Assembly (NCBI GenBank): GCA_963924565.1
Contig: OZ004610.1
Span: 10,354,001 to 10,418,000 of the forward strand
From: Ascidiella aspersa
Taxonomy: Eukaryota
Reading direction: 5' to 3'
Length of the DNA stretch: 64,000 nt
In this document: one piece after another, positions 1 through 64,000 of the stretch
Layout: each line of letters begins with the position of its first letter
Position numbering within the stretch: the stretch's first letter is position 1
Made by a program: the position numbers and the translations under genes
The notes under the pieces: generated by a model
What the model saw: only the letters and a program-made list of their open reading frames with translations
What the model was told of the DNA's origin: nothing
Database searches by the model: none

Positions 1-743
1 TTTTGACCGCTCGCAAAATACGTTTTTACACAAAGCTTAAACAAGGTTTTGTGTTATCAAATGTTAGACGAGACGGCCATAATTGTGCGAAGTCTCTGCA
101 CTGCTCGGTTGTGATGTCAAATACGTCATTACTACCCTCAGAACTAAAAAAAGCAACCCCGAAGAAAGAATGACGATACCAATGTTATTTCTGCCAAAGA
201 ATGCGATTCGACCAGGAAGCGACGTTACCTTATTTTGGATTTTAAGTGTATTTTTTTCATTAGCTTTCGTTCAATCGAAGTGTTTTTATTAACGTGGTAA
301 AATAAAATAAGTGAAAACACCTAATCGAGGGTGCAACGAGGCATAAAAGGTTGAGAACCACTGCTCTAATACTTTATTAGCCGTGAAATACGCCAGCTAT
401 CAACCTTTAACGAATTTTACTTCAAAACTATTTTATCACCAGTTCCGACTGAATCCTTGTACGCTTGTATGAATAGTTGTAACAAATTATTAAAAATGTT
501 GGGAGCCGCAGTTAGAGACTTTGCATACCTAATTCAACTTTCTACAGTAGCCAAAAACAAACAGATAATTATTGCAACAAATAAAACGCTTATAAAATTT
601 TGGTTTAATAAAAATAACATACAACATAAATGCAGTTCAAGCACTATGTACATTGTACAAACACATGATTTTACGACGACGCACTGGGAAACCAATTCTT
701 TTGGATTTTTCATATATTTAACAGTTGTCTTGGCAAGGAGTGA

Positions 744-3700
744 TCAGCCTCTGTTGTCCAGATGGACGTCAATTTTGCGTCCATCGATTTCGAAACCGTT
801 AAAGTATCGCACAGCAGCTTCAGCCTGCTCGGGCATTTCGAAGCGAACGTTCCCGAATCCACGCGACTTACCGTTGTCCATTTTGATATCGGCGAACATA
901 ACGTTGCCTGCAAACAAATATAAAACGTCACCTAAAAGTTCGACTTTGGCCGCAATGCGATAGAGTGCTTCAGTTAGTGACTTACCGCATCTCGCAAATT
1001 TGTCCCGTAGTTTTTGCCACGTTAGGCTGTATGGCAGGTTTCGTACGAACACTGTAGTTCCGGGTAAACGGTTGCCGCCTCGATGATAGTTATCTGAAAA
1101 AACGAAACAAATTAGTACTAAACAAACAACACAACACGCTTTAAAAAGCAAGTTACCATTTTTCATTGGGGGTGGCATTGGGGTATTGTTTTGCTGGCTG
1201 ATGTTGTATCCGCCACGTTCTGTCGCTGCAAGGGAACGATCTATGTCCCTTATGCGGTTGTCAACTCTGGCGATATCCCTTAAACAACAACACCAAGTTA
1301 GTTCAGTGAAGTGAAAAGTAATAACACCGCAAACAGCAGAAAAGGCACGTACATTTCAATGCGTTCTCGATCAGACAAGCTGTTTACTCCTCGAGCGGCA
1401 GCAAGTAGTCGGAGTCGGTGTTGGTCAAGAAGACGCTGGTCTAGACTGTCCCTGCTGGAGCCAAGGCCAACCGAGGAGGCAAAATCGCCAATTCCCAGAC
1501 CTGAAATACCAGCAAGACCCAAACCGGAACCTTAACAAATAACGCGACAGGATTAGATTCGAAAGGCATTGCTAAATTGGCTTTTACAAAATTACATTTT
1601 GTTTTGTGTGTCAGTTGGCCGTTCAATTTCCGCAAGTGCAGTACATTTTTGTACGCAACTCAGACGAACGAGACTTATATCATCAGTAACACAAATCTAG
1701 CTAGGTTACAGTTTCAAATGATCCGACAAAATTTTACCTGGTATTGAACCAGCTTGAAGAGTTTCACTTAAACGGCTGGCCTGTTGATTCAAGGCAGACA
1801 AGCCCATTGTTAATGGGTTTGAGCTCCCGTTTTTGTGCACATCCCTCAGACCACCAAAATCCGCACCATTACCAAGACTGCTCAATGCTGACAAGCCTAA
1901 ACAAAAAAAAAGTTTACCAACGAAACCTTGATGGGGGATTTGATAATAAACCTAATTTACCAAGTAGGCCACTGGCAGACATGTTGCTGGGAGGTCCTCT
2001 GTTCAATGGTGCATCTCCAAGTCCTGAAATAAATTTGGTGAACATTAATTGTAGGGATGTCTGATACAGTTATGGAAAGCGAAATATTAACATATGTAGT
2101 TTAAATTGGTGCCTAATCAGCTGGCCGTCATTTTCCTCTTTTGCATTACGCATCAGACGAACGAGACTTATATCATCACTTATAGCACAGTCGTTACAAA
2201 CTTTTGTAAAACACATATAAAACTTTTAATTAAAAGTAGCTACCTCCGTGATCTCTTCTCATTGCAAGAGAAGGCCCAATGCCACTTAAACCACTTGGTA
2301 GCTCAGGTCCATTCCCTTCGTGCAAATTATCTTTGTCCATCTTTACATTCATAATTCTGTTAAACAGCCTCTGCTGGTTTAACATTGCTGTGTTCAGAAA
2401 ACTGGTCAAGAAAAATTGTGATATAAAAATTATCATTGTTATTTGGTTCTAAAATCTTGTGCAATTTTCAGTTGGCCGTTCAATTTCTGCATTGGCATTA
2501 AACTTTGTGAAAGCACTCAGACGAACGAGACTTGTATCATCATCTCCAGCACAATTATGATCCCTAACACTGCTTAGTAATTTATAACATATAAAGAGTA
2601 AAGGATACATATTGCTTGCTGGGCTTCTATCGAATCGTTGTACGTAACTGTAGCCATTCCCCTGCTTTTGTTGTCTTTGTCCAGCATCAAATCAACTTTA
2701 ATAACTTGACCAGCAAGTGAAAAAACCTCTTTTAATTTTGAATAGGTAACGTTGTAGTCAAGCTGTAATTAATTGGGCATTGTCAGGTTGGTTATCTATA
2801 AACTAAAATTCTAAAATTGCAGCTTACATTGGCAACAAACACAGTTTTTCCCAGAGGGCCACGGTTCATCATTTGATTCATCGGTCTTTCATTTGCTGGA
2901 TTTGACAAGGCCATTGGTCTGCCAGCCCCCATCGGTGGTGGCATTGGAGGTAAAGGTCCATGTCTGCCAGGCATGGGTGGAGGCAACCCAGGCATTGGTC
3001 CAGGGCCAGGACCCATTCTCCGTGGTCCCCCATCCCGCATTAACATTTTCTTCACCAACTCTCCATCATAATCCTAGAATAAATTTGGTTGTTTATAATC
3101 AACTAGTTTTGTGGCGAGCTTTGCCTAAATTTACATATGTTAGTGTTTTCAGCTGGCCGTCGTTTTCATCTTTTGCACTATGCATCAGACGAACGAGACT
3201 TATATCATCATTTTTTATGGGAGCTTAAAAAAAAAATCATGTATGGTTGAAGCCACATATATTTTTGTAAAATACTATTAAATTTTTTTTTTTTAATATT
3301 TTAGCAGCTTTTAGTGTTTACCAAATGTTTAGGATGAGATGCTGTATTTTTAAAAGCCCTTGTTTAACCTTTAAAATAAAAAAATATAATTTTAGTAGTT
3401 AACTTACTGCTTTTACAACTAGTTTCCTGTTAGCAATTTCAAAGCGGTTCATCTTTTCAATGGCCTGCTCACAAGTTGCTTTGTCCTTGAATTCAACCAC
3501 CCTAATTAAAAGATAAAGATGAAGATAATAATAAGCTAAATCTATTGTCATGCCTAACAAATAAATTACACAAATACCCAATTTTATTTCAAGACAAATC
3601 AAATCATTTTGGTCATTAAACAAGACATTGTCAATCCCAAAACACATGTGTTGGCAGACAGACCTGACAAGCTACTTTCACAACAATATTTGACATTCAA

Positions 3701-6368
3701 ACATTTCAACTAGATGAATCAAAGAAACCGGCTTAGCAAAGGTTGTCACCTAACCGAGGATGAAAAAACCATACAAACACTTACCCATAACCCTACAAAT
3801 TGGAAGAGCAGGAACAATGAAAGACATTCCATCAGCAACATGTCAACAAAAGGAACATCAGTTGATAGAGAACATATCGGTTTCACAAAAACAACAAGGC
3901 CAAAATTAACTAGTTCTTGGGAGTTATTCAATGAAATATTACACTATATAGCCATATTCTTTAACCAGTGATACTGAGGAGAAACGATTCAACAACTTTT
4001 TAAATTAGGAGAGTTTCACCCAAGAAAATCATGTTAATAATTTGGGATTTACATTCAACATTGACAACTTTTTTTAGGGTTTTTACAGATCAACATAAAA
4101 TTTATCAAAAAAAATTAAACTGTACTAGCCAAAAGTTTACAAATTCCATTTAGTTGTTTTTGAGTGAACACAAAACAATGCTGGACCAACAATGTCAGAA
4201 CCTCCTTTTAACTTACCCGAGATTTACCCTGGTCATCTTTAAACAACTCCACATACGTAACTTCACCCACTGCATGGAAAAGGAAGAAAACATTAAACAA
4301 TTGTTTGTAAAATTAAACATAATAACTTCAATCCAAAGAATCCACTAAAAAAATACTGACATACATTGATTAGGAAGACCTAAAGCCTGACAATGAATTG
4401 AATGAAAGAACAGGGATGTGCCCACTGAGTTGCCTTTTAATAAAATTATATAATATTTATCCAATCTTTTTTCAATCAGAATAGTAAAAACAAGAGGCAG
4501 ATCCAAAACAACATTTATTTCATAAGCACCAACAAAGTCTCAAATTGATAGCAACAACCGATGAACTTTTTAGACAGCAATGTTGTGACATGCTTGTAAA
4601 CCACCACACTTGTCACTTAAATAAGAGTTAAATAAGGACTTTGGATAGTGGACATAGTTTCACAAAACAATTCCAAAAAAAACTTCCAGGCACAAAATAA
4701 ATGTCTACCACCTATAAATCCCTAAATCTGGCAAATTTTATTAAATAGGCACATCCCTGAAAACACTAAAACTAATTTCAACAGGTTAGTAATAATTATA
4801 ATTATTAGTTCTTTATTTCTGTTACTCCCAACTCTTGCCAAGCAATATAAGCACTTAAACCAGGGTTGGGGTGGGAATCAGAACTAGCACAGTTTTTATT
4901 ATTTTCGTTGAGCCGGAGCAAAAGCAACATTTTGAATTTGTAAATCTTACATATTAAATTTTTATTGTAGTCTAGCTCAAAGAGAGTTGGGTACAAACAA
5001 AAAACTATTATCTTTTAGCATGTTAACAATTTTTTGTATAATTTTTGATACAAATTTTTATGTATGTCATATGACTTGTGGCCCAAAAATAATTAGAACA
5101 CTAAAAACCTCCTCTTGCAATCCTTTTAAATAAGTGTTTTGTGGCCCTGAAGCCCCAACTGCATACATAATTTAAAAATGCCAAAATTTTATAACAAAAT
5201 TATGCAATTTATGCTATAAAACTGTTATTTTCCAATGTATCACAGCAATACTTTACACCAAATGTGACACTAAAGATCTTTGGTTGGCAAGCACTTGAAT
5301 ACAATCTGGCCTAGAGCCTCAAGGCATCATTGGTTAGGTGTGCGAAGGCTGCGAAGCCTATGCCTTTTAACAGTGGCTCCCCAGCCCCAATTCTTGTTTC
5401 TCTCAAAAAACAGGTTAAACACCATATAATGTAAAACATTGAAGCTGTTTTTTAACACCATTTTAACAACATCACCAAAGGATCTACCCAAGTGAAATCA
5501 GTTACTGTGTGGAGCCATTACTTTCAATAATATAAAACCACAAAATAGCATCATAATAAAATAAATTTAAGTAGCAGTGTTTGCAAAAGGTCTTTACTCA
5601 TATCTGTAAAAAAGTGGTAGGATTCTAGACCAGCGCCAAATTTACAGTAAAACAAAAGCATCAGACAAATCTTGGGCATTTTTTCACTATTGTACGTGAA
5701 AAGTTATGCAAAAAAAAATAATAATAATACCGCATACCACAACGCATATTGTTTGGGTTAGGGTGGGTCAAGTAATATTATGTTTATTATTAATAATAAC
5801 TTGACCCACCCTCAACCAAACGCTAACCCGCACCCTAACCCAAACAATATGTGTTGTGGTATGCGGCATTTGAAGAAAATTATTTTTTTTATTAATTTTT
5901 ACGTACAATAGTGAAAGAGCGCCAAATCTTGTGCTATAAGGTGAAATATTTATCTGATACAACTACGAACAAACAAATTCTGAAGGACGAAATTGATCAC
6001 AATTTAAAACACGAATAAGAAATAAACAAAATACCTTCTCGCCGAAATGTGTCTTTTAGGTTTTGCCATTTTTCCTCATAGGGTATGTTATTTACGAATA
6101 CCCTCCAAAAAGGTGGCGCCCGGCCCCCTGGACGAAATCCACGACCCCCGCCATCTCGGTTATACGGGGCCGGTCGATCACGTTTAAAACTAGACCTCTC
6201 AACACGGTCACTGTCCCGTCTGCAAACCGTAATTAAAAAAAATGAGGTTTGCACAATACTTGTTTATCGTTTAACAATAAAGTTTGCCCAAACATACCCA
6301 GGTTTTTGCTCTACTTTGACTTTCGGCTTCGTTTCCATTTCGATTACAGGGGATACAACTACACCCAT
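744..6368 (-). CDS. MYEF2/HNRNPM: Myelin expression factor 2 / hnRNP M family RNA-binding protein (3 RRMs, Gly/Met/Pro-rich linker), multi-exon
   Basis: Phase-consistent exons (minus): 6368-6298, 6219-6035, 4269-4217, 3792-3785 (8-nt microexon), 3501-3408, 3073-2828, 2762-2609, 2387-2244, 2023-1961, 1896-1738, 1530-1353, 1278-1157, 1093-986, 907-744. RRM1 RVFVNNIPYEEKWQNLKDTFRREVGEVTYVELFKDDQGKSRGYGVVEFKD; RRM2 begins TVFVANLDY; RRM3 VFVRNLPYSLTWQKLRDKF...GKSRGFGNVRF. The start could instead be the ATG at 6338. Confidence 0.93.
1605..1694 (-). ncRNA. Intronic box C/D snoRNA, copy 1 (long type A); guide to 18S rRNA
   Basis: Minus strand: TGATGA (1685-1680), tataagtctcgttcgt, CTGA (D'), internal hairpin, gaacggccaa, CTGA (D, 1614-1611). 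Short flanking stem (ttgtgt/acacaa). D box about 80 nt from the 3' splice site at 1531. Confidence 0.88.
2109..2188 (-). ncRNA. Intronic box C/D snoRNA, copy 2 (short type B)
   Basis: GTGATGA (2179-2173), tataagtctcgttcgt, CTGA ... gacggccag, CTGA (2120-2117). gtgc/gcac terminal stem. About 93 nt from the 3' splice site at 2024. Confidence 0.88.
2457..2554 (-). ncRNA. Intronic box C/D snoRNA, copy 3 (long type A)
   Basis: ATGATGA (2543-2537), tacaagtctcgttcgt, CTGA (2520-2517) ... gaacggccaa, CTGA (2471-2468). ttgtgc/gcacaa terminal stem. About 80 nt from the 3' splice site at 2388. Confidence 0.88.
3145..3215 (-). ncRNA. Intronic box C/D snoRNA, copy 4 (short type B)
   Basis: ATGATGA (3211-3205), tataagtctcgttcgt, CTGA (3188-3185) ... 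gacggccag, CTGA (3152-3149). About 75 nt from the 3' splice site at 3074. Confidence 0.86.
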
Positions 6369-6446
6369 CGAGTAAGATCAGCAAAGACCGGCTTCACGCT
6401 TCCTTCCTCGAGTAGTTCTAATCTCGGAGCAGACCGGCTGACGTTA

Positions 6447-6472
6447 TGACGTCACAATCGAATTAACCAATG
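6447..6472. promoter_or_regulatory. CRE palindrome and CCAAT box upstream of the MYEF2/hnRNP M-like gene
   Basis: TGACGTCA at 6447-6454 and CCAAT at about 6467-6471, roughly 80-100 nt upstream of the ATG in a CpG-rich patch. Confidence 0.45.
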
Positions 6473-7893
6473 GGCGTTACAGATATTTCGCTTTCAAACC
6501 AAACATATTACCACAACAAGGGGTGCGCAACGTTACAAAATCTCCAACCAAAATATAGCAAATAAGTTGTTGTGAATTAACACTTAGTTTTTTTTGAGTT
6601 TTTTGAACAACAGTTTTATAAGGATTGTTTCGCTAACTTTAACCACTCTATCGAGATTCCCTCCTTGCAAGACTGCAGGTACTCATCACAGTTGAAGGGT
6701 GGATTCGGGATTATTGGTTGAATGTAGAACGTAAAATATTCAAGGTACGACCTAACAAAAGTAAGTCAAAACTTCACGTCACAAGCCGGACCAAAAAGGT
6801 AAAAACATGGCGTTTTTTATAATCAAAATACGAAAAACACCCATGTGCAGCGTGAAAAAACGCCTTTGTATAGTTTGATCTGGCCATACTTTCATTTCAG
6901 AAGGCGCGATGAGACGCACGGCGACCTTGAGCTAAACCGATTTGAACGAAATGAGCTAAGAGTCTAGAGCAGACTGTATACAGAGCCTACTTATAACATA
7001 AATTAGGTCCTCACCTAAAGGGCTACTTTTTTGCATTTTTGTAGTTAAAACAAGGCAAAGATATACAAACTGCGATGTTGCCACCCACAACATTTTTGTG
7101 CGACCTGCGTGCGGCACACGATGTATAGGCCTAATAACATTTTCATTTTTTTATCTAGGCCTATATTTCGAAGAAAAAAGGTCACACATTTCTGTAATGC
7201 ATAATGACAAAAAGAGGATAAATCCTGGCGCGAGCAACTCCAGTATTTAACTTTGTGCTACTATGTTTTAATAGCTGCTCGTTTTTTGGACAATATTTGC
7301 TACTTATTATGGTCGATTTGGGCTGTGTTCAGTCAGAATAGTATGATATGGTTGAAGGTGGCCTAAGTTGTGCATATAGCGGTTGGGCATATACCACCAG
7401 TCCAGCACCATCGAGCACTAATAGCACTAATTAGTGCTCTATGACGCCACTCTCTCCACGAACTGCGTTTTTGCCAACTCTAACAACAAAACTGCGAAAT
7501 ATTTTTGCGCTTTGCGCGAACCTCGCATTTATTTATCACAATTGTTTATTAGCACAGGTAAATCAGACTTTTCGCAGCGAATTTTTAATGTTATTTGCAG
7601 GAGGCTATGGTCATTGTATTGTGTGTCCTTTTAAAACACGAGTAAAATGTTCAATATTTGCGCTTCTGGCGACATTTTTACGTCGTTTCTATGTGTTCCT
7701 ATAAACTGTGAAGTTAATATCCTCACAACTTGTTTGTCAAAGTCAGCTCGATGAAAAGTAATATATCGCGCACGATCAATTTTTTGTATGCTCAATGCGT
7801 TAGGTTGTCTATATTAAAGTTTACCCCACGCAAGGCACAGGGCGATTATCAAAGCGGCGCGAAAGCATAAAGGTTAAAAATCACTGTCTAGAC

Positions 7894-8204
7894 CAGTGTT
7901 TCTTAACCTTTTTTGCTTCGCGGCGCACCTAGAGACGTATGCAAAACGTGGCGGCGCACATTACGAGTGAAGCGAGCGCGAAATTTTTGAGGTGTACCGA
8001 TATTTCTCTTAAATTGCCTGCATTTTTTATTATATGGGTTTTATAGTTGCATATCTTTAAAGGGACTTACAGCCTTTGGGATTCAAACCGTTATTTTGAA
8101 AAAAGTCGTATTCCGTTTAAAGCAATTAAAGTCGTATTCCGATTAATTTTGGACTTATTTCGACATGTTTTTTTTTTTTTTGGCGCACCGGTTGAGAAAC
8201 GCTT
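7894..8204 (+). mobile_element. hAT-type MITE (same family as 62304-62816)
   Basis: Ends cagtgtttcttaacc / ggttgagaaacgctt; perfect 8-bp TSD gtctagac (7886-7893, 8205-8212). Confidence 0.85.
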
Positions 8205-8620
8205 GTCTAGACATTGATCCGCTGACTTTGCTCGAACTGCTTTGCAAAATCTACAGCAGTCTGTTCGGGAACAAGATACAGTTTAAGAGCAATTTAAACC
8301 CTACGGGAATTTCTTGCGCCGCCCATGTCTCATGCGTATATACGGGAAGAATTTTAGTTCATTAGTACTACCCAAAAATTTTAAAAGTTGCAGAAAATTT
8401 TATCCGTATAACGTAATTGCGATGTTATGCTTACTTTTAGTCGTTGTGCCTCCCCTATACCCAAATATTTTTCAAACAGTTGTTTTTTCTCCCTAGAATG
8501 CACCCCAATTCTACATAAGTTATAAATTATTTAAACTATATGTTTAAAATATATTGTTTGACAGATCTATAGAGCGAACTGACTTGCTATATACGATAGA
8601 AAAGTACCCAAACTAATATA

Positions 8621-10092
8621 GGGGAAGCGGGGCTAAACGGACCCCCGGGGCAAAACGGACCCCTCACCTTTCTCGTTGACGAAAATTGCCAGCGTCAATA
8701 TTTGTTTACTGAACAGTGACTATCGTCGAAAAAACGTTTGTCGACAAAAATCAGACTGATTCGATTTTGCACAAACCAGGGAGGGGAGAAAATGTGTTTG
8801 GGGGATATTGATATAAGTATAGCGCAGTAAAATGATGCGTTTATTAGTAAAGTTCAAGTAAAGACGGAGTTACTTTTTTTGCTAAATAATTTGTAGGTAA
8901 GGGTGTGTTTGTTAATCCGAAACAGTTGGAGTTTAAAGTTGAACGATTTTAAAGAAACCAGGTTTTCATGCGATTGATAGTGTTGGGGCAAAACGGACCC
9001 CAAGCGGGGCAAAATGGACCCCTCACAAGTTAATCTGTTATTACTAGCCTAAAACTGCACTGTATGTATTTTTGATTAGCCTTTCAGTAAATCATTTTGG
9101 AAATTGAATAAAATTAAATAATAAATCATTATTTTATATGTGTAGATCAGTTTGTTGGAAGGCCAAACAATCATAAATTTCACCAATATCTGTTGTCAAA
9201 AAGCTCGATTGCTATTTGTTTTAATACTTATGAGTTGGTATACATTAAGATAAATATAAGGCAGTTAACGTACGGTACGGCCTATTTATAACCATGTAAC
9301 TTATAAAGAGTGACAATGCTACCAGTACTTAGTATATGCTATTTTGTTTGTTTTTTTGTATGTTTTGGCTTTCTTTAGTAAAATATTTTCAAGCTATGAA
9401 GGCGCCATGTATACCATTACTTAAATTATGACGTCAAGTTGTGACGTAACTTGTGACAATATCTCTGAAAATTTCTACTCGTCACTTGAACACAAATCCT
9501 TGATCCGGCATTTTCACACAACAAAGCAATTAAATTATATTTTATAAGTGGGGTCCGTTTTGCCCCGCCAGGGGTCCGTTTTGCCCCGTTTAAAAATCGA
9601 CAACAAAAGTTAATTTATTCAGAAGATATTCTTCTTTCAGTTGTTTTTTTTAGCATAGGAGTAACTTTCAGTAAGACCTTTCAGTTGATATTTTGTGAAA
9701 CTCGTAATATAGCATTTATCCTTTAAGACAGGGGTTCTTAAACTTTTTTTTACCGCAGACCCCTAAACATTTTTTTTGCTTTGCATGATGGACCCCGGTA
9801 GACAAGAAATGCTCCAAAATGACGTCACAATACAAATAGACTTCATGATTCTGTTATTTCGGTCCGAGAAATGTGAAAGTTAAATGGAGTCTAACTATAT
9901 ACATTCAGTATAAAACCGTTTAATTTTCAATTAAACTGTTTTCTTTTAAAAATTAATAACTTTAAGTATACACTAGTTCTTTTATTAGGCCTTTATGGAC
10001 CCCCTAAAACTAGTTCACGGACCCCCAAGGGGTCCATGGACCCCAGTTTAAGAACCCCCGCCTTAAGGGGTCCGTTTCACCCCGCCTTCCCC
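8621..10092. mobile_element. Non-autonomous DNA transposon with TA flanks and subterminal GGGGCAAAACGGACCCC repeats
   Basis: TIRs ggggaagcggggctaaacggacccc / ggggtccgtttcaccccgccttcccc flanked by TA. Motif repeated at about 8640-8662 and 8985-9022, inverted at 9550-9588. Confidence 0.8.
9729..10060. mobile_element. hAT-type MITE nested in 8621-10092
   Basis: TIRs caggggttcttaaac / gtttaagaacccccg; degenerate 8-bp TSD ctttaaga/ccttaagg. Confidence 0.75.
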
Positions 10093-10461
10093 TATATGCT
10101 ACACGAATGTAGGGAAGGGTTCCGCAAACTTTTGTCACTTGCGGAACACCAACCAACAGGGTTTCAAAATATCGGCGGTATGAAACGACGATAAGAAAAT
10201 GGGCTATTATTAAAGCAAGCCAAGGGCAAATAGAAATTTTCATACTTGCATCAATGATACTGTATCATTGCTTACATGCGCCGTAAGCCTAAAATTTTGA
10301 CCTAATATTTAGCAAAGCCCTATTTCTAATTTTAGACTTTTATATTCCTAAAAAGGGTACCGTACTCAAACTTGCTTGGACTTCCCCTCACGATGGCGGG
10401 TCGAGGAATGTTAAAAGGCTTCTAAATCGCACCAATGATAGTATCATTGATCGCACTAAAC

Positions 10462-12496
10462 CAGAGGTTCCCAACGTGGGCGGTACCGCCCCTTGTGGGC
10501 GATGGCGAGTTTCAAGGGGGCGTTTAGGGCCTTCTTCTCATTTGGGGGGCGCTGAACGCACATACGGGGGCGTTATATGAAAGTACTTATGGCAAAATTT
10601 TATAACAAGTTCACATAAAAATAGTAATAAACAGCACTGTAGGTAACTTTTAACCTTAAATGGCAACTTCCGTACTGCGAACTTGTAGTAGTTTCCCGAC
10701 CATTGTTACGTAATAATTGGCTTTCTTATGTGAAGTTGTTGGTTGTTGTTGCGTTTCAACGCTTTATACGCGGCAAAATGTTTGTATATTTTAATCAGGA
10801 GTCGCCAACCTAAGGCCCGCCGCCTCTATGGCAACTATATAGACACGAGTCCATTTCAAAAATTTTTTGACTATTCTAACTTAGTGCGGGCAAAAAATTT
10901 TCTCGATTCGCGCGAATGACCTTTCAACGTTCAGTTTGTTTATGTTTTGATGCTGTCTTTGGACTAGATCAGCGCTTCTATACCGTTGCGCCGTGGAAGG
11001 CTGCGTATTCAAAAATAAAAAAAACGTATTCAGAAATATTAGGCATATATTTTTTAACATTTTATAATGTTTTTTTTTACGGCAATGTGATAAAAACTAG
11101 CAGGAAATTAAAAAAAATGCCGGTATAGCCCCCCAAAAACGCGCTCGCTTCGCTCGCCAGGTGCGCCCGGACTTGAAAATATTAACAAACACTGATTTGC
11201 AGTACTATTGAGGTTATTGCGTGTCCTCAAAGTAGCTTTATTACACTTTTCATTGGTAGTATGGATGAAAAATCCGTGGCCCGCTTGGGTTACAGTTGTT
11301 CTAACATTTTGCGAGGCCCGCAGAGACCTTTCTGAGTTTGATTGGTGCCCGCGACTAGAAAAGGTTGCCAACCCCTGATTTAAAGTCTTGGTGCAAATAG
11401 TTGAATTTTTTCTGGTAATGATATAACCTTGTGAAATAATGTATTTATAAATTACAATAGTGAATGTGTGGAAGTAGTTGATAATGAGTACTCATTTAAT
11501 TGCCTTTTGTACCTCGATGTATCAATCTGCGACTACAAGATAGATACTGCATTCAAACAGAATTGTTCTTTGACTCTGCTTCTAACATACGAGCACTCCA
11601 ATTGGTTCCTTGAGTAACAGACAAGACTTTATTCGATACTGATCTTCATAATAACGAAATCTGCTTCAGTCACAAAAGCACTCGAGTTTGCTGTCTGAGT
11701 AAAAGCCGTAAAAGCCGTAAAAGCCATGTTATATTGATTGAACACGCTATTTATAGACGAAAATCAGTTAACAAAATTTCTGCGAATAAAGAAAGATTTA
11801 CGTCATTAATTCTTATAATACTTAACAAAATATCACGTGACAAAAAGGGTGTAACTCAAGCCTTTTTCACACTTATTTCTGACGCAAAACATACAATTTT
11901 ACGTCAAAACGCGATTGCGAAACAGCTTCTGACTTCAGTTAAATGACAACAGTTTGAAATCACACGACCGGGGAAACTGATTTATGTTCAGACCGCGGTG
12001 TTTGGAAAACATATGCTAAAACGGATGTAAATGCCTTGACGCATAAAAATTGGTGTCAAAAAATTGAATTTTTTGCAAATTCGCTGCAAGGATATCGCAA
12101 ACATTAAGAATGTGGTTGCAAGAAATCTAGGTAACGGAATTTTACCGAAAACTTTCCGTTTATCGTTTGCACATTGGCTGCAAGAAGTAACGCAAACATT
12201 TAAAGGGATTGCAAAGAATTTAGGCCATAGATTTTTACTGAAAATTTTCCGTTACGACACATCGATTAAAACAAAAAATTCTCTGTGTAAACACAATATG
12301 ACGAAGTGGCTGCTATAAATGTATGTTAAACAACCTAAAATATGACTGACAGCTTATCGAAACTTAAGTGCAGAGAATATGATGTTAGACAACGATTAGT
12401 ATTATAACACTTTACTGTAAAGCAAGATGAGGGGGGCGATATGAAATAATATTGAGCCCAAGGGGGCACTAGTGGAAAAAAGGTTGGGCAACACTG
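10462..12496. mobile_element. About 2-kb non-autonomous hAT element
   Basis: TIRs cagaggttcccaac / gttgggcaacactg; perfect 8-bp TSD cactaaac. No transposase ORF in the track. Confidence 0.82.
10796..11377 (+). mobile_element. hAT-type MITE nested in 10462-12496; homologous to 54643-55344
   Basis: Ends caggagtcgccaacct / aggttgccaacccctg. Internal blocks (ccgccgcctct..ggcaa, ctagatcagcg, cgcgctcgcttcgctc, ggcccgca.agacc) are shared with 54643-55344. Confidence 0.8.
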
Positions 12497-12567
12497 CACT
12501 AAACAAACGAAACTCACTCAACCATAGTATTTGTAATGTTCGCTTTGTTATTTGAAACACCAGCCGC

Positions 12568-12683
12568 CAAGGCTGCGGAACGGAACTCGGGACTTAACGA
12601 AATCAAACACTTGTTCTGAATCGGACTCGGGTTTATTTTTTTTTACCGGAGTCGGAGCATTTTTAACCGACTCCGCAGTCTTG
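12568..12683. mobile_element. Short MITE with GGAGTCGG-type internal repeats
   Basis: Inverted ends caaggctgcgga / tccgcagtcttg. Confidence 0.55.
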
Positions 12684-13332
12684 CCAACCAAGATAAAATG
12701 CGGATAACAAAGGTTAAAAATGCTCTTCGAGCGTAAGAAAAATTTCTCCGTGGTAATGTTTTAGTATAAAGGTAGGAAAACCATTGTTGTATTGTTTGGT
12801 CGCGCCAATGGCCTGTTAGTTGAAGTTATTTTAAATTCAAAACTTTTTTGCGATTTAAGATCACGTGAGTTTTAAAAATTAGGTAAGTAAGCTTACCGAG
12901 ATACAATTAAAATGCATGCCCAATTGCTCAACCTGTTAGTTTTTGGAATTATTCGTAGTGAATTTTAAATAGCCTAAAGTGGCACACCGGTTGCGAAGCA
13001 TCTAGATTCTAGGCCAGGGTATAAACGTCACCATATTATATTTTTACTCATTTCCTATAAAAAATACAAGGCTTGATAGCGTAATAACCGTCACAGCTGA
13101 GTGACTCGGATTGCCATCAGCTGTTAAGATGCTATAGAAAACAGCAAAACGAACTAAGGGTGGTAACAGCCCTAAACTGTGAAACAGGGATCACGTTTTG
13201 CACTTAAAAGCCAAATATATGTATGTAGACTTGGCTGGTAAGACCATTTCTCCATATATGTGCAAGTAAACTACTATTCAGAACGATTGTGTCTAGAACT
13301 AAAGCCACTAAAAGATAGGAGGTGATTTTTTC

Positions 13333-13524
13333 GCGCTGGTCTAGAATCCTGCCACAACACCCGTTATTGGGTTAGAGTTTGGGTGGGTCAAGCATTATTA
13401 TTAAATAATAAACATAATATTATTTGACACACCCACACCCAAACACTAACCCATACCCTAACCAAATATTGTGAGTTGATTTAATAATTGTTTAAATTTG
13501 TGGTAGGATTCATCAATCAATGCC
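13333..13524. mobile_element. Palindromic MITE, GCGCTGGTCTAGAATCC family (other copies 44357-44553, 52075-52242, partial 5614-5867)
   Basis: Terminal gcgctggtctagaatcctgccac; internal inverted pair gggtgggtcaag..attat / ttga..caccc..taaccc. Confidence 0.7.
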
Positions 13525-13782
13525 GATTTTTTTGCACTGGGGTTGCAGGTGGAAATCCCCTGCTAAAAAATCAAATGCGCTGTTGTGATATTTTAAACAT
13601 TTTGTGATTACGATTACAAAACTTTTGCAATTCAAAACGCAGATGTAAGGAGCATAAGATAAATTAAAGTATAAATAATTGTATATTAATTTTATTCTAG
13701 CTATAATTTTAGTTTCAAGTATAACCCTTTTTGTTGAAAACTTGCAGAGTTTAGAGATGTCAACAATAATATAAATAATATT

Positions 13783-16700
13783 ATGCTATATGTAGTAAGC
13801 CATTGGTTTGCTGCCTTCCTGGAGGTCGCCCTAGACTATGTGTATTATTATATGGAAGAAGTTATTCATTTCCTTGATTACTACACACCAGGTAAACAGA
13901 ATACATGTCAACATGACAAAAGTTGGCAAAGTTAAAATTTTAGTCCCACACTGTTTTTAGAAATGTAAATAGTTTTTATGTGATTACCAATGAAGCGTGG
14001 AGAGCTCGTAGGGAGCTATAAGAAGGCTGCTGACCCTGTAGACGAGGGCCGACGGCTGCCTAAGTCTCTTACAAGTTCTTAATCCGACTCCAAAGGAGCA
14101 GGCCGCTAGAATACCTGTCCTTAACTTCTTATACTCTAAGCAAAGACAATCCACTCAGTAGATAGTTGCTCTTAGAGTATATTCACAAATCTCAGAAATA
14201 CAGCGATAAACAGAGCGGTGATTCAAGCCGCTATTAGTAAGACGAGTACAGTAGAATGAATTGTCAAATGCGGAAAAGCAATTCGCTAGGCGCGGCGGTC
14301 ACGCGTCAGTGGACAATGGTTACGTGTATAGTGACGTAGAAGTAGGCTAAATGCTACAACCAAAGTTTTTGTGTAATTGGGATAGAGGGTTAAACTTACA
14401 TCATAAAAACAAAATCATGTAGTTAAATTTATTATTGTTCAAACTTAGGTTGGGCCACAACTATTTTACCAAAACATTTGGGGTATTTTAGAAAAACTAG
14501 TGGAAAAATTTGACGTTGTTTGTATATTACCACTAGTCTGTATTCTGTTAGAGGTGAATACCACGAGGTTTGATATGAATTTAGTGCACAACTGAATTTA
14601 AAAACAAAATTTGTTGTGGTTAAGTTAAGGTATTACGTGTAACTGGTTAAGCTTAGTGCATATGTAGGAAACATGAAACCTGAAATGTGCATAGAATTAG
14701 AATGACTGTAGCCGCTGTAAGGTTATTTTCCATCACCATAAATCATACCTTTTGCTTCCTTAATTTTCTTCTTCCAAATAAGCTATGAAATAACACGAAT
14801 TGGAATATATTTAAAAATATATATTTAAAATAATAAATTGACCTGTTTGGTGTACTTTTCTATGTTATCCGGCATTTCTACTTATTTTCTGCTTAAAGTT
14901 TCCCTAGTAATAAAGTACATGTCTTGTTTTTGCAGGATGGAAAGTCTACATTGTTTCACCTTTTGTGCTGCTGTTTTTTATTCTTCCCATGCTTTTGGTT
15001 GTTTATCTTTACCTCAGTGCACTTTTGCTTTTTGTATATCGCCGACGGCATTCTATTTATGATGCTTTTCACAATCACAGTGTGTGGGAGGGTTATCGCC
15101 AAAGTATGGCTACCTTTTGGACTGGACATGGATGGATATGGCATGGTACACAATACACATATTGTATTTTTAATAATCCAAATAAATTGAGTACTTGACA
15201 AAACTTTCTAAAAACCATGTAAAATGTTTATTAGGCTAATTTCACATATTGACCAGTATTAATCTAAAAAAAATTGACATATAATTAGCAACACTTTAAA
15301 AGGTGTTATACCAAGTTCCATTTATTATTTGCTGATTAAATGTACACCACAAACAATCATGATGTATGGTATTCCTAAATAATAATCTAATTTTAGTAGT
15401 TGTTGATCAATGTCATCAGTTTTTGGACTTGTTCAGTGTGGCGTTGCTGACATACAATTTATGTAATTGAATTACAACACATTATGTGTTTATTTCTTGG
15501 TTTATAAAGTAAACCAATTTATTAAAAAAAACTATAGAGGGATCAAAAATTATTTTTAGGCTATGAAGTTGTAGGCATGGAAAACATTCCCAGATCAGGT
15601 CCAGCTCTAATTATCTACTATCATGGTGCTTTTCCAATTGATATGTATTACCTAATTGCGCACATCTATATTGAAAAAGGAAGAACAATTCATAATGTCA
15701 TGGACAAATTTGCTTTTAAAATACCAGGTTGGTTTGATATTTTTATTGACATTCACTCTTTTCAATTTTGTTTTAATTTTGTTTGTTGCCTGTTATCCAT
15801 GATACTTTAATACAGTGTCCAGTATAGTGTAGTTTACAGTGTTCAGTTTTGTCATATGTATCAGGTTTTACATTATCATGCATTATAATAAATGTAACAT
15901 TCTTCTCAGGTCTTTCCAGATTGTTTCGATTTTGGGGATCATTTGAAGGGCCACGAAGTAAAGTGGTTGAGCACCTCAATAATGGTGAAATAGTTTCAAT
16001 AGCCCCAGGTGGTGTCAGAGAAGCACTTTTCAGTGAAAATTATTCCCTGGTATGGGAGAAGCGGCAAGGATTTGCTAAAGCTGCTTTGGAGGCTAAAGTG
16101 GTGTGTATAAATTTTTTTTTTTAATTTATATCTATTTAAAATATCATGCTTACCACTGTACATTAACTTCAGCCAATTCTTCCGATGTTTACTGAAAACT
16201 GCAGACAGGCATTTGACTTTATGAAAACCGGAAAAAGTATGTAATATATTTTACAACTTTTTGAAAAGTTTATGTTTGACACCAACAACATTTTAGATTT
16301 ATTTAAACAACTTTATGAAAAAACACGCTGGCCTATTATGCCGATGTATGGAGGATTTCCAGTAAAATTGAGAACATACATTGGAGAACCCATTCCATAT
16401 GATCCAAAGTTGACACCTCTTGAACTTGTCAACAAGGTTTGCCGGTCATGCTGCATGGTTTCGTTTGTAAGAAAATTGCATAGCTGTACTGTACCTATTT
16501 TGAACGAAATTAAAAATAGTTGAGTGATTTGTTTTTAATTTTTTTGCATGAGTTTATTTCACATAAATTGTTCTATTTTGCAAATAATAAGAATTTAAAA
16601 TTATCAATTTTGGCATTTTTATACACAACATCCTTATACTGCATACCTCACTAAATACTTGCAGCAAACACTAGACTTTTTAAACCTATTTAAAATGGTT

Positions 16701-17385
16701 AATTACAACCAGTGGAAAAAAATGAGTATAATGCTCTCATCTTAGAGCAAACTGGCAATCATGGAACTTGTAAATATGCACCAAACCAAGTCATACGTTA
16801 TAATCTCAGCTTTAAGGCAACGACTGCCTTGTTGGAAAAAAAGAAAACTATACAAATCTTCGCATACTGTTTGACCTACTCAGAGGTTTGTATGTGAACC
16901 TAATTAGAACATGCAATCCTTGCATAGTCATAGGTATGGTTGAAAGTTTGCTGAATAGAACATACATATGACTGTATTATGCATTTAAGTAAAGTCACCA
17001 CAAAACATGCATGGTGGTAATATTATGTGAATACAGTTTTAAAAAGCTTAAGTTGTATTTTTCATTTAACATAAAATACTGCTTGTTATTTATTTTATAC
17101 TCCGCAGCCCTGATCTATCAAGCTTAAGTCAGTACCATATTATATAGTTTTGACCAAAATCCTATTTGAATGGCACTAGAATTTTTAGGGTTGAACTGCA
17201 TTCAGTTTAGAAAATCCACCTTTTTGTTTATAAATGTTTATATCAAAAATTTATTTTTTGTTTAGGTACAACATGCACTCCATGCAATGATTCAAGTTTA
17301 TCAAGAAAAGCCTCCAAGCATTTGGCGAGGTATTTTGCAGCGATTTAAAAGAAAAACTGTGATTGAAAAGTCAAAGGAGGAGTAA
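13783..17385 (+). CDS. TMEM68: Transmembrane protein 68 (acyltransferase family, DIESL)
   Basis: Exons 13783-13891, 14936-15145, 15560-15727, 15910-16100, 16173-16236, 16297-16436, 17266-17385. Motifs WHGYEVVGMENIP.SGPALIIYYHGAFPIDMYY, IAPGGVREALFS, PMYGGFPVKLRTYIGEPIPYD. C-terminal KSKEE is a KxKxx ER-retrieval signal. Confidence 0.93.
13991..14358. mobile_element. Solo LTR in a TMEM68 intron
   Basis: 368 bp bounded by TG...CA (tgaagc / gctaca imperfect inverted ends) with a perfect 5-bp TSD accaa (13986-13990, 14359-14363). More GC/CpG-rich than the host intron. Confidence 0.8.
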
Positions 17386-19206
17386 AAAGGCGATGCTGTC
17401 GACGAGCAACAGCTAATGCATTTAGCAAAAATATTTGTTTGCACTTTTTTAACATAAAATCACACTATTTAAACCCATTTCAAACCTCAGCATAAAACTC
17501 CACTAAAAGGCTAATTTATTTTGGTATCAATCATTTCTAAACCCTTTATAAAAGTCCACAATCCACTATTTATAGATTAAACTTTTTTGTATATTGTGTT
17601 TTTTTTATTATTTGCATATACCACAGTATGGTATCAACAATTTTATGGCGTTTTGGGTTTATTTTATCATGCTTTCTTTCAATCAAGTAATGCACCTTAT
17701 GTCTGTAAAAAACAGATTTATATATATATTTATATGCCTCTGATTTGTCCTACACAATTAAGCGTATTTCAATGACTTGGAGACCAACCAGTAAAAATTA
17801 ATTGTATTTTGACATGAAGCATTTCTTCTTTTCTTTTGTTAAATGTATTTTAAAGTGTTTTAATATATACAACTGAACGACATGCAGCTTAATGCTAAAG
17901 TTGTTTTTTTTGTAAGGTTTTAGCTGTCACGTCATTTTAACAAAATGAGATTTTTCCCAAGTAAATTAGTATATTGTGTATTCTGCGTTTGTTTTATTGC
18001 GTATTTTCTGCCATCTTGGGAGAGTGTTGCAATTAATTCATTGTGGTAAAAGTATATGCAACTTTAATTTATGGTCAATAAAAAAAAATACAAAACAACA
18101 TTATGATGAAATAAATTCAGGTTTACTCAAGAAGATCAACTCAGAGGGGATTGCATGGCCTTTTACGTTTTAAATAATAAATTATTTTTCTACAACGTTA
18201 TATTTAATATGATTAATTTAACTTTAGCGAAATAAAAGCAATTAAACATAATTTCTTTTTGCACAAAATATATTATGGATGTGCAATTGTTGAGTGATTT
18301 TGAATTATAAGAAACGTTATGAGACGCACCAATATTGTTTTACCAACAAAAAACAAAAAAATGTTGTGGGTTAAGGTTTGCCTTTATAAACTATGCTTTC
18401 GAAAGTGAAAAAAGGCAATACTTTTTATTTTCTAGAAATTACAAACTGTATTTATCTTAATTTTTTTTTAAATTAATCACTTTTTAATATCAATCCCTCT
18501 GGTTTCACTGCTGTAGCAATACCAAAAATATATACTGCAAAAAAGCTGATACAAACAAAAGTTTTCGGTTCTTTTTTATGTAAATTTACATGACAGGTAG
18601 TATTTGTTTCTTGCTTTATAGTAACACATAAAATTCATACCCTAGTGGCCCTGTAATTTAATTTGGTTCTGTTATGTGTTGTATCGTAACAACCGACTAG
18701 GTTTACGGTTGTCTGTCTATTTGCTTAGACTAGGGGTATTATATCAATTCGTTTGTTCGTTGGTATGAACATATTTCAGTAGCCCAGTTTAACTGTGTTA
18801 ATAAAAATATTGGTGAAAACAATTGTTTAAATTTTAGTAACTTTCCTTCGTCGAAAGTCTGGCCGTCTGACAGCCTTTAAGCGCAACGCCTAAGTCGGAA
18901 GTCGCCAGGCTAAAAATAATTCATCTATTAAAATATTAACAACTTATGCATTTTTGTTATTTGGCTTTGTATCATGGTAGTCAGTGTACAATTTTGCACT
19001 TTTATAGCTATAATTACATGTATGTAGTTATTTAATATGTTTGGGGTCACTAAAGACGTGGATATAGGAATTACTGTGTAGGCAGAAGTCTTAATTTTTT
19101 TAAATAGGACTTTAGTTGGTTATTTTTAGGGTTTGAATGTTGGTTGCATTATCTGAGGTTTATTTCTGATTGTCCAATATGGCAAAAGTGCACCTGTGCC
19201 AGGTTG

Positions 19207-19460
19207 GAAAGTAAGGCCTGTTTTACATTTTACCCCTCAGCCGGGCGCATTTAGTGTAAAATCAACGTAAAATGCGGTCAGCCGCGAAAAATCGCTTAAA
19301 CGCGCAAAACTTTCGTCGCGCTAACGGTTTTCAGTAAAGTACTACATTTTTAGCTGTGCAAATTTTACAAATAAGGTGATTACAGCCGCATAAATTTGGA
19401 CGAAAATGTTATTACAGCCGCGCAATTTCAAGCTGCAAAATCCAAAGTTTGACCAATCCT
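19207..19460 (+). repeat. Dispersed repeat (second copy 51446-51621)
   Basis: Shared gaaagtaaggcctg...aaaatgc.gtcagc.gcgaaaaatc.ct.aaacg.gcaaaacttt...gcaaattttacaaataa. Confidence 0.75.
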
Positions 19461-19736
19461 GTACCCTTATAAAATAAAACAACACCTCAATTTTTTATAA
19501 AGTGAACAAGGAGGTGCACCTTTGATGCATCCAGTCATCCTGATTTTTGTGGTCATTCTCCCGCAAGATCGGTAGAACAACACTTCTATTTGTCATACCA
19601 AATGTTTATATTTTAGCAGGCATATTTGGTTACCTTAATGCTGGACTAGTGAAGCTCAACATTTTGCTAAGATGCGTGTCCCTCTTTGTTTAATTTATTT
19701 GGGAGGTTAATTAACAATGAAAACATAAACAGCATC

Positions 19737-22700
19737 ATGAACCGGTATGTGCAAATGAAGCCCCTTGGTGATGGGACATATGGTTCTGTCATTTTGGGAA
19801 GAAGCAACGAAACTGGAGAAATGGTGGCCATCAAAAAGTGAGATAATGTACCATCTGAGCAACATGCATGTAGTGCTTAGAAACAACTGTCATTTGATGA
19901 CCTCAAATTACATTCACTGGTTGTTTAATGTTTCTGCCACCGCTGTACTTGCAAATCTTAAAAAAAGATGGATCAAGTTTGTTTTATGTTCATATTGTCT
20001 GTATTGATGTATATTATTGTTGTGGATTAGCGGCGCTGAACTTTCAAAGGTTCAGGGTGATTTTTTTGAACCAGTACAAATGCTTACTAATCACCAACAA
20101 AACCTAACAGCACTCGTGATGAAACTCGATTTTGCGCTTCTGCATATTATTATTGAAACAATGCGACAGGTCTTGCGAACTTTTAGCAGAACAAATTGTT
20201 GTTTGTCAAAGTGAATGTGCCTGGTTCTGCAAAAATAAATTAAGTTATAGTGACAATTTACTCTGCTCAAAATAAAAAAATGGCCCATGCGATGTCTGAT
20301 GCTAGAAAAATGCCCCAAACATACTCCCTATACCCAATTTTCAATATATTTTGCTGACTAAGGTATATACTTTTTTACCGTTTTTTACTATGATCTACCT
20401 AAACTATATAGGCTCTGTAGTTACATTGTCTTTAAAGTACTGCATGCTCAATCGTATAAGTGGAAGTTTAATAAAAAATAGAGAATCCAGGCAAATGAAT
20501 CATCTACACCTTGGGTTGTGTATGGTTGTGCATTGTCACAAAAATCGCATTAAGACTTATGATAGGTGATGCTTTCCTAAATGTTGACAGGGACATTATC
20601 TGGTATGGCAGTAGAGTGTGTAGGAAAAAATAAATGTTTAGGGCTGCTTGAACAAGATATTGGATACTTTCTGATGAACAAAATCACATGTTCTATTTGT
20701 TTCCTGCATTTCAACAAGATAATTAATTATGTTATTTCTGACCAATGAGCATTTCTACTGCTGTGTCTTTAAATACCTTTGTAAATTTTATACTAGAAAA
20801 TTCCTATTATTATTTCAATATGATGTGGTATGTAAATGTTACAAAATTTCAGAAAATTCATCATGTATTTCTAAGTTTGTTTCAGTTTGCATGCTCTTTT
20901 CTAACTGAATCGCATAAAGTACATCGGAAGTCATCACAGCTTCAGAAGGGCAGCATTTTTCGAACACTTATGTGTTTGCATCTTTCATTGAATTGCATTT
21001 ACTTTTTTTTTATTTTTGTTAAATCCATTATTGCACTCACATGTTTGGTAACTTATATTAAATGTATTTGTGTGCAAACAGTTTAGCAGTTGAATATGTA
21101 AATCTGAAACTGAATTGGCCATACATTTTTCCGAGACAGCTTTGGGCTCGGAATATTCCATAGAAATTCTTCTGAAAACAACATGTCAGCAGTGGCCATG
21201 CAGACACAAACCAAATTGCCTGTAGGGCCTATTCCGAACTTTCCACAACTGGCTAAAAGCAAGGGCCTATCACGTTATGAATTTATTAAGCAGCTTGGTG
21301 ATGGTACTTTTGGTGCCGTGCATTTGTATCGCACAAAGGACACAAATGAAATGGTTGCCATCAAATTGTAAGTTGAGAGTTTCAAGTGTGTTTAAATGTT
21401 CCCTTTATGGCATTACAATTTAGGTAAAAAAAATTTTGCTTACAAAATTTAACACACAGCGATAAACTTTGTTGGATGTAATTTGTTAGTAATACTTACA
21501 TAATGTTATTGTAAATATATTTATAAACATTTATTAAAATCCACCTACGGCTAAGTTAACATAAAAAATGCAAAAATTGCGACTTCTTGCCTAAAGGGAA
21601 CAATGTTGGCCTGATTTTTTAAGTTGAAATTGAATTTCAAACAATTTAGTTTTGTTCAACCATTCGTTTATTGTCATAATGTGTGCTGTTATTGGGGTTT
21701 TAAATATTTTACGTTAATTTCTTACATCTAATTTATTTTTTCCTGTATTGTGTTAACTATTGCATCAAAAAAGTAGTTTGCATGTTTACTAATTGTAGTG
21801 TGGTATCTAGTTGGCTTTTAATTAGTGTGTCTATATTTTTTCTTGAGATTCATAGCCTAACCTTAACTCATACTTGATTTGTATTGCTTTGGTTTTAATT
21901 TTTTTGTGTTGCAAATGGTGAGTTTTGATTTATCATTGGCTATTGAAGTTACAATGGGTTAAAGGATAACCCACTATATATGTTTGATGCAGAATGAAGA
22001 AAAAGTTCTATAACTGGGAAGAGTGTGTTAATTTGCGGGAAGTTCGGTCACTAAAGAAACTCAATCACATTAATGTTGTCAAACTTAAGGAAGTTATAAG
22101 AGAAGATAACCAACTTTACTTTGTGTTTGAGTACATGAAGGAGAACCTATACCAATTAATGAAGGGCAGGTATGTTTCTTTAATGTTTTAGTACCATGTA
22201 GAATTAGAACCAAAATGTTCTAAGCAAAACTGATATTAATCGAGTTAAAACAAATTATTTTTAGTAAAAGCCGTTTCCCTTCAATGGACTTCAATGGACG
22301 ATTTTATTTTTGGTTAAACAGGTTTCTCAATGTTCCTTTAGTATTTTTCATTGAAAACTGGCAGATACCGGTTCTCAATATTGTTCTAGTAAACTGTTTA
22401 ATTTCCAGTTTACTAAAATCAAACCAAGAAAGTTTATAAAATTATTTGTCAAATATTCTCATGATTTATTGATCAACAACGTATATAGTAAATAAAACAT
22501 GACTAAGTGAGTTTCCATGGAATTTTGAACAGGTGTATTTTTTGCCTAGGGCTTGTCCTTTGAGGCGTTTGTATGGTTCCAATTTCATTGCGGACGCATA
22601 GTGTTTGTGTATGATAAGCTTTTGTTTCCATTAAGTTTATCAGGGCTATTCATTTCACCAGACAGAGAACAAAAGGCCATAATATGTCAATTGTGCACTT

Positions 22701-25700
22701 GTAAAAATAATAGCTATCTCTTGAACTAAAGACAATGCTATGCCCTCGAGAATAATAACGGTTGATTTCTGAAAGGTCGATGTAATTGTAATTTATAATT
22801 GTTTGATGTTTTATCACAGCTGTTTTATTGTTTCTAGTTTCCAGTTGTACCTTTTTATAATTTATAATACTTCACATATATAGTCACAAAAGTGCAAAAT
22901 TATACACTGACTACCATGATATTTTATAACTCTTCATATATATTGTAAGTCTGTAAATTTCTTACATTTCTTAATATTCCTTTGTATTTTTGTTTAAAAT
23001 TTGTTTAGTATATGCCTCACTTGTTCTAAGATTATAAAGCACTGTGTTATTATTGCCTAAGAATGGGTCGTTGTTTTCTCATTAATTATTCATGATGCAT
23101 CAATTCACTCACACACACGCACTGCTCTCCCACCAAAACATGTTTAAAAATATAAGGTTAGACCCTTTCTACCCTGACCTTAAGGTAGACCGAACCAGTA
23201 TAATAAAATATGTATGTGTTTTTAAGCATACTCCCAATCTCTTGTCTAATGTTTAAGCTTTACATTTTTTATTACATCTTTGCTATGATATTTAAAATGT
23301 TTTATGTTAATAGTTCTTGGTAGGCTTTAAGCTTTAAAATGCCCTGCACTTTTTATCATAGTAGGGTAAAGTATATTTCATAAACCTATATTTAGGGTTA
23401 AGTACTGGTAATCCTACTGCGTCTTCACACTAATATGACCAATGAGCTATTTTTTATATCTTTTTAGTAGTCTCTAATGTTTTTACCTTGGTATATATGA
23501 CATAAATATTTTTAACAAATTTTAAGAAGTTTGATATAGAATATATACCTATTTAAATCCTATTCCGCTTACCTCAATTCAAAAGTCACAACTTATTTGC
23601 TTTGCGTCGTCGCATTTCTATTATTTGAGAGACCCGTGTTTGCAGTTGCTAAGGCTCTTAAGTGTGTTTGTCTTGTGGCGGTGACAGATTTGTCATCAAA
23701 CAATGGTCAATGTCAGCTTAGAATATTACTGATTTTTTCTTGCAAAACAGGATCACAATGTTGTTGTTTATTTTTCTAATTTAATAGAAGTATTTTCATA
23801 AGTTGGAACTCAATTTAGATACAACATCTTCAACTGAAAAATTCACCTTGTTCTTATCATCAACACTTTATGTTGTTTCAGGGACAAATACCTTCCAGAA
23901 CCTTCAATCAGAAACATGGTATACCAAGTACTACAGGGTATGGCTTTCATGCATAAACATGGCTTCTTCCATCGCGATATGAAGCCTGAAAATCTGCTGT
24001 GCATGGGCCCTGAACTGGTGAAAATTGCCGATTTTGGCCTTGCAAGAGAAATTCGTTCCAAGCCCCCTTATACAGATTATGTCTCAACTAGATGGTAATT
24101 TTTTTGTAATTGATATAAATTTCATTGCTTTACCCCTGAATGTTTTTTATCGGTTGCCAAAAATATGTATGTTTAATTTGAGGCATCCTGGTGGGAACAT
24201 AGTTGAAATAAATAGTAAAGCATTCAGGCATTATTACATTTTCAAAGTTTAAATTAAAGCTTATAATTTATGAATTTGTGTTATTATGATCCATCTCTAT
24301 ACAGTAACAATAAATTCCTTGCTCTAAAAAGTTAAGAGCTCACAACTTGATAAACCTTTGGCACACACCCCAAATTTTAAAACAGATTGCCTTCTGTTAT
24401 GTTTTAGGTATCGAGCCCCAGAAGTTCTTTTAAGATCATCCAACTACAGCTCTCCAATTGACATCTGGGCAATAGGTTGTATCATTGCTGAGCTGTACAC
24501 CCTAAAACCTCTATTTCCTGGCACTTCTGAAATGGATGAAATCTTTAAACTCTGTCAAATCCTCGGCCCACCAACCAAGGTATAGTGCACGTATCTCATA
24601 TTTGTATACCTCATATTTGCAGTATTGTTTAAGAAAAATAACAATATGCTGTTAACTAAAATTTAAAGTGATATGTGATCTACCAGTAATAAAAAAATCA
24701 ATTTTATAACTAATGGAATATCTATTGTTTTCGCAAATAAATGACGATATGAATAATATGTGTCTGAACGTTTGTGCTTTGACCTTACCAGACACTTATC
24801 TCATATTTGTATACCTCATATTTGCAGTATTGTTTGCAAGGAAAATAACAAAAGGTGTTAATTAATTAAACTTGATGTTTTTGTTTGTGCTTTGTAAATT
24901 ACCAGTAAAAAAGAACAATTTAATAACTTGGCATTGGAATATCTATTGTTATCTAAAATAAATGACAATATGTAGAATATGTTTCTGAACGTTTGTGCTT
25001 TGGCCTTCCCAGACTGACTGGCCCGAAGGCCACAATCTTGCCAACCAGATGAATTTCCGGTGGCCACAGGTGACTGGAGCCAGTCTCAAAGCAAAAGTTC
25101 ACAATGCCAGTCCCGAGGCGCTCCAGTTGATTGTTGACATGCTCCAATGGAACCCAAAGAAACGGCCCACTGCTAGCCAAGTGAGTCCAATGTCGCTGAG
25201 CACTATGCTGTTGGTTTAAGGTATTGATTTTTTCTCAGAAAAATGTATAAGATAAATCCGGAAAACAGCCATTAGGCATTTACAGAATGATTAAAATTGA
25301 ACGCACGATTTGTTATTAGATTACAGAGCATCAGCCATTGCTATTATAAAAACAAACACATAAAAAGGTGCATGTTACTAGAGTTAATAATTTCAGAAAA
25401 TAAAATCTTCTACTATATGCCAAAAGTCATGAACAAACATCGATTTTTGTTACACATCACATTTATGCCGAAATGGTGCGCTTATCACCTATGATTAAAA
25501 TTATGGACATGCCAGTCAACGCCTACAAAACACGGCCGTTGTTTTTTACCAGGCACTCCGCTATCCTTACTTCAGCGTCAACCAGGACCTGGGTCCAAAA
25601 ATAACGCAACAACAAGCGCTGCATAAGCTCTACGAGCAGAAGCAATTCGGTAACATCAGCCCGCCTGCGCTACCGGCTGCCACCCAGGAACAACCTCCTT

Positions 25701-28700
25701 CCCTTGATGTGAGAAAGCGCGTTTCACCCGCGCAGCCGGCGGTTCCAAAGCACCAACAGAAACCTCATCCTTCAATTCATAAGGCCGCCGAGCCCGCAAG
25801 GGAAAACGGCGACGCCAGACACAGGCCCAACGGTATCCGCAAATCTTTACCCCCTGCTAACAAGTGGAATCCCAAGCCGCCGCCGCCGAAAGTCACCGAT
25901 GACCTCGACGACGATTTCAATTTAGATTTCTCGCTGGAACTCGACAAGTTTCCATCCAAGGAGAGCGCTGCCCCAAAGTCGAAACACGCCCCCGAAAAGC
26001 CAGCCGAGCACAAGCACGCAACGAACTTGGCCGACCCGGACGGCTTCCTGCAAGAGCACAAGCAGCAAGACGCCAAGCTTCCCGGCGACGCGAAAGTCAA
26101 GTCGCGCCCACATCGGCCCACGCACCTCTCCACGTTCAAAAGCCTGCTGGACGACGACGAGGTCGACTCGATCATCGGCAGCGGTAGTCCGCCGAGGATG
26201 CTGCATCGCGGCGCCTCGATCGAGCGAAAGGACAGCAGTGGAAGCCGGGACACCAGTGCAATGAGGTTCCGCTCCAGCGTCGCCAAACACGCCACCTACT
26301 CGCGGCTGCCAAACCCCGGCGCCGCCAAGCCCGTGGCCAACGGCGGAGTGCACGGAATGGCGCTTAAGAGCAACAAACCACCTGCTAGAGCGGGCGGCTA
26401 CCATCACAACTCCGGAACGAACTACGATCCTTTCTCGTTCGACTCCGACTCAAACCGAAACAACAATAACAGCGGGTTCGATTTTAATCACAACCCCCAC
26501 GCCCACGTCCACAAACCACCGATGGGCCGACGCCCCTTGGGTCAGCGAAACGCCCACTGGCACGACACCTTCTCGGACAATAAGGCAAGTGAGCCGCTGC
26601 CACCCCTCGGAAAACAGTTGCACCATATGGATGAAAGGTAAATACTACAATTTATACCAATTATTGAGATGTGTACAGCTTTATGGGTTGAGTGTCGTGT
26701 TTTGTTTATTTATTATTCTGTGATAAGGTCTACATTTAATTGTTTAGGTTAGAGCTATCCCCATTGGTTAACTTTCAATCGAACACGTGTTATTAGTGAA
26801 ATATTGCATTGTTGTATTGTGTCTGTTTGCTTGCCACCCCCGTATATAAATAAATGTACATTCCAATTCCTAGGTTTTTGCTTTGCCGAATTATTTTCGG
26901 CGATCTTAACGCACAATATCTTCGCAGCTCGACCAAGACAGACAGCATAGGCAGCAAGCCAAGCGGGCGCAGAAGATGGGTGACGGTGCCCGGGGTTAAC
27001 AACAAGTTAACTTCTCTTGAAGATTTCGGCCTCGACATCAAACGACCACCTAACGCGAGGTTCGGCGGTAAAAAGAAGGGAGACAATATGGACTACCTGT
27101 TCGGGTTAGAAAGAAGCTATACGTTTTTTTTTCATTTTAGAGAATACGAAATCCCAGTCGCGCGATTCATAGATTTTAAATTTGTTTTCGAGAATTTTTT
27201 GTGCTTGTTGAAACGCATGGACAATTGGAATTCAATGCCAAGGTTTTCGTAACAATTTAATTAAAAAATTTAAGTCGATAATATCAAAATATTTCCGTGT
27301 TTTATCGTTTAAAAAGTATTTGTCGATTATACGTAAAGTTCTGGCTGTTATGGTTTTGTCGAAATTGTTTTTCTGTGTAAAAATGAAAAAAATTGGGATT
27401 TAAACAGCACCGACTCGCATTTTAGCGTAATTTCGAGAGCACAAGTTCTGATTAAAGTGCGGGCGGTTTGTTTCGTACGTTTAAATTGGTAAAACTTCGC
27501 TCCGCAGAAGTCCCGAGTCCAAGTACGCGCCAAGGCAGCGAGACAGTGGAGTTCCGTCGTCCAAAGTTTCACCCCAGCGTCTGTCTGGCAAAAAGAACTA
27601 CTACTTGTCCAGTAAGTCGTCGGCCGTTTTCGAGTTGTGATAGGGCCCGTATACAAAGGCTATGGATGTTGTTTTTACGCGTCTCGCGAATGATGCGCGC
27701 CTCATTTTTTGTGTGTATTGTAGGCTTGAAAATGAAAGGCAACGAGGGCAGCGCCTGGACCAAACAAAGCACTTACCAGTCACCGTACAAACAAGGTTGG
27801 TGACAGGATTAAGTTTGCCGAAAGTAACTCGGGATTGCGCCGGTTTACCGAAAAGCCTATTTTTGTCTTTTTGATTAATTTTCTTAATAATTTCTGTTCT
27901 TTGTTAGGTGCCACACAATAAGAAACCGTTACAAAAGCGTAGCCTTTCGACCTTTTGTGTTTACTAAGATTATTATAATACGCGTCGCGCAAGTCTCAAA
28001 ATATTAAAATTAAACAGGTTTTTGACTCATTTGTTTGTCCGAGCTTCTGTGTTTTTTCCTTTTCTCTTTTCAATCCACATCTATGTGCATCAGCGATTCT
28101 AATATTTCTTTGCCCATCGTCCTGTAGTAACACAAACGAAGGAGTATTCCGTCGGTGCACCTTACTTACCGTCCTTTGCTACCAAAAAAGAAGTGGGATC
28201 AGCTGGGCAGCGAATTCAGCTCCCCGTGGCTCCTGCAACCAGTAAGTTGCACCTCTTTCTCTTTTAAATATTGTAATGTGTACATGTTTTTTTTTAGGTT
28301 TGGCTTTAGTGATCACTAAAAGTTTTAGGGGATATCTTTTTCACGTTTTAAGAGTCCGACATTTCATCATACCCCGGGACACACCGTTTTTCAGTTTTTA
28401 AATTCGCTATTTCATCATTCACAGAACTGTAGCTACAGCTATATTTTGGGAGACCTTTAGAGATTTGGTCTTTTTTAACACCATAAAAAGCACTGACTGC
28501 GTATATAAAAAAAAACGACTAACCATAAGCGGAAATCTAAAGTAGTTAACGCACCCCATCAGATGTTTGGATTTATTTTGTGCCAAAAATATTATTAATT
28601 CTCGCTCCACATTATTCCTTGTTATTTATGTAATGCTATTACATTTAAAGTCATCAATGTTTATTTAAAATTCACTGCCACGCCCTAAGACAATCCCTTG

Positions 28701-30711
28701 CCAATCAATATAGCTTTTGTTGGATGGCCGTGTGTTTTTCGCTCACATGCAAATACCCGCCATTTCGCGGCATTACAAGATTCGTTTTAAAAGAAACACA
28801 TTTTAGATCTTGCCATCCTTTTAAACACTTACGTCACCGGGTCTCCGAGTGTTCGCGTTACACCTTAAAGCAAACCCTAGCGCCGGCCTTTGTTCAGCTT
28901 TGGTGACGCACATGGCCCAACCCCAATTAAAACCGCAGCGACGCTAAAGCTCCGTACCTTCCTTTTTTCCAGGCTTCAGCACGTGGAAATCCCGCGCTAT
29001 GGGCTCCCAACTTCAGCCGGCCGTGACCAACAAGACGAGTCCACCTACTATGCGACCTCAGGCCGTCAACGACCATATCGGCCGGACCGATTGGAAAGCC
29101 AAGTGAGTGACCTAAAAATCATTTCTCAACCGCATTGCTCGGCCGTGCACCGAGATTAATCGCAGATTAACTTGATGTGCTTTAGTTGATTCGCGTGTTC
29201 CCGTTTGGCACTTGAGTAGCCAATCGTAGTCCAGCTTTAGCACTTTTATGTCGCTAGGTAATGAATTTTTAAGTCGCAGGAAATGAGACCCAATATGCGT
29301 CGACTACTCTTTTCGAGTGGCCACGTATACTAACCCATCACAACTTTAAAAAATCGCGCCTGTTTAATACTTATCCTTAATTTTTCATTCGGTTAGGAAA
29401 AATGGCAGAACAAAGTAGACCTCAAAATAAAAATTCTACCGAGTACATTCAAAGTATCATACTTTAAGCCATGCTGGCTAAAGTAACACAGTCACTGTTT
29501 TTGAATATACGCGAGTGTGCGCTGTTCGTCAAAGGCAAAAAGGGATCAGTGGACCAGTATTTAAAGCAATTACTTTTTAAACCACTTGAGCGCATGTTAT
29601 AATCGGATCACTTGCGTTGAATGACCTTAATTATTTTCGATTGTCCCATACCAGTGGTATACACTGTAGTATAGTATTTGACCGTTTCTCCATGAGGGTG
29701 ACATCGTTGTTTTTGTTTGCAAACCACGTAGCCATTGCTGATTAACAATTCGCAATGATGATTTGGACGACATTTAAGTAGAACGTCGAGTTATTGTAAT
29801 GTGGCGTCACGTTCAAGGCATCATTGTAGTTCGTCGACCTTTTGTCTTATTTGTGAGTTGTGACACACGCGCGCACCACGGTTGTCTGAGTGGCAACCTG
29901 GGTTTTGGCCAGCTGGGCACTTAACTAAAGGGCAGACGTCGTCATTTTGAAGTGCCCTTAATTTGCAGTATTCTCCTGTTTGAAATCCCACGCTAATCTT
30001 GGTATTTTCATGAAATATATACAATGCTTAAACGTACGCCCTTAAAATAATGCGAGTTTGTGAAATTACATATGTCTGTTGCCAGTGGTTCTTAACCTTT
30101 TTAGCTTACGGACCGTAAAACTTTCAAAACAAGTTTTGCGGACCGGTGAACCTTCAAACATCAAGTCGACCCAAAATGTAATTACGACGAAAGTATATGC
30201 AACTTAAAAGCAAAAAATGGAAACGTCAATTTAATAAGCAATTTGCTTCTGTCTTTTTAAAATCATACGTGTTTTACATGGTTCATTGAAGTTTTTCACC
30301 TACAACTGGTTTTAAAGCTTATGACTTAAACGAGTTGTAGCCTACTACAACACTTGCACCATTGTGACGAACAATAAAGTCCAAAGTAGACCATAACTCT
30401 ATGTTGCGTCACAATGCAGCAAATTACGGAACTAGCGAAGTTCTACATTTGATGGACAAGGTTTTAACATCTTACAACTAAGATAAAACATTGTAATATA
30501 TTTGGCGGACCGGCAGGAAAGTTGGTGCGGACCGGCGGTTGGGAACCACTGTGTTATACCATACGTGTACTGTACAACTGTACATATACAATACACTAAA
30601 AAGGCTCATCAAATTATCGCGTTGGTGCCTATTGTGCAATTGTGCCGTTTTGCATGTTTTATTTAACAGTCGTTTTGTTTTGATATTTTCAGGTATGGAG
30701 GTCCAAGGTAG
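19737..30711 (+). CDS. MAK/CILK1: MAK/ICK (CILK1, DYF-5) family ciliary Ser/Thr kinase, canonical isoform
   Basis: Exons 19737-19837, 21993-22169, 23882-24094, 24408-24579, 25013-25180, 25553-26637, 26928-27104, 27508-27611, 27724-27795, 28128-28241, 28973-29102, 30693-30711. [55 protein letters not shown] (TDY). Tail motifs [21 protein letters not shown] and [13 protein letters not shown]. Confidence 0.93.
21183..21367 (+). CDS. MAK/CILK1: Alternative first coding exon of the MAK/ICK kinase (duplicated subdomains I-II with a 28-aa extension)
   Basis: [61 protein letters not shown]+TT|gtaagt. Same phase 2 as 19737-19837; joins the acceptor at 21992 in frame. Confidence 0.85.
24592..25012 (+). 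repeat. Tandem duplication (~200 bp x2) forming most of a MAK intron
   Basis: tatctcatatttgtatacctcatatttgcagtattgttt...ggaatatctattgtt...ctgaacgtttgtgctttg.cctt.ccag at 24592-24791 and 24797-25012. Confidence 0.85.
30083..30551. mobile_element. hAT-like MITE in the last MAK intron
   Basis: Ends cagtggttcttaacc / ggttgggaaccactg; subterminal cggaccg repeats; TSD not preserved. Confidence 0.65.
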
Positions 30712-31561
30712 AATTTGACCTTGGCAACACCTAAAGCACTTGAACGACGCACGAAACACTGTTCCTGTTTTGTTTTTCTGTAACGAATTTTAAACACATT
30801 TTCTGCAATTCTGTGTTTGTGTGACGCAGTTGCTGAAGCGTGACCATCGGCTACTGTATTCTTTATTGTATTTTTTCTTCTTTTTCTCATTTTCGCGACA
30901 TTGTGAAGCGTTTTTTTTAAATGTAGCTGTAGCAAGTTTTTTTGCTTCTATTTTGCGTCGATACACTTTCTTCAGCACAATCCCTTTTACAATCTCTTGT
31001 ACTGTTTTTTGACGGCGCTGCAAGATTTTTTCTACGGCACCTTTATCTTTTAAAAAAGGTTGCTGGGTTTCGTTCAAAATCCGATTACATTTACCGCAAA
31101 TAGTATTACATTGCATTTTAAAACCTTTATTTATCGTTACTGGTTCAACCCTGCAATTGGTCTGAAGCTTAAATAAATATAATTAATATTTTTTTATCGC
31201 TCGATATCGTTTTGTAATAAAGCAACTTATTAGTCATCTGGTGTTATTTGCAGTGTTCTAAAGAATTATACCAGACAAGTTTATCCTTTTTAACAAATGG
31301 CAGGTTGCAGTTCAAGTCATTGCCATATCAGTTCAAATCCAGGTCACATCATTAGCATCAAAAATCTTAAAAAAAAAGTATAAATGCGTTTTATTCCTAA
31401 CGAGTTTTCGCACAGCAAACACCAAGCCGGATTAAAAGAGAATGTATTTAATCAAAGCACCCTAATAAGTCCTAATAATAAGAGTCATTCAGTAAATAAC
31501 CTACTCCAAGACAAGTTATGTGTCAAAATGAATTGAATGATTTTTGCCTGTAAGATTTAAG

Positions 31562-32120
31562 TCGGGGTTGCACAGCCTGCAGCCGTTGATTATAGCTTTT
31601 GCGGCCGTAAACGTGTTTTGGGAAAATGCAAATGTTGGCGGCGGTAGTGCCCACTTAATGCGGAAATTGGGATTTTGAAACAGGTTTAAAATTAGGCAGG
31701 GTTTTTATGCCAGGCAGAGATCCATTGCTGGTCATCAGGCTAAGAGCTTGTCCCATAAAAACTATATTCTTCACCAACTTATATTATATAAATATTTTTT
31801 TCGTGCTTCGCGCAAACTTCTATCTCCCTTTATTTTTTTGGCCGTTTCAAGTAAATCTGATCATTTTAAAGGCGCTATGTATTATGTAGAATGTTGCGCC
31901 ACCTAACCAACAAAATCTATAGAGTAGAATTTCTGTTAAATCAGAACCTAAACGCCTGTATTTTTAACAATATGAGATCAAAGGCCCATTCCAGATTTCT
32001 TTTTTTAAATTAATTGTTTTATGACGTCAAGTTATGACTTAACCTTCATCTACTGGCGGCCGTGAGGAAAATAAAGACTGTCAATATGGTCGTCAACAGC
32101 TACAAGGTTGTGCACCCTGA
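31562..32120. mobile_element. MITE
   Basis: Inverted ends tcggggttgcacagcct / aggttgtgcaccctga. Confidence 0.55.
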
Positions 32121-32377
32121 CTAAAGTCAAGGAATTTGAAAACGCTGGGCTACTTAAGTCCAATCATTTTTTTTTAGATTAGATTTTAAATTTATTTCGG
32201 AACAACGGTACCGGTACATGCATGCAAAATTTGAAATAATAAAGAAGCGTCCCTAGTTCCCAGGGGGCGACGAAAGATTGTTAAGTCATCTGGTGGCTGC
32301 CCCCTGGCTGTGATTCAATTCAAGTTCATTATTTTTTCATATAAAAGAAAGAAAATACGAACCAGATAGGCTACATT

Positions 32378-32892
32378 ACAAAAAGACTATTCGTAAATAC
32401 AAAACCAAATACATTATATTAAACACAATTAGCGTTACATTTGAAAACTTATTAAACATTTTACTGGTACGCAGCGCGCCCACTGTGGAAAGATATAGTT
32501 AAATAGATTTGAAACTGTTTCGGCACAACGGTATATAGGCTTACATGCAAAAACTAAAAACTCGTCCGTAGATTTCAGGGGACGGCTAAGCATTTTTACA
32601 AGAAAAAAAGAAAACGAAACAAGATACTTTACAAAAAGAACTATTCGTAAGTACATCCAGCTGGCGACCGGTGCGCTCGCAGAAGCCAAAATGCATTCTA
32701 TTAAACACAATTAGCGTTACGTTTGAAAACCTATTTAAACACTTTACTGGTACGCCGCCGAGCCCACGGCGAATGGATAGATAAATAGATTCATAATTCT
32801 TTCGGAACAACGGTATATAGGCCTATATACAAACACAAACAAAGCGTCCGTAGACCCCAGGGGACGGCTAAGCATTTTTACAAGGAAAAAGA
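32378..32892 (+). repeat. Tandem duplication (~250 bp x2; partial third copy near 32195-32270)
   Basis: actattcgtaa...attaaacacaattagcgttac.tttgaaaac...tttactggtacgc...caacggtatataggc...cgtccgtaga...ggggacggctaagcatttttacaag occurs twice. Confidence 0.85.
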
Positions 32893-34043
32893 AACATTTA
32901 ACTATTAAGGTCAAGCCTCAATTTTAACGAAACGTCACTGGTTTATAAAGTCTAACCAAAACAATAGTCCACAGTAGTTTGAATTTAAAACAATTTTAAA
33001 GATTGCGAAATACTGAATTTTTAGTACAGATTATTGCTCAAAATTTGGTGTTACTGTCTAGAAAAGTAGTTTACGATTGCGGCACGCAAACGTGTGCATA
33101 GAAACCACTGTTTTATGGTGTTAAATAAATTGAGTTAAAGCAGTTAATGCACAGGCTCGCAGCTTTTGTATTCGCAAAATTAAAAAATGCGCTGAATAAA
33201 AATAGGTTTAAAAGACAGTGTAGCCCAAACCGTATTCAGTGATGACCAAACGTAAAACTTGTATAACCCGAAAGATACTCCAACGTTCCTTGGATCCCTT
33301 TTTAATGTTGAAAACATACGCATACGAAAAAGACATGCAAGGCTTTTCCACACTATCCATTAGACATTTGCTTATATTCAATCTACCCACCTCCTCGTCA
33401 TATAAAACAGATAGTTGTCTATAGTTGTACAACAGCTTTAAACTGCCATTTAGGTCCAGATGAAATGATACAAGTGTATCCTTCAGCTTCATGGATCCCA
33501 GGGCTTCCTTACCTACTTTATGAACTTAATGCCCAGCACTTCTTAACCTTTTATGCGTTTCCTATATTAAAGAGCTGCTCACATTTAGTGCCCCCATGAT
33601 TATAGCTTTTGAAAAAAATGCCTTATGGAGCGTCCCAAGGAAAACCTTTGAAGTCATAATGAAAACCTCGATTTTTAGATAAACTGTCTAATTAATGTAT
33701 GCTCGTGCGCCAAAGGGGGCGATCTTTGGGTCACCGTTAAGAAACGCTGTATTAACCAGTTTAACTTGGCCACTTGGAATCTTGCGAATAGAATGTTTAA
33801 TACCGCACATAAACAAATTCGACAAGTTTATAATGAGGTCAGAATAAGCTCAGCAGATCAACCTCCTTACTAAAAACACGCCAAGCAACTTCTAACGAAC
33901 TCCTTCCCTGTTGCGGTTCGAAAAGCAAGACACAAAAAAGTAAAACGCGATTACAGTGGAAACCTGAGACAAAGGCAGCGAGGAATCAGAAAAACGAAAG
34001 TAAATAAAACACGAAACGTGCAATAAAAAGACAAGAAAGGGAA

Positions 34044-37000
34044 TCAGGTCAGGGAGAGCTCTTCCCGGGACTTGAAGAGTAGCGCGGCGTTGTAGATTTT
34101 AATGGCGGGACCGAGTTTGATTTTCAGCTGCTTGGTGAGGTCGTCCTGTGTGAGAAGGAGCAGCGCGTCGCCGTCAATCTCGTCGCGGACGAAGGCGTCG
34201 ATGTTGCCGGCGCTGTCGGTCAGGACGCCCACGAACGTCGCGGTGGTCTTAATGTCCCACTTGGACACGTCGCTGGCGCGTAGCGAATCGACGCCGGGCA
34301 GCAGCTGGACCACCTGTTCCCAACACTCTGGCAGCGGGGTCTGGGTGTGGGGGTAAACTGGGGCGGGAAGGGGGGTGTGGTTTACCGGTGCGTGTTCGCT
34401 GGACAGCCGCAAAGACTTTTGTCGCGAGATGGACTTGCGCGACGCGGCTGCCATCTTACCATTTCCGTTCGGGAGTGCGCTGATCTTCCGCGGGCGACCC
34501 CTCTTTGGTTTGCGGCTGACGCCCGTCAGTTGACCTACGACAGGCGCGCGCGATGAATTGTCCTTGAGGTGGTCCTGGGTCGGAGGCTTTCCCTCGTCGG
34601 AGGAGTTGCCGCTGAGGCTGAACCGGTTAAGCGGCAGCTCGCGGGCAAGGTTCTGCGGCGAGTAGGGACAGCCGTGCTCGCTGAAGTGCTTCTTGTGGTA
34701 GAAGTGCTCGCGCGACAAGTTAACGTGACCCAGACCGTAGCAGCCCGGTATCGTGCAGCCCTTGCGTAGCGACGAGCCGGTGAAGTCCCGCGCGTCGATG
34801 GGCGGTTGCAGCAGGTGCCCAGTTTTTAAACACCAGGTGGGCGGATGCAGGTCCAGGCTGTCGGCGTCCATCCAGTAATCGAAGAGCTCACTCCATCCGT
34901 CAAATCGCACCTTGACACGGCACTCATCGGTGTCGACAATGCTTGCCACACGTACAAGAATCGGGTTGCGTAGGTCGACAACCTCCAGCTTCATCCCTGG
35001 AGTGAACAGGTCGCTGGGGTGGTAGGCGGACGCGAAGCTCTCAGATCGAGCAGCGCGCGACTTTGTATTAGCCAGGTACTTCGGCCAGGAGAAGGGCCAT
35101 TGCGTGTCGTAGTTGGGTGGCGACGAGAGCTCCTTGCCGTGCTGCGTACACCAGCCGAGCGGGTGCAGGAAGGGCGAGTTGTCGCGCGCCCAGAAGTCGT
35201 ACTCGCTCTGCCAGCCGTCAAAGTGAACCAGCACGCACTCGCCGACGGCGTCCACCACAGTAGCCACGCAGGTCAGCTCGCTGTGCTGGCGATCGACCGC
35301 CTCCAGCTTGTCGCCGATACGGAAGCGCGTCGCGTTCTCGAAGATGGCGGGCGCGAACATAGCGTCGGGCGTGGCGGCCGGGTGGAAGCGGCGAAACTCA
35401 TTCGGCGTCAAGGGCGTCTCGTCGTTCCGCGGCGACACGAGCGACAAATGACGGCCGGTGCGCTCGCAGAAACCGCAGGGAAAGAGCAGCGGAGAGTCGG
35501 CGTTCACCCACTGGTCGTAGCACGCGTATTCTCCGTCGATGTGCAGGCGAAGGCGGTAGCCTTGGATTTGTGCGATGCGCATGCGGCAAATGTGCGACTG
35601 GTGCGCGGCGTCCACCGCTTCCACGAACCAGCCCACCTTGAAAGGGTTGGGGCGCGTCGGGAACGCGGGCCGGCCAGTGGTCTCCTGAAACACGGCGTCC
35701 GGAATCGGCGCGGCTCCCTCGCGCTCCAGGTACTGACGCCAGGAGAACTTTTTGCTCGGCGCCGCGATGATGCCTTGAGCGTTGCTATTGTTGTCACTCT
35801 GTTGTTGCTGTTGCTGGGCGCCCGTTGTCTTGGTGACGGCGGCGGTCGAGTGCGCATGCGCGTTCGGAAGTCGAATGGTCATCTTCAGGTCGCCGGCAAC
35901 TGAAAGATCGTATGCAGAAAAATATTATATATACGTCGAGATTTGTAATTGCGATTACGTTTCAGGTAGAAACAGTAAATTTATTTAGTTGTATAAGTGA
36001 AGTATATAAACACTGCTAAGACTGTAAATTAAATTATAAACCTTTCAAGTGAATGAAAGATGCACACAGATATGTGTGTTAACAACTGTGATCTAGCCCT
36101 TCTGAAGCCGTTTTGACCAACGATTACGGCTTACGTATCATTAGTACATCGAAAGCCATTGCACACTCACCGAATCTGTCGATCAATGATGCAAGCCGAG
36201 CAGACTAGAAAAACAACTAGCCTGCAGTAACCGTGGCTCTACCAACTGAGCTACACAGGCTCAGAGAGGAGAGAGTCGAAACAACCATATGCCCTTTCAT
36301 TGATTGACAGATTCGGTCGATGGCTTTTCGGTGTACCTCTTGAAGTGCTTTTACTTAAAACTAAGTTTTAAAATAGGGCGATGTTGCTGTTACAAAAAAG
36401 AGCAATGTCGTTACCAAGTAAGAAGCCTTGGTTCAAAACTTCAAATTAACAAAAACACAAAACATAAAGTACAAATCGCGTGCGCAAACACAACAAACCG
36501 ACTTTTCATTGCAAGACAAAACAGAATGGCTTACCTGAAACTTCGGGATTGGGCGCGGCTTCGTCGTCGTCGTCCGTGGACTCGCTGCGCGGAGTCGAAA
36601 ATGCGCAAGTGACCGGCGCACCTGAGAGCCTCCGCTGCTTGGTGGCCGACGTCAAGAGGAGAAGTTTTTCCTCGCCGCCTACGCCACTCCTGAGCGCCCC
36701 CTCGTGGCGACGCTTGGCGCCGTTGTGCGCGCTCCGCTCGACGCAAGGGTCGCTGCACCTCGACATTTCGCTGTCGGTGTTTGGTTTGTTAGTCGCGGCG
36801 CCTGGTGGGATGTCGTTCGATTTTGCGACGTGGGGTTGCAGCCGATTAGTTTCTGTTTCTGTTTCTTTCGCTGGAGAAGCCGCGCTCGAAAAGGGCTGCT
36901 GCACAATGGCGACGGCCACGGTTGAAGCGTCTTTGGCCGGCTGCAAACCGAATTCTTGCGGCACGATGGCAGACGGTTTTGAATCTAATTGTCTGGGCGG

Positions 37001-40000
37001 CGTTTGCTCAGTTTCAGGCGACGGCTCATTGAAGCCTGGATTTTCACATAACGTTTTTAACAAGTATCTATGAATTGTATAAAAAATATTTTAGAGCAAG
37101 GCACAGCGTTATGAATCTTTTGTTGGCGCAGGGTTGCCACACACTTTTATGAAACAAATTAAGCAAATAAATATTATGATTTCAAAGCCTTAAAATTGAA
37201 TTACTTAACGTATTTTTAATTCAATTCGAAAACAAAAAAACGATTAATGCCATAGTCAACACAATAACAAGTAGTTTGAAAAATAAGGCTTGTTCTTAAC
37301 ATGTAACTTACGATAGACATGAAAAAATTTAATGACTAGCTATTGAAAGACTGTTGAACTTCTTATTCAAGAATTTTCTTCAGGGCAAAAGATATTTTAA
37401 TTCGCAAATTGATTTAAAAGATAATTAAATACCATTGAAGATTTAAGACTTTGTGGTAACCTTATTGGGCAGCCTCCAATTATCGCAAAAAACCAGCTGG
37501 TTTTGAAAGCACCCTGGACTTTGATCTTACCGTTGCAAGTGTCCGCGGTTGTTAAAGAGACGTCTCGCACATTTGTTGTGGGGTCACTTTGTAGATTGTC
37601 AGTTGAACGAAATTGCCCTTCATCCTCGAGGATCTTAATTAAAACTTGATTTTTTGTAAATAGTCACCCACAAGGTTGGGGGTTTAGTATTACAAAAAAA
37701 GTGTTTTTGTTTCGTTTGACTTTTCCAAGTTGCAAGAAATACGTTTTTTTACACTTAAAATTCAATAAGAAGTACTAAAACTTGCTGTTACAAGTTTGTT
37801 ACTAAAACTTGCTGTACAGATTGTTATCTCTTGATTATTTTACTGGAAGAGCATCCAATGGAAATTGGGAGGTTTACTTCAGTTGGTTACACCGACGGCT
37901 TCTAATATTGATTACGGTGAAATTTAACAACAGATGAGAGTAGTCGCTATTTGGTCTTATAAATGACGTTTAGCCGAAAACACTTCACTTTGGAACTTTA
38001 TCTGCGACTATTATGCGCTGGTGTCGTGAGCTATTTTAGAAGCCTCGCGCGAGGGTGTGCGCGTATAGATGGCTTCTGCCTAGTCTAGAAATGATAATAG
38101 TGAGCAATGCAATGCAATTTGTATGCAAATAAAATCATAATTGATGACAGAGATATTTAAAGCGATGTAAGCCAGTCAGTTAAACGGGTGGGCAAATATG
38201 ATGCAAACCGAAGGAACGCGTCTGATAGTAAGCACACACCTAACGCACTAAACTAGGGTTACTCAACCGTGGCCCGCGGCCCGACTGGGGGGCACGGAGC
38301 GGTTGTTGAAGGGTCGAAGGAATAACTCTCTAGCAAGGTATTGCAAAACCAAAGTGTTATTTAATTTCAAATTTGCCAGTTAACTTAAATTTGAGGTATT
38401 TATTATGACTGTAAACCTTTCTTGTAACATTTTATTACACACTAGACCAGTGGTTCTCAAACTTTTTTAAAAAAATTACGCAACGGTCCCCTAGCAATAT
38501 TTTATTTTGCTCACGGTCCCCTTAAAAATATACACAAAATAACACGTTGTTTTGAATGGTTTCAAATGGGACGGGTGCTATTGCAGTCTTAGATATAGGC
38601 TTGTTGATACCGTTTTTAGTATTGTAACGCTAACGAAATCACTTTATTTGAGCGAAGCAATCACGATAAGTTTTAAAACCGTGACACACGGCAGCGCAGC
38701 AAGCTGTAAAAAACGTAATTCTTATTAGAACAAAGCAATACTATGGCATCACAATGCACAATTTAACTCAAAGCATGCAATCACGTGAATGGACAACTAA
38801 TCTTAGATTGCGACGACGCTAACACGTTGGAATTACGTTAGCGTAATGTCACTTTGCGCGTTAAGGTCGAGACAGAGTATGGCGTTCCTTTGTTTTTACC
38901 CACAATTAGGCCTATGTACGACATCGATGTATAGCATTGTTATTATTATTGTGTTTGTTAAGCTTGGTTTGGAAAAGTAAGTTGGCTGACAATTATACTT
39001 ATATCTCGCTTTATAACCAATAATTTAAAAATTACTTGTGGCAATTGAGCATGTAACCGAAAGGTAATGTTGCACGATTGACAAACTGTTTGAAAATTTA
39101 CAGAGCATCGCACAGCGCGATTAATATTTGTAATCTTGTAACTTTAGCAAAACTGTGACGACGCCCGCTTGAGATACGCTACTTTCTCTCATAGAAAGAG
39201 ACAATTTTTTTCTGTCTGGGAGGAGTTTCTTTCTATTTTACACTCTCGCCCGGAGTCTTGCTGACGAAGGAGCAGTATGAGCGACGTTGCTCTGTCTGTC
39301 TCTTTTTTTTCATGTCAGCGACCGAGCGGCGAACATGTGTGGTCGACCGGCCGACAAACTTTCTCATTTATATAGTAGATTTTTCTGACACGTTCTTTGA
39401 TTCGTCAGTAGGGGTGTTTAATGTGGAACATTACATCCTTTTTATTAATTTATCGCGGAAAATCGCGAGTGACGCGAAAGTATGTATAGAGAGTTCAAGA
39501 ACAAGCTGTGTAATGACTAACTAAGCTAATTTAAATTAAAATGACTAATTTCTTAAATTCATAGAAAGTAAGTGTACTTATTAGTTCATTAATGGCTGTA
39601 TTTGTTACTAACGCGAATAAGTAAAACACGTGAAATCACGTTAAATGCAATGCTAGGTACTACAGCCACGAGGGTTGAGTGCATTTTAAAGGAAGACACA
39701 AAACATAAAAGGTTAAAATAAAACCACTGCACTAGACATTATACGTACCTCGTTATTATGGAATATCGGTTCAGACTGATGGGCCTGCTCCTCGCCCGAC
39801 ATCACTTCCAGTTCTCCGCTGGGGTTGAGGCGAAACTGCAAGGAAATGATCGTCAGTTCATTTGTTTTCAACCGACGGTGTCGAATTGCGTCCACACACT
39901 GTGGTAGGTGAACACGCGACCAACTCAGAACGCAGTTTGTGGTATTGTAAGTTTCTGTCTGAAGCGCGAACCGAAACAGGACACGAAACGCAAGTGCCTA

Positions 40001-42782
40001 GTTTGCCATTGTTAAATAATTGCACCAGTATCGCTGGTTGTACAACCCTCCTTTGAAAATTTGTAATAATATTTTATAATTTAATTTTAGTCGGCTTCAA
40101 CCAATTTGACCTTGTTATCACATAATTACGCAGTTTACCCTGGCAATATTAAAAGTGTTAGAAGGCAACACAACAATGAATGAAATCAGATTAGACTTAG
40201 AACATTTGACTTTAACAGGCTACATTGGAAATACTTAAAACTGGGTTTCTTAACCTTTTTCACGCGGAAAAATGTTTAGTTTGCGTGGACCGGTGTCAAG
40301 CATGAATTTTTTCAGAGATGACATCATATAATAAGACTTAAGAAACCTGTTGTTTACTGTTAACACATGCAAATATGAAACTCAAGCAAAAATATGAAAC
40401 AAATATAGTCTATGTACATGCAGGGACCCGATTGCATTCCAGTGCCTTCCTGCCAAATATCTGTAGTGTGGATGCTTTTCCAAACTATGCGAGTAGTATT
40501 ATTTTGGTGCCAGTGATGTCATTTGGTGTGAAATATACAGCATATTACCATAAAATGCATTTCTGGCATATAATTATTACAAAATTTTAACACACAATTG
40601 AGGGCCTAAAAATTATTCGCAAAGATCTTTGGCGGCCACATAAATTTATGGAATGCAGTCAGACCGAGAGAAGGTTAAGCTTTATATTTTTAAATTTAAC
40701 TCTTTACTTTGGAAAAATTTAGTTCATTATAAATTTTCCACCAATGAATAAATTAGGCCTTTGTGAAACCACAAACAATAGTCCCTGGACCCTATTTTAG
40801 GAATCCAAGCTTTTTGCTATTTGCCATATAAAAATTTTCCCCTGATGAACTTGTTATTTTTATATTATTAAATTCCATATGCTATATTACTTCAATAAGC
40901 AATTTCTAAACAACATGTAAGTTGTGAAGTGACAAAGTAGTTGTTAAATCTAATTAATTTGTATAATTTAAACAAATGATTAGTATCTTGATTTGCCAGC
41001 AATGTAACCAGCCTAAATGTTAACAAACTATAGATAAACATTCCAGGACTGTGTCACATTTATTATATATGCTCCTGCCAAGTTAACATCAAATAAAAAT
41101 AGATACAAAGATACAATCCTTTATTCAACTTTAAACTACACATTTTGTCTAAAACAATCATAACCTGTAAATCACTGCCTGGAAGACTAGCAATGCCATC
41201 TTGCCAAGCAAGACCCAATGCTGTGGAGTCGAGACCTTCCATGTCACGATGTTCAGGGACTGCAGTGCTACTGTGATCGTCAGTTGACAAATTTGTTTCT
41301 GGGTAGTTGTACATTGACATGGTGTTCTACAAATGTCATTGGAATAGTTAGGAATCTATACATAATAATTACAGCATACCATAACATCAATTGTAAATTG
41401 TGTTGGTGACTAACCACTGAACAACTAAACACAACTCACAATAAGCCGTTAGAAAATTTAATAAAACAAATCATAATAAACAAGCATATATAAGCACACA
41501 GTAAGTCTGTGATCGACTAACATGTAGCCACACTCATAGTATAGATCAGGGGTGACGAACATGTGGCCCGCAAAAGAATTTTGTGTGGCCCGCGAAGCAT
41601 TCGGATGAGGACAAGGCAGTCTTAAAGTTTCTTTGACCAGCTTCTACTCTTTGCGATGCGATATCAAAAGCTGATAGCCGAATTAAATAATCAGCGGTTC
41701 TTAACCGGGGGCGCGCCCCCTGGCCAAGCAATTCCTATTCTTTCTTTCAGGTTTCTTCAATTTCAATTATCTTGTGGAGACAATTTCCTCACAACACGTT
41801 TTTTAGAATCCGCTCGATGAAAATCAATGTGCCGAGCACAGTCATTTGTTGTGTGCCCATTGCTAAAAGCCTCCTAAATTGCAATTTAGCCAATTCAAGG
41901 AAATCAAAACCCAATTTTTTTCGCTTTGCGCGACCAGCAATATGCTTAACTATTTTCAGATTGTCTCAGTGATATTAATCAAAAAATGCCGAATTGCTTT
42001 TTGTAAGGGCATAGAAAAATTACAAAAGGGGGGCGTGGCTAAAAAAAGGTTAAGAACCACTGGCGTATATCATGCAGGGATCGTAGAAACTGTTGTGTAA
42101 ATCCATACAGTAACCATTAATTCAAGATTCAACTGCTTATTCATTGTTGTGTCATAAAGTATACTAATAATAATGAAATTTAACACCATGAGCCTGTTGC
42201 TGCTTCAGTACATTGCAGTAGTAACTAGTTGAGTGTAAGCTTAGCTTGCCATTGAACATTTTTTTATGATTTTAACAGGTTTTATAGCATGAGTTAAAAG
42301 CTGTGTGGCCCGCTTACTCAGCGGTAACTGACAAAGAGGCCCGCGACAGCAAATAGGTTCGTCACCCCTGGTATAGATTAACTGTCATTGAGTCTGTGTT
42401 CCTAAAATACTTCCAGGAATAAAACTTCTATTTTTAACTCAATCCATCGAAACATTCCCGGGTGGAACCCTAATTGAGACACAAAAATCTGAAAAAAATA
42501 TGGACCATGTAATTCTGTTTAGGACACAATTAAACGTAAGAATTAGTTCATAAATCCAATGCAAATGGGTATTGATGGATTTTACAGCAATGCACTGTAG
42601 AATTGCAATGTCACACATTTATCTATCTTTAACTAAAATATGGTTAGCATAAATGTCAATTCAACACACATTTATTAGATATTTAAACCTACCAAACATT
42701 CACCATCTTTGTTTTCCAATTCATTTAAAGGGATTGCATCAGGAGATAAGCAAACAACACTGGCCTGATTATCTAGTGACAT
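34044..42782 (-). CDS. L3MBTL: Lethal(3)malignant brain tumour-like protein (L3MBTL1/3/4 family): 3 MBT repeats, C2HC zinc finger, SAM
   Basis: Exons (minus): probable 42782-42693, then about 41326-41165, 39835-39749, 37633-37531, 37035-36535, 35899-34044. N-terminal LAWQDGIASLPGSDLQFRLNPSGELEV motif; MBT2 EAVD...VHFDGWQSEYDFW; CTIPGC.GLGH...HFSEHGCPYS; SAM DEIDGDALLLLTQDDLTKQLKIKLGPAIKIYN. The 5' end is uncertain (alternative ATG at 41320). Confidence 0.9.
36144..36336. mobile_element. Small inverted-repeat element enclosing a tRNA 5'-half-like sequence
   Basis: About 45-bp imperfect inverted ends (gtacatcgaaagccat...accgaatctgtcgatcaatga / tcattgattgacagattcggt..atggcttttcggtgtac). Minus-strand GCCTGTGTAGCTCAGTTGGTAGAGC at 36260-36236. 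Confidence 0.6.
41547..42370. mobile_element. hAT-type MITE with a nested MITE (41692-42062)
   Basis: Perfect TIRs caggggtgacgaac / gttcgtcacccctg; perfect 8-bp TSD gtatagat. Inner element cagcggttcttaacc / ggttaagaaccactg. Confidence 0.85.
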
Positions 42783-43015
42783 ACTTATAACTGCAGATTT
42801 TAACCATTACTCTAGACACAACTATTGGAATAAAATATATCATAGAGTTAGTACTTTTAAGATAGTTCTTTAAAACAGTACAACTATGCACTGTGTAATA
42901 ACACAATTGGTAAAATAGAACAAGTTAGAGTAAGAAATCCATGTTTGGATAACCTTCATGCGCTAAATTTTATTGAATTTTTAGGTAATTATAAATCAAC
43001 ATAGCTGTTATAATT

Positions 43016-43392
43016 TAGAGATAGAGCGATATTTCGGTTTACCGATAATATAGGCCGATATTTTGCTTCTACCGATATATTGGTATCAGTAAATTTTGGC
43101 CGATATTTTACTATAAAAATATGATATACTTTTTCCTTAAAATCAAATAAATTTCCAAATTTTGTTAGAAGAATTTGTTGGGCAACTATCGTTTTGTTTA
43201 GCATCATGCAAAGTTAATATGCAAAATATTATTTTTATACATATATATATTATACATACTAAAATTTTATTTGATTTCCCTAGGCTTTAATTAATTCAAA
43301 TTTTGACTATATTATAGGTACAAATAATCGGTATCGATATCGGGTATCGGCTGGCAAAAACGTAAAAATCGGGTATCGGTATCGGTCAGAAA
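43016..43392. mobile_element. MITE with (T)ATCGG/CCGATA subterminal repeats
   Basis: Starts tagagatagagcgata; clusters of ccgata, then tatcgg repeats, ending tatcggtcgatctc. Confidence 0.6.
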
Positions 43393-43399
43393 AAGTGTT

Positions 43400-43790
43400 A
43401 TCGGTCGATCTCGGGTTATAATATGTAGTTAAGAAGGCATATCACGTCAAGCAACAATACTAGAAATCCAATTGTTAACTATAGTCTAACTCTAAAATGA
43501 CTGAACTTATTGACAACAATTAAGAATTTGCAACACGTTTCATAAACAGTTTGAGACAAAATTCTGCATATATTGCTAAACGCACAAGTTATGACGAAAT
43601 CATAAATTGTTTCTTTATAAATGAAACGTAACGAACAAAACCGCAATCCCGTCAATCGCACATTTTGCGATGTTACAATTGTTCTTTTCAAGACTTGTCG
43701 GACGCCATTTTGTATCTCGAATAAGTTGCGTGTTTCAAAGGATTGCTGTAGCTGGAGTCCAAAATCATTCGTGAGGCGGAGCAAACAAAG
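43400..43790. promoter_or_regulatory. Probable bidirectional promoter of L3MBTL and PUF60
   Basis: Head-to-head genes; local CpG-rich patch; YY1 consensus CGCCATTTT at about 43703-43711. Confidence 0.5.
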
Positions 43791-46700
43791 ATGAACGACC
43801 TTGATTTACTTACACACCTGCTGGTCCCACTTCCAAAATTAAGTTCAAGTCAAAAAGCTGCCGTAGAAAAAGTAAGACTGTTTTGTATAACCTATAATTT
43901 TTATTTTCAGTTAGGCTAAGTGTTTTGTAAAAGTGTAATGGTAATTCAAGAAGCAGGGCCTGTCTTACAATATTTTAATTTAGGCCAAAAAATATGCTAT
44001 GGAGCAAAGTATCAAGGACATTTTACTCAAACAAACAATCCAGCACCAACAGCAACAGATGAATTCTTTGCAAGTAATTATAGCATGTTGTTATTATTTC
44101 TCCAGAAAAAAAAAAATTATTTCTCCAGAAAAAAAACAACTAATGGCATTCATTTTTCTAGACTTCAGCACAAAAGCAACGTGCTTTGGCAATCATGTGT
44201 CGAGTTTATGTTGGTTCCATTTACTATGATGTCAAGGAAGAAATGGTGCGTGATGCATTTGCTCCTTTTGGACCCATTAAAAGCATTGATATGTCATATG
44301 ACCCCATCACTCATAAACACAAGGTTTGTTATTATTGAGTTACAGTAAAAAGGTTTGGCGCTGGTCTAGAATCCTTCCACAATTATTAAATCAACACACA
44401 ATATTTGGGTTAGGGTGTGAGTTAGTGTTTGGGTGTGGGTGGGTCAAGTACTATTATATTAATTATTTAATAATAACATTTGACCCACCCTAACCCAAAA
44501 CGCTAGCCCTAACCAAAATATTGTGGGTTTTGGTAGAATTGTAGACCAGCGCCAAGTTTGATAAAAAAGTTTGATCCAAATTTATAGGTTTTTAGTATAT
44601 GGAAATACATCTAAATGGCCAAAGATTTTTTTTAAGGGATACTGTTTCATTGATTACGAAATTCCAGAAGCTGCCCATGTGGCAACTGAACATATGCAGA
44701 CTAGTCAACTTGCAGGTTAGCCAATGCTTTTTTAAATGGTTGCATTTAATATATAAACATATTTGATGTTTGCTATTACAGGTCGTTCAATTAAAGTGGG
44801 TCGACCAAGTAACATCGGCCAAGCACAACCAATAATCAATCAGTTAGCTGAAGAATCAAAGCATTATAACAGGTAAATCTTAATAAAGTAAAAAAAGTGC
44901 CTTTATTGAGATTGTACAGAAAACTGTGAGCTAACCACTGGGCCACATTTCAGAGTGTATGTGTCATCAATTCATCCAGACTTGGAAGAGGCAGATTTGC
45001 GTTCCGTATTTGAAGCGTTTGGTAAAATATCTAATTGTAGACTGGACCGAGATGCGTTGAGCCGCCGACACAGAGGATATGCATTCATTGGTTAGCAGCA
45101 CAATATTTTAAATGTTTAAAATCCAGGTGAATGTTTTTAAATTTTAATGATTGTCAAATCGCAGAATATGAGAAGCTCCAGTCAGCACTGGATGCTATCT
45201 CCAGCATGAACATGTTTGATTTAGGAGGTCAATACTTGCGAGTCGGAAAAGCCATAACACCCCCGAACACCCATTTTGAATTGGTAAATAAGTAAATTTA
45301 AAGGAAAATAGTCTGACAAGTTCCTGTTTTAACATTTTGTCTTATTTAAAGCATGCAACACCAAGCAATGCATCCTCGTCAATGCCGGCAGCTGCTGCCG
45401 TTGCTGCAGCGGCAGCCACATCAAAAATCTTGGCTCAGGAAGCAGCAAAACCCCTACTACTTTCCCAGCACATTGTTTCAAACACATTGCCAGGCAAGTG
45501 CTATATAAACTTACTTAATACGTCAAACTTGTTTTTGTTTATAGATTGTAAATACAAGTTACAGCATCGTTAAATAATTTTTTTGTTGTGCAATATGCGC
45601 CATATTTACATCATTTAAATCAATTGTGTTAAAAAGTTTTTAAAAAATCTTAAGCATTTTTTGGTTGTTTATTCAGGTTTCAATAAAGTTGGTCATGCAA
45701 ATGGAGGTTCAAATTTAATGATGCAACAATCACTTGCTCCTACAGCTGTAATGGCTGCCAATCAAGCTGGGGTGGTAACTGGTATGTTTCTAAACATTTA
45801 AATATATGCAAACAACCCTGAACCATATTTACATAGGCGGTAAATCTCAATTGGCAGATTTTATTATTTTCTAATCCAATTCTTCATTTTGTGTTTCTTT
45901 ACTGTTTGTTTATTGTGTGATCCAAATTCCTGTCCCCTAAATCTCCCACAACTCCAAAACCAACCTGAATTCCACCCAAACCACCCTTAATCCAAATGAT
46001 TCCACCCCTTCCAGTATCCCTAAAGCACCTCCATTACTTACCTGTTCAAAGTGCAGTCGGCAGCTGAAAACGTCTCTCAGCTAGTAAGTGCCGTCGTGGT
46101 GGTAGCCTTTTTATTTTATCTGCATCTTCCAGCACCTAGAGACGCATTCGTTAAACCTATAAACTAACAGGCGTAACCCCAGCAAGCGGGGCCAGCGGTT
46201 TTCACAGCACACAGGCTCCTGCCAAAACAACGACTCCACAGGTGGTTCAATGTAATGTACAACTATAATCTGGTGTCAATTTAATTCTTTAAATGGCTAT
46301 GCAAAATATAAGTACCACATTTCAATAATGAAAATATAAAAAAGTAACGTGTTACGTAAATGAATACGTTTTGGCTAAATTAATGTTGTTATGAACTTCT
46401 AATTTCCTTATATAAATTGTATACTTACACTTTATTGTGTGTTGAGTTTTAATCAGTGACCTGCTGTGTCTAACAGTTACTTTAATTTCACTAATACGTC
46501 GGTAAATGCGGAAGCGTGGGTTGTCTATTACATTTAGCAATCCAGTTTAAACGGTTGGCAACTTTGCCGTTTCCACAGAGTCGAGTCATGGCGTTGCACA
46601 ACATGGTTCAAGTTCAAGACATCGATGAGGATCTTGAGGGTGAAGTAACCGAGGAATGTGGAAAATTCGGCGCCGTCGAAAAAGTTATAATATACCAAGA

Positions 46701-47694
46701 GAAACAGGTAGGGGCCGTTTCTCTGTTAAAACTTATTGCAATTTGCCTCAACTCAAACCTCGCCTGTTGTGACTCAAAAGTCCCAAAGGAAATAGGTAAT
46801 TTTGTTTCCGCATATACCCTGGTGCCCGTCAATCAATTCTGCCTAATACGAGCTTGCTATCACCTTTAACCTTGAGTTTGTATTTGTCGCTGAAATTAAA
46901 TGAAATAAATTATCCCTCCCTGTTTGTTGGTTAACAGTGTTTTTTCTCAGGATATGTTCAAATTTCTCGCTAAGAATAAATTATTTCGAACTCCTCTGTT
47001 AAAAAAATATAGGTGGATGTTGTTTATTCATGTTCCGTTACGCAGTATGTACCACGCCATTTTCATAAGGAAATGTGGTTCGCGCTAATGTGCCTGTTGG
47101 TGCCAGCGTACTTAGATGTTGTACAATTTGCTTATTTGTATTGGAAGTTACGAAATCCGTGATCTTAGATTTCGAAAGACTCTGGTACATCGTATTTTCA
47201 AAATCGCAAGGAGAAAATCAAACTTATGTTTCAATAAAAAATGTTATATGATGCTCTTGTGTAGCAATGCTGATCAAGCACGATTTTACAAGCGGTCTAA
47301 ATTTGAAATTCGTCGCCTTACCACACGAGCACTATTATATATTTTCTTCATTAACGAAAACCTAACGTTTTCTTGTGTAACTATCATCGTCTAACGTTAC
47401 ACAAACCGTCGCACGTGACAACAATGTAGTAAGTTTTGCCCGACCGCGAAAGAAAAACAACCGAAACTGTTGGCAAACCGAAAACCAAAGTGACGCGCTA
47501 ATGTTCTATTCTTTCGTCACAAGGGCGAAGAGGATGACGCTGAAGTGCTCGTGAAGATCTTCGTCGAGTTTGCGGCCAACGAGGAATGCGACAAGGCGGT
47601 GACGGCGCTTAACGGAAGGTGGTTTGGCGGAAATCGCGTCACGGCCATTCACTACCCGCTCCAGCGCTACCTCGCCAACGACCTGAGTGCCTAA
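43791..47694 (+). CDS. PUF60: Poly(U)-binding splicing factor PUF60 (2 RRMs + UHM)
   Basis: Exons 43791-43871, 43984-44073, 44162-44323, 44637-44715, 44782-44872, 44954-45090, 45165-45283, 45352-45493 (GC donor), 45677-45781, 46171-46241, 46579-46707, 47524-47694. Motifs [95 protein letters not shown]. Confidence 0.94.
44357..44553. mobile_element. Palindromic MITE, GCGCTGGTCTAGAATCC family
   Basis: ggcgctggtctagaatcc ... tagaccagcgcc, with an internal gggttagggt/accctaaccc inverted pair. Confidence 0.75.
46015..46083 (+). other. Candidate poison (PTC-containing) cassette exon in PUF60
   Basis: ccttccag|...|gtaagt, 69 nt, in-frame TGA at 46065-46067 when joined to the exon ending at 45781. 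Preceded by an AG-free stretch, 45858-46012. Confidence 0.6.
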
Positions 47695-49188
47695 ACTATG
47701 CTGCAAATGTCTGTAAATGTTGTCGTTTTAAAGCTGCTAAAACAATCAACACTCACGTCAAGGGCACGACAAACACATTGTTTTAAAACTAATATGCGAA
47801 ATTGCGAAGTTTGCGAGACCTGTTACGTTTTGTTGGTAATAAGTATGCACTGGTGCAAAAAAACTACCTGGGATTTTGAAAGTTCGGCGCCTATGAATGC
47901 AAGGCATGAGTGTTGATAAAATGTTGCAATTTCGTGTGAGATCCAGTATCTGGACATAATTATACGCTCGATTTTATATGAAAAAAACACAGTTTTGCTG
48001 CCGGAATGGTCTGTTGGATTGTCACTGCCAGCCTAGGCCTTATTTTGAAATGTAAATTTTAAAGCCAGTTTTGTAGAAAAAATACTGATCTACATTGACA
48101 CAGTTGCTCAACGCGGTATTTAAAAAAACTGGGACATTTGGCGGTGTAATGGTCTTAGTTTTACTTTGGTTCAGGGGCGACGATTATGTCAGGTTTTTAA
48201 AAGAATACCGTGACTTTTAATTATTTTTTTTATTCAAATAATATACTGTTTTAGGGGCAGGAAAGGACATTGGGTATTTTATTGTTTCAAGTTTTTTCAA
48301 ATCGCCTTTGCAATCAAAAGTCCTAAAATTCGATTTAAACTTTTTATTGCACGAAGCCGTTACATAGGCTCTCTAGTCTCTACCTACCCATACACTTCAA
48401 TAGACTGTAAAATCGTGACGATGCCTGATTTCGCGTCAGCTTATTTAATGGAAATTATAATGACATACCAAGGGGCGTTAAGCACCTATTAATGAATCGT
48501 TAGTTCTCACAGCATAGCAAGGTCAAGTCATATTTCCTTACAAAAATAAAATGTAGACATTTGTTTCTCCTTGCTGCAAATGTATAACCCTAATTTGTAA
48601 AAAAAAACGGCTGTACCTAACAACGGCAAATGTTACACCACCACAATATGAGAACAGTGTACTTAAAAAAGTTATCAATTTAATTTAATACAAACACCAA
48701 AATGCAGGTATAAGTCATAAGATAAAAAATTTCCATTCTTGCAATGCTTCTTGTATGAAACCTATGCAGGTAATTATATCCTCATTTTGGGAAATACATT
48801 TAAATAAGCCTAAATATTGTATGTAGCTAGTTCAACATATATAAGTTTTAAATTTGTATCATGCCTGATAACAAAAAAACGTAATAGGTCCAACAACAAT
48901 AATATCGGTTAAACCACCATAAATAACATATGTCAACAAAGAACACTCCTGCAAATAATGAATGCAAAAGTATCTCATTAGGTTTATCATATACCAAAAT
49001 CTATTCATTTCAGTTAAAGGGGTTTAACACAATAAAAAGTACAGTTATACACAGAACAGCAAAAGAATTGAGTTAAACACAAAGAAAAAATAGAGATAGG
49101 GGCCTAGGAGCCAGCGGGTGATCCATTATCTGGTTTGGTAAATAACAACACATGCGACATGCATATTGGTAAGGTGGATGAAAAATTA

Positions 49189-51916
49189 TTAGCAATCTAG
49201 AAAGTTGGCAGCCATCAACAACTCCAATGCGATTTCTGGTGTAATGCAGAATTCTGGTATCTCTGTTGAACTGTTGGTGTATCGCACTTTGTAGATAAAA
49301 TATTGGCAAACCTTTGCAAGTACATGTGACCTACGCAAGAACAAAAATGTATTACATTTAAAAAGATAACCTTAGGCCACAAGACAATTTGAAATAGTTA
49401 CATCCTAAAAATATTGAACATACCTTCTACAGTGTTGAAAACGAATACCTATACTATGTTGGATACCAAGGTAAAATTGACCTCATTAGTCATTAGTAAA
49501 GCACATGAGTACAAAAGTTCTGTCAGACCCTAGTTCCGTGTTTCTCAGCCTTTTATGGCTAGCGGCATCCCTACAAGATTTTTCCGCAGGTAATTCACTA
49601 TAATGTCACAATAAAGGAACTAGAACAACACACAAACTCTACACAACGTAGGAAGTTATAATTGGATTTATTCCACTCTAATATTTACGTTGTTAGAGTT
49701 GAGCAAAAATCAGATTCTCAAATATCTCTGGGCACCCTTGAACATTAGAAATGGCACCCCAGTTGAAAACCACTATTCTAGCTACTTGCAGTCGGCATTG
49801 TGGTCCAAAATAACATAGTATAAAGTCTATTGCAAACAATATAACACTATGTGTGTTTTTGACCTCATAGCTCCAATATTTTATTTTGTTTTTGTTGCAA
49901 AGTTTTGCTAGTACAAGATTATTAGCATCAACTCAAAACCAGTTATCACTGTGCTCTAAATCAGTGTTACACAAACTTTTGCCACTTGCGGCACACCTCA
50001 AAAAATATATCCAAAATGACGATAAATACTTGGCTAACTGTCCAATACAACGGATGGAGGAAAGACTGGGTATGGTTGAATGAGGCAGAGGTGCACACAC
50101 ACAAAAAATATTTCTGGTTTACTATAGAAATGGATCAATATGCAGGCTATTGGAAAAACATATTCCCTGGTAAAAGTTTTGGGTTTGTATCTGTTATCAT
50201 CTGCCTCACAAAATAATCATAATGATACTAATTCCATAAGAGTTTTAACAGAATCCTTAAAAAAGCTGGTATTCGTATATTACCTATAATTGTAATGTGA
50301 TTTTAAATAGTTTTAAGTATATATAAATTTAAAGTTTCATTCAGTAAATGAACAAAAAGTGTTCAAATTAATTACAAATTTTAAGTTTATTGGTTTTGAG
50401 GAGTGACAATGAAAGTGTTCGACATGTTTATTTTAAAGCTGTATATTAGTAAACGATATTTAAATTTATTAAGTGAATAAATAAACAATACTTTAATTTT
50501 AGCTGTGTAGGAATATGATAGTTTTATTTTTGTGTGGAAAATAATTTGTCCTATTTATAATAATTCACCTCCAGGGGTATTGAAAACCTAATCCTAATTT
50601 TTTAATGTTTAAAATGCAGTCAAACAACAAGGTTTAATGTTTCCTAATATTGACCAAAACCGTGCATAACTTTTGTAGTTTGTCTAAAAGAACAAAAATA
50701 TTTGACTGCTAAAAGTCAGATATAAATGCTGTGAGTCGTTGTCTAATGGACCATCAGCAAGCAACAAATTCATTTTGTCTGAATGAAAAGTATAAAAATT
50801 CTAAAAGGTCCAGAAAGACTTGTGCACATAGCCATTCAGTTCTTTAAAGGGGTTTTCTATAGCAAATACAAATTACTCTTGGTATATTTAATAGTACTGT
50901 TATGGGGCATCAGGAAAACACACTTTAATGATAATTGTTAGAACAGCTTGGCTTTATAAATTATTCAAAAGCCTAGATGATAAATTTAATGACACCTTAA
51001 GCATCTGAAGGTGAGTGCTGTATGATGTACACTATTTTAAAGATGGCAGCACTGTAGGTTTGAACAATCTTAACATTAACAGACAAATTAATTTCCTGTA
51101 CTAACTGATGTAAGTTAATTTTTTCATGGGCTATGTCTAGACTAGATGCCAGAAATGCAAAAAAAAAAAACGAAGTCAAGATTTGTATTAACATATAATT
51201 ACATGAGCATCACACTTACGGGATTTCCCGAAAAGTAACTTCATTGGTTTCATTTTCTGCAAATTGACCTGGACCGCTCAACATTGATTTGATTGTTCCA
51301 GATGTCAGTGCATAATCTCTTTTGACAATAAACTCATGACCATCTGATGAGACCAACCTCACATACATCGAGTCAGCCCCTTCACACCCACCAAACTCCT
51401 CATCTAGTAACAAAAACATTAATATAATAGACATAATCCAGGTGAGAAAGTAAGGCCTGATAAATCCCTCACGCAGTTTCTCACTCGGTCGCATTCATAG
51501 CCGCATGTTCACATAAAATGCAGTCAGCGGCGAAAAATCACTCAAACGAGCAAAACTTTTGTTGCACTAACAGTTTTTGGTAGAGTACTCAATTTTCAGC
51601 CGCGCAAATTTTACAAATAACGTAAGCCGATGTTTTGGATAAACAAATATTAACAAAAATTGATTCCTATATATACTGTGGTTTCAAATCTTTAGATATG
51701 GAATATCATTTTCAGATATTCAACTTTGATTATAAAAAAGTAACACAAATATATATATTTCTATGAAAAGTTTAAGCAACAATATTAGGAATATTTATTT
51801 GTCTATAAGCACATATTTAACATCCACAAATGTCAGTTACTCCCTCTATGTTTTCAATACTAAACGGAAAACATGCAAAAGAGTTATTTTTAATTACCTT
51901 GTTTTTCTTCAGCCAT
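49189..51916 (-). CDS. ELOC: Elongin C
   Basis: Exons 51916-51898, 51403-51220, 49330-49189: [35 protein letters not shown]...[74 protein letters not shown]. Confidence 0.97.
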
Positions 51917-52074
51917 TTCCTAGAATAATATATTTAAATTCCAAGGCAGCAAACCTACGTGTCATCAGCCACCTGAAACAAAATATGTTTGGTTTAACTG
52001 TTTGTGGTGACTATAAATTAGACGGATTAAACCAAACATAAAACAACGAAAAACAAGTAAACGTAAATTTTTCA

Positions 52075-52242
52075 GGAGCTGGTCTTCTGGGTCTAGAATC
52101 CTACCACATTTTTCTTAGAGTTAGCGTTTGGGTAGGTCAAATATTATTTAATCCAACATATTTATGCCGCCCTTGCAATTTCAACTTTGACAACTCGTTT
52201 CGTTAGTGTTAAAATAAATGTGGTGGGATTCTAGACCAGCGC
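52075..52242. mobile_element. Palindromic MITE, GCGCTGGTCTAGAATCC family
   Basis: ggtctagaatcctaccac ... gtggtgggattctagaccagcgc. Confidence 0.7.
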
Positions 52243-52729
52243 TGTTATTCTTTATACCTTGACTACTGTATATGTAAGACTGTCGATTGTTAAACACTAT
52301 TAGGCTCAAAGGTTAATGATATAAGGCAGCAAAACAACCAATCCATAGTGCATGAGATGGAAAGAAAACGCGAACAAATAACTGGCCACAAGTAGTCGTG
52401 GTTGCTCAAGTAACGAACTTACAAATCCAGGGCAGTAGAATCTTTTGCAACGACAAATCAATCAAACGGCAACCTGCAATAATTCTATTTTAGGAAATTA
52501 TCATACTAAATTTTGGGTGCAAAATGATGGATCAGACAGATGGGTTAATGATCTAAAAAATATATAAAAGTCAGATAGAAATTAATTTATCCGCTACAAT
52601 TTAACGTTTTTAATTTATTTTAGGTTTTCAATTTTTCAAAATATACTTTACTTCAAGTTACGAGTTTACTTTCAGGACAATTCATAATTTCCGGTTTTCA
52701 TTCTGTTCGACCATAATTGTTTTAAAACA

Positions 52730-53280
52730 GGCATGCAAAAGTACGGTTTAGGATGGAATTAAAATGTCTTATATTGTAAGCAGAGATCGAGTCGAACGAG
52801 TCGGTTCTGGGTCGATTTTTCTCGAAACGTAACCGAAAGTGAACTGTTTTTTGTAAGATTTTAAGGAACCGAAAATTTTGAAAGAACCTGAATTCCTTAC
52901 CCAAATACGAACCTGTTAAAAAAGCACACTCCAGCATGACGGTACAACATATTTATTTTTATGAGTTAATTTAGGCTACACCTTGTTCAAACTTGGCGCA
53001 GTTTGAAAACCATTTCGAAAAACTAATTGTAATTAATAAATGATAAAGAACAGGGTATATAATTACCAGAGACAATGCTGAAAGTATGTTGGCTACTCAG
53101 GGGATACAAATTGTATTTCCCGGCAACTGAAAAAAATGTGACATAGTCTACGCCGCAATATTGCGAAATTTGATGAAAAAACAAATGCACATTCATATGA
53201 ATAAAACGCACCATATTTAAAAAAAATCCTTGAACCTAATCCGAACTTGAACCGGAAAATTTAAACGGTTCGATTTCGTG
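52730..53280 (-). repeat. GGTTC/GAACC-rich element, inverted relative to 54358-56181
   Basis: Minus-strand atgctggagtg...ttcaggttctttcaaaat matches about 55982-56053. Confidence 0.6.
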
Positions 53281-54357
53281 ATTAGGAAGTCATAATAATC
53301 AAAGCAAGGCCTACGCAAAAAATATTTAAAAACTGAAATAATTTTTTTCTAAGTTTAGTGATAATTTTTAAAAGACGGAATTCCGAGTGAAGTCTTTGTA
53401 AAAATAACTTAATTAGTCCAAACAACTGTGTCGTTGGTCCAATTTGAAAAGTCCCAGTCCAAATCAATCTTAGATAAAGTCCACTACAGACAAGTCATTG
53501 ACATAAAGTAAACGTTAATTCCTAAAATTGGCAACTCGATCGTCCAATTAATTATGAGCAATAATTCAACCGCAACACACACAAAACAGACTAGGCCTAT
53601 TTACGTTCATTTTAAAGTCTTTTGTCGTAAAGACTTTAACCATTTCAACTAAGTCAGGTCATTTGTAGATTTCTACTTTGACCTGATGAAACACGGTTGT
53701 GAGAATTTTTTTTATATAATTTGTTGTTAAACAGTGCAATTATTTCCAGATTATAAAACAGGTACCCTTCAGAAATATTCTTTGTCTAGTCTGGACCAAT
53801 CTGCAACTCAAATATATTCGTCATACATTTAAGGACAGCGCCGAATATGTTTCGCATAAGAAAAAGTGTTATTGCATTAAAACTGGCGAACCTTAATATA
53901 AACCCAAAGGCTAAAGTGCTGCACAAATACCACATTAAAAGTTTTCACAAAACGCCTCGAAGCACATTACGAGTTTATCTTGTAAAATGGGCATGACCTT
54001 TTTAGAGATGACGTCACAATCTCAAGTCACAAAGTTACGTAACAAAGTAACATCTAAACGTGGCGTCATAAAAACTAACCTGAAGAACACCACACAGTTT
54101 GTTTATTTTGAAGTTTTTTTGCATTTGCGTAGTTATACAAAATATTCCAAAATACTAAATTTCGGGGTGCATTACCATGCACGTGTCCCCTCCTCTTTCT
54201 TGGATCCACCCCTGATAATAGCATATGTTAATATTTGTGATTGGTTTGTTCACTACCGAAGCCCATGTAAATATCCTAAAACAATTCCTAATAATATGCC
54301 TTGATTATCCGAGTCACATAAATTAATTATTTGCGATCAAGAAACTCCACTTTTATT

Positions 54358-56181
54358 CAGGGTGTCGAACCGTATGACTGGTTCGGGTTCAAGGATTTTT
54401 TAGAAATACGGCTCAGTTTCGGTTTCGAGCAATTTTATATTTCCGGTTCAGCTCCGGTTCGACCATCGTTATTTCAAAACCGGTACATAACGTTCCGGTT
54501 CGGATACAATATAACAGGTGTTCCCAACCGGGGGTACGAGATTGAACATCAAGGGGTACGAAGATCCTTGGACATCAGAGCAGCTTTTTAAGCAGATTTC
54601 ACAGTACAGTTTTATTTTGGAATTGTAAAGGATATGCTATTACAGGGGTCGACAACCTACGGCCCGCGGGCCGGATCCGGCCCGCCGATGTAATTCATCC
54701 GGCCCGCCGCCTCTTTGGCAAATTAGACACGAGTCTATTTCACATACTTTTTGACTATTTTAACTACGTAATTGCGAAAAATTTTCCCGCTTCGCGCGAA
54801 TGTTAATTCTACGTCAGCTTTGTTTACGTTTTGATGCTGCCTTTTCAGCTAGATCAGCGATTCTTCACTGTTGCGCTGTGGAAGGCTGCCAAGTACGTAG
54901 CGTAAAATGGGAAAAAGTTTTAATAAATATTGGATATATATTTTTTAACATTTTTCTATTTTCGGCAATGTAATGAAAACTTGCAAAAAAATTTAAAAGA
55001 AATACCGGTATACCAAAAAAATCGCGCTCGCTTCGCTCTCCAGCTGCGCTTTGTCTTCAAACAATTAACAAACACTGGCGAGCTATACATTAACTTTAAT
55101 GTTATCGCGTTCCCTCAAAGTAGTTTTATTACAGTTTTCATTCTCTTTGCATCAACACTTTACTGCCACTGTAAAATGTAATAATTAAACACGTTTTTAA
55201 GGGCAAAAATATCCAAGGCCTGCCTGGTTCACAGTTGTTCTAACGTTTTAATAACACAATTCGTAGTTATCATTTTGTGCGGCCCGCAAAGACCTTTTTA
55301 AGTTTGGTTTTGGCCCGCGACTAGAAAAAGGTTGCCGACCCCTGTGCTGTTACAATCGTTGTTTCAAAAAAAGCGACCAACTACAAAAAATGTTGTTATT
55401 TAGTACGAAACCTCAATGTCTTAATTTAGCCTATAACAGTGCGTTTTTTTAACTGTGGGTGATTTACGTGTCGTCTTGAGTATAATCGAACCATCGTTTA
55501 AGCGAATTTTATCAATGAAGCAGCAAAAACAAATATCTCACTGAGAAACGACAAACAAAACAACCGACATTAAATTTTTTCCGATTTTTGCATTTTTTAG
55601 TGAAATACCGGTTTAACTTTCAATTGAGCTATAAAAGCAATGCAGCCTAATTTAACAATATAAATCTGAAAAATTCCATCAGAATTTTTTGGGGGTACGA
55701 AGAACGCTCTGACCTGACGAAGGGGTATGAGCAGCAAAAAGGTTGGGAACCCCTGCAATATAAGTTGCGTTAAATTAACGACATATAAAAAGTCTTTGGT
55801 TAAATCTAAAAATGTAAAAAAGTGGGTCAATTATTGTGGAGCATAATCTTTGAATTGTAAGTAATTTTATCTAAGTTATGTGACGTATTATAAAACCAGC
55901 AACTCATTATTGAAATATACGAAAACTAAAAAATCAACGTTATATTTAATCAATAATAATATTTTTTTCATAAAATTTCGAATGCTGGAGTGAACCGCTT
56001 TTTGGTTCGGGTTCTCAGCTTCGGGTTTCGGAAGGTTCAGGTTCTTTCAAAATATGCGGTTCAGTTCCGGTCCGGCTCCTTTAAATCTTACAAAAAACGG
56101 TTCAGGTTTGGTTACGGCTCTGAAAAAATTGACCTAAAACCGGTTCATGAAGTTCCGGTTCGGTTTAGGTTCAATTCGCTG
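54358..56181 (+). mobile_element. Three-level nest: GGTTC-rich MITE > hAT MITE 54515-55755 > hAT MITE 54643-55344
   Basis: Middle element caggtgttcccaacc / ggttgggaacccctg with TSD caatataa. Inner element caggggtcgacaacct / aggttgccgacccctg with TSD tgctatta/tgctgtta. Confidence 0.8.
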
Positions 56182-56207
56182 CTTTTATGTTTTATTACAT
56201 TTCTGCT

Positions 56208-56220
56208 GTTGCCTGGCGAC
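56208..56220. promoter_or_regulatory. RFX X-box
   Basis: GTTGCCTGGCGAC about 420 nt upstream of the ATG at 56636; a related GTTGGCAAC at about 56472. Confidence 0.6.
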
Positions 56221-56635
56221 ATCAGTTCAAATTGGGTTTTACCCTAAACTACAACCAGACTGCTTGTTTGGAATGCTGATCAAGAATATTTTTAGTTTGT
56301 TCACGCCATTTATTTAATTTTTCACATAGCGTTCTAATTGTAGTTTTACTTTAAACGCTAACTGAAATAATTGTACTAATTGTGTGCGCTTAATTTCAAT
56401 TAACTGCATTTCGAAATGTTTTGGAGGGTTGACATTTGTTTTTGTTTCCAATCGTAAGTAACCAAACGTAAGTTGGCAACCGTGAAAAACGACAACATGA
56501 ATTACACATTATTAAAAACAATGCAAACAAATACAAAATTAATGCGCAATACTTTTTGTTACATTTTAATTTTATATTTACTTTTTTATTTTTAAAACTA
56601 AACAGCAATCGTAAAATCTATGCAAACAATTTAAA

Positions 56636-59600
56636 ATGTTTGGGTCTTCTGGCCCATGGGCTGCGTATGGCTTTAGAGAGATTGAAAAAGATGATGAAGA
56701 TGATAAACATGCCAGTCCTATTATGGAACTGGGATTTGAAGAAACACAAAACAGGCACAAGTAAATTTAACATGTAAACTTTAGTCAGATTATGATGTTT
56801 GCATGTTATGCTGTAAACATCAAATTGTTTGATGAATTTATAAATAAACTGAGCATTTAAATATTAATCAAGTTTCAAGTACATATCTAATAATCACTCT
56901 AAACAAACTTTTATTTGTTTATAAACTAATTATATTATTAAGAGGCCACCGTCAGTTGGCGCCAAATCCACGACTGGAAAGGCAAAAAGAAAGAGTTCTT
57001 GGGGCAACAGTGAAACGAATGATATCACAGCGGATTCAGCTACAACGTGACCTCCTTCGTGGCCTCAATAAGGACTACGTCAGTTCTGTTTTTCATAAAG
57101 ATCATTTGCTAGACCCGGAATACCTGGAATTGCAAAGTTTAAATGAAGGTATAATGACAGCTGAATATTGTTTGAAAAATTGTTTTATCTCTCTGTGTTC
57201 TGCAGGGACTATTAAAAGTGATCAAGATGATGCCTCTCTTATTAGTTACTCAAGGTTGCCAATGCGAAGCAATAAGGAGCACACAGTTTTAAAGACAAAA
57301 ACTCATGCAGTAAATAGGTATATACAAATGAAGTTATAGATTAAACCTAACAATATAGAGAGTCTACTGATGCTATGTATCAAATAAATACAATTGTTTG
57401 TGAAATACTGTTTAAGTAACAATAAGAGTTAGTAAATAATACCAAGATGCTTGTAAGGGTTCGACCAAGAAGTGCAGTTACCTTCAGTAGGCTCCCAAAT
57501 CAACCAAGAAGAAATTCACCCAACTTCCGTCGAGCTATTCAATCAACAAAAGGCAAGCAGTTAAATATAAATATAAGTAAATGAGTTAAAAATATGTATA
57601 TATATATTTGCTTAAAATGGCATAAAACAAGCCCCAAATTTAAACAAAATTTGGGAAAATCAAACATTTTTGCATTTTCATAGAAAAATTTGGGCACAAA
57701 AGATAGCATGACCTCAAACCACTCTTAATCCAACTTTGCAGGAAATTTAATAATAATTGCATGGATATCATATTATTTTTAATAAAGCGAACAGAATGAC
57801 CAATCAAGCCAAACATTTAATATGTTCTTGTTTATATTATATTAGCTTACACAGTTAAGGGGGACTGCTTGTACCTCTGTTTAATGATAACAATACTTAA
57901 AAAGCACCTATAACTTTTTTTATAAATTAAGGAGATCCAAGTGCTAGAGTACAAAGTGCCCCTGCAGGAAGAAGAAGAAAGCCATCACCAAAAAGGGCAA
58001 ATGAAGAAAATGAAGCCTTAAAAGACATGCTAAGGTTCAGTTTTATTTAATACTGGTATTAAATACACCTAACATTTTATGTATCTTCATGAAATATGTG
58101 GTCATTAATGTTATTATAGTTAAGTAAAAAGTATTACTAAATATTACATTATTAGTTTGGTATTAGGGAAACTGTCAATAAATAATCATTCTTTTTTTTC
58201 AGTTTGCACATCCTCTATTTATAATTTCTTTACATATAGACTTAAAGGCAAAACTAGGCTTGCATATATATTTCTTTCTAAAAACAGTTAAAAATTATTA
58301 TAATTTTAGACATACTCGCAGTGGATGTGAGTTTTGCCCAGTTGACTGTCGTCAAGTATCTAACAGTGCTTGGAGACCAACATCATCTACTGGCTTACAA
58401 GCTGTGTCTGGACCTAACCATTATCAGTATTACAATTATGATCGCTACATCAAATATCAGAGACCAAAATCTGCTATTGGACAGGTCTGATAAATTAGCT
58501 TATCTGGTTGAAATTTCTTTATTGACGATTTGTTAACTTTGTCTAATAGCGCCGTGAGTACCTGGAACGTACAGGAAGGTCAAGACAAGTGACACCCAAA
58601 TTCACCAACATTGTTTCTTCATGTCGATTTCACCCAAAAGAAAGAAAAACGTAGCCTCATACTTTAAGGACCTTTTAAGTTGTCACTGTTTGAATATGTA
58701 ATCTATTTTACAATGATACCATGCATTGCAGGAGTCCAGACAACAGATCACTTAGATCAGGTTCATCCCCCGAGAGGCCACACACAATAGATGCGTGGAC
58801 TGAAGACACACAATTGGTAAAAAAGGTTATGGTTTCTGTCCAAGTATGCCATAAAATACACAAAAATACCTAGAATAGTGTTATTAAACAGTTTTTAATG
58901 GGGGCCACAAAATAACTTTTAATTTGTGTGGACCAGGGTTAATACGATATTTTAAAAAATGACCTCCTTATGTTTTCGATCCAATTAATCTGAAACTGAA
59001 AATACAAAAAGAGTGCACCAAAGTGATTTTTTTAACTCGAAAAAAATACTCCATTTTTCAAATCATACGCTAAGATTTTAATTGGACATTAATGGGAATC
59101 CTAAAAAAAATTCCACATACCCCTAAGGGCTAGATCAGTGGTTATTGACCTTTCATTCTTTCAGGGCCCATTTTCATTGCACAAAAATTCTGTGGCTCAA
59201 TAAATTTTATGAAAGAAAAAACTTTAAAATAGGTTTAGAACTGAAACAACACAACCTATTTCAAAACAGAATATATATACATATATTTTTTTTAATATTT
59301 ACTTAATAAATTTGCATTTTATATACATTCCTTCTCAATTTCTCCGTAGGAATTATTCCTGTAAAATTAGGTGTAGGTACTCAAATGAAACTAAATTCTT
59401 CAATAAATCTTGTTTTGTCAATTTGGTTTGTGGCCCACCTCAAAATATTTTCATGGCACACCAGTAGGTTGAGAACCACTCGGCTAGAAAGACTCCAGTT
59501 TAAAACTCTTTGACCTAGAGGAAATCTATCCAGGGCATTTACATAATTACATAAATTTCCTCGACAGGGTTACCATATACTACATACAGAACGTATACTA

Positions 59601-62600
59601 CATGTTGCACTTTTTTACATCCTACTTAATATACGGATATTATTAAGGTATTTTTGCAAACTGATGAATGACATGGTAATTTACACCTTTCAATACTTTC
59701 GCAGAATATATACACAGAGAAAGATGGAAAATCAAGTGAAGATGAAAAAAGCCAAGAGGAAGAGGCAGGATTGGACGAGTGGCCAGAAGAAACTTATGGT
59801 AAGACAAATAATTTCTTTTCAACGGCTTGTAGAATCAATGTAAAAATCTCAGCAAAGGTTGCTCAGTAAACACATACCTTGTTTATGCAGATGATGAGCA
59901 TTTCAACACAGACATGCGCATTCAAGCAGAGGCAGCATATGACCAAGCCAAAATTGATGAATTACAACCAAAGCAGCAAGACACAGTCACGAGAGTGCCA
60001 GTATGAGAATTGATTAACTCGCTGGTTACACTTTTTAGCAAACTAAATATAAGTTAAAAGTATTTAGGCTACTGCTCAGTACCGATGTATTTTCGTTTGA
60101 TTAGATCACAAACTACTTTTGTGATGAACGCTGATAGTAAATATATTATACCTTACGCTGTTTCACTGCCTTGTAACGTACTATTACCTGAATTATGATC
60201 AACTGAAAGTTAAATAAAAAAGGACCACCATTTGACCTTTTGTCACTTGTGTTTACGACCGACCATGTGGACAAAGCAAATACAACTTTTTCAGAGAATA
60301 GTTTAACTTTACTGGTGCCAAACATGTGTGATTGATTCTCACTCCCTTTATAAAGTCTGGGCAAACATGATAGCATTTTGTTTGAAATCACTGTGGTCAA
60401 CCACTCCTATCTCCACCGTTGTTGAAAAGTGTTATGTAGTTTGAATAAAACTGCTTAATGTTACGGGTCTTCTTCAGAAACTAAATAGGTAGTTAGTGCA
60501 CTTCACACTCACAGTTCCTGTTCGTTAAGGCTTAGAGCAGAAAAAGAAAGAGTTATTTTTAAAACTGCAACTGTTGTGTTACTTGTAGACACCAACACCC
60601 ATATCATCAAGATCTCCATCTCCGACTGAAAATAGTAAGTTCTCACAAGTTTAATATAAATGTTTACAATACTGGATGGTGTATAAATTAAGAATGCTGT
60701 TTTTGTGTACAGGCGCTGAACTTGGAAAGCTGTTCGAGACTGTTCCCAAAGTTAGTAAATATTGGTACTTTTGTGAAACAGTGTGTAAAATAGTGAATTG
60801 GTATACCTACCAAATATTTAAAGTACAGTACGTTTGTTTTTGCCAATATTAAAACTTGTTTATTTTTTATAATATTGAACGTTAAAATGAAATGTTTTAT
60901 TTTTGTATTTATTTATCCAATTGCACTCTTGAATATCACAATATTCGAGTTAAATTTATTACATTATATTTTGTTGAAATTCCTGATTACAGCAAGCTGT
61001 TCACTTTTCTTTTGATCTCACAGCACATCGTTAGTCGCAAAAACATTTTATCCCGTTCTCTACTTGTCAGCACACTGACATGTTGACTGGGAGAGTGACC
61101 GGTAGCAACAACGAAGATGCTCTATCCGAACAGCCACCAGATGCAGAGGATTGTTCAATGATTAGGGTCGAAATCAGGACGCCGCCTCCCCTTCCGGTCC
61201 GACGAATACCAACACCTGAGGTTCAGACCGTCGATATTGTAGAACCGCGACAAGAACTCGTTATACACGACCCAGAAGATGACTATTATTTTGAAAGGGT
61301 AAAATTACCGACATGCAATACAAGCTGATAGTTTTTGCCAGGCATCTTTTATTTGCAAATGTATTTTTCATTTCCTTTTCAGGGGTCAGAAGATGGAGAA
61401 GATTCGTTATTGGTTGAAGGTCAGTCAAAGGACATTTTTTTAATTTAAAATCGGACGTTTTTCGTGGATTTCAATCGCCATGTTTAGGTTTAAATTATTT
61501 TTTTTCTAACCCAGATGTTGACGACAACGTTGAAGATAAAAATAGGGAGGAATCAGACTTTGAAATTCAATTTAAGTGCCCCCCAGAGGAATTTGACAGG
61601 TTGTGCCTTGTTTTACCTTAAAAACATATTTTCAATGTGACCCAAATTCAACTGCCAATCATCCAGATATAAAGTTATGAATTTGTATAGATTGCTCCCG
61701 CGGCAATAAGGCCACACGAACGTTCATTTTTTTTTATGATTTACGTATTTTTAAAGATGTGATATTTTTTACTTGATAATTAAACCAACTTGTAATAAAA
61801 AATCCTTCAATCAACTTTTAATAAAATTATAATTTACAAATCTAACTTTTTTCAAAATTACAATGTTTACAATAACCGAAACGATCTATTCTAGTACCCT
61901 CGAAAATAAAATTAGAATTTACAATTCTATTTTTTGTCAATATTCTGAAACGCAAAATCTGCCAACATATCCTCTTTACCATTACAGTGCCCCAGTTTCC
62001 ATCTTAAAAACACCATCAATACAAAGAGAACGAAGTCTATCATCCAGAGTAACGTTTCAGTTTCCAGAGAAAGACAAGAAAATACAAAGCGAAGATGAAT
62101 CGGACGATATTGTGCCAGTTAGTGTAACCGCAAAAAGTGAAGAAATTGAGGGGAACAGTGAAAATAAAGAAGATGAGGTAATGCTTTGCCAAAGTTGTGT
62201 AAGTCATATACTTTTCCCTTGTAATAACTAAGGATAGGGTTCTACAATACCCATACGGTTTTACTAAGTCCATGTAAACAATAGAGTTTCCCAATAGTTA
62301 AACTAGCGTTTCTCAACCGGTGCGCCATGGAAGGCTGCCAGGTGCGCCGCGAGCAAAAGGAAAAAAATAATGTATAGGACTTATTATATAAAACATATAC
62401 TTTTTACGTTCCTATTGAGCTTAGCTCATTGATTCCACAAGCCTTTCAAGTAAAACCGCAAAAGGAGCTACAAAGCAACAATATCTAAATCAGATAATTA
62501 ATCTATAATAGGCTACCATAAGTAGGCTTATTAAGACCACCGACATAATAACGCAATTTCGCATTAATAACCACGACAGAATAAGACCTAAACATGTCGA

Positions 62601-64000
62601 AATAAGTTCAAAATTAATCGGAATAAGACTTAAATGACAAAATAACGTTTTTAGTCTTAAAGGCTTGAGTCCCTTAAAAAACTGCAGGCAATTTAAGAGA
62701 AATACAGGTACACCTCAAAAATTTCGCGTTCGCTTCGGACGCAAAGTGCGCCGCCACGTTTTCATACGTCTCTAGGTAAAAAAGTAAAAAAAAGTAAAAA
62801 AGGTTAAGAAACACTGAGTTAAACAGTAATAATCGTCCCGAAAAAACAAACAAAAAAAATCAACTGTAGAAAATCGCATAAAAATTTCTATAAAGGTCTT
62901 GTAAATAAAAGCGTGGACCCCTTTACACGCGTAAAAAACGACCATACATTTTTATTTTCAAATAACCAAACGCTTTCCTGCAAAACTGACCAGGTCCCGT
63001 TTCTTCCGATTGAAGTCAAAGAGGAGGAACCCGACGTTCCGGCAGAGGAACCGGAGCCGGAGCCCGTTAGGCAGGCCACACCTTCGCCAGAACCAACTCT
63101 GCCGAAAGTTACTAACGTCCGACCGCTGATCAGCAAACAACAGACTGTGGTGGGTTTGCGTTGCTGTCGGCGAAAGTTTTCGTCCGCTTATGTGTAAGAG
63201 GCTGTCGTCAATTTGGATGACCCTCAAACGCCACTTTCGTGCTCCTGCAGTGGGGTACAGCTGCGTTACTGCGCCCTAAGTGTTGTCACGAGTGCCCACC
63301 TAACTTGTAGTACAGTTTCTAACCCAGCGTCGCTGTGCTGAATATTGAAGGTTGGAAACGGTTATTGCCGCGTAGTTTGTTTTGACAAAGAACTTTCATG
63401 GGACGTAATACATTTATTTTCAAAGAAAATCATGATAATTTATTTTGTTAAACATAGTGCTTTTTTATGGTAAAATATTGGTTTATAATGTTAGGCTATA
63501 AAGCATTGACAACAGAACTTATTTAAAGACTCTAATAGGAGAGGTACATATGTGAGTAAATAATTTACCGCTTTTGGAGTTTACTGACCTTCTGATGTAA
63601 GGTACAGGCGAGTGTCCGATGCTACACTATGCTCACTTAGCTGTGTCAACAAAACCGCGTAATCCTACTTCAAATGCAAGAAGGCATAGATCAGTCAGGA
63701 ACCGAAAGAGGGTGCTCTTCCCTTTAAAATATTCGTAGACATTTTGTCCAGTACAGCTTAGTCAAAAAGGCCACTGAGCGTGTCACTGGCCATTTAAAAT
63801 GGTAAATGTTAGTATTAGAGTAAGACATTCCTGATGGGCTTGGTGATTTAAAAACGTTAGCATTTTTAATTGTTATGCACTCCTGAGTTTTTGAACTTTT
63901 CCATTAGTTACACATTTACTTACGTTCTTTATTTTTGTACGTGTTTTAAGGTTATAGAGACGCCCAAAAAGGTTGAAGTTCAACCTCCAGTCCTTCTTTA
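56636..64000 (+). CDS. Uncharacterised multi-exon protein (basic RPxSA-type N-terminal half, acidic/Pro-rich C-terminal half); 3' end probably outside the window
   Basis: Exons from ATG 56636-56760, 56943-57148, 57206-~57317, ~57458-57552, ~57932-58033, ~58310-58484, ~58550-58650, ~58732-58816, ~59705-59798 are phase-consistent. Further small exons run to ~62992-63149 and 63951 onward; these were not fully phase-checked. No recognisable domain. Confidence 0.75.
59136..59481. mobile_element. hAT-type MITE in an intron
   Basis: cagtggttattgacc / ggttgagaaccactc; TSD ggctagat/ggctagaa. Confidence 0.65.
62304..62816 (-). mobile_element. hAT-type MITE (family of 7894-8204, opposite orientation)
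   Basis: tagcgtttctcaaccggtgcgcc ... gtgcgccgccacgtttt.atacgtctctaggt ... ggttaagaaacactg; perfect TSD agttaaac. Confidence 0.85.

What the first reader, a model, noticed from the sequence alone, without database searches (positions are those of the whole stretch)
1605..3215. Four paralogous dual-guide box C/D snoRNAs in introns of the MYEF2/hnRNP M-like gene
Seen: four otherwise unrelated introns each carry, on the sense (minus) strand, TGATGA-ta(t/c)aagtctcgttcgt-CTGA...acggcca(a/g)-CTGA. Copies 1-3 have short terminal stems, and all D boxes lie 75-93 nt from the 3' splice site. Established: this is the C/D layout and the intronic position favoured for splicing-coupled snoRNP assembly. The D' guide AGUCUCGUUCGU is a 12-nt complement of the conserved 18S sequence ACGAACGAGACU, and the D+5 rule points to A1383 (human numbering, a known Am site). 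Inference: this is a multi-copy guide family in a host I do not know to carry snoRNAs in vertebrates. The copies alternate long/short (A-B-A-B), suggesting intragenic duplication from two founder types.
Basis: partly seen in the sequence, partly recalled or inferred. Interest (0 to 1): 0.85.

Follow-up and report, generated by a model that had tools for sequence, protein, structure and literature searches.

The report
Four intronic box C/D snoRNAs, ascidian hnRNP M
Four introns of a sea squirt's hnRNP M/MYEF2 gene each carry a copy of a small nucleolar RNA that should direct a conserved ribose methylation of 18S ribosomal RNA: an ordinary kind of gene in a host not reported before.

Summary
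Four minus-strand elements share a C box, a 13-nt guide, a D' box, an ACGGCCA core and a D box. Chance predicts none. A sequence model finds only these four in the 308.6 Mb genome, so this is not a dispersed repeat.

RNA-seq junctions place each element in a real intron of the host, 75-93 nt upstream of the 3' splice site. The host is the tunicate hnRNP M/MYEF2 orthologue (best hit Ciona).

The D' guide pairs perfectly over 12 bp with the genome's own 18S. By the fifth-nucleotide rule it selects A1334, the equivalent of human A1383 (SNORD30's site). No shuffle reaches 12 bp.

The second (D) guide is weak. It pairs over only 8-9 bp, which 5% of shuffles reach, and it fits four rRNA sites. In the two long copies it is identical to the Drosophila guide for Cm1367 in helix 34.

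Accumulation of the small RNAs and methylation could not be tested, because the only RNA run looks like mRNA-seq. Orthologous introns could not be fetched.

Verdict: credible new members of a known class in a lineage-specific host. Earlier scan notes report similar multi-copy intronic snoRNAs elsewhere in this genome.

The parts
3149..3211 (-). Copy 1, short type, box C/D snoRNA. C box AUGAUGA starts at 3211, D' box CUGA ends at 3185, D box at 3152-3149. No terminal stem. Lies in intron 3074-3406, 75 nt from the 3' splice site.
2457..2554 (-). Copy 2, long type. C box starts at 2543, D box at 2471-2468. External 6-bp stem formed by 2549-2554 and 2457-2462. Lies in intron 2388-2608, 80 nt from the 3' splice site.
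2109..2188 (-). Copy 3, short type. C box GUGAUGA starts at 2179, D box at 2120-2117. Terminal stem formed by 2184-2188 and 2109-2114. Lies in intron 2024-2243, 93 nt from the 3' splice site.
1603..1695 (-). Copy 4, long type. C box CUGAUGA starts at 1686, D box at 1614-1611. 7-bp terminal stem formed by 1689-1695 and 1603-1609. Lies in intron 1531-1737, 80 nt from the 3' splice site.
744..6254 (-). Host gene, the hnRNP M/MYEF2 orthologue with three RRMs. The stop codon is at 744-746 and RRM1 starts near 6200; the 5' end was not mapped. The snoRNA-bearing introns are 207-333 nt long. The two snoRNA-free introns between them are 64-65 nt (1896-1959 and 2763-2827).

Best explanation
These are four functional, intron-encoded box C/D snoRNA genes, paralogues of one family in two subtypes, hosted by the ascidian hnRNP M/MYEF2 orthologue.

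Proposed mechanism. The host pre-mRNA is transcribed and spliced. Core snoRNP proteins (SNU13, NOP56, NOP58, fibrillarin) assemble on the C/D kink-turn while the intron is being spliced. Exonucleases then trim the debranched intron to RNAs of about 70 nt (short type) and about 85 nt (long type).

First guide. The guide upstream of the D' box pairs over 12 bp with 18S 1330-1341. This places fibrillarin on A1334, the human A1383 equivalent, which is 2'-O-methylated.

Second guide. The element upstream of the D box (core ACGGCCA) may direct a second methylation at the first C of UGGCCG in helix 34. That is C1287 here, human C1336, Drosophila Cm1367, next to the conserved ac4C position. This part is only an inference.

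What is shown: the sequence anatomy, the intron positions, the complementarity to the genome's own rRNA, and the restriction of the family to this locus. What is inferred: processing, RNP assembly and methylation.
For: Conservation of the functional parts. All four copies keep the C box, the 13-nt guide, the D' box, the ACGGCCA core and the D box invariant. The spacer between D' and C' has diverged (about 12 differences between copies 2 and 4). Similarity between the introns ends within 0-3 nt of the boxes in most pairs.

First guide. It forms a 12-bp perfect helix with the genome's own 18S, starting at the nucleotide next to D', with A1334 opposite guide position 5. None of 1000 shuffles reaches 12 bp. 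The duplex energy is -19.3 kcal/mol. Human SSU-A1383 is a validated Am site assigned to SNORD30.

Intron context. RNA-seq junctions from a stranded run of the same species confirm the four host introns and the minus-strand transcription. The D boxes lie 75-93 nt from the 3' splice sites. Introns with a copy are 207-333 nt long, against 64-65 nt for the snoRNA-free neighbours.

Uniqueness. These are the only loci in 308.6 Mb with either guide next to a box, and the only significant hits of the family model. If this 18S site is methylated in this animal, these are its only recognisable guides.

Same guide elsewhere. 39 metagenome contigs hold at least 10 distinct sequences with a C box, the same guide and a D' box. 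The arrangement is therefore widespread among eukaryotes.

Second guide. Its last 10 nt plus the D box in the long copies are identical to the Rfam consensus for Drosophila snoMe18S-C1367. That Drosophila site is about 95% methylated. The 9-bp duplex is GC-rich, at -17.4 kcal/mol.
Against: No direct evidence exists for stable small RNAs. The one RNA run laid on the region covers exons almost only, has depth 0-1 over copies 1, 3 and 4, and shows no read ends at the snoRNA borders. This is expected for an mRNA library and is uninformative, but nothing positive came of it.

No Rfam family reaches its gathering score. The best matches at the permissive threshold have E 4.9-9.

Copy 1 lacks a terminal stem. 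Copy 4's C box starts with C rather than a purine. The C' boxes are degenerate, keeping only the final GA.

The D guide pairs over only 8-9 bp, which 5% of shuffles reach. It fits 18S C685, 28S C2436 and 28S C3485 about as well as 18S C1287.

No orthologous introns could be examined.
Confidence: 0.8

Rival explanations
1. The RNAs are real snoRNAs but single-guide. Only the D' guide acts on rRNA. The conserved ACGGCCA element upstream of the D box would be an orphan antisense element, a helper pairing that aids recruitment to the 3' major domain of 18S, or be kept for structural reasons.
For: The D-side helix is 8-9 bp, and 5% of shuffled guides do as well. UGGCCGU occurs four times in the rRNAs. 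The short and long types prefer different best sites: 18S C685 for the short type, 18S C1287 or 28S C3485 for the long type. The Drosophila guide for the same site pairs over about 12 bp.
Against: The last 16 nt before the D box are identical in copies 2 and 4, although their spacers differ at about 12 positions. The 10 nt next to the D box equal the Drosophila Cm1367 guide in the same register. The duplex energy of -17.4 kcal/mol is close to that of the D' guide.
Confidence: 0.45
2. Some or all copies are decaying duplicates (pseudo-snoRNAs) that no longer accumulate. For example, copy 1 has no terminal stem and copy 4 has a CUGAUGA C box.
For: Copy 1 has no flanking stem. Four copies are redundant. 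No small-RNA reads were seen (uninformative).
Against: The boxes and the guide are invariant in all four copies, while the flanks are unalignable. All four keep the favoured distance to the 3' splice site. No other guide for A1334 exists in the genome.
Confidence: 0.12
3. The elements are not snoRNAs but conserved intronic cis-elements, for instance splicing or autoregulatory sites of the RNA-binding host. Their likeness to box C/D would be coincidental.
For: The host is an RNA-binding splicing regulator. One of the four introns (copy 2) shows some retained-intron reads, at depth about 4 against 25-38 on the exons.
Against: A C box, a D' box and a D box at canonical spacings, plus a 12-bp perfect antisense match to a known rRNA methylation site in the correct register (0 of 1000 shuffles), is not expected of a splicing element. 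The same C box, guide and D' module recurs in unrelated eukaryotic contigs.
Confidence: 0.03
4. The elements are copies of a dispersed repeat or mobile element.
For: This genome has retroelements with box C/D-like tails, according to earlier scan notes.
Against: There are only four copies in 308.6 Mb, all in one gene and on one strand. The family model's next hit has E 0.8.
Confidence: 0.01

Closest known systems
Vertebrate SNORD30 (U30)
   Same: It is a box C/D methylation guide for the same 18S nucleotide, human SSU-A1383, which is A1334 here. It is also intron-encoded.
   Different: There is no Rfam match to it, even at E up to 10. According to Krogh et al. 2016, the human RNA uses its D guide for SSU-1383 and its D' guide for LSU-3804. 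Here the 18S guide sits at D', and the other guide is unrelated. From my own knowledge, the vertebrate host is the non-coding SNHG1/UHG gene with a single copy. Here the host is a protein-coding hnRNP M/MYEF2 gene with four copies.
Drosophila snoRNA:CD40 / snoMe18S-C1367 (Rfam RF04329)
   Same: The 10 nt before the D box, plus the D box itself, are identical to the long copies and in the same register. Both point at the first C of UGGCCG in helix 34.
   Different: The model score is 17.6 bits against a gathering score of 101. The Drosophila guide pairs over about 12 bp, this one over 9 bp (long type) or 8 bp (short type). The Drosophila D' side is unrelated. The list shows no Nm site between Cm1367 and Gm1621, so Drosophila seems to lack the A1383-equivalent methylation.
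Multi-copy snoRNAs in introns of one protein-coding host, such as U14 in three hsc70 introns and U17 in six Xenopus RPS8 introns (from my own knowledge)
   Same: Several paralogous copies of one snoRNA sit in different introns of the same gene, in sense orientation, one per intron.
   Different: The host gene and the snoRNA family differ. Here two subtypes alternate along the gene.

Membership tests
Box C/D methylation-guide snoRNA (class) | C box RUGAUGA near the 5' end and D box CUGA near the 3' end | tested here: met
   C boxes are AUGAUGA, AUGAUGA, GUGAUGA and CUGAUGA. All four copies have a CUGA D box 62-75 nt downstream. Copy 4 has C at the R position.
Box C/D methylation-guide snoRNA (class) | 5'/3' terminal stem that brings the C and D boxes together | tested here: inconclusive
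   Stems of 5-7 bp are present in copies 2, 3 and 4 and absent in copy 1. Against shuffled flanks the duplex energies are only marginal (fraction of shuffles as good: 0.04-0.19).
Box C/D methylation-guide snoRNA (class) | Internal D' and C' boxes | tested here: inconclusive
   D' is a perfect CUGA directly after the guide in all four copies. C' is degenerate (AGAUGA, AGAGGA, UGCAGA, UGCGGA), with only the final GA invariant.
Box C/D methylation-guide snoRNA (class) | Antisense element of 10 bp or more abutting D or D', with a known Nm site opposite position 5 | tested here: met
   The D' guide forms 12 bp, perfect, using guide positions 1-12, with 18S A1334 (human Am1383) at position 5. None of 1000 shuffles reaches this. 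The D guide forms only 8-9 bp.
Box C/D methylation-guide snoRNA (class) | Sense-strand intronic position about 70-80 nt upstream of the 3' splice site (typical of animals) | tested here: met
   Introns are confirmed by spliced reads. The distances are 75, 80, 93 and 80 nt.
Box C/D methylation-guide snoRNA (class) | Accumulates as a stable 60-100 nt RNA bound by fibrillarin, NOP56, NOP58 and SNU13 | not testable with these tools
   The only RNA run is an mRNA-type library. It has depth 0-1 over copies 1, 3 and 4 and no pile-up of read ends.
SNORD30 (U30) family | Sequence and structure match to the curated family model | tested here: not met
   No match at the gathering threshold in the window, and none at E up to 10 in 1400-3500.
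SNORD30 (U30) family | Guides SSU-A1383 | tested here: met
   Met by complementarity and register only. Methylation was not measured.
SNORD30 (U30) family | Second guide for LSU-A3804 | tested here: inconclusive
   The D guide has a different core (ACGGCCA). I could not map the human LSU-3804 equivalent with certainty on this 28S.
Drosophila snoMe18S-C1367 (RF04329) | Match to the family model at its gathering score (101 bits) | tested here: not met
   17.6 bits, E 4.9, copy 4 only.
Drosophila snoMe18S-C1367 (RF04329) | D guide over helix-34 UGGCCGUUC that selects the first C | tested here: met
   Copies 2 and 4 pair over 9 bp, using guide positions 2-10. Copies 1 and 3 pair over 8 bp including one G-U pair.

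The most novel reading that the evidence does not exclude
The D guide is functional and methylates the first C of the helix-34 UGGCCG (18S C1287 here, human C1336), directly 5' of the conserved ac4C position. That modification is so far listed as Drosophila-only (Cm1367). A tunicate would then share it, through a snoRNA that couples it to the vertebrate-type Am1383 guide. This would imply either an old bilaterian Cm lost in vertebrates or convergence at a site where methylation and acetylation may interact.
Probability: 0.35. Interest if true: 0.5.

Novelty: new member of a known kind. Interest (0 to 1): 0.3.

Why it matters
Tunicate snoRNAs are barely annotated: covariance-model surveys found only 12-24 per species. 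This locus gives the likely guide for a conserved 18S methylation in an ascidian. It also shows another lineage-specific change of host gene, to an hnRNP M/MYEF2 orthologue; I found no report of that gene hosting snoRNAs. The wider interest lies in the second guide. If it works, the helix-34 Cm known from Drosophila is not insect-specific and sits beside the ac4C site. Otherwise this is ordinary snoRNA biology, useful for annotation.

Tried and rejected
- Rfam at gathering scores found nothing in the window. At the permissive threshold it gave only chance-level hits.
- Looser guide patterns in the window's own genome gave six extra places (L005, L006, L050, L051, L060, L061). None has a C box at a proper distance, and one lies in coding sequence. 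All were rejected.
- My own box C/D scan of the whole window, both strands, against the rRNAs found only the four copies plus one spurious hit inside a coding exon (2783-2872).
- Expression: one mRNA-type run confirmed splicing but cannot show snoRNAs.
- The metagenome scan found the same D' guide in 39 contigs, but none has the ACGGCCA guide and none lies next to hnRNP M-like exons. Rfam has no family for them.
- Segmental duplication of exon-intron blocks: flank alignments are not better than shuffles (z of 2.1 or less), and only a marginal similarity exists between the 3' ends of the copy 1 and copy 3 introns.
- Literature searches for MYEF2 as a snoRNA host and for SNORD30 in tunicates gave nothing useful.
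Exon pieces were searched by reference only.

Full report
**Observation**

Read on the minus strand, the region 1400-3500 holds four elements of the same build. Each has a C box, then TA(T/C)AAGTCTCGTTCGT, a CTGA (D') box, a spacer, ACGGCCA(A/G), and a CTGA (D) box.

The 26-nt pattern covering the C box, the guide and D' matches at 3185-3210, 2517-2542, 2153-2178 and 1660-1685. All four are on the minus strand. Dinucleotide-preserving shuffles give 0.00 expected matches.

Copies 1 and 3 measure 62 nt from C box to D box, and copies 2 and 4 measure 75 nt. Copies 1 and 3 share 60 of 65 positions. Copies 2 and 4 share 64 of 76, with the differences concentrated in the spacer between D' and C'. 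The short/long alternation along the gene is therefore real.

**Not a repeat**

The 17-mer covering the guide and D', allowing one mismatch, occurs in the 308.6 Mb assembly only at the four copies and at two unrelated places. One of those is coding sequence, and neither has a C box.

Looser patterns for either guide add four more places, none with a C box.

A sequence-only model of the four copies (R1) scores them at E 1e-18 to 1e-22. The next hit in the genome has E 0.8.

**Host gene and intron context**

A stranded RNA run of the same species (X5) gives spliced reads for these introns: 1529-1735, 1896-1959, 2023-2242, 2388-2608 and 2763-2827. The cut points may shift by +1 or +2. A loose end at 3073 continues in the exon that ends at about 3407. 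All reads indicate minus-strand RNA.

Each snoRNA therefore lies in a separate, confirmed intron of 207-333 nt. The two introns between them that carry no copy are only 64-65 nt long. The D boxes lie 75, 80, 93 and 80 nt from the 3' splice sites. From my own knowledge, this is the range described as optimal for splicing-coupled box C/D assembly (Hirose and Steitz 2001).

Exon pieces, searched one by one by reference without joining them into a spliced model, carry RRM_1 domains.

The RRM3 piece finds Ciona intestinalis F6QST8 as its best relative among 1.84 billion representatives (54% identity, three RRMs). Bird MYEF2 and primate HNRNPM follow.

The host is thus the tunicate hnRNP M/MYEF2 orthologue. 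Earlier scan notes also take this genome for an ascidian.

**The first guide (D')**

I took the genome's own rDNA unit and delimited 18S, 5.8S and 28S with Rfam.

The 12 nt next to D' pair perfectly with 18S 1330-1341. The helix starts at the nucleotide adjacent to the box, and guide position 5 faces A1334. None of 1000 shuffled guides reaches 12 bp, and the duplex energy is -19.3 kcal/mol.

The numbering offset to human is 49. It follows from the helix-34 landmarks: human Um1326, Gm1328 and ac4C1337 correspond to Drosophila Um1357 and Gm1359. A1334 therefore equals human A1383, a validated Am site assigned to SNORD30.

The same guide has a weaker match to 28S A2595, covering guide positions 4-12 with one G-U pair.

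**The second guide (D)**

The invariant core ACGGCCA complements UGGCCGU, which occurs four times in the rRNAs.

- The long copies pair over 9 bp with 18S 1284-1292 in helix 34. By the fifth-nucleotide rule this selects C1287. They pair equally long with 28S around C3485.
- The short copies pair over 9 bp with 18S around C685 in a variable region. Copy 3 also pairs over 9 bp with 28S around C2436. Both short copies pair over 8 bp, including one G-U pair, with helix 34.

About 5% of shuffled guides reach 9 bp, so complementarity alone does not establish this guide. Two observations favour helix 34.

- The weak Rfam hit of copy 4 to Drosophila snoMe18S-C1367 rests on identity of the last 10 guide nucleotides plus the D box, in the same register. 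Cm1367 is a roughly 95% methylated site guided by snoRNA:CD40 and flagged as Drosophila-only.
- The 16 nt before the D box are identical in copies 2 and 4 even though their spacers have diverged.

By my register, Cm1367 and C1287 are the C directly 5' of the ac4C-equivalent, not the same nucleotide. The preprint calls the human position orthologous to the ac4C site.

I put the chance that this guide is functional at this site at about one in three.

**Other anatomy**

Terminal stems flank copies 2, 3 and 4 but not copy 1. The C' boxes are degenerate and keep only the final GA. Short hairpins in the spacer could bring D' and C' together; this I read from the sequence.

Similarity between the host introns ends at the boxes, and flank alignments do no better than shuffles. 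The copies are therefore either old or were moved as snoRNA-sized units. Duplication of whole exon-intron blocks has no support.

**Relatives elsewhere**

An exact-pattern scan of metagenome contigs found 39 contigs, with at least 10 distinct sequences, that carry a C box, the same guide and a D' box. These are followed by other C' boxes and other D guides. None has ACGGCCA.

No Rfam family covers them, and none lies beside hnRNP M-like exons. The guide for this 18S site, placed at D', is thus widespread in eukaryotes. The pairing with the ACGGCCA guide and the hnRNP M host were seen only here.

**What could not be done**

- The RNA run is an mRNA-type library. It confirms splicing but cannot show whether 70-85 nt RNAs accumulate.
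- Methylation cannot be tested in silico.

**Comparison and verdict**

In how they work, these are standard intron-encoded box C/D methylation guides. Functionally they are the counterpart of vertebrate SNORD30 for Am1383. They are not members of that Rfam family by sequence, they differ in which box carries the guide, and they differ in host (non-coding SNHG1 in vertebrates, from my own knowledge).

Several copies of one snoRNA in different introns of one protein-coding gene is a classical arrangement, as with U14 in hsc70 and U17 in Xenopus RPS8 (my own knowledge). Earlier scan notes describe similar cases elsewhere in this genome.

I found no report of MYEF2 or hnRNP M as a snoRNA host.

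The finding is real and well read, but it is a new member of a known kind. The only part with wider interest is the unproven helix-34 guide.

Noticed in passing
L011-L049 (metagenome contigs): 39 environmental eukaryotic contigs hold box C/D snoRNA-like genes with the same 18S guide at D' but different D guides (for example ..CAACTAACAC.., ..ATACGGAA.., ..CACCCATAAC..). No Rfam family reaches its gathering score on the 16 contigs tested.
   Followed up: partly
G000 contig C5, 8.8-14.5 Mb (L007-L010): At least 13 complete 18S genes lie scattered over about 6 Mb on both strands. Two neighbouring copies are 7.55 kb apart (one unit: 18S 1812 nt, 5.8S, 28S 3679 nt). The rDNA is therefore not one simple head-to-tail array in this assembly.
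   Followed up: no
window 2305, 2911, 2933: All RNA reads of run X5 differ from the window at three exonic positions (A>T, C>A, C>T on the + strand). The same letters stand in the contigs of run X3. These are allelic or strain differences, not RNA editing.
   Followed up: partly
window 2388-2608: The intron with copy 2 shows low read depth (about 4, against 25-38 on the neighbouring exons). A 172-nt contig from a marine metatranscriptome (X1) crosses its 3' splice site and ends inside the snoRNA. This is either unspliced precursor or DNA carry-over.
   Followed up: no
28S position 2595 of the genome's own rDNA (L010): The D' guide also pairs with 28S AACGAGAUU (guide positions 4-12, one G-U pair), with an A opposite position 5. 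This is a possible weak second target of the same guide.
   Followed up: partly
window 3072-3089 and 2022-2039: The 3' ends of the introns holding copies 1 and 3 share ACCAAATTTATT just before the splice site. The similarity of the intron tails is only marginal (fraction of shuffles as good: 0.06).
   Followed up: yes

What the first reader, a model, noticed from the sequence alone, without database searches (positions are those of the whole stretch)
19737..21367. MAK/ICK kinase has two alternative N-lobe exons: Tyr15 versus a natural Y-to-F variant
Seen: exon 1a (19737-19837, missed by the ORF track) encodes [33 protein letters not shown]. Exon 1b (21183-21367) encodes a 28-aa extension plus [33 protein letters not shown]. 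Each has its own ATG, ends in phase 2 at a strong donor and joins the same acceptor (21992). Established: Tyr15 of the Gly-rich loop is the inhibitory phosphosite in CDKs and is reported as inhibitory in ICK/CILK1; vertebrates have separate MAK and ICK genes. Inference: one gene makes two kinases by exon duplication and promoter choice, one insensitive to Tyr15 inhibition. This could serve sperm flagella versus somatic or sensory cilia.
Basis: partly seen in the sequence, partly recalled or inferred. Interest (0 to 1): 0.8.

Follow-up and report, generated by a model that had tools for sequence, protein, structure and literature searches.

The report
Two first exons, one cilia kinase
A sea squirt's single MAK/ICK-type cilia kinase gene has two alternative first coding exons, one keeping a regulatory tyrosine and one carrying phenylalanine instead, and the same arrangement already appears in public gene models of other sea squirts.

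Summary
Exon 1a (19737-19837, Tyr15) and exon 1b (21183-21367, 28-aa extension, Phe) are both open. Each has its own ATG and a phase-2 GT donor upstream of one acceptor (21992/21993). The genome, an ascidian close to Phallusia, has one such gene.

The architecture is conserved and already annotated. Clavelina lepadiformis LOC143448998 and Styela clava LOC120333933 each have 1a-type and 1b-type isoforms joined to the same exon 2. Own 1a matches Clavelina 1a at 30 of 33 residues. Own 1b matches Phallusia 1b at 31 of 33.

Exon 1b looks like the major form. RNA depth on 1b (6.2) is close to that on exon 2 and stops at its donor. All intronless transcript-like contigs of relatives are 1b-type. RNA over 1a mostly runs past its donor into the intron. 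The splice joints of the RNA run were not displayed, so neither junction was seen directly here.

Styela's 1b keeps Tyr, so Tyr-to-Phe came after the duplication. Promoter choice, insensitivity to tyrosine kinases and a sperm-versus-soma split are untested. Verdict: new member of a known kind, moderate interest.

The parts
19620..19736 (+). Putative 5' leader of exon 1a, following an acceptor-like ...ttttagcag| (AG at 18-19 of 196xx, i.e. 19618-19619)
   Evidence: Sequence. Plus-sense RNA reads of run X5 cover 19629 (4 of 4 reads carry a variant there), and the bin 19588-19784 has depth 5.59 while 18800-19193 has 0. Whether this is a transcription start or a trans-splice acceptor was not resolved.
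19737..19837 (+). Exon 1a coding part: the ancestral MNRY-type N-lobe exon with Tyr15, the VAIK lysine and a phase-2 donor AA|GTGAGA
   Evidence: It matches Clavelina 1a at 30 of 33 residues and Xenopus ICK at 26 of 33. A C>A variant at 19790, seen in 8 of 8 RNA reads, is synonymous (codon read).
19838..20700 (+). Proximal intron 1a, transcribed in continuity with exon 1a in run X5. It contains AATAAA at 20234, 20271, 20470 and 20629
   Evidence: Depth by bin is 5.36 (19785-19981), 5.9 (19982-20178), 2.59, 2.28, 0.95, then 0 at 20770-20966. There are 6 reads at 19938 against 8 at 19790. Ending at these signals is inferred, not shown.
21090..21182 (+). Putative 5' leader of exon 1b. Acceptor-like AGs lie at 21088-21089 and 21138-21139, and the in-frame stop codon just upstream of the open frame lies at 21111-21113
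   Evidence: Sequence. The bin 20967-21163 has depth 1.53 against 6.23 in the next bin.
21183..21367 (+). Exon 1b coding part: a 28-aa N-terminal extension plus an N-lobe exon with Phe in place of Tyr15, and a phase-2 donor TT|GTAAGT
   Evidence: RNA depth is 6.23 at 21164-21360, 0.17 at 21361-21557 and 0 up to 21951. It matches Phallusia 1b at 31 of 33 residues and Clavelina 1b at 28 of 33. pN is 0.09 and pS 0.79 against L020.
21993..22169 (+). Shared exon 2 (acceptor cag|A, donor CAG|GTATGT)
   Evidence: It is 98% identical to Phallusia mammillata 'ICK'. RNA depth is 6.82 in the bin 21952-22148. It is the only strong copy in the genome.
23882..24094 (+). Exon 3: HRD and DFG motifs and the activation loop with TDY
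   Evidence: The open frame reads ...[10 protein letters not shown]...[22 protein letters not shown]. Pfam Pkinase E 3.1e-21. RNA depth 9.13.
24408..24579 (+). Exon 4
   Evidence: Splice sites are. Pfam Pkinase E 7.7e-12. Ten RNA reads leave at 24579 and continue with the first letters of exon 5 (table 7).
25013..25180 (+). Exon 5, the end of the kinase domain
   Evidence: Splice sites are. The start matches the loose-end consensus of the 10 RNA reads. tblastn to the Phallusia and Clavelina proteins.
25553..29103 (+). C-terminal non-catalytic part in several exons: about 25553-26617, 26923-27129, 28112-28243 and 28975-29103. Boundaries were not refined
   Evidence: Colinear tblastn matches to Phallusia P0049 residues 310-865. 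Open frames.

Best explanation
This is the single MAK/ICK (CILK1-type, RCK family) kinase gene of an ascidian close to Phallusia. Its first coding exon was duplicated before the three living ascidian groups split. Each copy kept its own start codon and a phase-2 donor, and each can join the same exon 2.

Exon 1a is the ancestral form. Its product starts MNRY, is colinear with human ICK, and has Tyr15 and T157-D-Y159 at the human positions.

Exon 1b is the derived, ascidian-specific form. It adds a 28-residue N-terminal extension. In the lineage of Ciona, Phallusia, Clavelina and this species it has Phe where Tyr15 stood.

Exon 1b gives the major mRNA. RNA that starts at exon 1a either splices 19837 to 21993, giving the canonical Tyr15 kinase, or, as mostly seen in the one RNA sample, runs on into the intron. 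There it probably ends at intronic poly(A) signals.

Shown here: the exons, their conservation and selection, the orthologous isoforms in other species, and the RNA depth profile. Inferred: the two junctions in this species, the use of the poly(A) signals, and that the Phe form cannot be switched off through this residue (Phe cannot be phosphorylated).
For: - Exons, phases and the shared acceptor.
- One gene in the genome.
- Orthologous isoform pairs of one gene:
  - Clavelina LOC143448998: X1 and X2 are 1b-type with Phe; X3 and CAK8690734, CAK8690736 and CAK8690737 are 1a-type with Tyr.
  - Styela LOC120333933: X1 and X2 are 1b-type; X3 and X4 are 1a-type.
- The Ciona XP_002124422.3 and Phallusia CAB3255183.1 proteins are 1b-type with Phe joined to exon 2.
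- Fourteen full-length ORFs in 5 clusters lie on contigs barely longer than the ORF, so they are intronless. All 14 are 1b-type joined to exon 2. They are P0048, P0050, P0170, P0171, P0051, P0175, P0177, P0179, P0181, P0053, P0183, P0184 and P0052... [P0052 completes the list with the twelve before it plus P0048].
- Identities over 33 residues: own 1a to Clavelina 1a 30, to Xenopus ICK 26, to own 1b 19. Own 1b to Phallusia 31, Clavelina 28, Ciona 24, Styela 1b 21.
- Tree: the 1a-plus-canonical versus 1b split has support 79/98. All 12 Phe-bearing 1b rows form one clade with support 99/95.
- pN 0.09 against pS 0.79 for 1b versus L020.
- RNA depth: 1b 6.23, falling to 0.17 just past the donor. 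About 8.6 within exon 2 (my arithmetic from the bins). 1a region 5.4-5.9, continuing past the donor.
Against: - No splice joint of the RNA run was displayed for 19837>21993 or 21367>21993. Table 5 was filled by repeat joints of the DNA runs and says '22 more are not shown'. Both junctions in this species therefore rest on depth and on orthology.
- Depth at 19982-20178 (5.9) equals that over exon 1a, so productive 1a splicing was at or near zero in that sample.
- Only about 6% of one RNA run of unknown tissue was read, at depth 5-9.
- The Clavelina and Styela isoforms are computed gene models. I could not see their RNA support.
- No transcript-like contig of 1a type was found (0 of 14).
- In the metagenome relative L019/L020, no 1a-type exon lies within 6.4 kb upstream of 1b or in the 4.2-kb intron after it.
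- The 1a/1b split in the tree has only 79% bootstrap support on 33 columns.
Confidence: 0.75

Rival explanations
1. Exon 1a is not a productive coding exon in this species. The RNA over it would be a short, unspliced, prematurely ended transcript or an upstream decoy carrying a 34-codon ORF. Only exon 1b would make kinase.
For: - In one search depth does not fall at the 1a donor: 8 reads at 19790, 6 at 19938, and bins of 5.36 and 5.9 after the exon.
- Depth then declines stepwise across four AATAAA signals to 0 at 20770-20966.
- Zero of 14 transcript-like contigs of relatives are 1a-type.
- Only 1b-type proteins were found for Ciona and Phallusia in the clusters read.
Against: - Own 1a is 30 of 33 identical to Clavelina 1a and 26 of 33 to Xenopus ICK, with an intact ATG, G-loop, VAIK lysine and GT donor. 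An unused exon would not stay so after so deep a split.
- Two annotations of Clavelina (XP and CAK records) and RefSeq of Styela join 1a-type exons to exon 2.
- The one variant seen in 1a is synonymous.
- One RNA sample at depth 6 cannot exclude a minor or tissue-limited isoform.
Confidence: 0.15
2. The choice between 1a and 1b is not made by two promoters. One primary transcript would be made, and the choice would fall on which acceptor upstream of the two ATGs receives the spliced leader (or a shared upstream non-coding exon).
For: - Both exons are preceded by a similar acceptor-like ...tttagcag| about 117 and 93 bases before the ATG, at 19619|19620 and 21089|21090.
- Earlier notes of this scan report spliced-leader genes and leader-tagged retrocopies in this genome (not tested by me).
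- Trans-splicing of many ascidian mRNAs is established knowledge (recalled).
Against: - No leader sequence was seen on reads. The loose-end table shows only repeat-derived ends near 19245-19442, with 233 more not shown.
- RNA depth is 0 at 20770-20966, between the 1a read-through and exon 1b, and 0 at 18800-19193 upstream of 1a. That fits two separate starts better than one long precursor. At depth 1-2, though, a precursor could be missed.
Confidence: 0.3
3. The Tyr-to-Phe change in exon 1b is a tolerated, functionally neutral substitution. The two isoforms would differ in function, if at all, through the N-terminal extension or through expression, not through loss of Tyr15 control.
For: - Styela clava and three unnamed 1b-type sequences (P0052, P0018, P0019) keep Tyr, so the exon pair was kept for a long time without the change.
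- Phe also occurs in a catfish ICK-like protein (P0065) and in MNRY-type first exons of unnamed organisms (L021-L023, L026, L029).
- The reported effect of Tyr15 phosphorylation on ICK is partial, about 30% (PMC6410813, section 7 passage).
Against: - Once gained, Phe is invariant in all 12 rows of the derived clade. The 1a exon keeps Tyr in all 3 species where it was seen.
- Tyr is found in 112 of the 120 best MAK/ICK hits, so the site is normally constrained.
Confidence: 0.45

Closest known systems
Clavelina lepadiformis LOC143448998, isoforms X1/X2 versus X3 (XP_076805119-121; CAK8690734-37)
   Same: It has the same architecture and the same residue contrast. A 1b-type first exon with an N-terminal extension and GDGTFG, and a 1a-type MNRY exon with GDGTYG, both join the same exon 2. 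Clavelina 1a is 30 of 33 identical to own 1a, and Clavelina 1b is 28 of 33 identical to own 1b.
   Different: It is another ascidian order. These are computed gene models without a name or description. I found no paper on them.
Styela clava LOC120333933, isoforms X1/X2 versus X3/X4
   Same: Two alternative first coding exons of the 1b and 1a types join one exon 2.
   Different: Both exons keep Tyr. Its 1a is more diverged (22 of 33). X1 and X3 carry an extra 19-residue insert after exon 2 that I did not find here.
Vertebrate MAK and ICK/CILK1
   Same: They belong to the same kinase family. The 1a product is colinear with human ICK, with Tyr15, Y156 and T157-D-Y159 at the same numbers (my count). 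The Clavelina 1a plus exon 2 stretch, which is 30 of 33 identical to own 1a, is 81-85% identical to vertebrate MAK/ICK. Tyr15 of ICK is phosphorylated by FGFR3, which partly inhibits it (PMC6410813).
   Different: Vertebrates have two genes, each with one MNRY-type first coding exon with Tyr. Of the 120 best hits, 112 have Tyr, and the only vertebrate with Phe is a catfish ICK-like protein. Here one gene offers two N-lobe exons.
CDK1 Tyr15 control by Wee1/Myt1 and the non-inhibitable Y15F mutant (recalled, not from a call)
   Same: It concerns the same position of the Gly-rich loop. Phe removes the phosphate acceptor.
   Different: In CDK1 the Phe is a laboratory mutation. Here it is a natural, conserved exon variant, and the upstream tyrosine kinase in ascidians is unknown.
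Amphibalanus amphitrite 'MAK' model P0054
   Same: The N-lobe exon also occurs twice in one locus. Two MxRY...GDGTYG...VAIKR units lie in tandem at the N-terminus.
   Different: Both units are read into one protein model, which may be an annotation error. Both have Tyr. In the tree the two barnacle copies fall apart from the ascidian 1b clade, so this was an independent duplication.

Membership tests
RCK kinases (MAK / ICK-CILK1 / MOK) | Protein kinase catalytic domain | tested here: met
   Searched exon by exon against Pfam PF00069: 1a E 1.9e-4, 1b E 6e-4, exon 2 E 2.3e-8, exon 3 E 3.1e-21, exon 4 E 7.7e-12. The hits cover profile positions 1-219 in order.
RCK kinases (MAK / ICK-CILK1 / MOK) | TDY dual-phosphorylation motif in the activation loop (Thr157, Tyr159 of ICK; PMC10958382 section 2.2.2 passage; PMC6410813 figure legend) | tested here: met
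   Exon 3 reads ...[13 protein letters not shown]. Counted from the 1a start through the exon bounds, the residues are T157, D158 and Y159.
RCK kinases (MAK / ICK-CILK1 / MOK) | Closest named relatives are MAK/ICK proteins | tested here: met
   Exon 2 is 98% and exon 3 96% identical to 'serine/threonine-protein kinase ICK [Phallusia mammillata]'. The orthologous Clavelina 1a plus exon 2 is 81-85% identical to vertebrate and hemichordate MAK/ICK.
RCK kinases (MAK / ICK-CILK1 / MOK) | Long non-catalytic C-terminal domain (PMC6678984, abstract as listed) | tested here: met
   A 380-residue open frame at 25499-26638 plus further exons to 29103 is colinear with Phallusia residues 310-865 at 41-82% identity. 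Only 2 proteins matched the 380-residue frame alone.
RCK kinases (MAK / ICK-CILK1 / MOK) | Control of cilium or flagellum length; activation by CDK20/CCRK | not testable with these tools
   No functional data exist for any ascidian. No paper was found.
Alternative (mutually exclusive) duplicated first coding exons | Two homologous exons, each with its own start codon, with the same donor phase, upstream of one acceptor | tested here: met
   Both donors are in phase 2, and the exons share 19 of 33 residues and 63 of 101 bases.
Alternative (mutually exclusive) duplicated first coding exons | Both junctions to the common exon present in RNA of this species | tested here: inconclusive
   In one search the depth profile fits 21367>21993: depth is 6.23, then 0.17, then 0, then 6.82. 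For 1a the reads mostly pass the donor.
Alternative (mutually exclusive) duplicated first coding exons | Both forms present as isoforms in related species | tested here: met
   Clavelina and Styela gene models. For the 1b type there are also 14 of 14 intronless transcript-like ORFs. No transcript-like contig of 1a type was found.
Alternative (mutually exclusive) duplicated first coding exons | Separate promoters for the two exons | not tested
   No 5'-end data. Read starts and leader sequences were not visible.

The most novel reading that the evidence does not exclude
Ascidians have kept two versions of the ATP-lid exon of their only MAK/ICK kinase since before their orders split. In the Ciona-Phallusia-Clavelina lineage the major version lost the Tyr15 phosphate acceptor. 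Bulk ciliary-length kinase activity would then be uncoupled from tyrosine-kinase (FGFR or Src type) input. The ancestral Tyr15 version would survive as a minor form, with its output set by a contest between splicing at 19837 and premature polyadenylation in the intron. That would be a natural, isoform-level switch for tyrosine control of a ciliary kinase.
Probability: 0.15. Interest if true: 0.65.

Novelty: new member of a known kind. Interest (0 to 1): 0.4.

Why it matters
Tyr15 control of ICK/CILK1 by FGFR3 links growth-factor signalling to cilium length. It rests so far on vertebrate cell work with a partial effect (PMC6410813).

Ascidians offer a natural comparison inside one gene. An ancestral Tyr15 N-lobe exon and a derived Phe exon have both been conserved across ascidian orders. 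Styela is a built-in control, because both of its exons keep Tyr.

Ciona and Phallusia embryos are easy to electroporate and to edit. The question of whether Tyr15 phosphorylation matters in vivo could therefore be asked with isoform-specific knockouts.

For genome annotation, the point is that exon 1a is short enough to be missed, and that the 1b form is the main one. The architecture itself, duplicated alternative first exons, is ordinary and is already present, unremarked, in public gene models.

Tried and rejected
1. **Direct junction evidence.** The one read-laying run included two DNA runs. Their many joints in a high-copy repeat at 19217-19416 filled table 5, so the RNA run's joints were not displayed ('22 more are not shown'). 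I could use only depth, variants and one loose end.

3. **Metagenome contigs of a relative (L019, L020).** The 1b-type exon, exon 2 and exon 3 were found. No 1a-type exon lay within the 6.4 kb available upstream or in the 4.2-kb intron. This is inconclusive, because the contig starts there and its introns are several times longer than here.

4. **Third homolog search with the Clavelina 1a isoform, residues 1-93.** All 120 rows listed were proteins of vertebrates and other non-ascidian animals. The 1a isoforms sit inside 90% clusters represented by 1b isoforms, so they cannot surface. The search was uninformative for 1a transcripts.

5. **C-terminal exon search.** Only 2 hits, neither full length.

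6. **Rfam on 19000-24000 at E up to 0.1.** 0 matches, so no known small RNA explains the RNA over intron 1a.

7. **Literature.** The following term pairs gave 0 papers each: 'ascidian' with 'male germ cell-associated kinase', 'Ciona' with 'CILK1', and 'Ciona' with 'intestinal cell kinase'. A broader search on mutually exclusive exons, glycine-rich loop and alternative first exon listed 10 of 387 papers, none on this by title or abstract start. Subscription journals are not covered. Supplements are closed, and the phosphosite tables of PMC6410813 may lie there.

8. **Rejected readings.**
   - Two haplotypes: the exons are only 62% identical.
   - Two tandem genes: there is one exon 2 in the genome.
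   - Both exons in one mRNA: joining 1a to 21090-21367 adds 278 bases, which is not a multiple of three, so it would shift the frame (my arithmetic).
   - The ends of 5 molecules at 20073 and the starts of 5 at 20465 as an intron: GT follows 20073 but no AG precedes 20465. A 165-base skip between 20080 and 20246 in the DNA runs suggests an indel polymorphism instead.

9. **Spliced model.** I ran no search with a joined model. All searches were made exon by exon.
Full report
**What is in the sequence**

Exon 1a ends AA|GTGAGA and exon 1b ends TT|GTAAGT. Both donors are in phase 2. The next coding exon starts at 21993, after ...tgatgcag. The split codon becomes Lys after 1a and Leu after 1b.

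If left unspliced, both frames stop within two codons. The two exons share 63 of 101 bases and 19 of 33 residues. Seven of the 19 conserved codons differ synonymously, so the duplication is old.

Downstream I placed:
- exon 2 at 21993-22169,
- exon 3 at 23882-24094,
- exon 4 at 24408-24579,
- exon 5 at 25013-25180,
- exon 6 from 25553.

These come from the splice-site flanks and from colinear tblastn matches to two ascidian proteins. Those matches carry the gene on to about 29103.

Searched exon by exon, the pieces cover Pfam Pkinase positions 1-219 in order. Exon 3 carries HRD, DFG and the TDY activation motif. Counted from the 1a start, the residues are Tyr15, Tyr156 and Thr157-Asp-Tyr159. 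These are the numbers given for human ICK (PMC6410813 passages; PMC10958382 passage). I did no search with a joined model.

**One gene, and which genome**

The window is part of a 308.6-Mb assembly in 75 contigs. In a six-frame search of that assembly, each first exon finds itself and then the other, at 58-59% identity. Every further hit is the first exon of another kinase. Exon 2 has one strong copy, and the next hits are 50% identical or less.

My own results agree. Exon 2 is 98% and exon 3 96% identical to the Phallusia mammillata 'ICK' protein.

**Relatives**

A profile-free search of 1.84 billion representatives with exon 1b alone found 34 proteins at E up to 0.001. Among them were:
- short ORFs of 65-79 residues that end right after ...AIK, as genomic exons do, at 61-79% identity;
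- two full-length proteins, namely Ciona intestinalis XP_002124422.3 'ICK' and Styela clava LOC120333933 isoform X2.

Reading the cluster members showed that Styela has four isoforms. X1 and X2 start with a 1b-type exon, and X3 and X4 with a 1a-type exon (MNKY...). All four continue with the same exon 2.

A second search, seeded with the Ciona N-terminus, added Clavelina lepadiformis LOC143448998, Phallusia mammillata CAB3255183.1 and several unnamed full-length ORFs. In Clavelina:
- X1 and X2 (and CAK8690735) are 1b-type with GDGTFG;
- X3 (and CAK8690734, CAK8690736, CAK8690737) is 1a-type with GDGTYG;
- both types join the same exon 2.

Without the contrast, it also stands in a third order.

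**Orthology and direction of change** (over the 33 core residues)

| Comparison | Identical residues of 33 |
|---|---|
| own 1a vs Clavelina 1a | 30 |
| own 1a vs Xenopus ICK | 26 |
| own 1a vs Styela 1a | 22 |
| own 1a vs own 1b | 19 |
| own 1b vs Phallusia 1b | 31 |
| own 1b vs Clavelina 1b | 28 |
| own 1b vs Ciona 1b | 24 |
| own 1b vs Styela 1b | 21 |

A maximum-likelihood tree of 28 such cores separates the 1a-type exons plus canonical animal MAK/ICK exons (12 rows) from the 1b-type exons (16 rows). Support for that split is 79/98, which is weak to moderate on 33 columns. The tree puts all 12 Phe-bearing 1b rows in one clade with support 99/95. The four Tyr-bearing 1b rows (Styela, P0052, P0018, P0019) fall outside it.

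Exon 1a is therefore the ancestral exon and 1b a derived duplicate. The duplication predates the split of the three groups, and Tyr-to-Phe happened once, later.

The 1b extension is loosely conserved. It starts M-[S/T]-x-S-A-[V/I], has a His/Gln-rich patch, and has KGL before the core. This supports translation from the 21183 ATG.

Against the 1b-type exon of a metagenome relative (L020), 19.0 of 24.0 synonymous sites differ but only 7.0 of 78.0 non-synonymous sites do. The flanking intron shows no similarity. This is strong purifying selection.

**RNA in this species**

One RNA run (X5, 2026, stranded, tissue unknown, about 6% read) was laid on 18800-24700 together with three other runs of unrecorded kind, which I take for DNA runs. 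All reads over the gene have the first mate on the minus strand. This fits a plus-sense RNA in the usual stranded library.

Around exon 1b and exon 2:
- Depth is 6.23 in the bin that holds exon 1b (21164-21360).
- Depth is 0.17 in the next bin. That equals about five reads over the last seven exon bases.
- Depth is 0 up to 21951.
- Depth is 6.82 in the bin holding exon 2, which is about 8.6 within the exon.
- This is the profile expected if most exon 2 is joined to 1b.

Ten reads leave exon 4 at 24579 and continue with the first letters of exon 5. The RNA is therefore spliced mRNA, and two of my exon bounds are confirmed.

Over exon 1a the picture differs:
- Depth is 5.59 (19588-19784), then 5.36 and 5.9 in the two bins after the donor.
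- There are 8 reads at 19790 and 6 at 19938.
- Depth then falls to 2.59, 2.28, 0.95 and 0 by 20770.
- Four AATAAA hexamers at 20234, 20271, 20470 and 20629 fit that stepwise fall.

I infer that in this sample RNA starting at 1a mostly fails to splice at 19837 and ends inside the intron. This is inference from bins at depth 2-6.

The table of joints did not display any row for the RNA run, and the call could not be repeated. Neither junction was seen directly.

**Transcript evidence from relatives**

Fourteen full-length ORFs in five clusters lie on contigs only slightly longer than the ORF. One example is 874 residues on 2927 bases. The clusters are:
- P0048;
- P0050, P0170, P0171;
- P0051, P0175, P0177, P0179, P0181;
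- P0053, P0183, P0184;
- P0052.

The same coding region spans more than 9 kb with many introns here, so these contigs must come from RNA. That is an inference. All 14 are 1b-type joined to exon 2, and none is 1a-type. This agrees with 1b being the main form. It leaves the 1a form supported only by gene models and by its strong conservation.

**The Tyr/Phe point**

The literature claim is sound. FGFR3 phosphorylates ICK on Tyr15. Modelling puts the phosphate at the ATP pocket, and activity fell by about 30% (PMC6410813, abstract and section 7 passages).

Phe cannot accept phosphate, so the 1b product of this species cannot be regulated that way. Whether ascidian kinases use Tyr15 at all is unknown.

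Points against a special meaning:
- Styela keeps Tyr in both exons.
- Phe also appears in a catfish ICK-like protein (P0065) and in MNRY-type first exons of unnamed organisms in metagenomes (L021-L023, L026, L029).

Points for constraint:
- 112 of the 120 best hits have Tyr. Seven of the 8 Phe cases are the ascidian-type 1b clade.
- Within that clade Phe is invariant.

**How the choice is made**

Both exons are preceded by an acceptor-like ...tttagcag| about 93-117 bases before the ATG. Earlier notes of this scan report spliced-leader genes in this genome (not tested by me). Alternative trans-splicing is therefore a live rival. Zero depth between the 1a read-through and exon 1b, and upstream of 1a, leans towards two separate starts. 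The depth is too low to decide.

**Comparison and verdict**

By all sequence features tested, this is a member of the MAK/ICK family. It is also a member of the known class of duplicated alternative first coding exons.

The same exon pair is already in computed annotations of Clavelina and Styela. I found no paper on it (subscription journals and supplements not covered).

What is new:
- the instance in this genome;
- the recognition that the pair is ancient and that 1a is the ancestral exon;
- that 1b is the main form;
- that Phe arose once inside the 1b lineage;
- the hint that 1a output is limited by intronic termination.

Interest is moderate. It gives a clean natural system for testing Tyr15 control of a ciliary kinase, but no functional claim is yet supported.

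Noticed in passing
window 19194-19450: A very high-copy repeat lies directly upstream of exon 1a. Summed contig depth is about 14,000 and 35,000 in two runs that hold nearly the whole stretch, against about 50-100 on the flanks. It shows many internal joints, and RNA reads fall on both strands. Its family was not identified.
   Followed up: no
window 23331-23921: Plus-sense RNA depth of 2.2-3.1 covers the last 550 bases of intron 2 before exon 3 (exon depth 9.1), while the first 1,160 bases of that intron have 0. This could be an internal start, an alternative exon or partial retention. Styela isoforms X1 and X3 carry a 19-residue insert at this exon boundary.
   Followed up: no
window 20073-20465: The two runs that hold nearly the whole stretch each have a contig that skips 165 bases (20080 to 20246). 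Five RNA molecules end at 20073 and five begin at 20465. No canonical AG precedes 20465. This is probably an indel polymorphism in intron 1a.
   Followed up: partly
window 34044-35882, minus strand: An uninterrupted 612-residue ORF with three MBT repeats, a C2HC zinc finger and a SAM domain (L3MBTL-like) sits in a block of 56-65% G+C within a 37% G+C window. An intronless, GC-rich gene is odd for this genome and might be a retrogene.
   Followed up: partly
window 21228: A C>A polymorphism in one DNA-run contig would change Pro16 to Thr in the 1b N-terminal extension. It is absent from the 7 RNA reads there.
   Followed up: no
L004/L010 (G000:C9:25514418-25514726 region): A CDK5-like kinase is encoded by a single 293-residue open frame without introns.
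   Followed up: no
protein P0054 (Amphibalanus amphitrite 'MAK'): A barnacle gene model contains two N-lobe first-exon units in tandem in one protein. This is probably an independent duplication of the same exon, possibly two alternative exons merged by the annotator.
   Followed up: no
protein P0065 (Ictalurus furcatus ICK-like isoform X4; cluster of 28 members): This is the only vertebrate among the 120 best hits with Phe at the Tyr15 position. Related catfish proteins (P0108, P0125) have Tyr.
   Followed up: partly
window 15538-16520 and 44162-45300, plus strand: The neighbouring genes, judged by eye from the open frames, are an acyltransferase-like gene upstream and a PUF60-like RRM gene downstream. 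They were not checked against any library.
   Followed up: no

Follow-up and report, generated by a model that had tools for sequence, protein, structure and literature searches.

The window analysed here is a 64,000-nt stretch of the Ascidiella aspersa genome (G000:C4:10354001-10418000), and it carries on its + strand a gene of 12 exons that together give a 458-aa open frame. Since exon 3 finds PUF60 proteins in protein searches, with the top matches in Clavelina (87%) and Phallusia (88%), and since exons 3 and 12 match RRM_1, the gene is the ascidian PUF60, as an earlier note on this DNA had proposed; the alignment to tunicate PUF60 agrees with this. RNA joints are present for 11 of the 11 introns. 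The third RRM, which we take to be the UHM of PUF60, begins near residue 361 of the frame. The stretch 45780-46180, around intron 9, has a single match in the organism's own genome, namely the window itself. Intron 9 is single-copy and no strong internal repeat was found in it, and on these grounds a repeat origin of the unit described below was rejected. Allele differences in the PUF60 region are too few for measuring constraint.

Several other features of the window were observed. Intron 3 holds a MITE-like element at 44355-44555, a nested inverted repeat with 28-nt arms at 86% identity and an X1 depth thousands of times the single-copy level. Two exon-like open frames on the - strand, 49189-49371 and 51216-51494, lie tail to tail with PUF60 and presumably belong to Elongin C. 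Exon 10 joins the UHM exon directly (46241 to 46579), and a segment of about 30-45 residues beside the UHM, ending ...HLIMQKLMRKEE, is absent here; Ciona, Clavelina, Styela and vertebrates keep the segment, and it is missing in Phallusia and, by tblastn, in the second ascidian described below, which is likely a lineage-specific exon loss.

Table 1. Features in and around intron 9 of the Ascidiella aspersa PUF60 gene (window coordinates; a slash marks the end of an exon)
Feature	Position	Strand	Basis
Intron 8, GC donor, spliced out, outside the conserved unit	45494..45676	+	RNA junction
Exon 9, ends V-V-T-G, phase 1, donor CTG/GTATGT	45677..45781	+	RNA joints 45493 to 45677 and 45781 to 46171; tunicate PUF60 alignment
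Intron 9, 389 nt, partly retained	45782..46170	+	RNA
First in-frame stop upon intron 9 retention, 341-aa product	45799..45801	+	Translation
AG-exclusion zone, 155 nt	45858..46012	+	Sequence
Predicted distal branch point TTCTAAT, A 45874, 140 nt from AG	45869..45875	+	Sequence; counterpart A 2129 in second ascidian
U/UG-rich tract, 58% U, predicted PUF60/U2AF65 landing site	45876..45920	+	Composition; 58% U in second ascidian, 61% U in fish locus
G-poor C/A-rich spacer, C 44%, A 34%, G 3%	45936..46012	+	Composition; similar make-up in second ascidian and fish locus
Proximal branch-like heptamer, A 45990, 24 nt from AG	45985..45991	+	Sequence
Cryptic (decoy/poison) exon candidate, 69 nt, CAG acceptor	46015..46083	+	Sequence; counterparts 2204-2246 in second ascidian, 87-188 in fish locus
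Exon core common with second ascidian, 19/23 columns, same reading frame	46026..46047	+	Alignment
10-nt match TACTTACCTG to U1 snRNA positions 2-11, antisense to 5' splice site	46035..46044	+	Own-genome U1
In-frame TGA, 352-aa product	46065..46067	+	Frame of exon 9
Cryptic donor CTA/GTAAGT, -1/-2 not matching U1	46084..46089	+	Sequence
Exon 10	46171..46241	+	RNA joints; acceptor comparison
Intron 10	46242..46578	+	Retained at lower level in one run (X3), not in X5

Intron 9 lies between V-V-T-G and V-T-P, a junction common to vertebrate proteins, and it contains an ordered set of elements (Table 1) that the earlier note had read as a poison exon with a distant branch point. A check of the sequence bears out this part of its description: the 155 nt of 45858-46012 contain no AG, TTCTAAT lies where it was placed, the acceptor CCTTCCAG with its last letter at 46014 is followed by the 69-nt exon-like stretch and by GTAAGT at 46084, and the TGA at 46065 falls in the reading frame of exon 9. 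Judged by sequence only, an internal pair of splice sites thus flanks a stop-bearing exon. The AG-free zone is rare, not unique. The 528 kb of strand sequence contain 26,502 AG-free gaps, of which 6, with this one, have at least 155 nt and 14 have at least 140 nt; a gap of 155 nt or longer occurs in 3 of 1,328 intron-sized tiles and in 11 of 5,000 dinucleotide shuffles of intron 9. The proximal heptamer sits at the usual distance from the AG and is a rival candidate to the distal branch point; no counterpart of it was found in the second ascidian. As a separate observation, a U-rich tract with a CAG at 46108-46132, 38 nt upstream of the exon-10 acceptor, looks stronger than the acceptor in use; it would shift the frame if used, and no junction was seen there.

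Both ways of keeping intron 9 sequence in the message would give truncated proteins, as the translated frames of retention (341 aa) and of inclusion (352 aa) stop before the third RRM/UHM. From the TGA at 46065-46067 the distances to the three junctions downstream are 16, 87 and 216 nt. By the 50-nt rule, if it holds in tunicates, a stop leads to NMD when a junction follows more than 50 nt downstream, and for the TGA of an included exon this applies to two junctions (87 and 216 nt).

Intron 9 is retained in roughly 40% of the transcripts. Four of five RNA runs were compared with the gene; the stretch 45450-46720 was covered in two of them, from two studies, both untreated for NMD: X3 is a spliced assembly whose contigs drop rare forms, and X5 consists of raw stranded reads, of which about 6% were read, giving 29 reads on the stretch with joints of fewer than 3 reads hidden. 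In X3 a single contig, at a depth of 63, covers exons 1 to 9, and at its end the graph forks into the joint 45781 to 46171 at a depth of 22.2 versus a whole-intron contig (45753-46199 unspliced) at 17.6, so that 44% is retained if the depths are comparable. The corresponding depths for intron 10 are 34.8 spliced versus 8.2 retained (19%). X5 has 4 reads skipping intron 9 and an intron depth of 3.5-7.7 over 45794-46051, all on the sense strand. Over 46052-46094 the depth drops to 1.4, and over 46095-46137 it is 0; no reads lie inside introns 8 and 10, nor over most of intron 11. Because the reads in intron 9 come from the sense strand and reads are lacking in introns 8 and 11, we rejected genomic DNA or unspliced precursor as their source. 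An antisense gene using the U1-like decamer as its donor was also rejected, as opposite-strand reads are absent there.

The inclusion of the 69-nt exon, which the earlier note had envisaged, was not seen: neither a junction at 46015 or 46083 nor a half-spliced form of intron 9 occurs in the two untreated, shallow runs, where joints of fewer than 3 reads are hidden, and the visible alternative to splicing is retention of the whole intron. The GC donor that the note had reported at 45494 does open intron 8, by sequence and by RNA junction. Its use as a part of the switch was rejected; it is incidental, since the second ascidian has GT at this place and intron 8 is removed in both runs.

The layout of the unit is found again in the same intron of a second ascidian. 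We scanned metagenomes and obtained at least 19 PUF60 loci, while scans of prokaryote and viral contigs gave none. Three of these loci (L022-L024) represent one other ascidian, and the first of them, L022, shares with the window 14 of 39 four-fold sites. Four further loci (L025, L027-L029) are intron-free PUF60 open frames, three of them within genomic-looking contigs of 7.6-10.7 kb. Intron 9 of L022 has 1,395 nt and bears the unit near its 3' end. The branch motif (A 2129) comes first, then a tract with 58% U and the C/A spacer, and behind the CAG at 2202 lie a 43-nt exon and the donor G/GTATG. The branch A is 74 nt from the AG and the AG-free zone has 82 nt; the motif of the unit is followed by more U, and by a longer stretch before an AG, than any other of the 14 branch-like motifs in this intron. 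The cryptic exon at 2204-2246 is frameshifting and stop-bearing. A near-perfect donor, CAG/GTAAGT, was also seen at 1835-1845 of L022, upstream of the conserved unit, and could possibly belong to a second cryptic exon or a recursive site.

Primary-sequence conservation of the exon amounts to a core of 23 columns in the two ascidians. The best local alignment between the two introns pairs 46026-46047 of the window with 2218-2240 of L022 (19 of 23 columns) and starts 14 nt behind the L022 AG, and the two cryptic exons have a common reading frame with H-L-x-Y-L-P. By itself this intron-intron alignment is not significant (254 of 1,000 shuffles), and the alignment with the exon named in advance is borderline (49 of 3,000; 19 of 1,000; 2 of 280 genome tiles).

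A locus that we judge to be teleost-type by its protein (L030) shows the same arrangement. Its contig opens inside a 61% U tract, so that the branch point and exon 9 are unseen; a C/A spacer and a CAG at 85 follow, the AG-free zone being at least 84 nt long. The 102-nt exon behind it (87-188) reads Val-Ala-Ser-stop, has the donor CCA/GTGAGT and lies 463 nt before the V-T-P exon. The exon core of 46026-46047 was not found in this fish locus. A 12-nt identity between the spacers of the window and the fish was set aside, being barely beyond what composition gives (344 and 121 of 5,000 within-spacer shuffles). As a caution, the window spacer also gave a match out of position, with a score of 28, to a different portion of the fish intron.

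We wrote the layout as a rule, which asks for a sequence free of AG in which 36 nt, U making up at least half of them, precede a G-poor C/A stretch, and for a YAG behind it; the thresholds were chosen after seeing the window, L022 and L030. The strict rule matches the window unit and L030 and misses L022, with 0 matches in 400 kb of the own genome. The relaxed rule also gives 0 matches in these 400 kb. On the two strands of the window (128 kb) it matches twice, once at the unit and once on the opposite strand. From the metagenome loci 15 of the 19 were taken (136 kb, four duplicates being left out), and they yield 2 matches, each of which falls in the orthologous intron and in the sense orientation. 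The loosest rule gives 4 matches in 400 kb. As the background comes mostly from the window's own genome, the rate for fish is uncertain. Taken together, the sequences indicate that the unit (U tract, C/A spacer, YAG, short stop-bearing exon and GT donor) recurs in two other chordates, and the conservation that the earlier note had looked to is found as layout, in the second ascidian and the teleost-type locus and in the same intron. Three species form the basis of this comparison, and the RNA comes from Ascidiella aspersa only.

Database proteins offer a further view of this junction. The junction motif occurs in 172 of 264 proteins, 124 of which continue normally and 48 do not. Among the latter, 43 begin with Gly and were set aside as uninformative read-throughs or model errors; the other 5 start with a residue other than Gly and hence need another acceptor. 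Four of the 5, all predicted gene models, end soon: zebrafish X6 and Leuciscus with Val-stop, and Ciona F6QGB1 and Lampris with Asp and a tail, that of Ciona containing L-I-Y-I-P. From three amniote-like read-through proteins an intron length of 159-198 nt can be deduced, which is probably too short for the unit. A protein search with exon 9 and its read-through tail gave no matches.

The explanation towards which we lean is that intron 9 holds a conserved cryptic exon acting as a splicing decoy, read by PUF60 as a negative feedback; that the decoy causes the retention and that the loop closes on PUF60 are parts that we infer. PUF60 would bind the U/UG tract and load the U2 snRNP at the distal branch point, and the AG-free spacer would lead to the cryptic AG. 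An exon-definition complex on the small cryptic exon could then compete with the real sites of intron 9, including the weak exon-10 acceptor. Such a complex would mostly stall, giving retention, and would sometimes be completed, giving a poison exon and NMD. High PUF60 would thereby lower the full-length PUF60 mRNA, because retention and inclusion both lose the UHM.

Evidence of several kinds points to this decoy. Retention is seen in two runs from two studies and is specific to intron 9 in X5, and the relaxed rule finds nothing in 400 kb and two orthologous introns among 15 loci. The branch motif of the L022 unit is the one with the most U and the longest AG-free run behind it, and the alignment falls 14 nt behind its AG despite 14 of 39 four-fold identity. 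The four short database models use another acceptor, and the fish locus reads Val-Ala-Ser-stop. The features of the unit agree with those upstream of PUF60-activated exons, whose AG-free zones are longer, whose branch points lie farther away and whose tracts are rich in U/UG, according to the available parts of PMC6093180, PMC7969005 and PMC13751310. Cryptic exons in retained introns are described, in the accessible sections of PMC6097662, as yielding skipping, NMD or retention and as possibly leaving no junctions in untreated cells.

Other results speak against it. No junction at 46015 or 46083 appears in the low-depth RNA, the weak exon-10 acceptor could cause retention by itself, and intron 10 is retained in X3 too, where it has no such unit. 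The intron-intron alignment is matched by 254 of 1,000 shuffles, the off-position fish match has a higher score (28), the strict rule missed L022, and the comparison has three species. The amniote-like intron of 159-198 nt is probably too short to hold the unit, and the published decoys lie mostly in introns of more than 1 kb (PMC6097662, available sections).

A plain cassette poison exon, the core idea of the earlier note, is another reading, and we regard it as unlikely. Here the 69-nt exon would be efficiently included and its product destroyed by NMD, with retention as a slow intermediate or by-product. The in-frame TGA 87 and 216 nt before later junctions, the stop-bearing counterparts in L022 and L030, and the zebrafish and Leuciscus models ending in Val-stop are all consistent with this, and NMD would mask the product in untreated RNA. 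RBM39, a U2AF65-family paralogue of PUF60, offers a precedent. It limits itself via a poison exon, 2b, whose donor can be hidden by a stem-loop, as far as the available text of PMC10477243 describes it. Against a cassette exon stand the abundance of the fully unspliced intron and the lack of any inclusion junction or half-spliced form in the two runs.

Retention could also come from weak terminal sites, in particular from the poor tract before exon 10, the unit being a protein platform or a chance low-complexity alignment and no exon; we consider this improbable, somewhat as the cassette exon is, and a shade more so. The exon-10 acceptor has 10 pyrimidines in 20 positions, the fewest among the 12 acceptors compared, and both introns flanking exon 10 are retained in X3. 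Short retained introns are reported to be mostly decoy-independent (PMC6097662, in part), and about half of the human AG-free zones of at least 100 nt may be due to chance (PMC1431707, in part). What argues against weak sites as the whole cause is that three species have the ordered layout with its YAG and GT donor in the same intron, versus a background of about 1 match per 260-500 kb.

It is very unlikely that transcripts end within intron 9, by an alternative last exon or intronic polyadenylation, and give a stable UHM-less PUF60. Such an ending would fit the fall of the X5 depth to 1.4 and then 0 over 46052-46137, the H-L-x-Y-L-P frame common to the window and L022 with L-I-Y-I-P in the Ciona tail, and the four database models that stop shortly past the junction. 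The X5 gap, however, depends on about ten reads and the peptide is not kept in fish; the X3 contig spans the whole intron into exon 10, there is no pile-up of read ends, and neither AATAAA nor ATTAAA occurs in intron 9 of the window or in the fish stretch.

The earlier note had also proposed that a U1-like decamer forms a hairpin with the exon's own donor and competes with U1. The match itself stands, since TACTTACCTG equals positions 2-11 of the own-genome U1, and it has one occurrence in 528 kb and turns up in 1 of 5,000 shuffles of the intron. The U1 snRNA genes were seen as a tandem array at G000:C5:29506522-29578111, with at least 42 genes at a period of about 1,193 nt. The hairpin did not hold up: 7 bp with the donor are possible, folding z values are -0.38, -1.04 and -0.24 for three stretches, the pairing probability with the own donor varies from 0.00 to 0.35 with the stretch folded, and the pairing is not kept in the second ascidian (0.0). 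Folding and conservation led us to reject a donor-sequestering stem-loop of the RBM39 SLi type. We also rejected pairing between the decamer and the exon-9 donor, the duplex being possible, never top-ranked and at a probability of 0.0 in context. A gate by which the decamer pairs with either 5' splice site is thus highly improbable in spite of the rare perfect 10-mer and of the L022 stretch still two edits from U1 that forms a duplex of -12.4 kcal/mol with the L022 exon-9 donor, for in both ascidians each donor has a better partner than the decamer, a 9/10 match is present at another place in the L022 intron, and no such match occurs in the fish stretch.

Returning to the decoy reading, the unit would be an element of a known kind, akin to the SF3B1, OGT and ARGLU1 decoys and the RBM39 poison exon, and the PUF60 case would be new. 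In the available sections of PMC6097662, the decoys of SF3B1 intron 4, OGT intron 4 and ARGLU1 resemble it in the heavily retained intron of a splicing-factor gene and in the conserved stop-bearing cryptic exon, rarely or never seen spliced in untreated cells. The PUF60 unit differs from them in its host introns of 389 nt here and 1,395 nt in L022 (mostly more than 1 kb there), in being conserved as layout and not as near-identity, in being known from sequence and untreated RNA, and in its distal branch point and long C/A spacer. With RBM39 exon 2b it would have in common a factor-dependent weak 3' splice site; unlike RBM39, where inclusion is seen, it shows retention, its hairpin is unsupported, and its cryptic exon comes late in the gene, before the UHM (PMC10477243, in part).

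Among PUF60 targets, GANAB exon 6 and OGDH exon 4b similarly have a long AG-free zone, a distant branch point and a U/UG tract (PMC6093180, PMC7969005, both in part), and the 155-nt zone of the window belongs with the AG-free zones of at least 100 nt that have a branch motif and a pyrimidine tract at the 5' end, a class described in part of PMC1431707. Those exons, however, are coding exons of target genes; the mean branch distance of PUF60-activated exons is about 52 nt versus 140 nt in the window and 74 nt in L022, and here a C/A-rich spacer parts the U tract from the AG (PMC6093180, in part). We found no literature on PUF60 regulating its own splicing, with subscription papers and supplements possibly bearing on the point. 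In the accessible text, the stem 'autoregulat' is absent from PMC6093180, PMC12911328, PMC10154236 and PMC13751310 and occurs in PMC13034450 in a reference only. The supplement of PMC12911328, which covers annotated exons, does not have PUF60 as its own target among the best 32 of 50 name matches; the available parts of PMC11327330 name a human PUF60 exon without description, and those of PMC13183682 deal with other targets.

PUF60 is dosage-sensitive, with a deficiency syndrome (PMC6093180, in part), and is a cancer dependency (PMC12911328, in part). If the decoy reading is true, this intron, with 389 nt and about 40% retention, would be among the smallest decoy-exon systems and convenient for dissection in a minigene. 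It would allow distal branch points and U/UG tracts to be tested directly as sensors of PUF60, for which the zebrafish isoform is pointed to as a second test case, and it would be a regulatory element missed by sequence alignment and caught by a layout rule. We tentatively suggest, as a possibility that falls short of our leaning towards the decoy itself, that PUF60 may have a self-limiting switch predating the tunicate/vertebrate split, in which a compact decoy exon with its distal branch point, U tract and C/A spacer would serve as the sensor, kept as layout and not as sequence in ascidians and teleosts and apparently shed in the shortened amniote-like introns.
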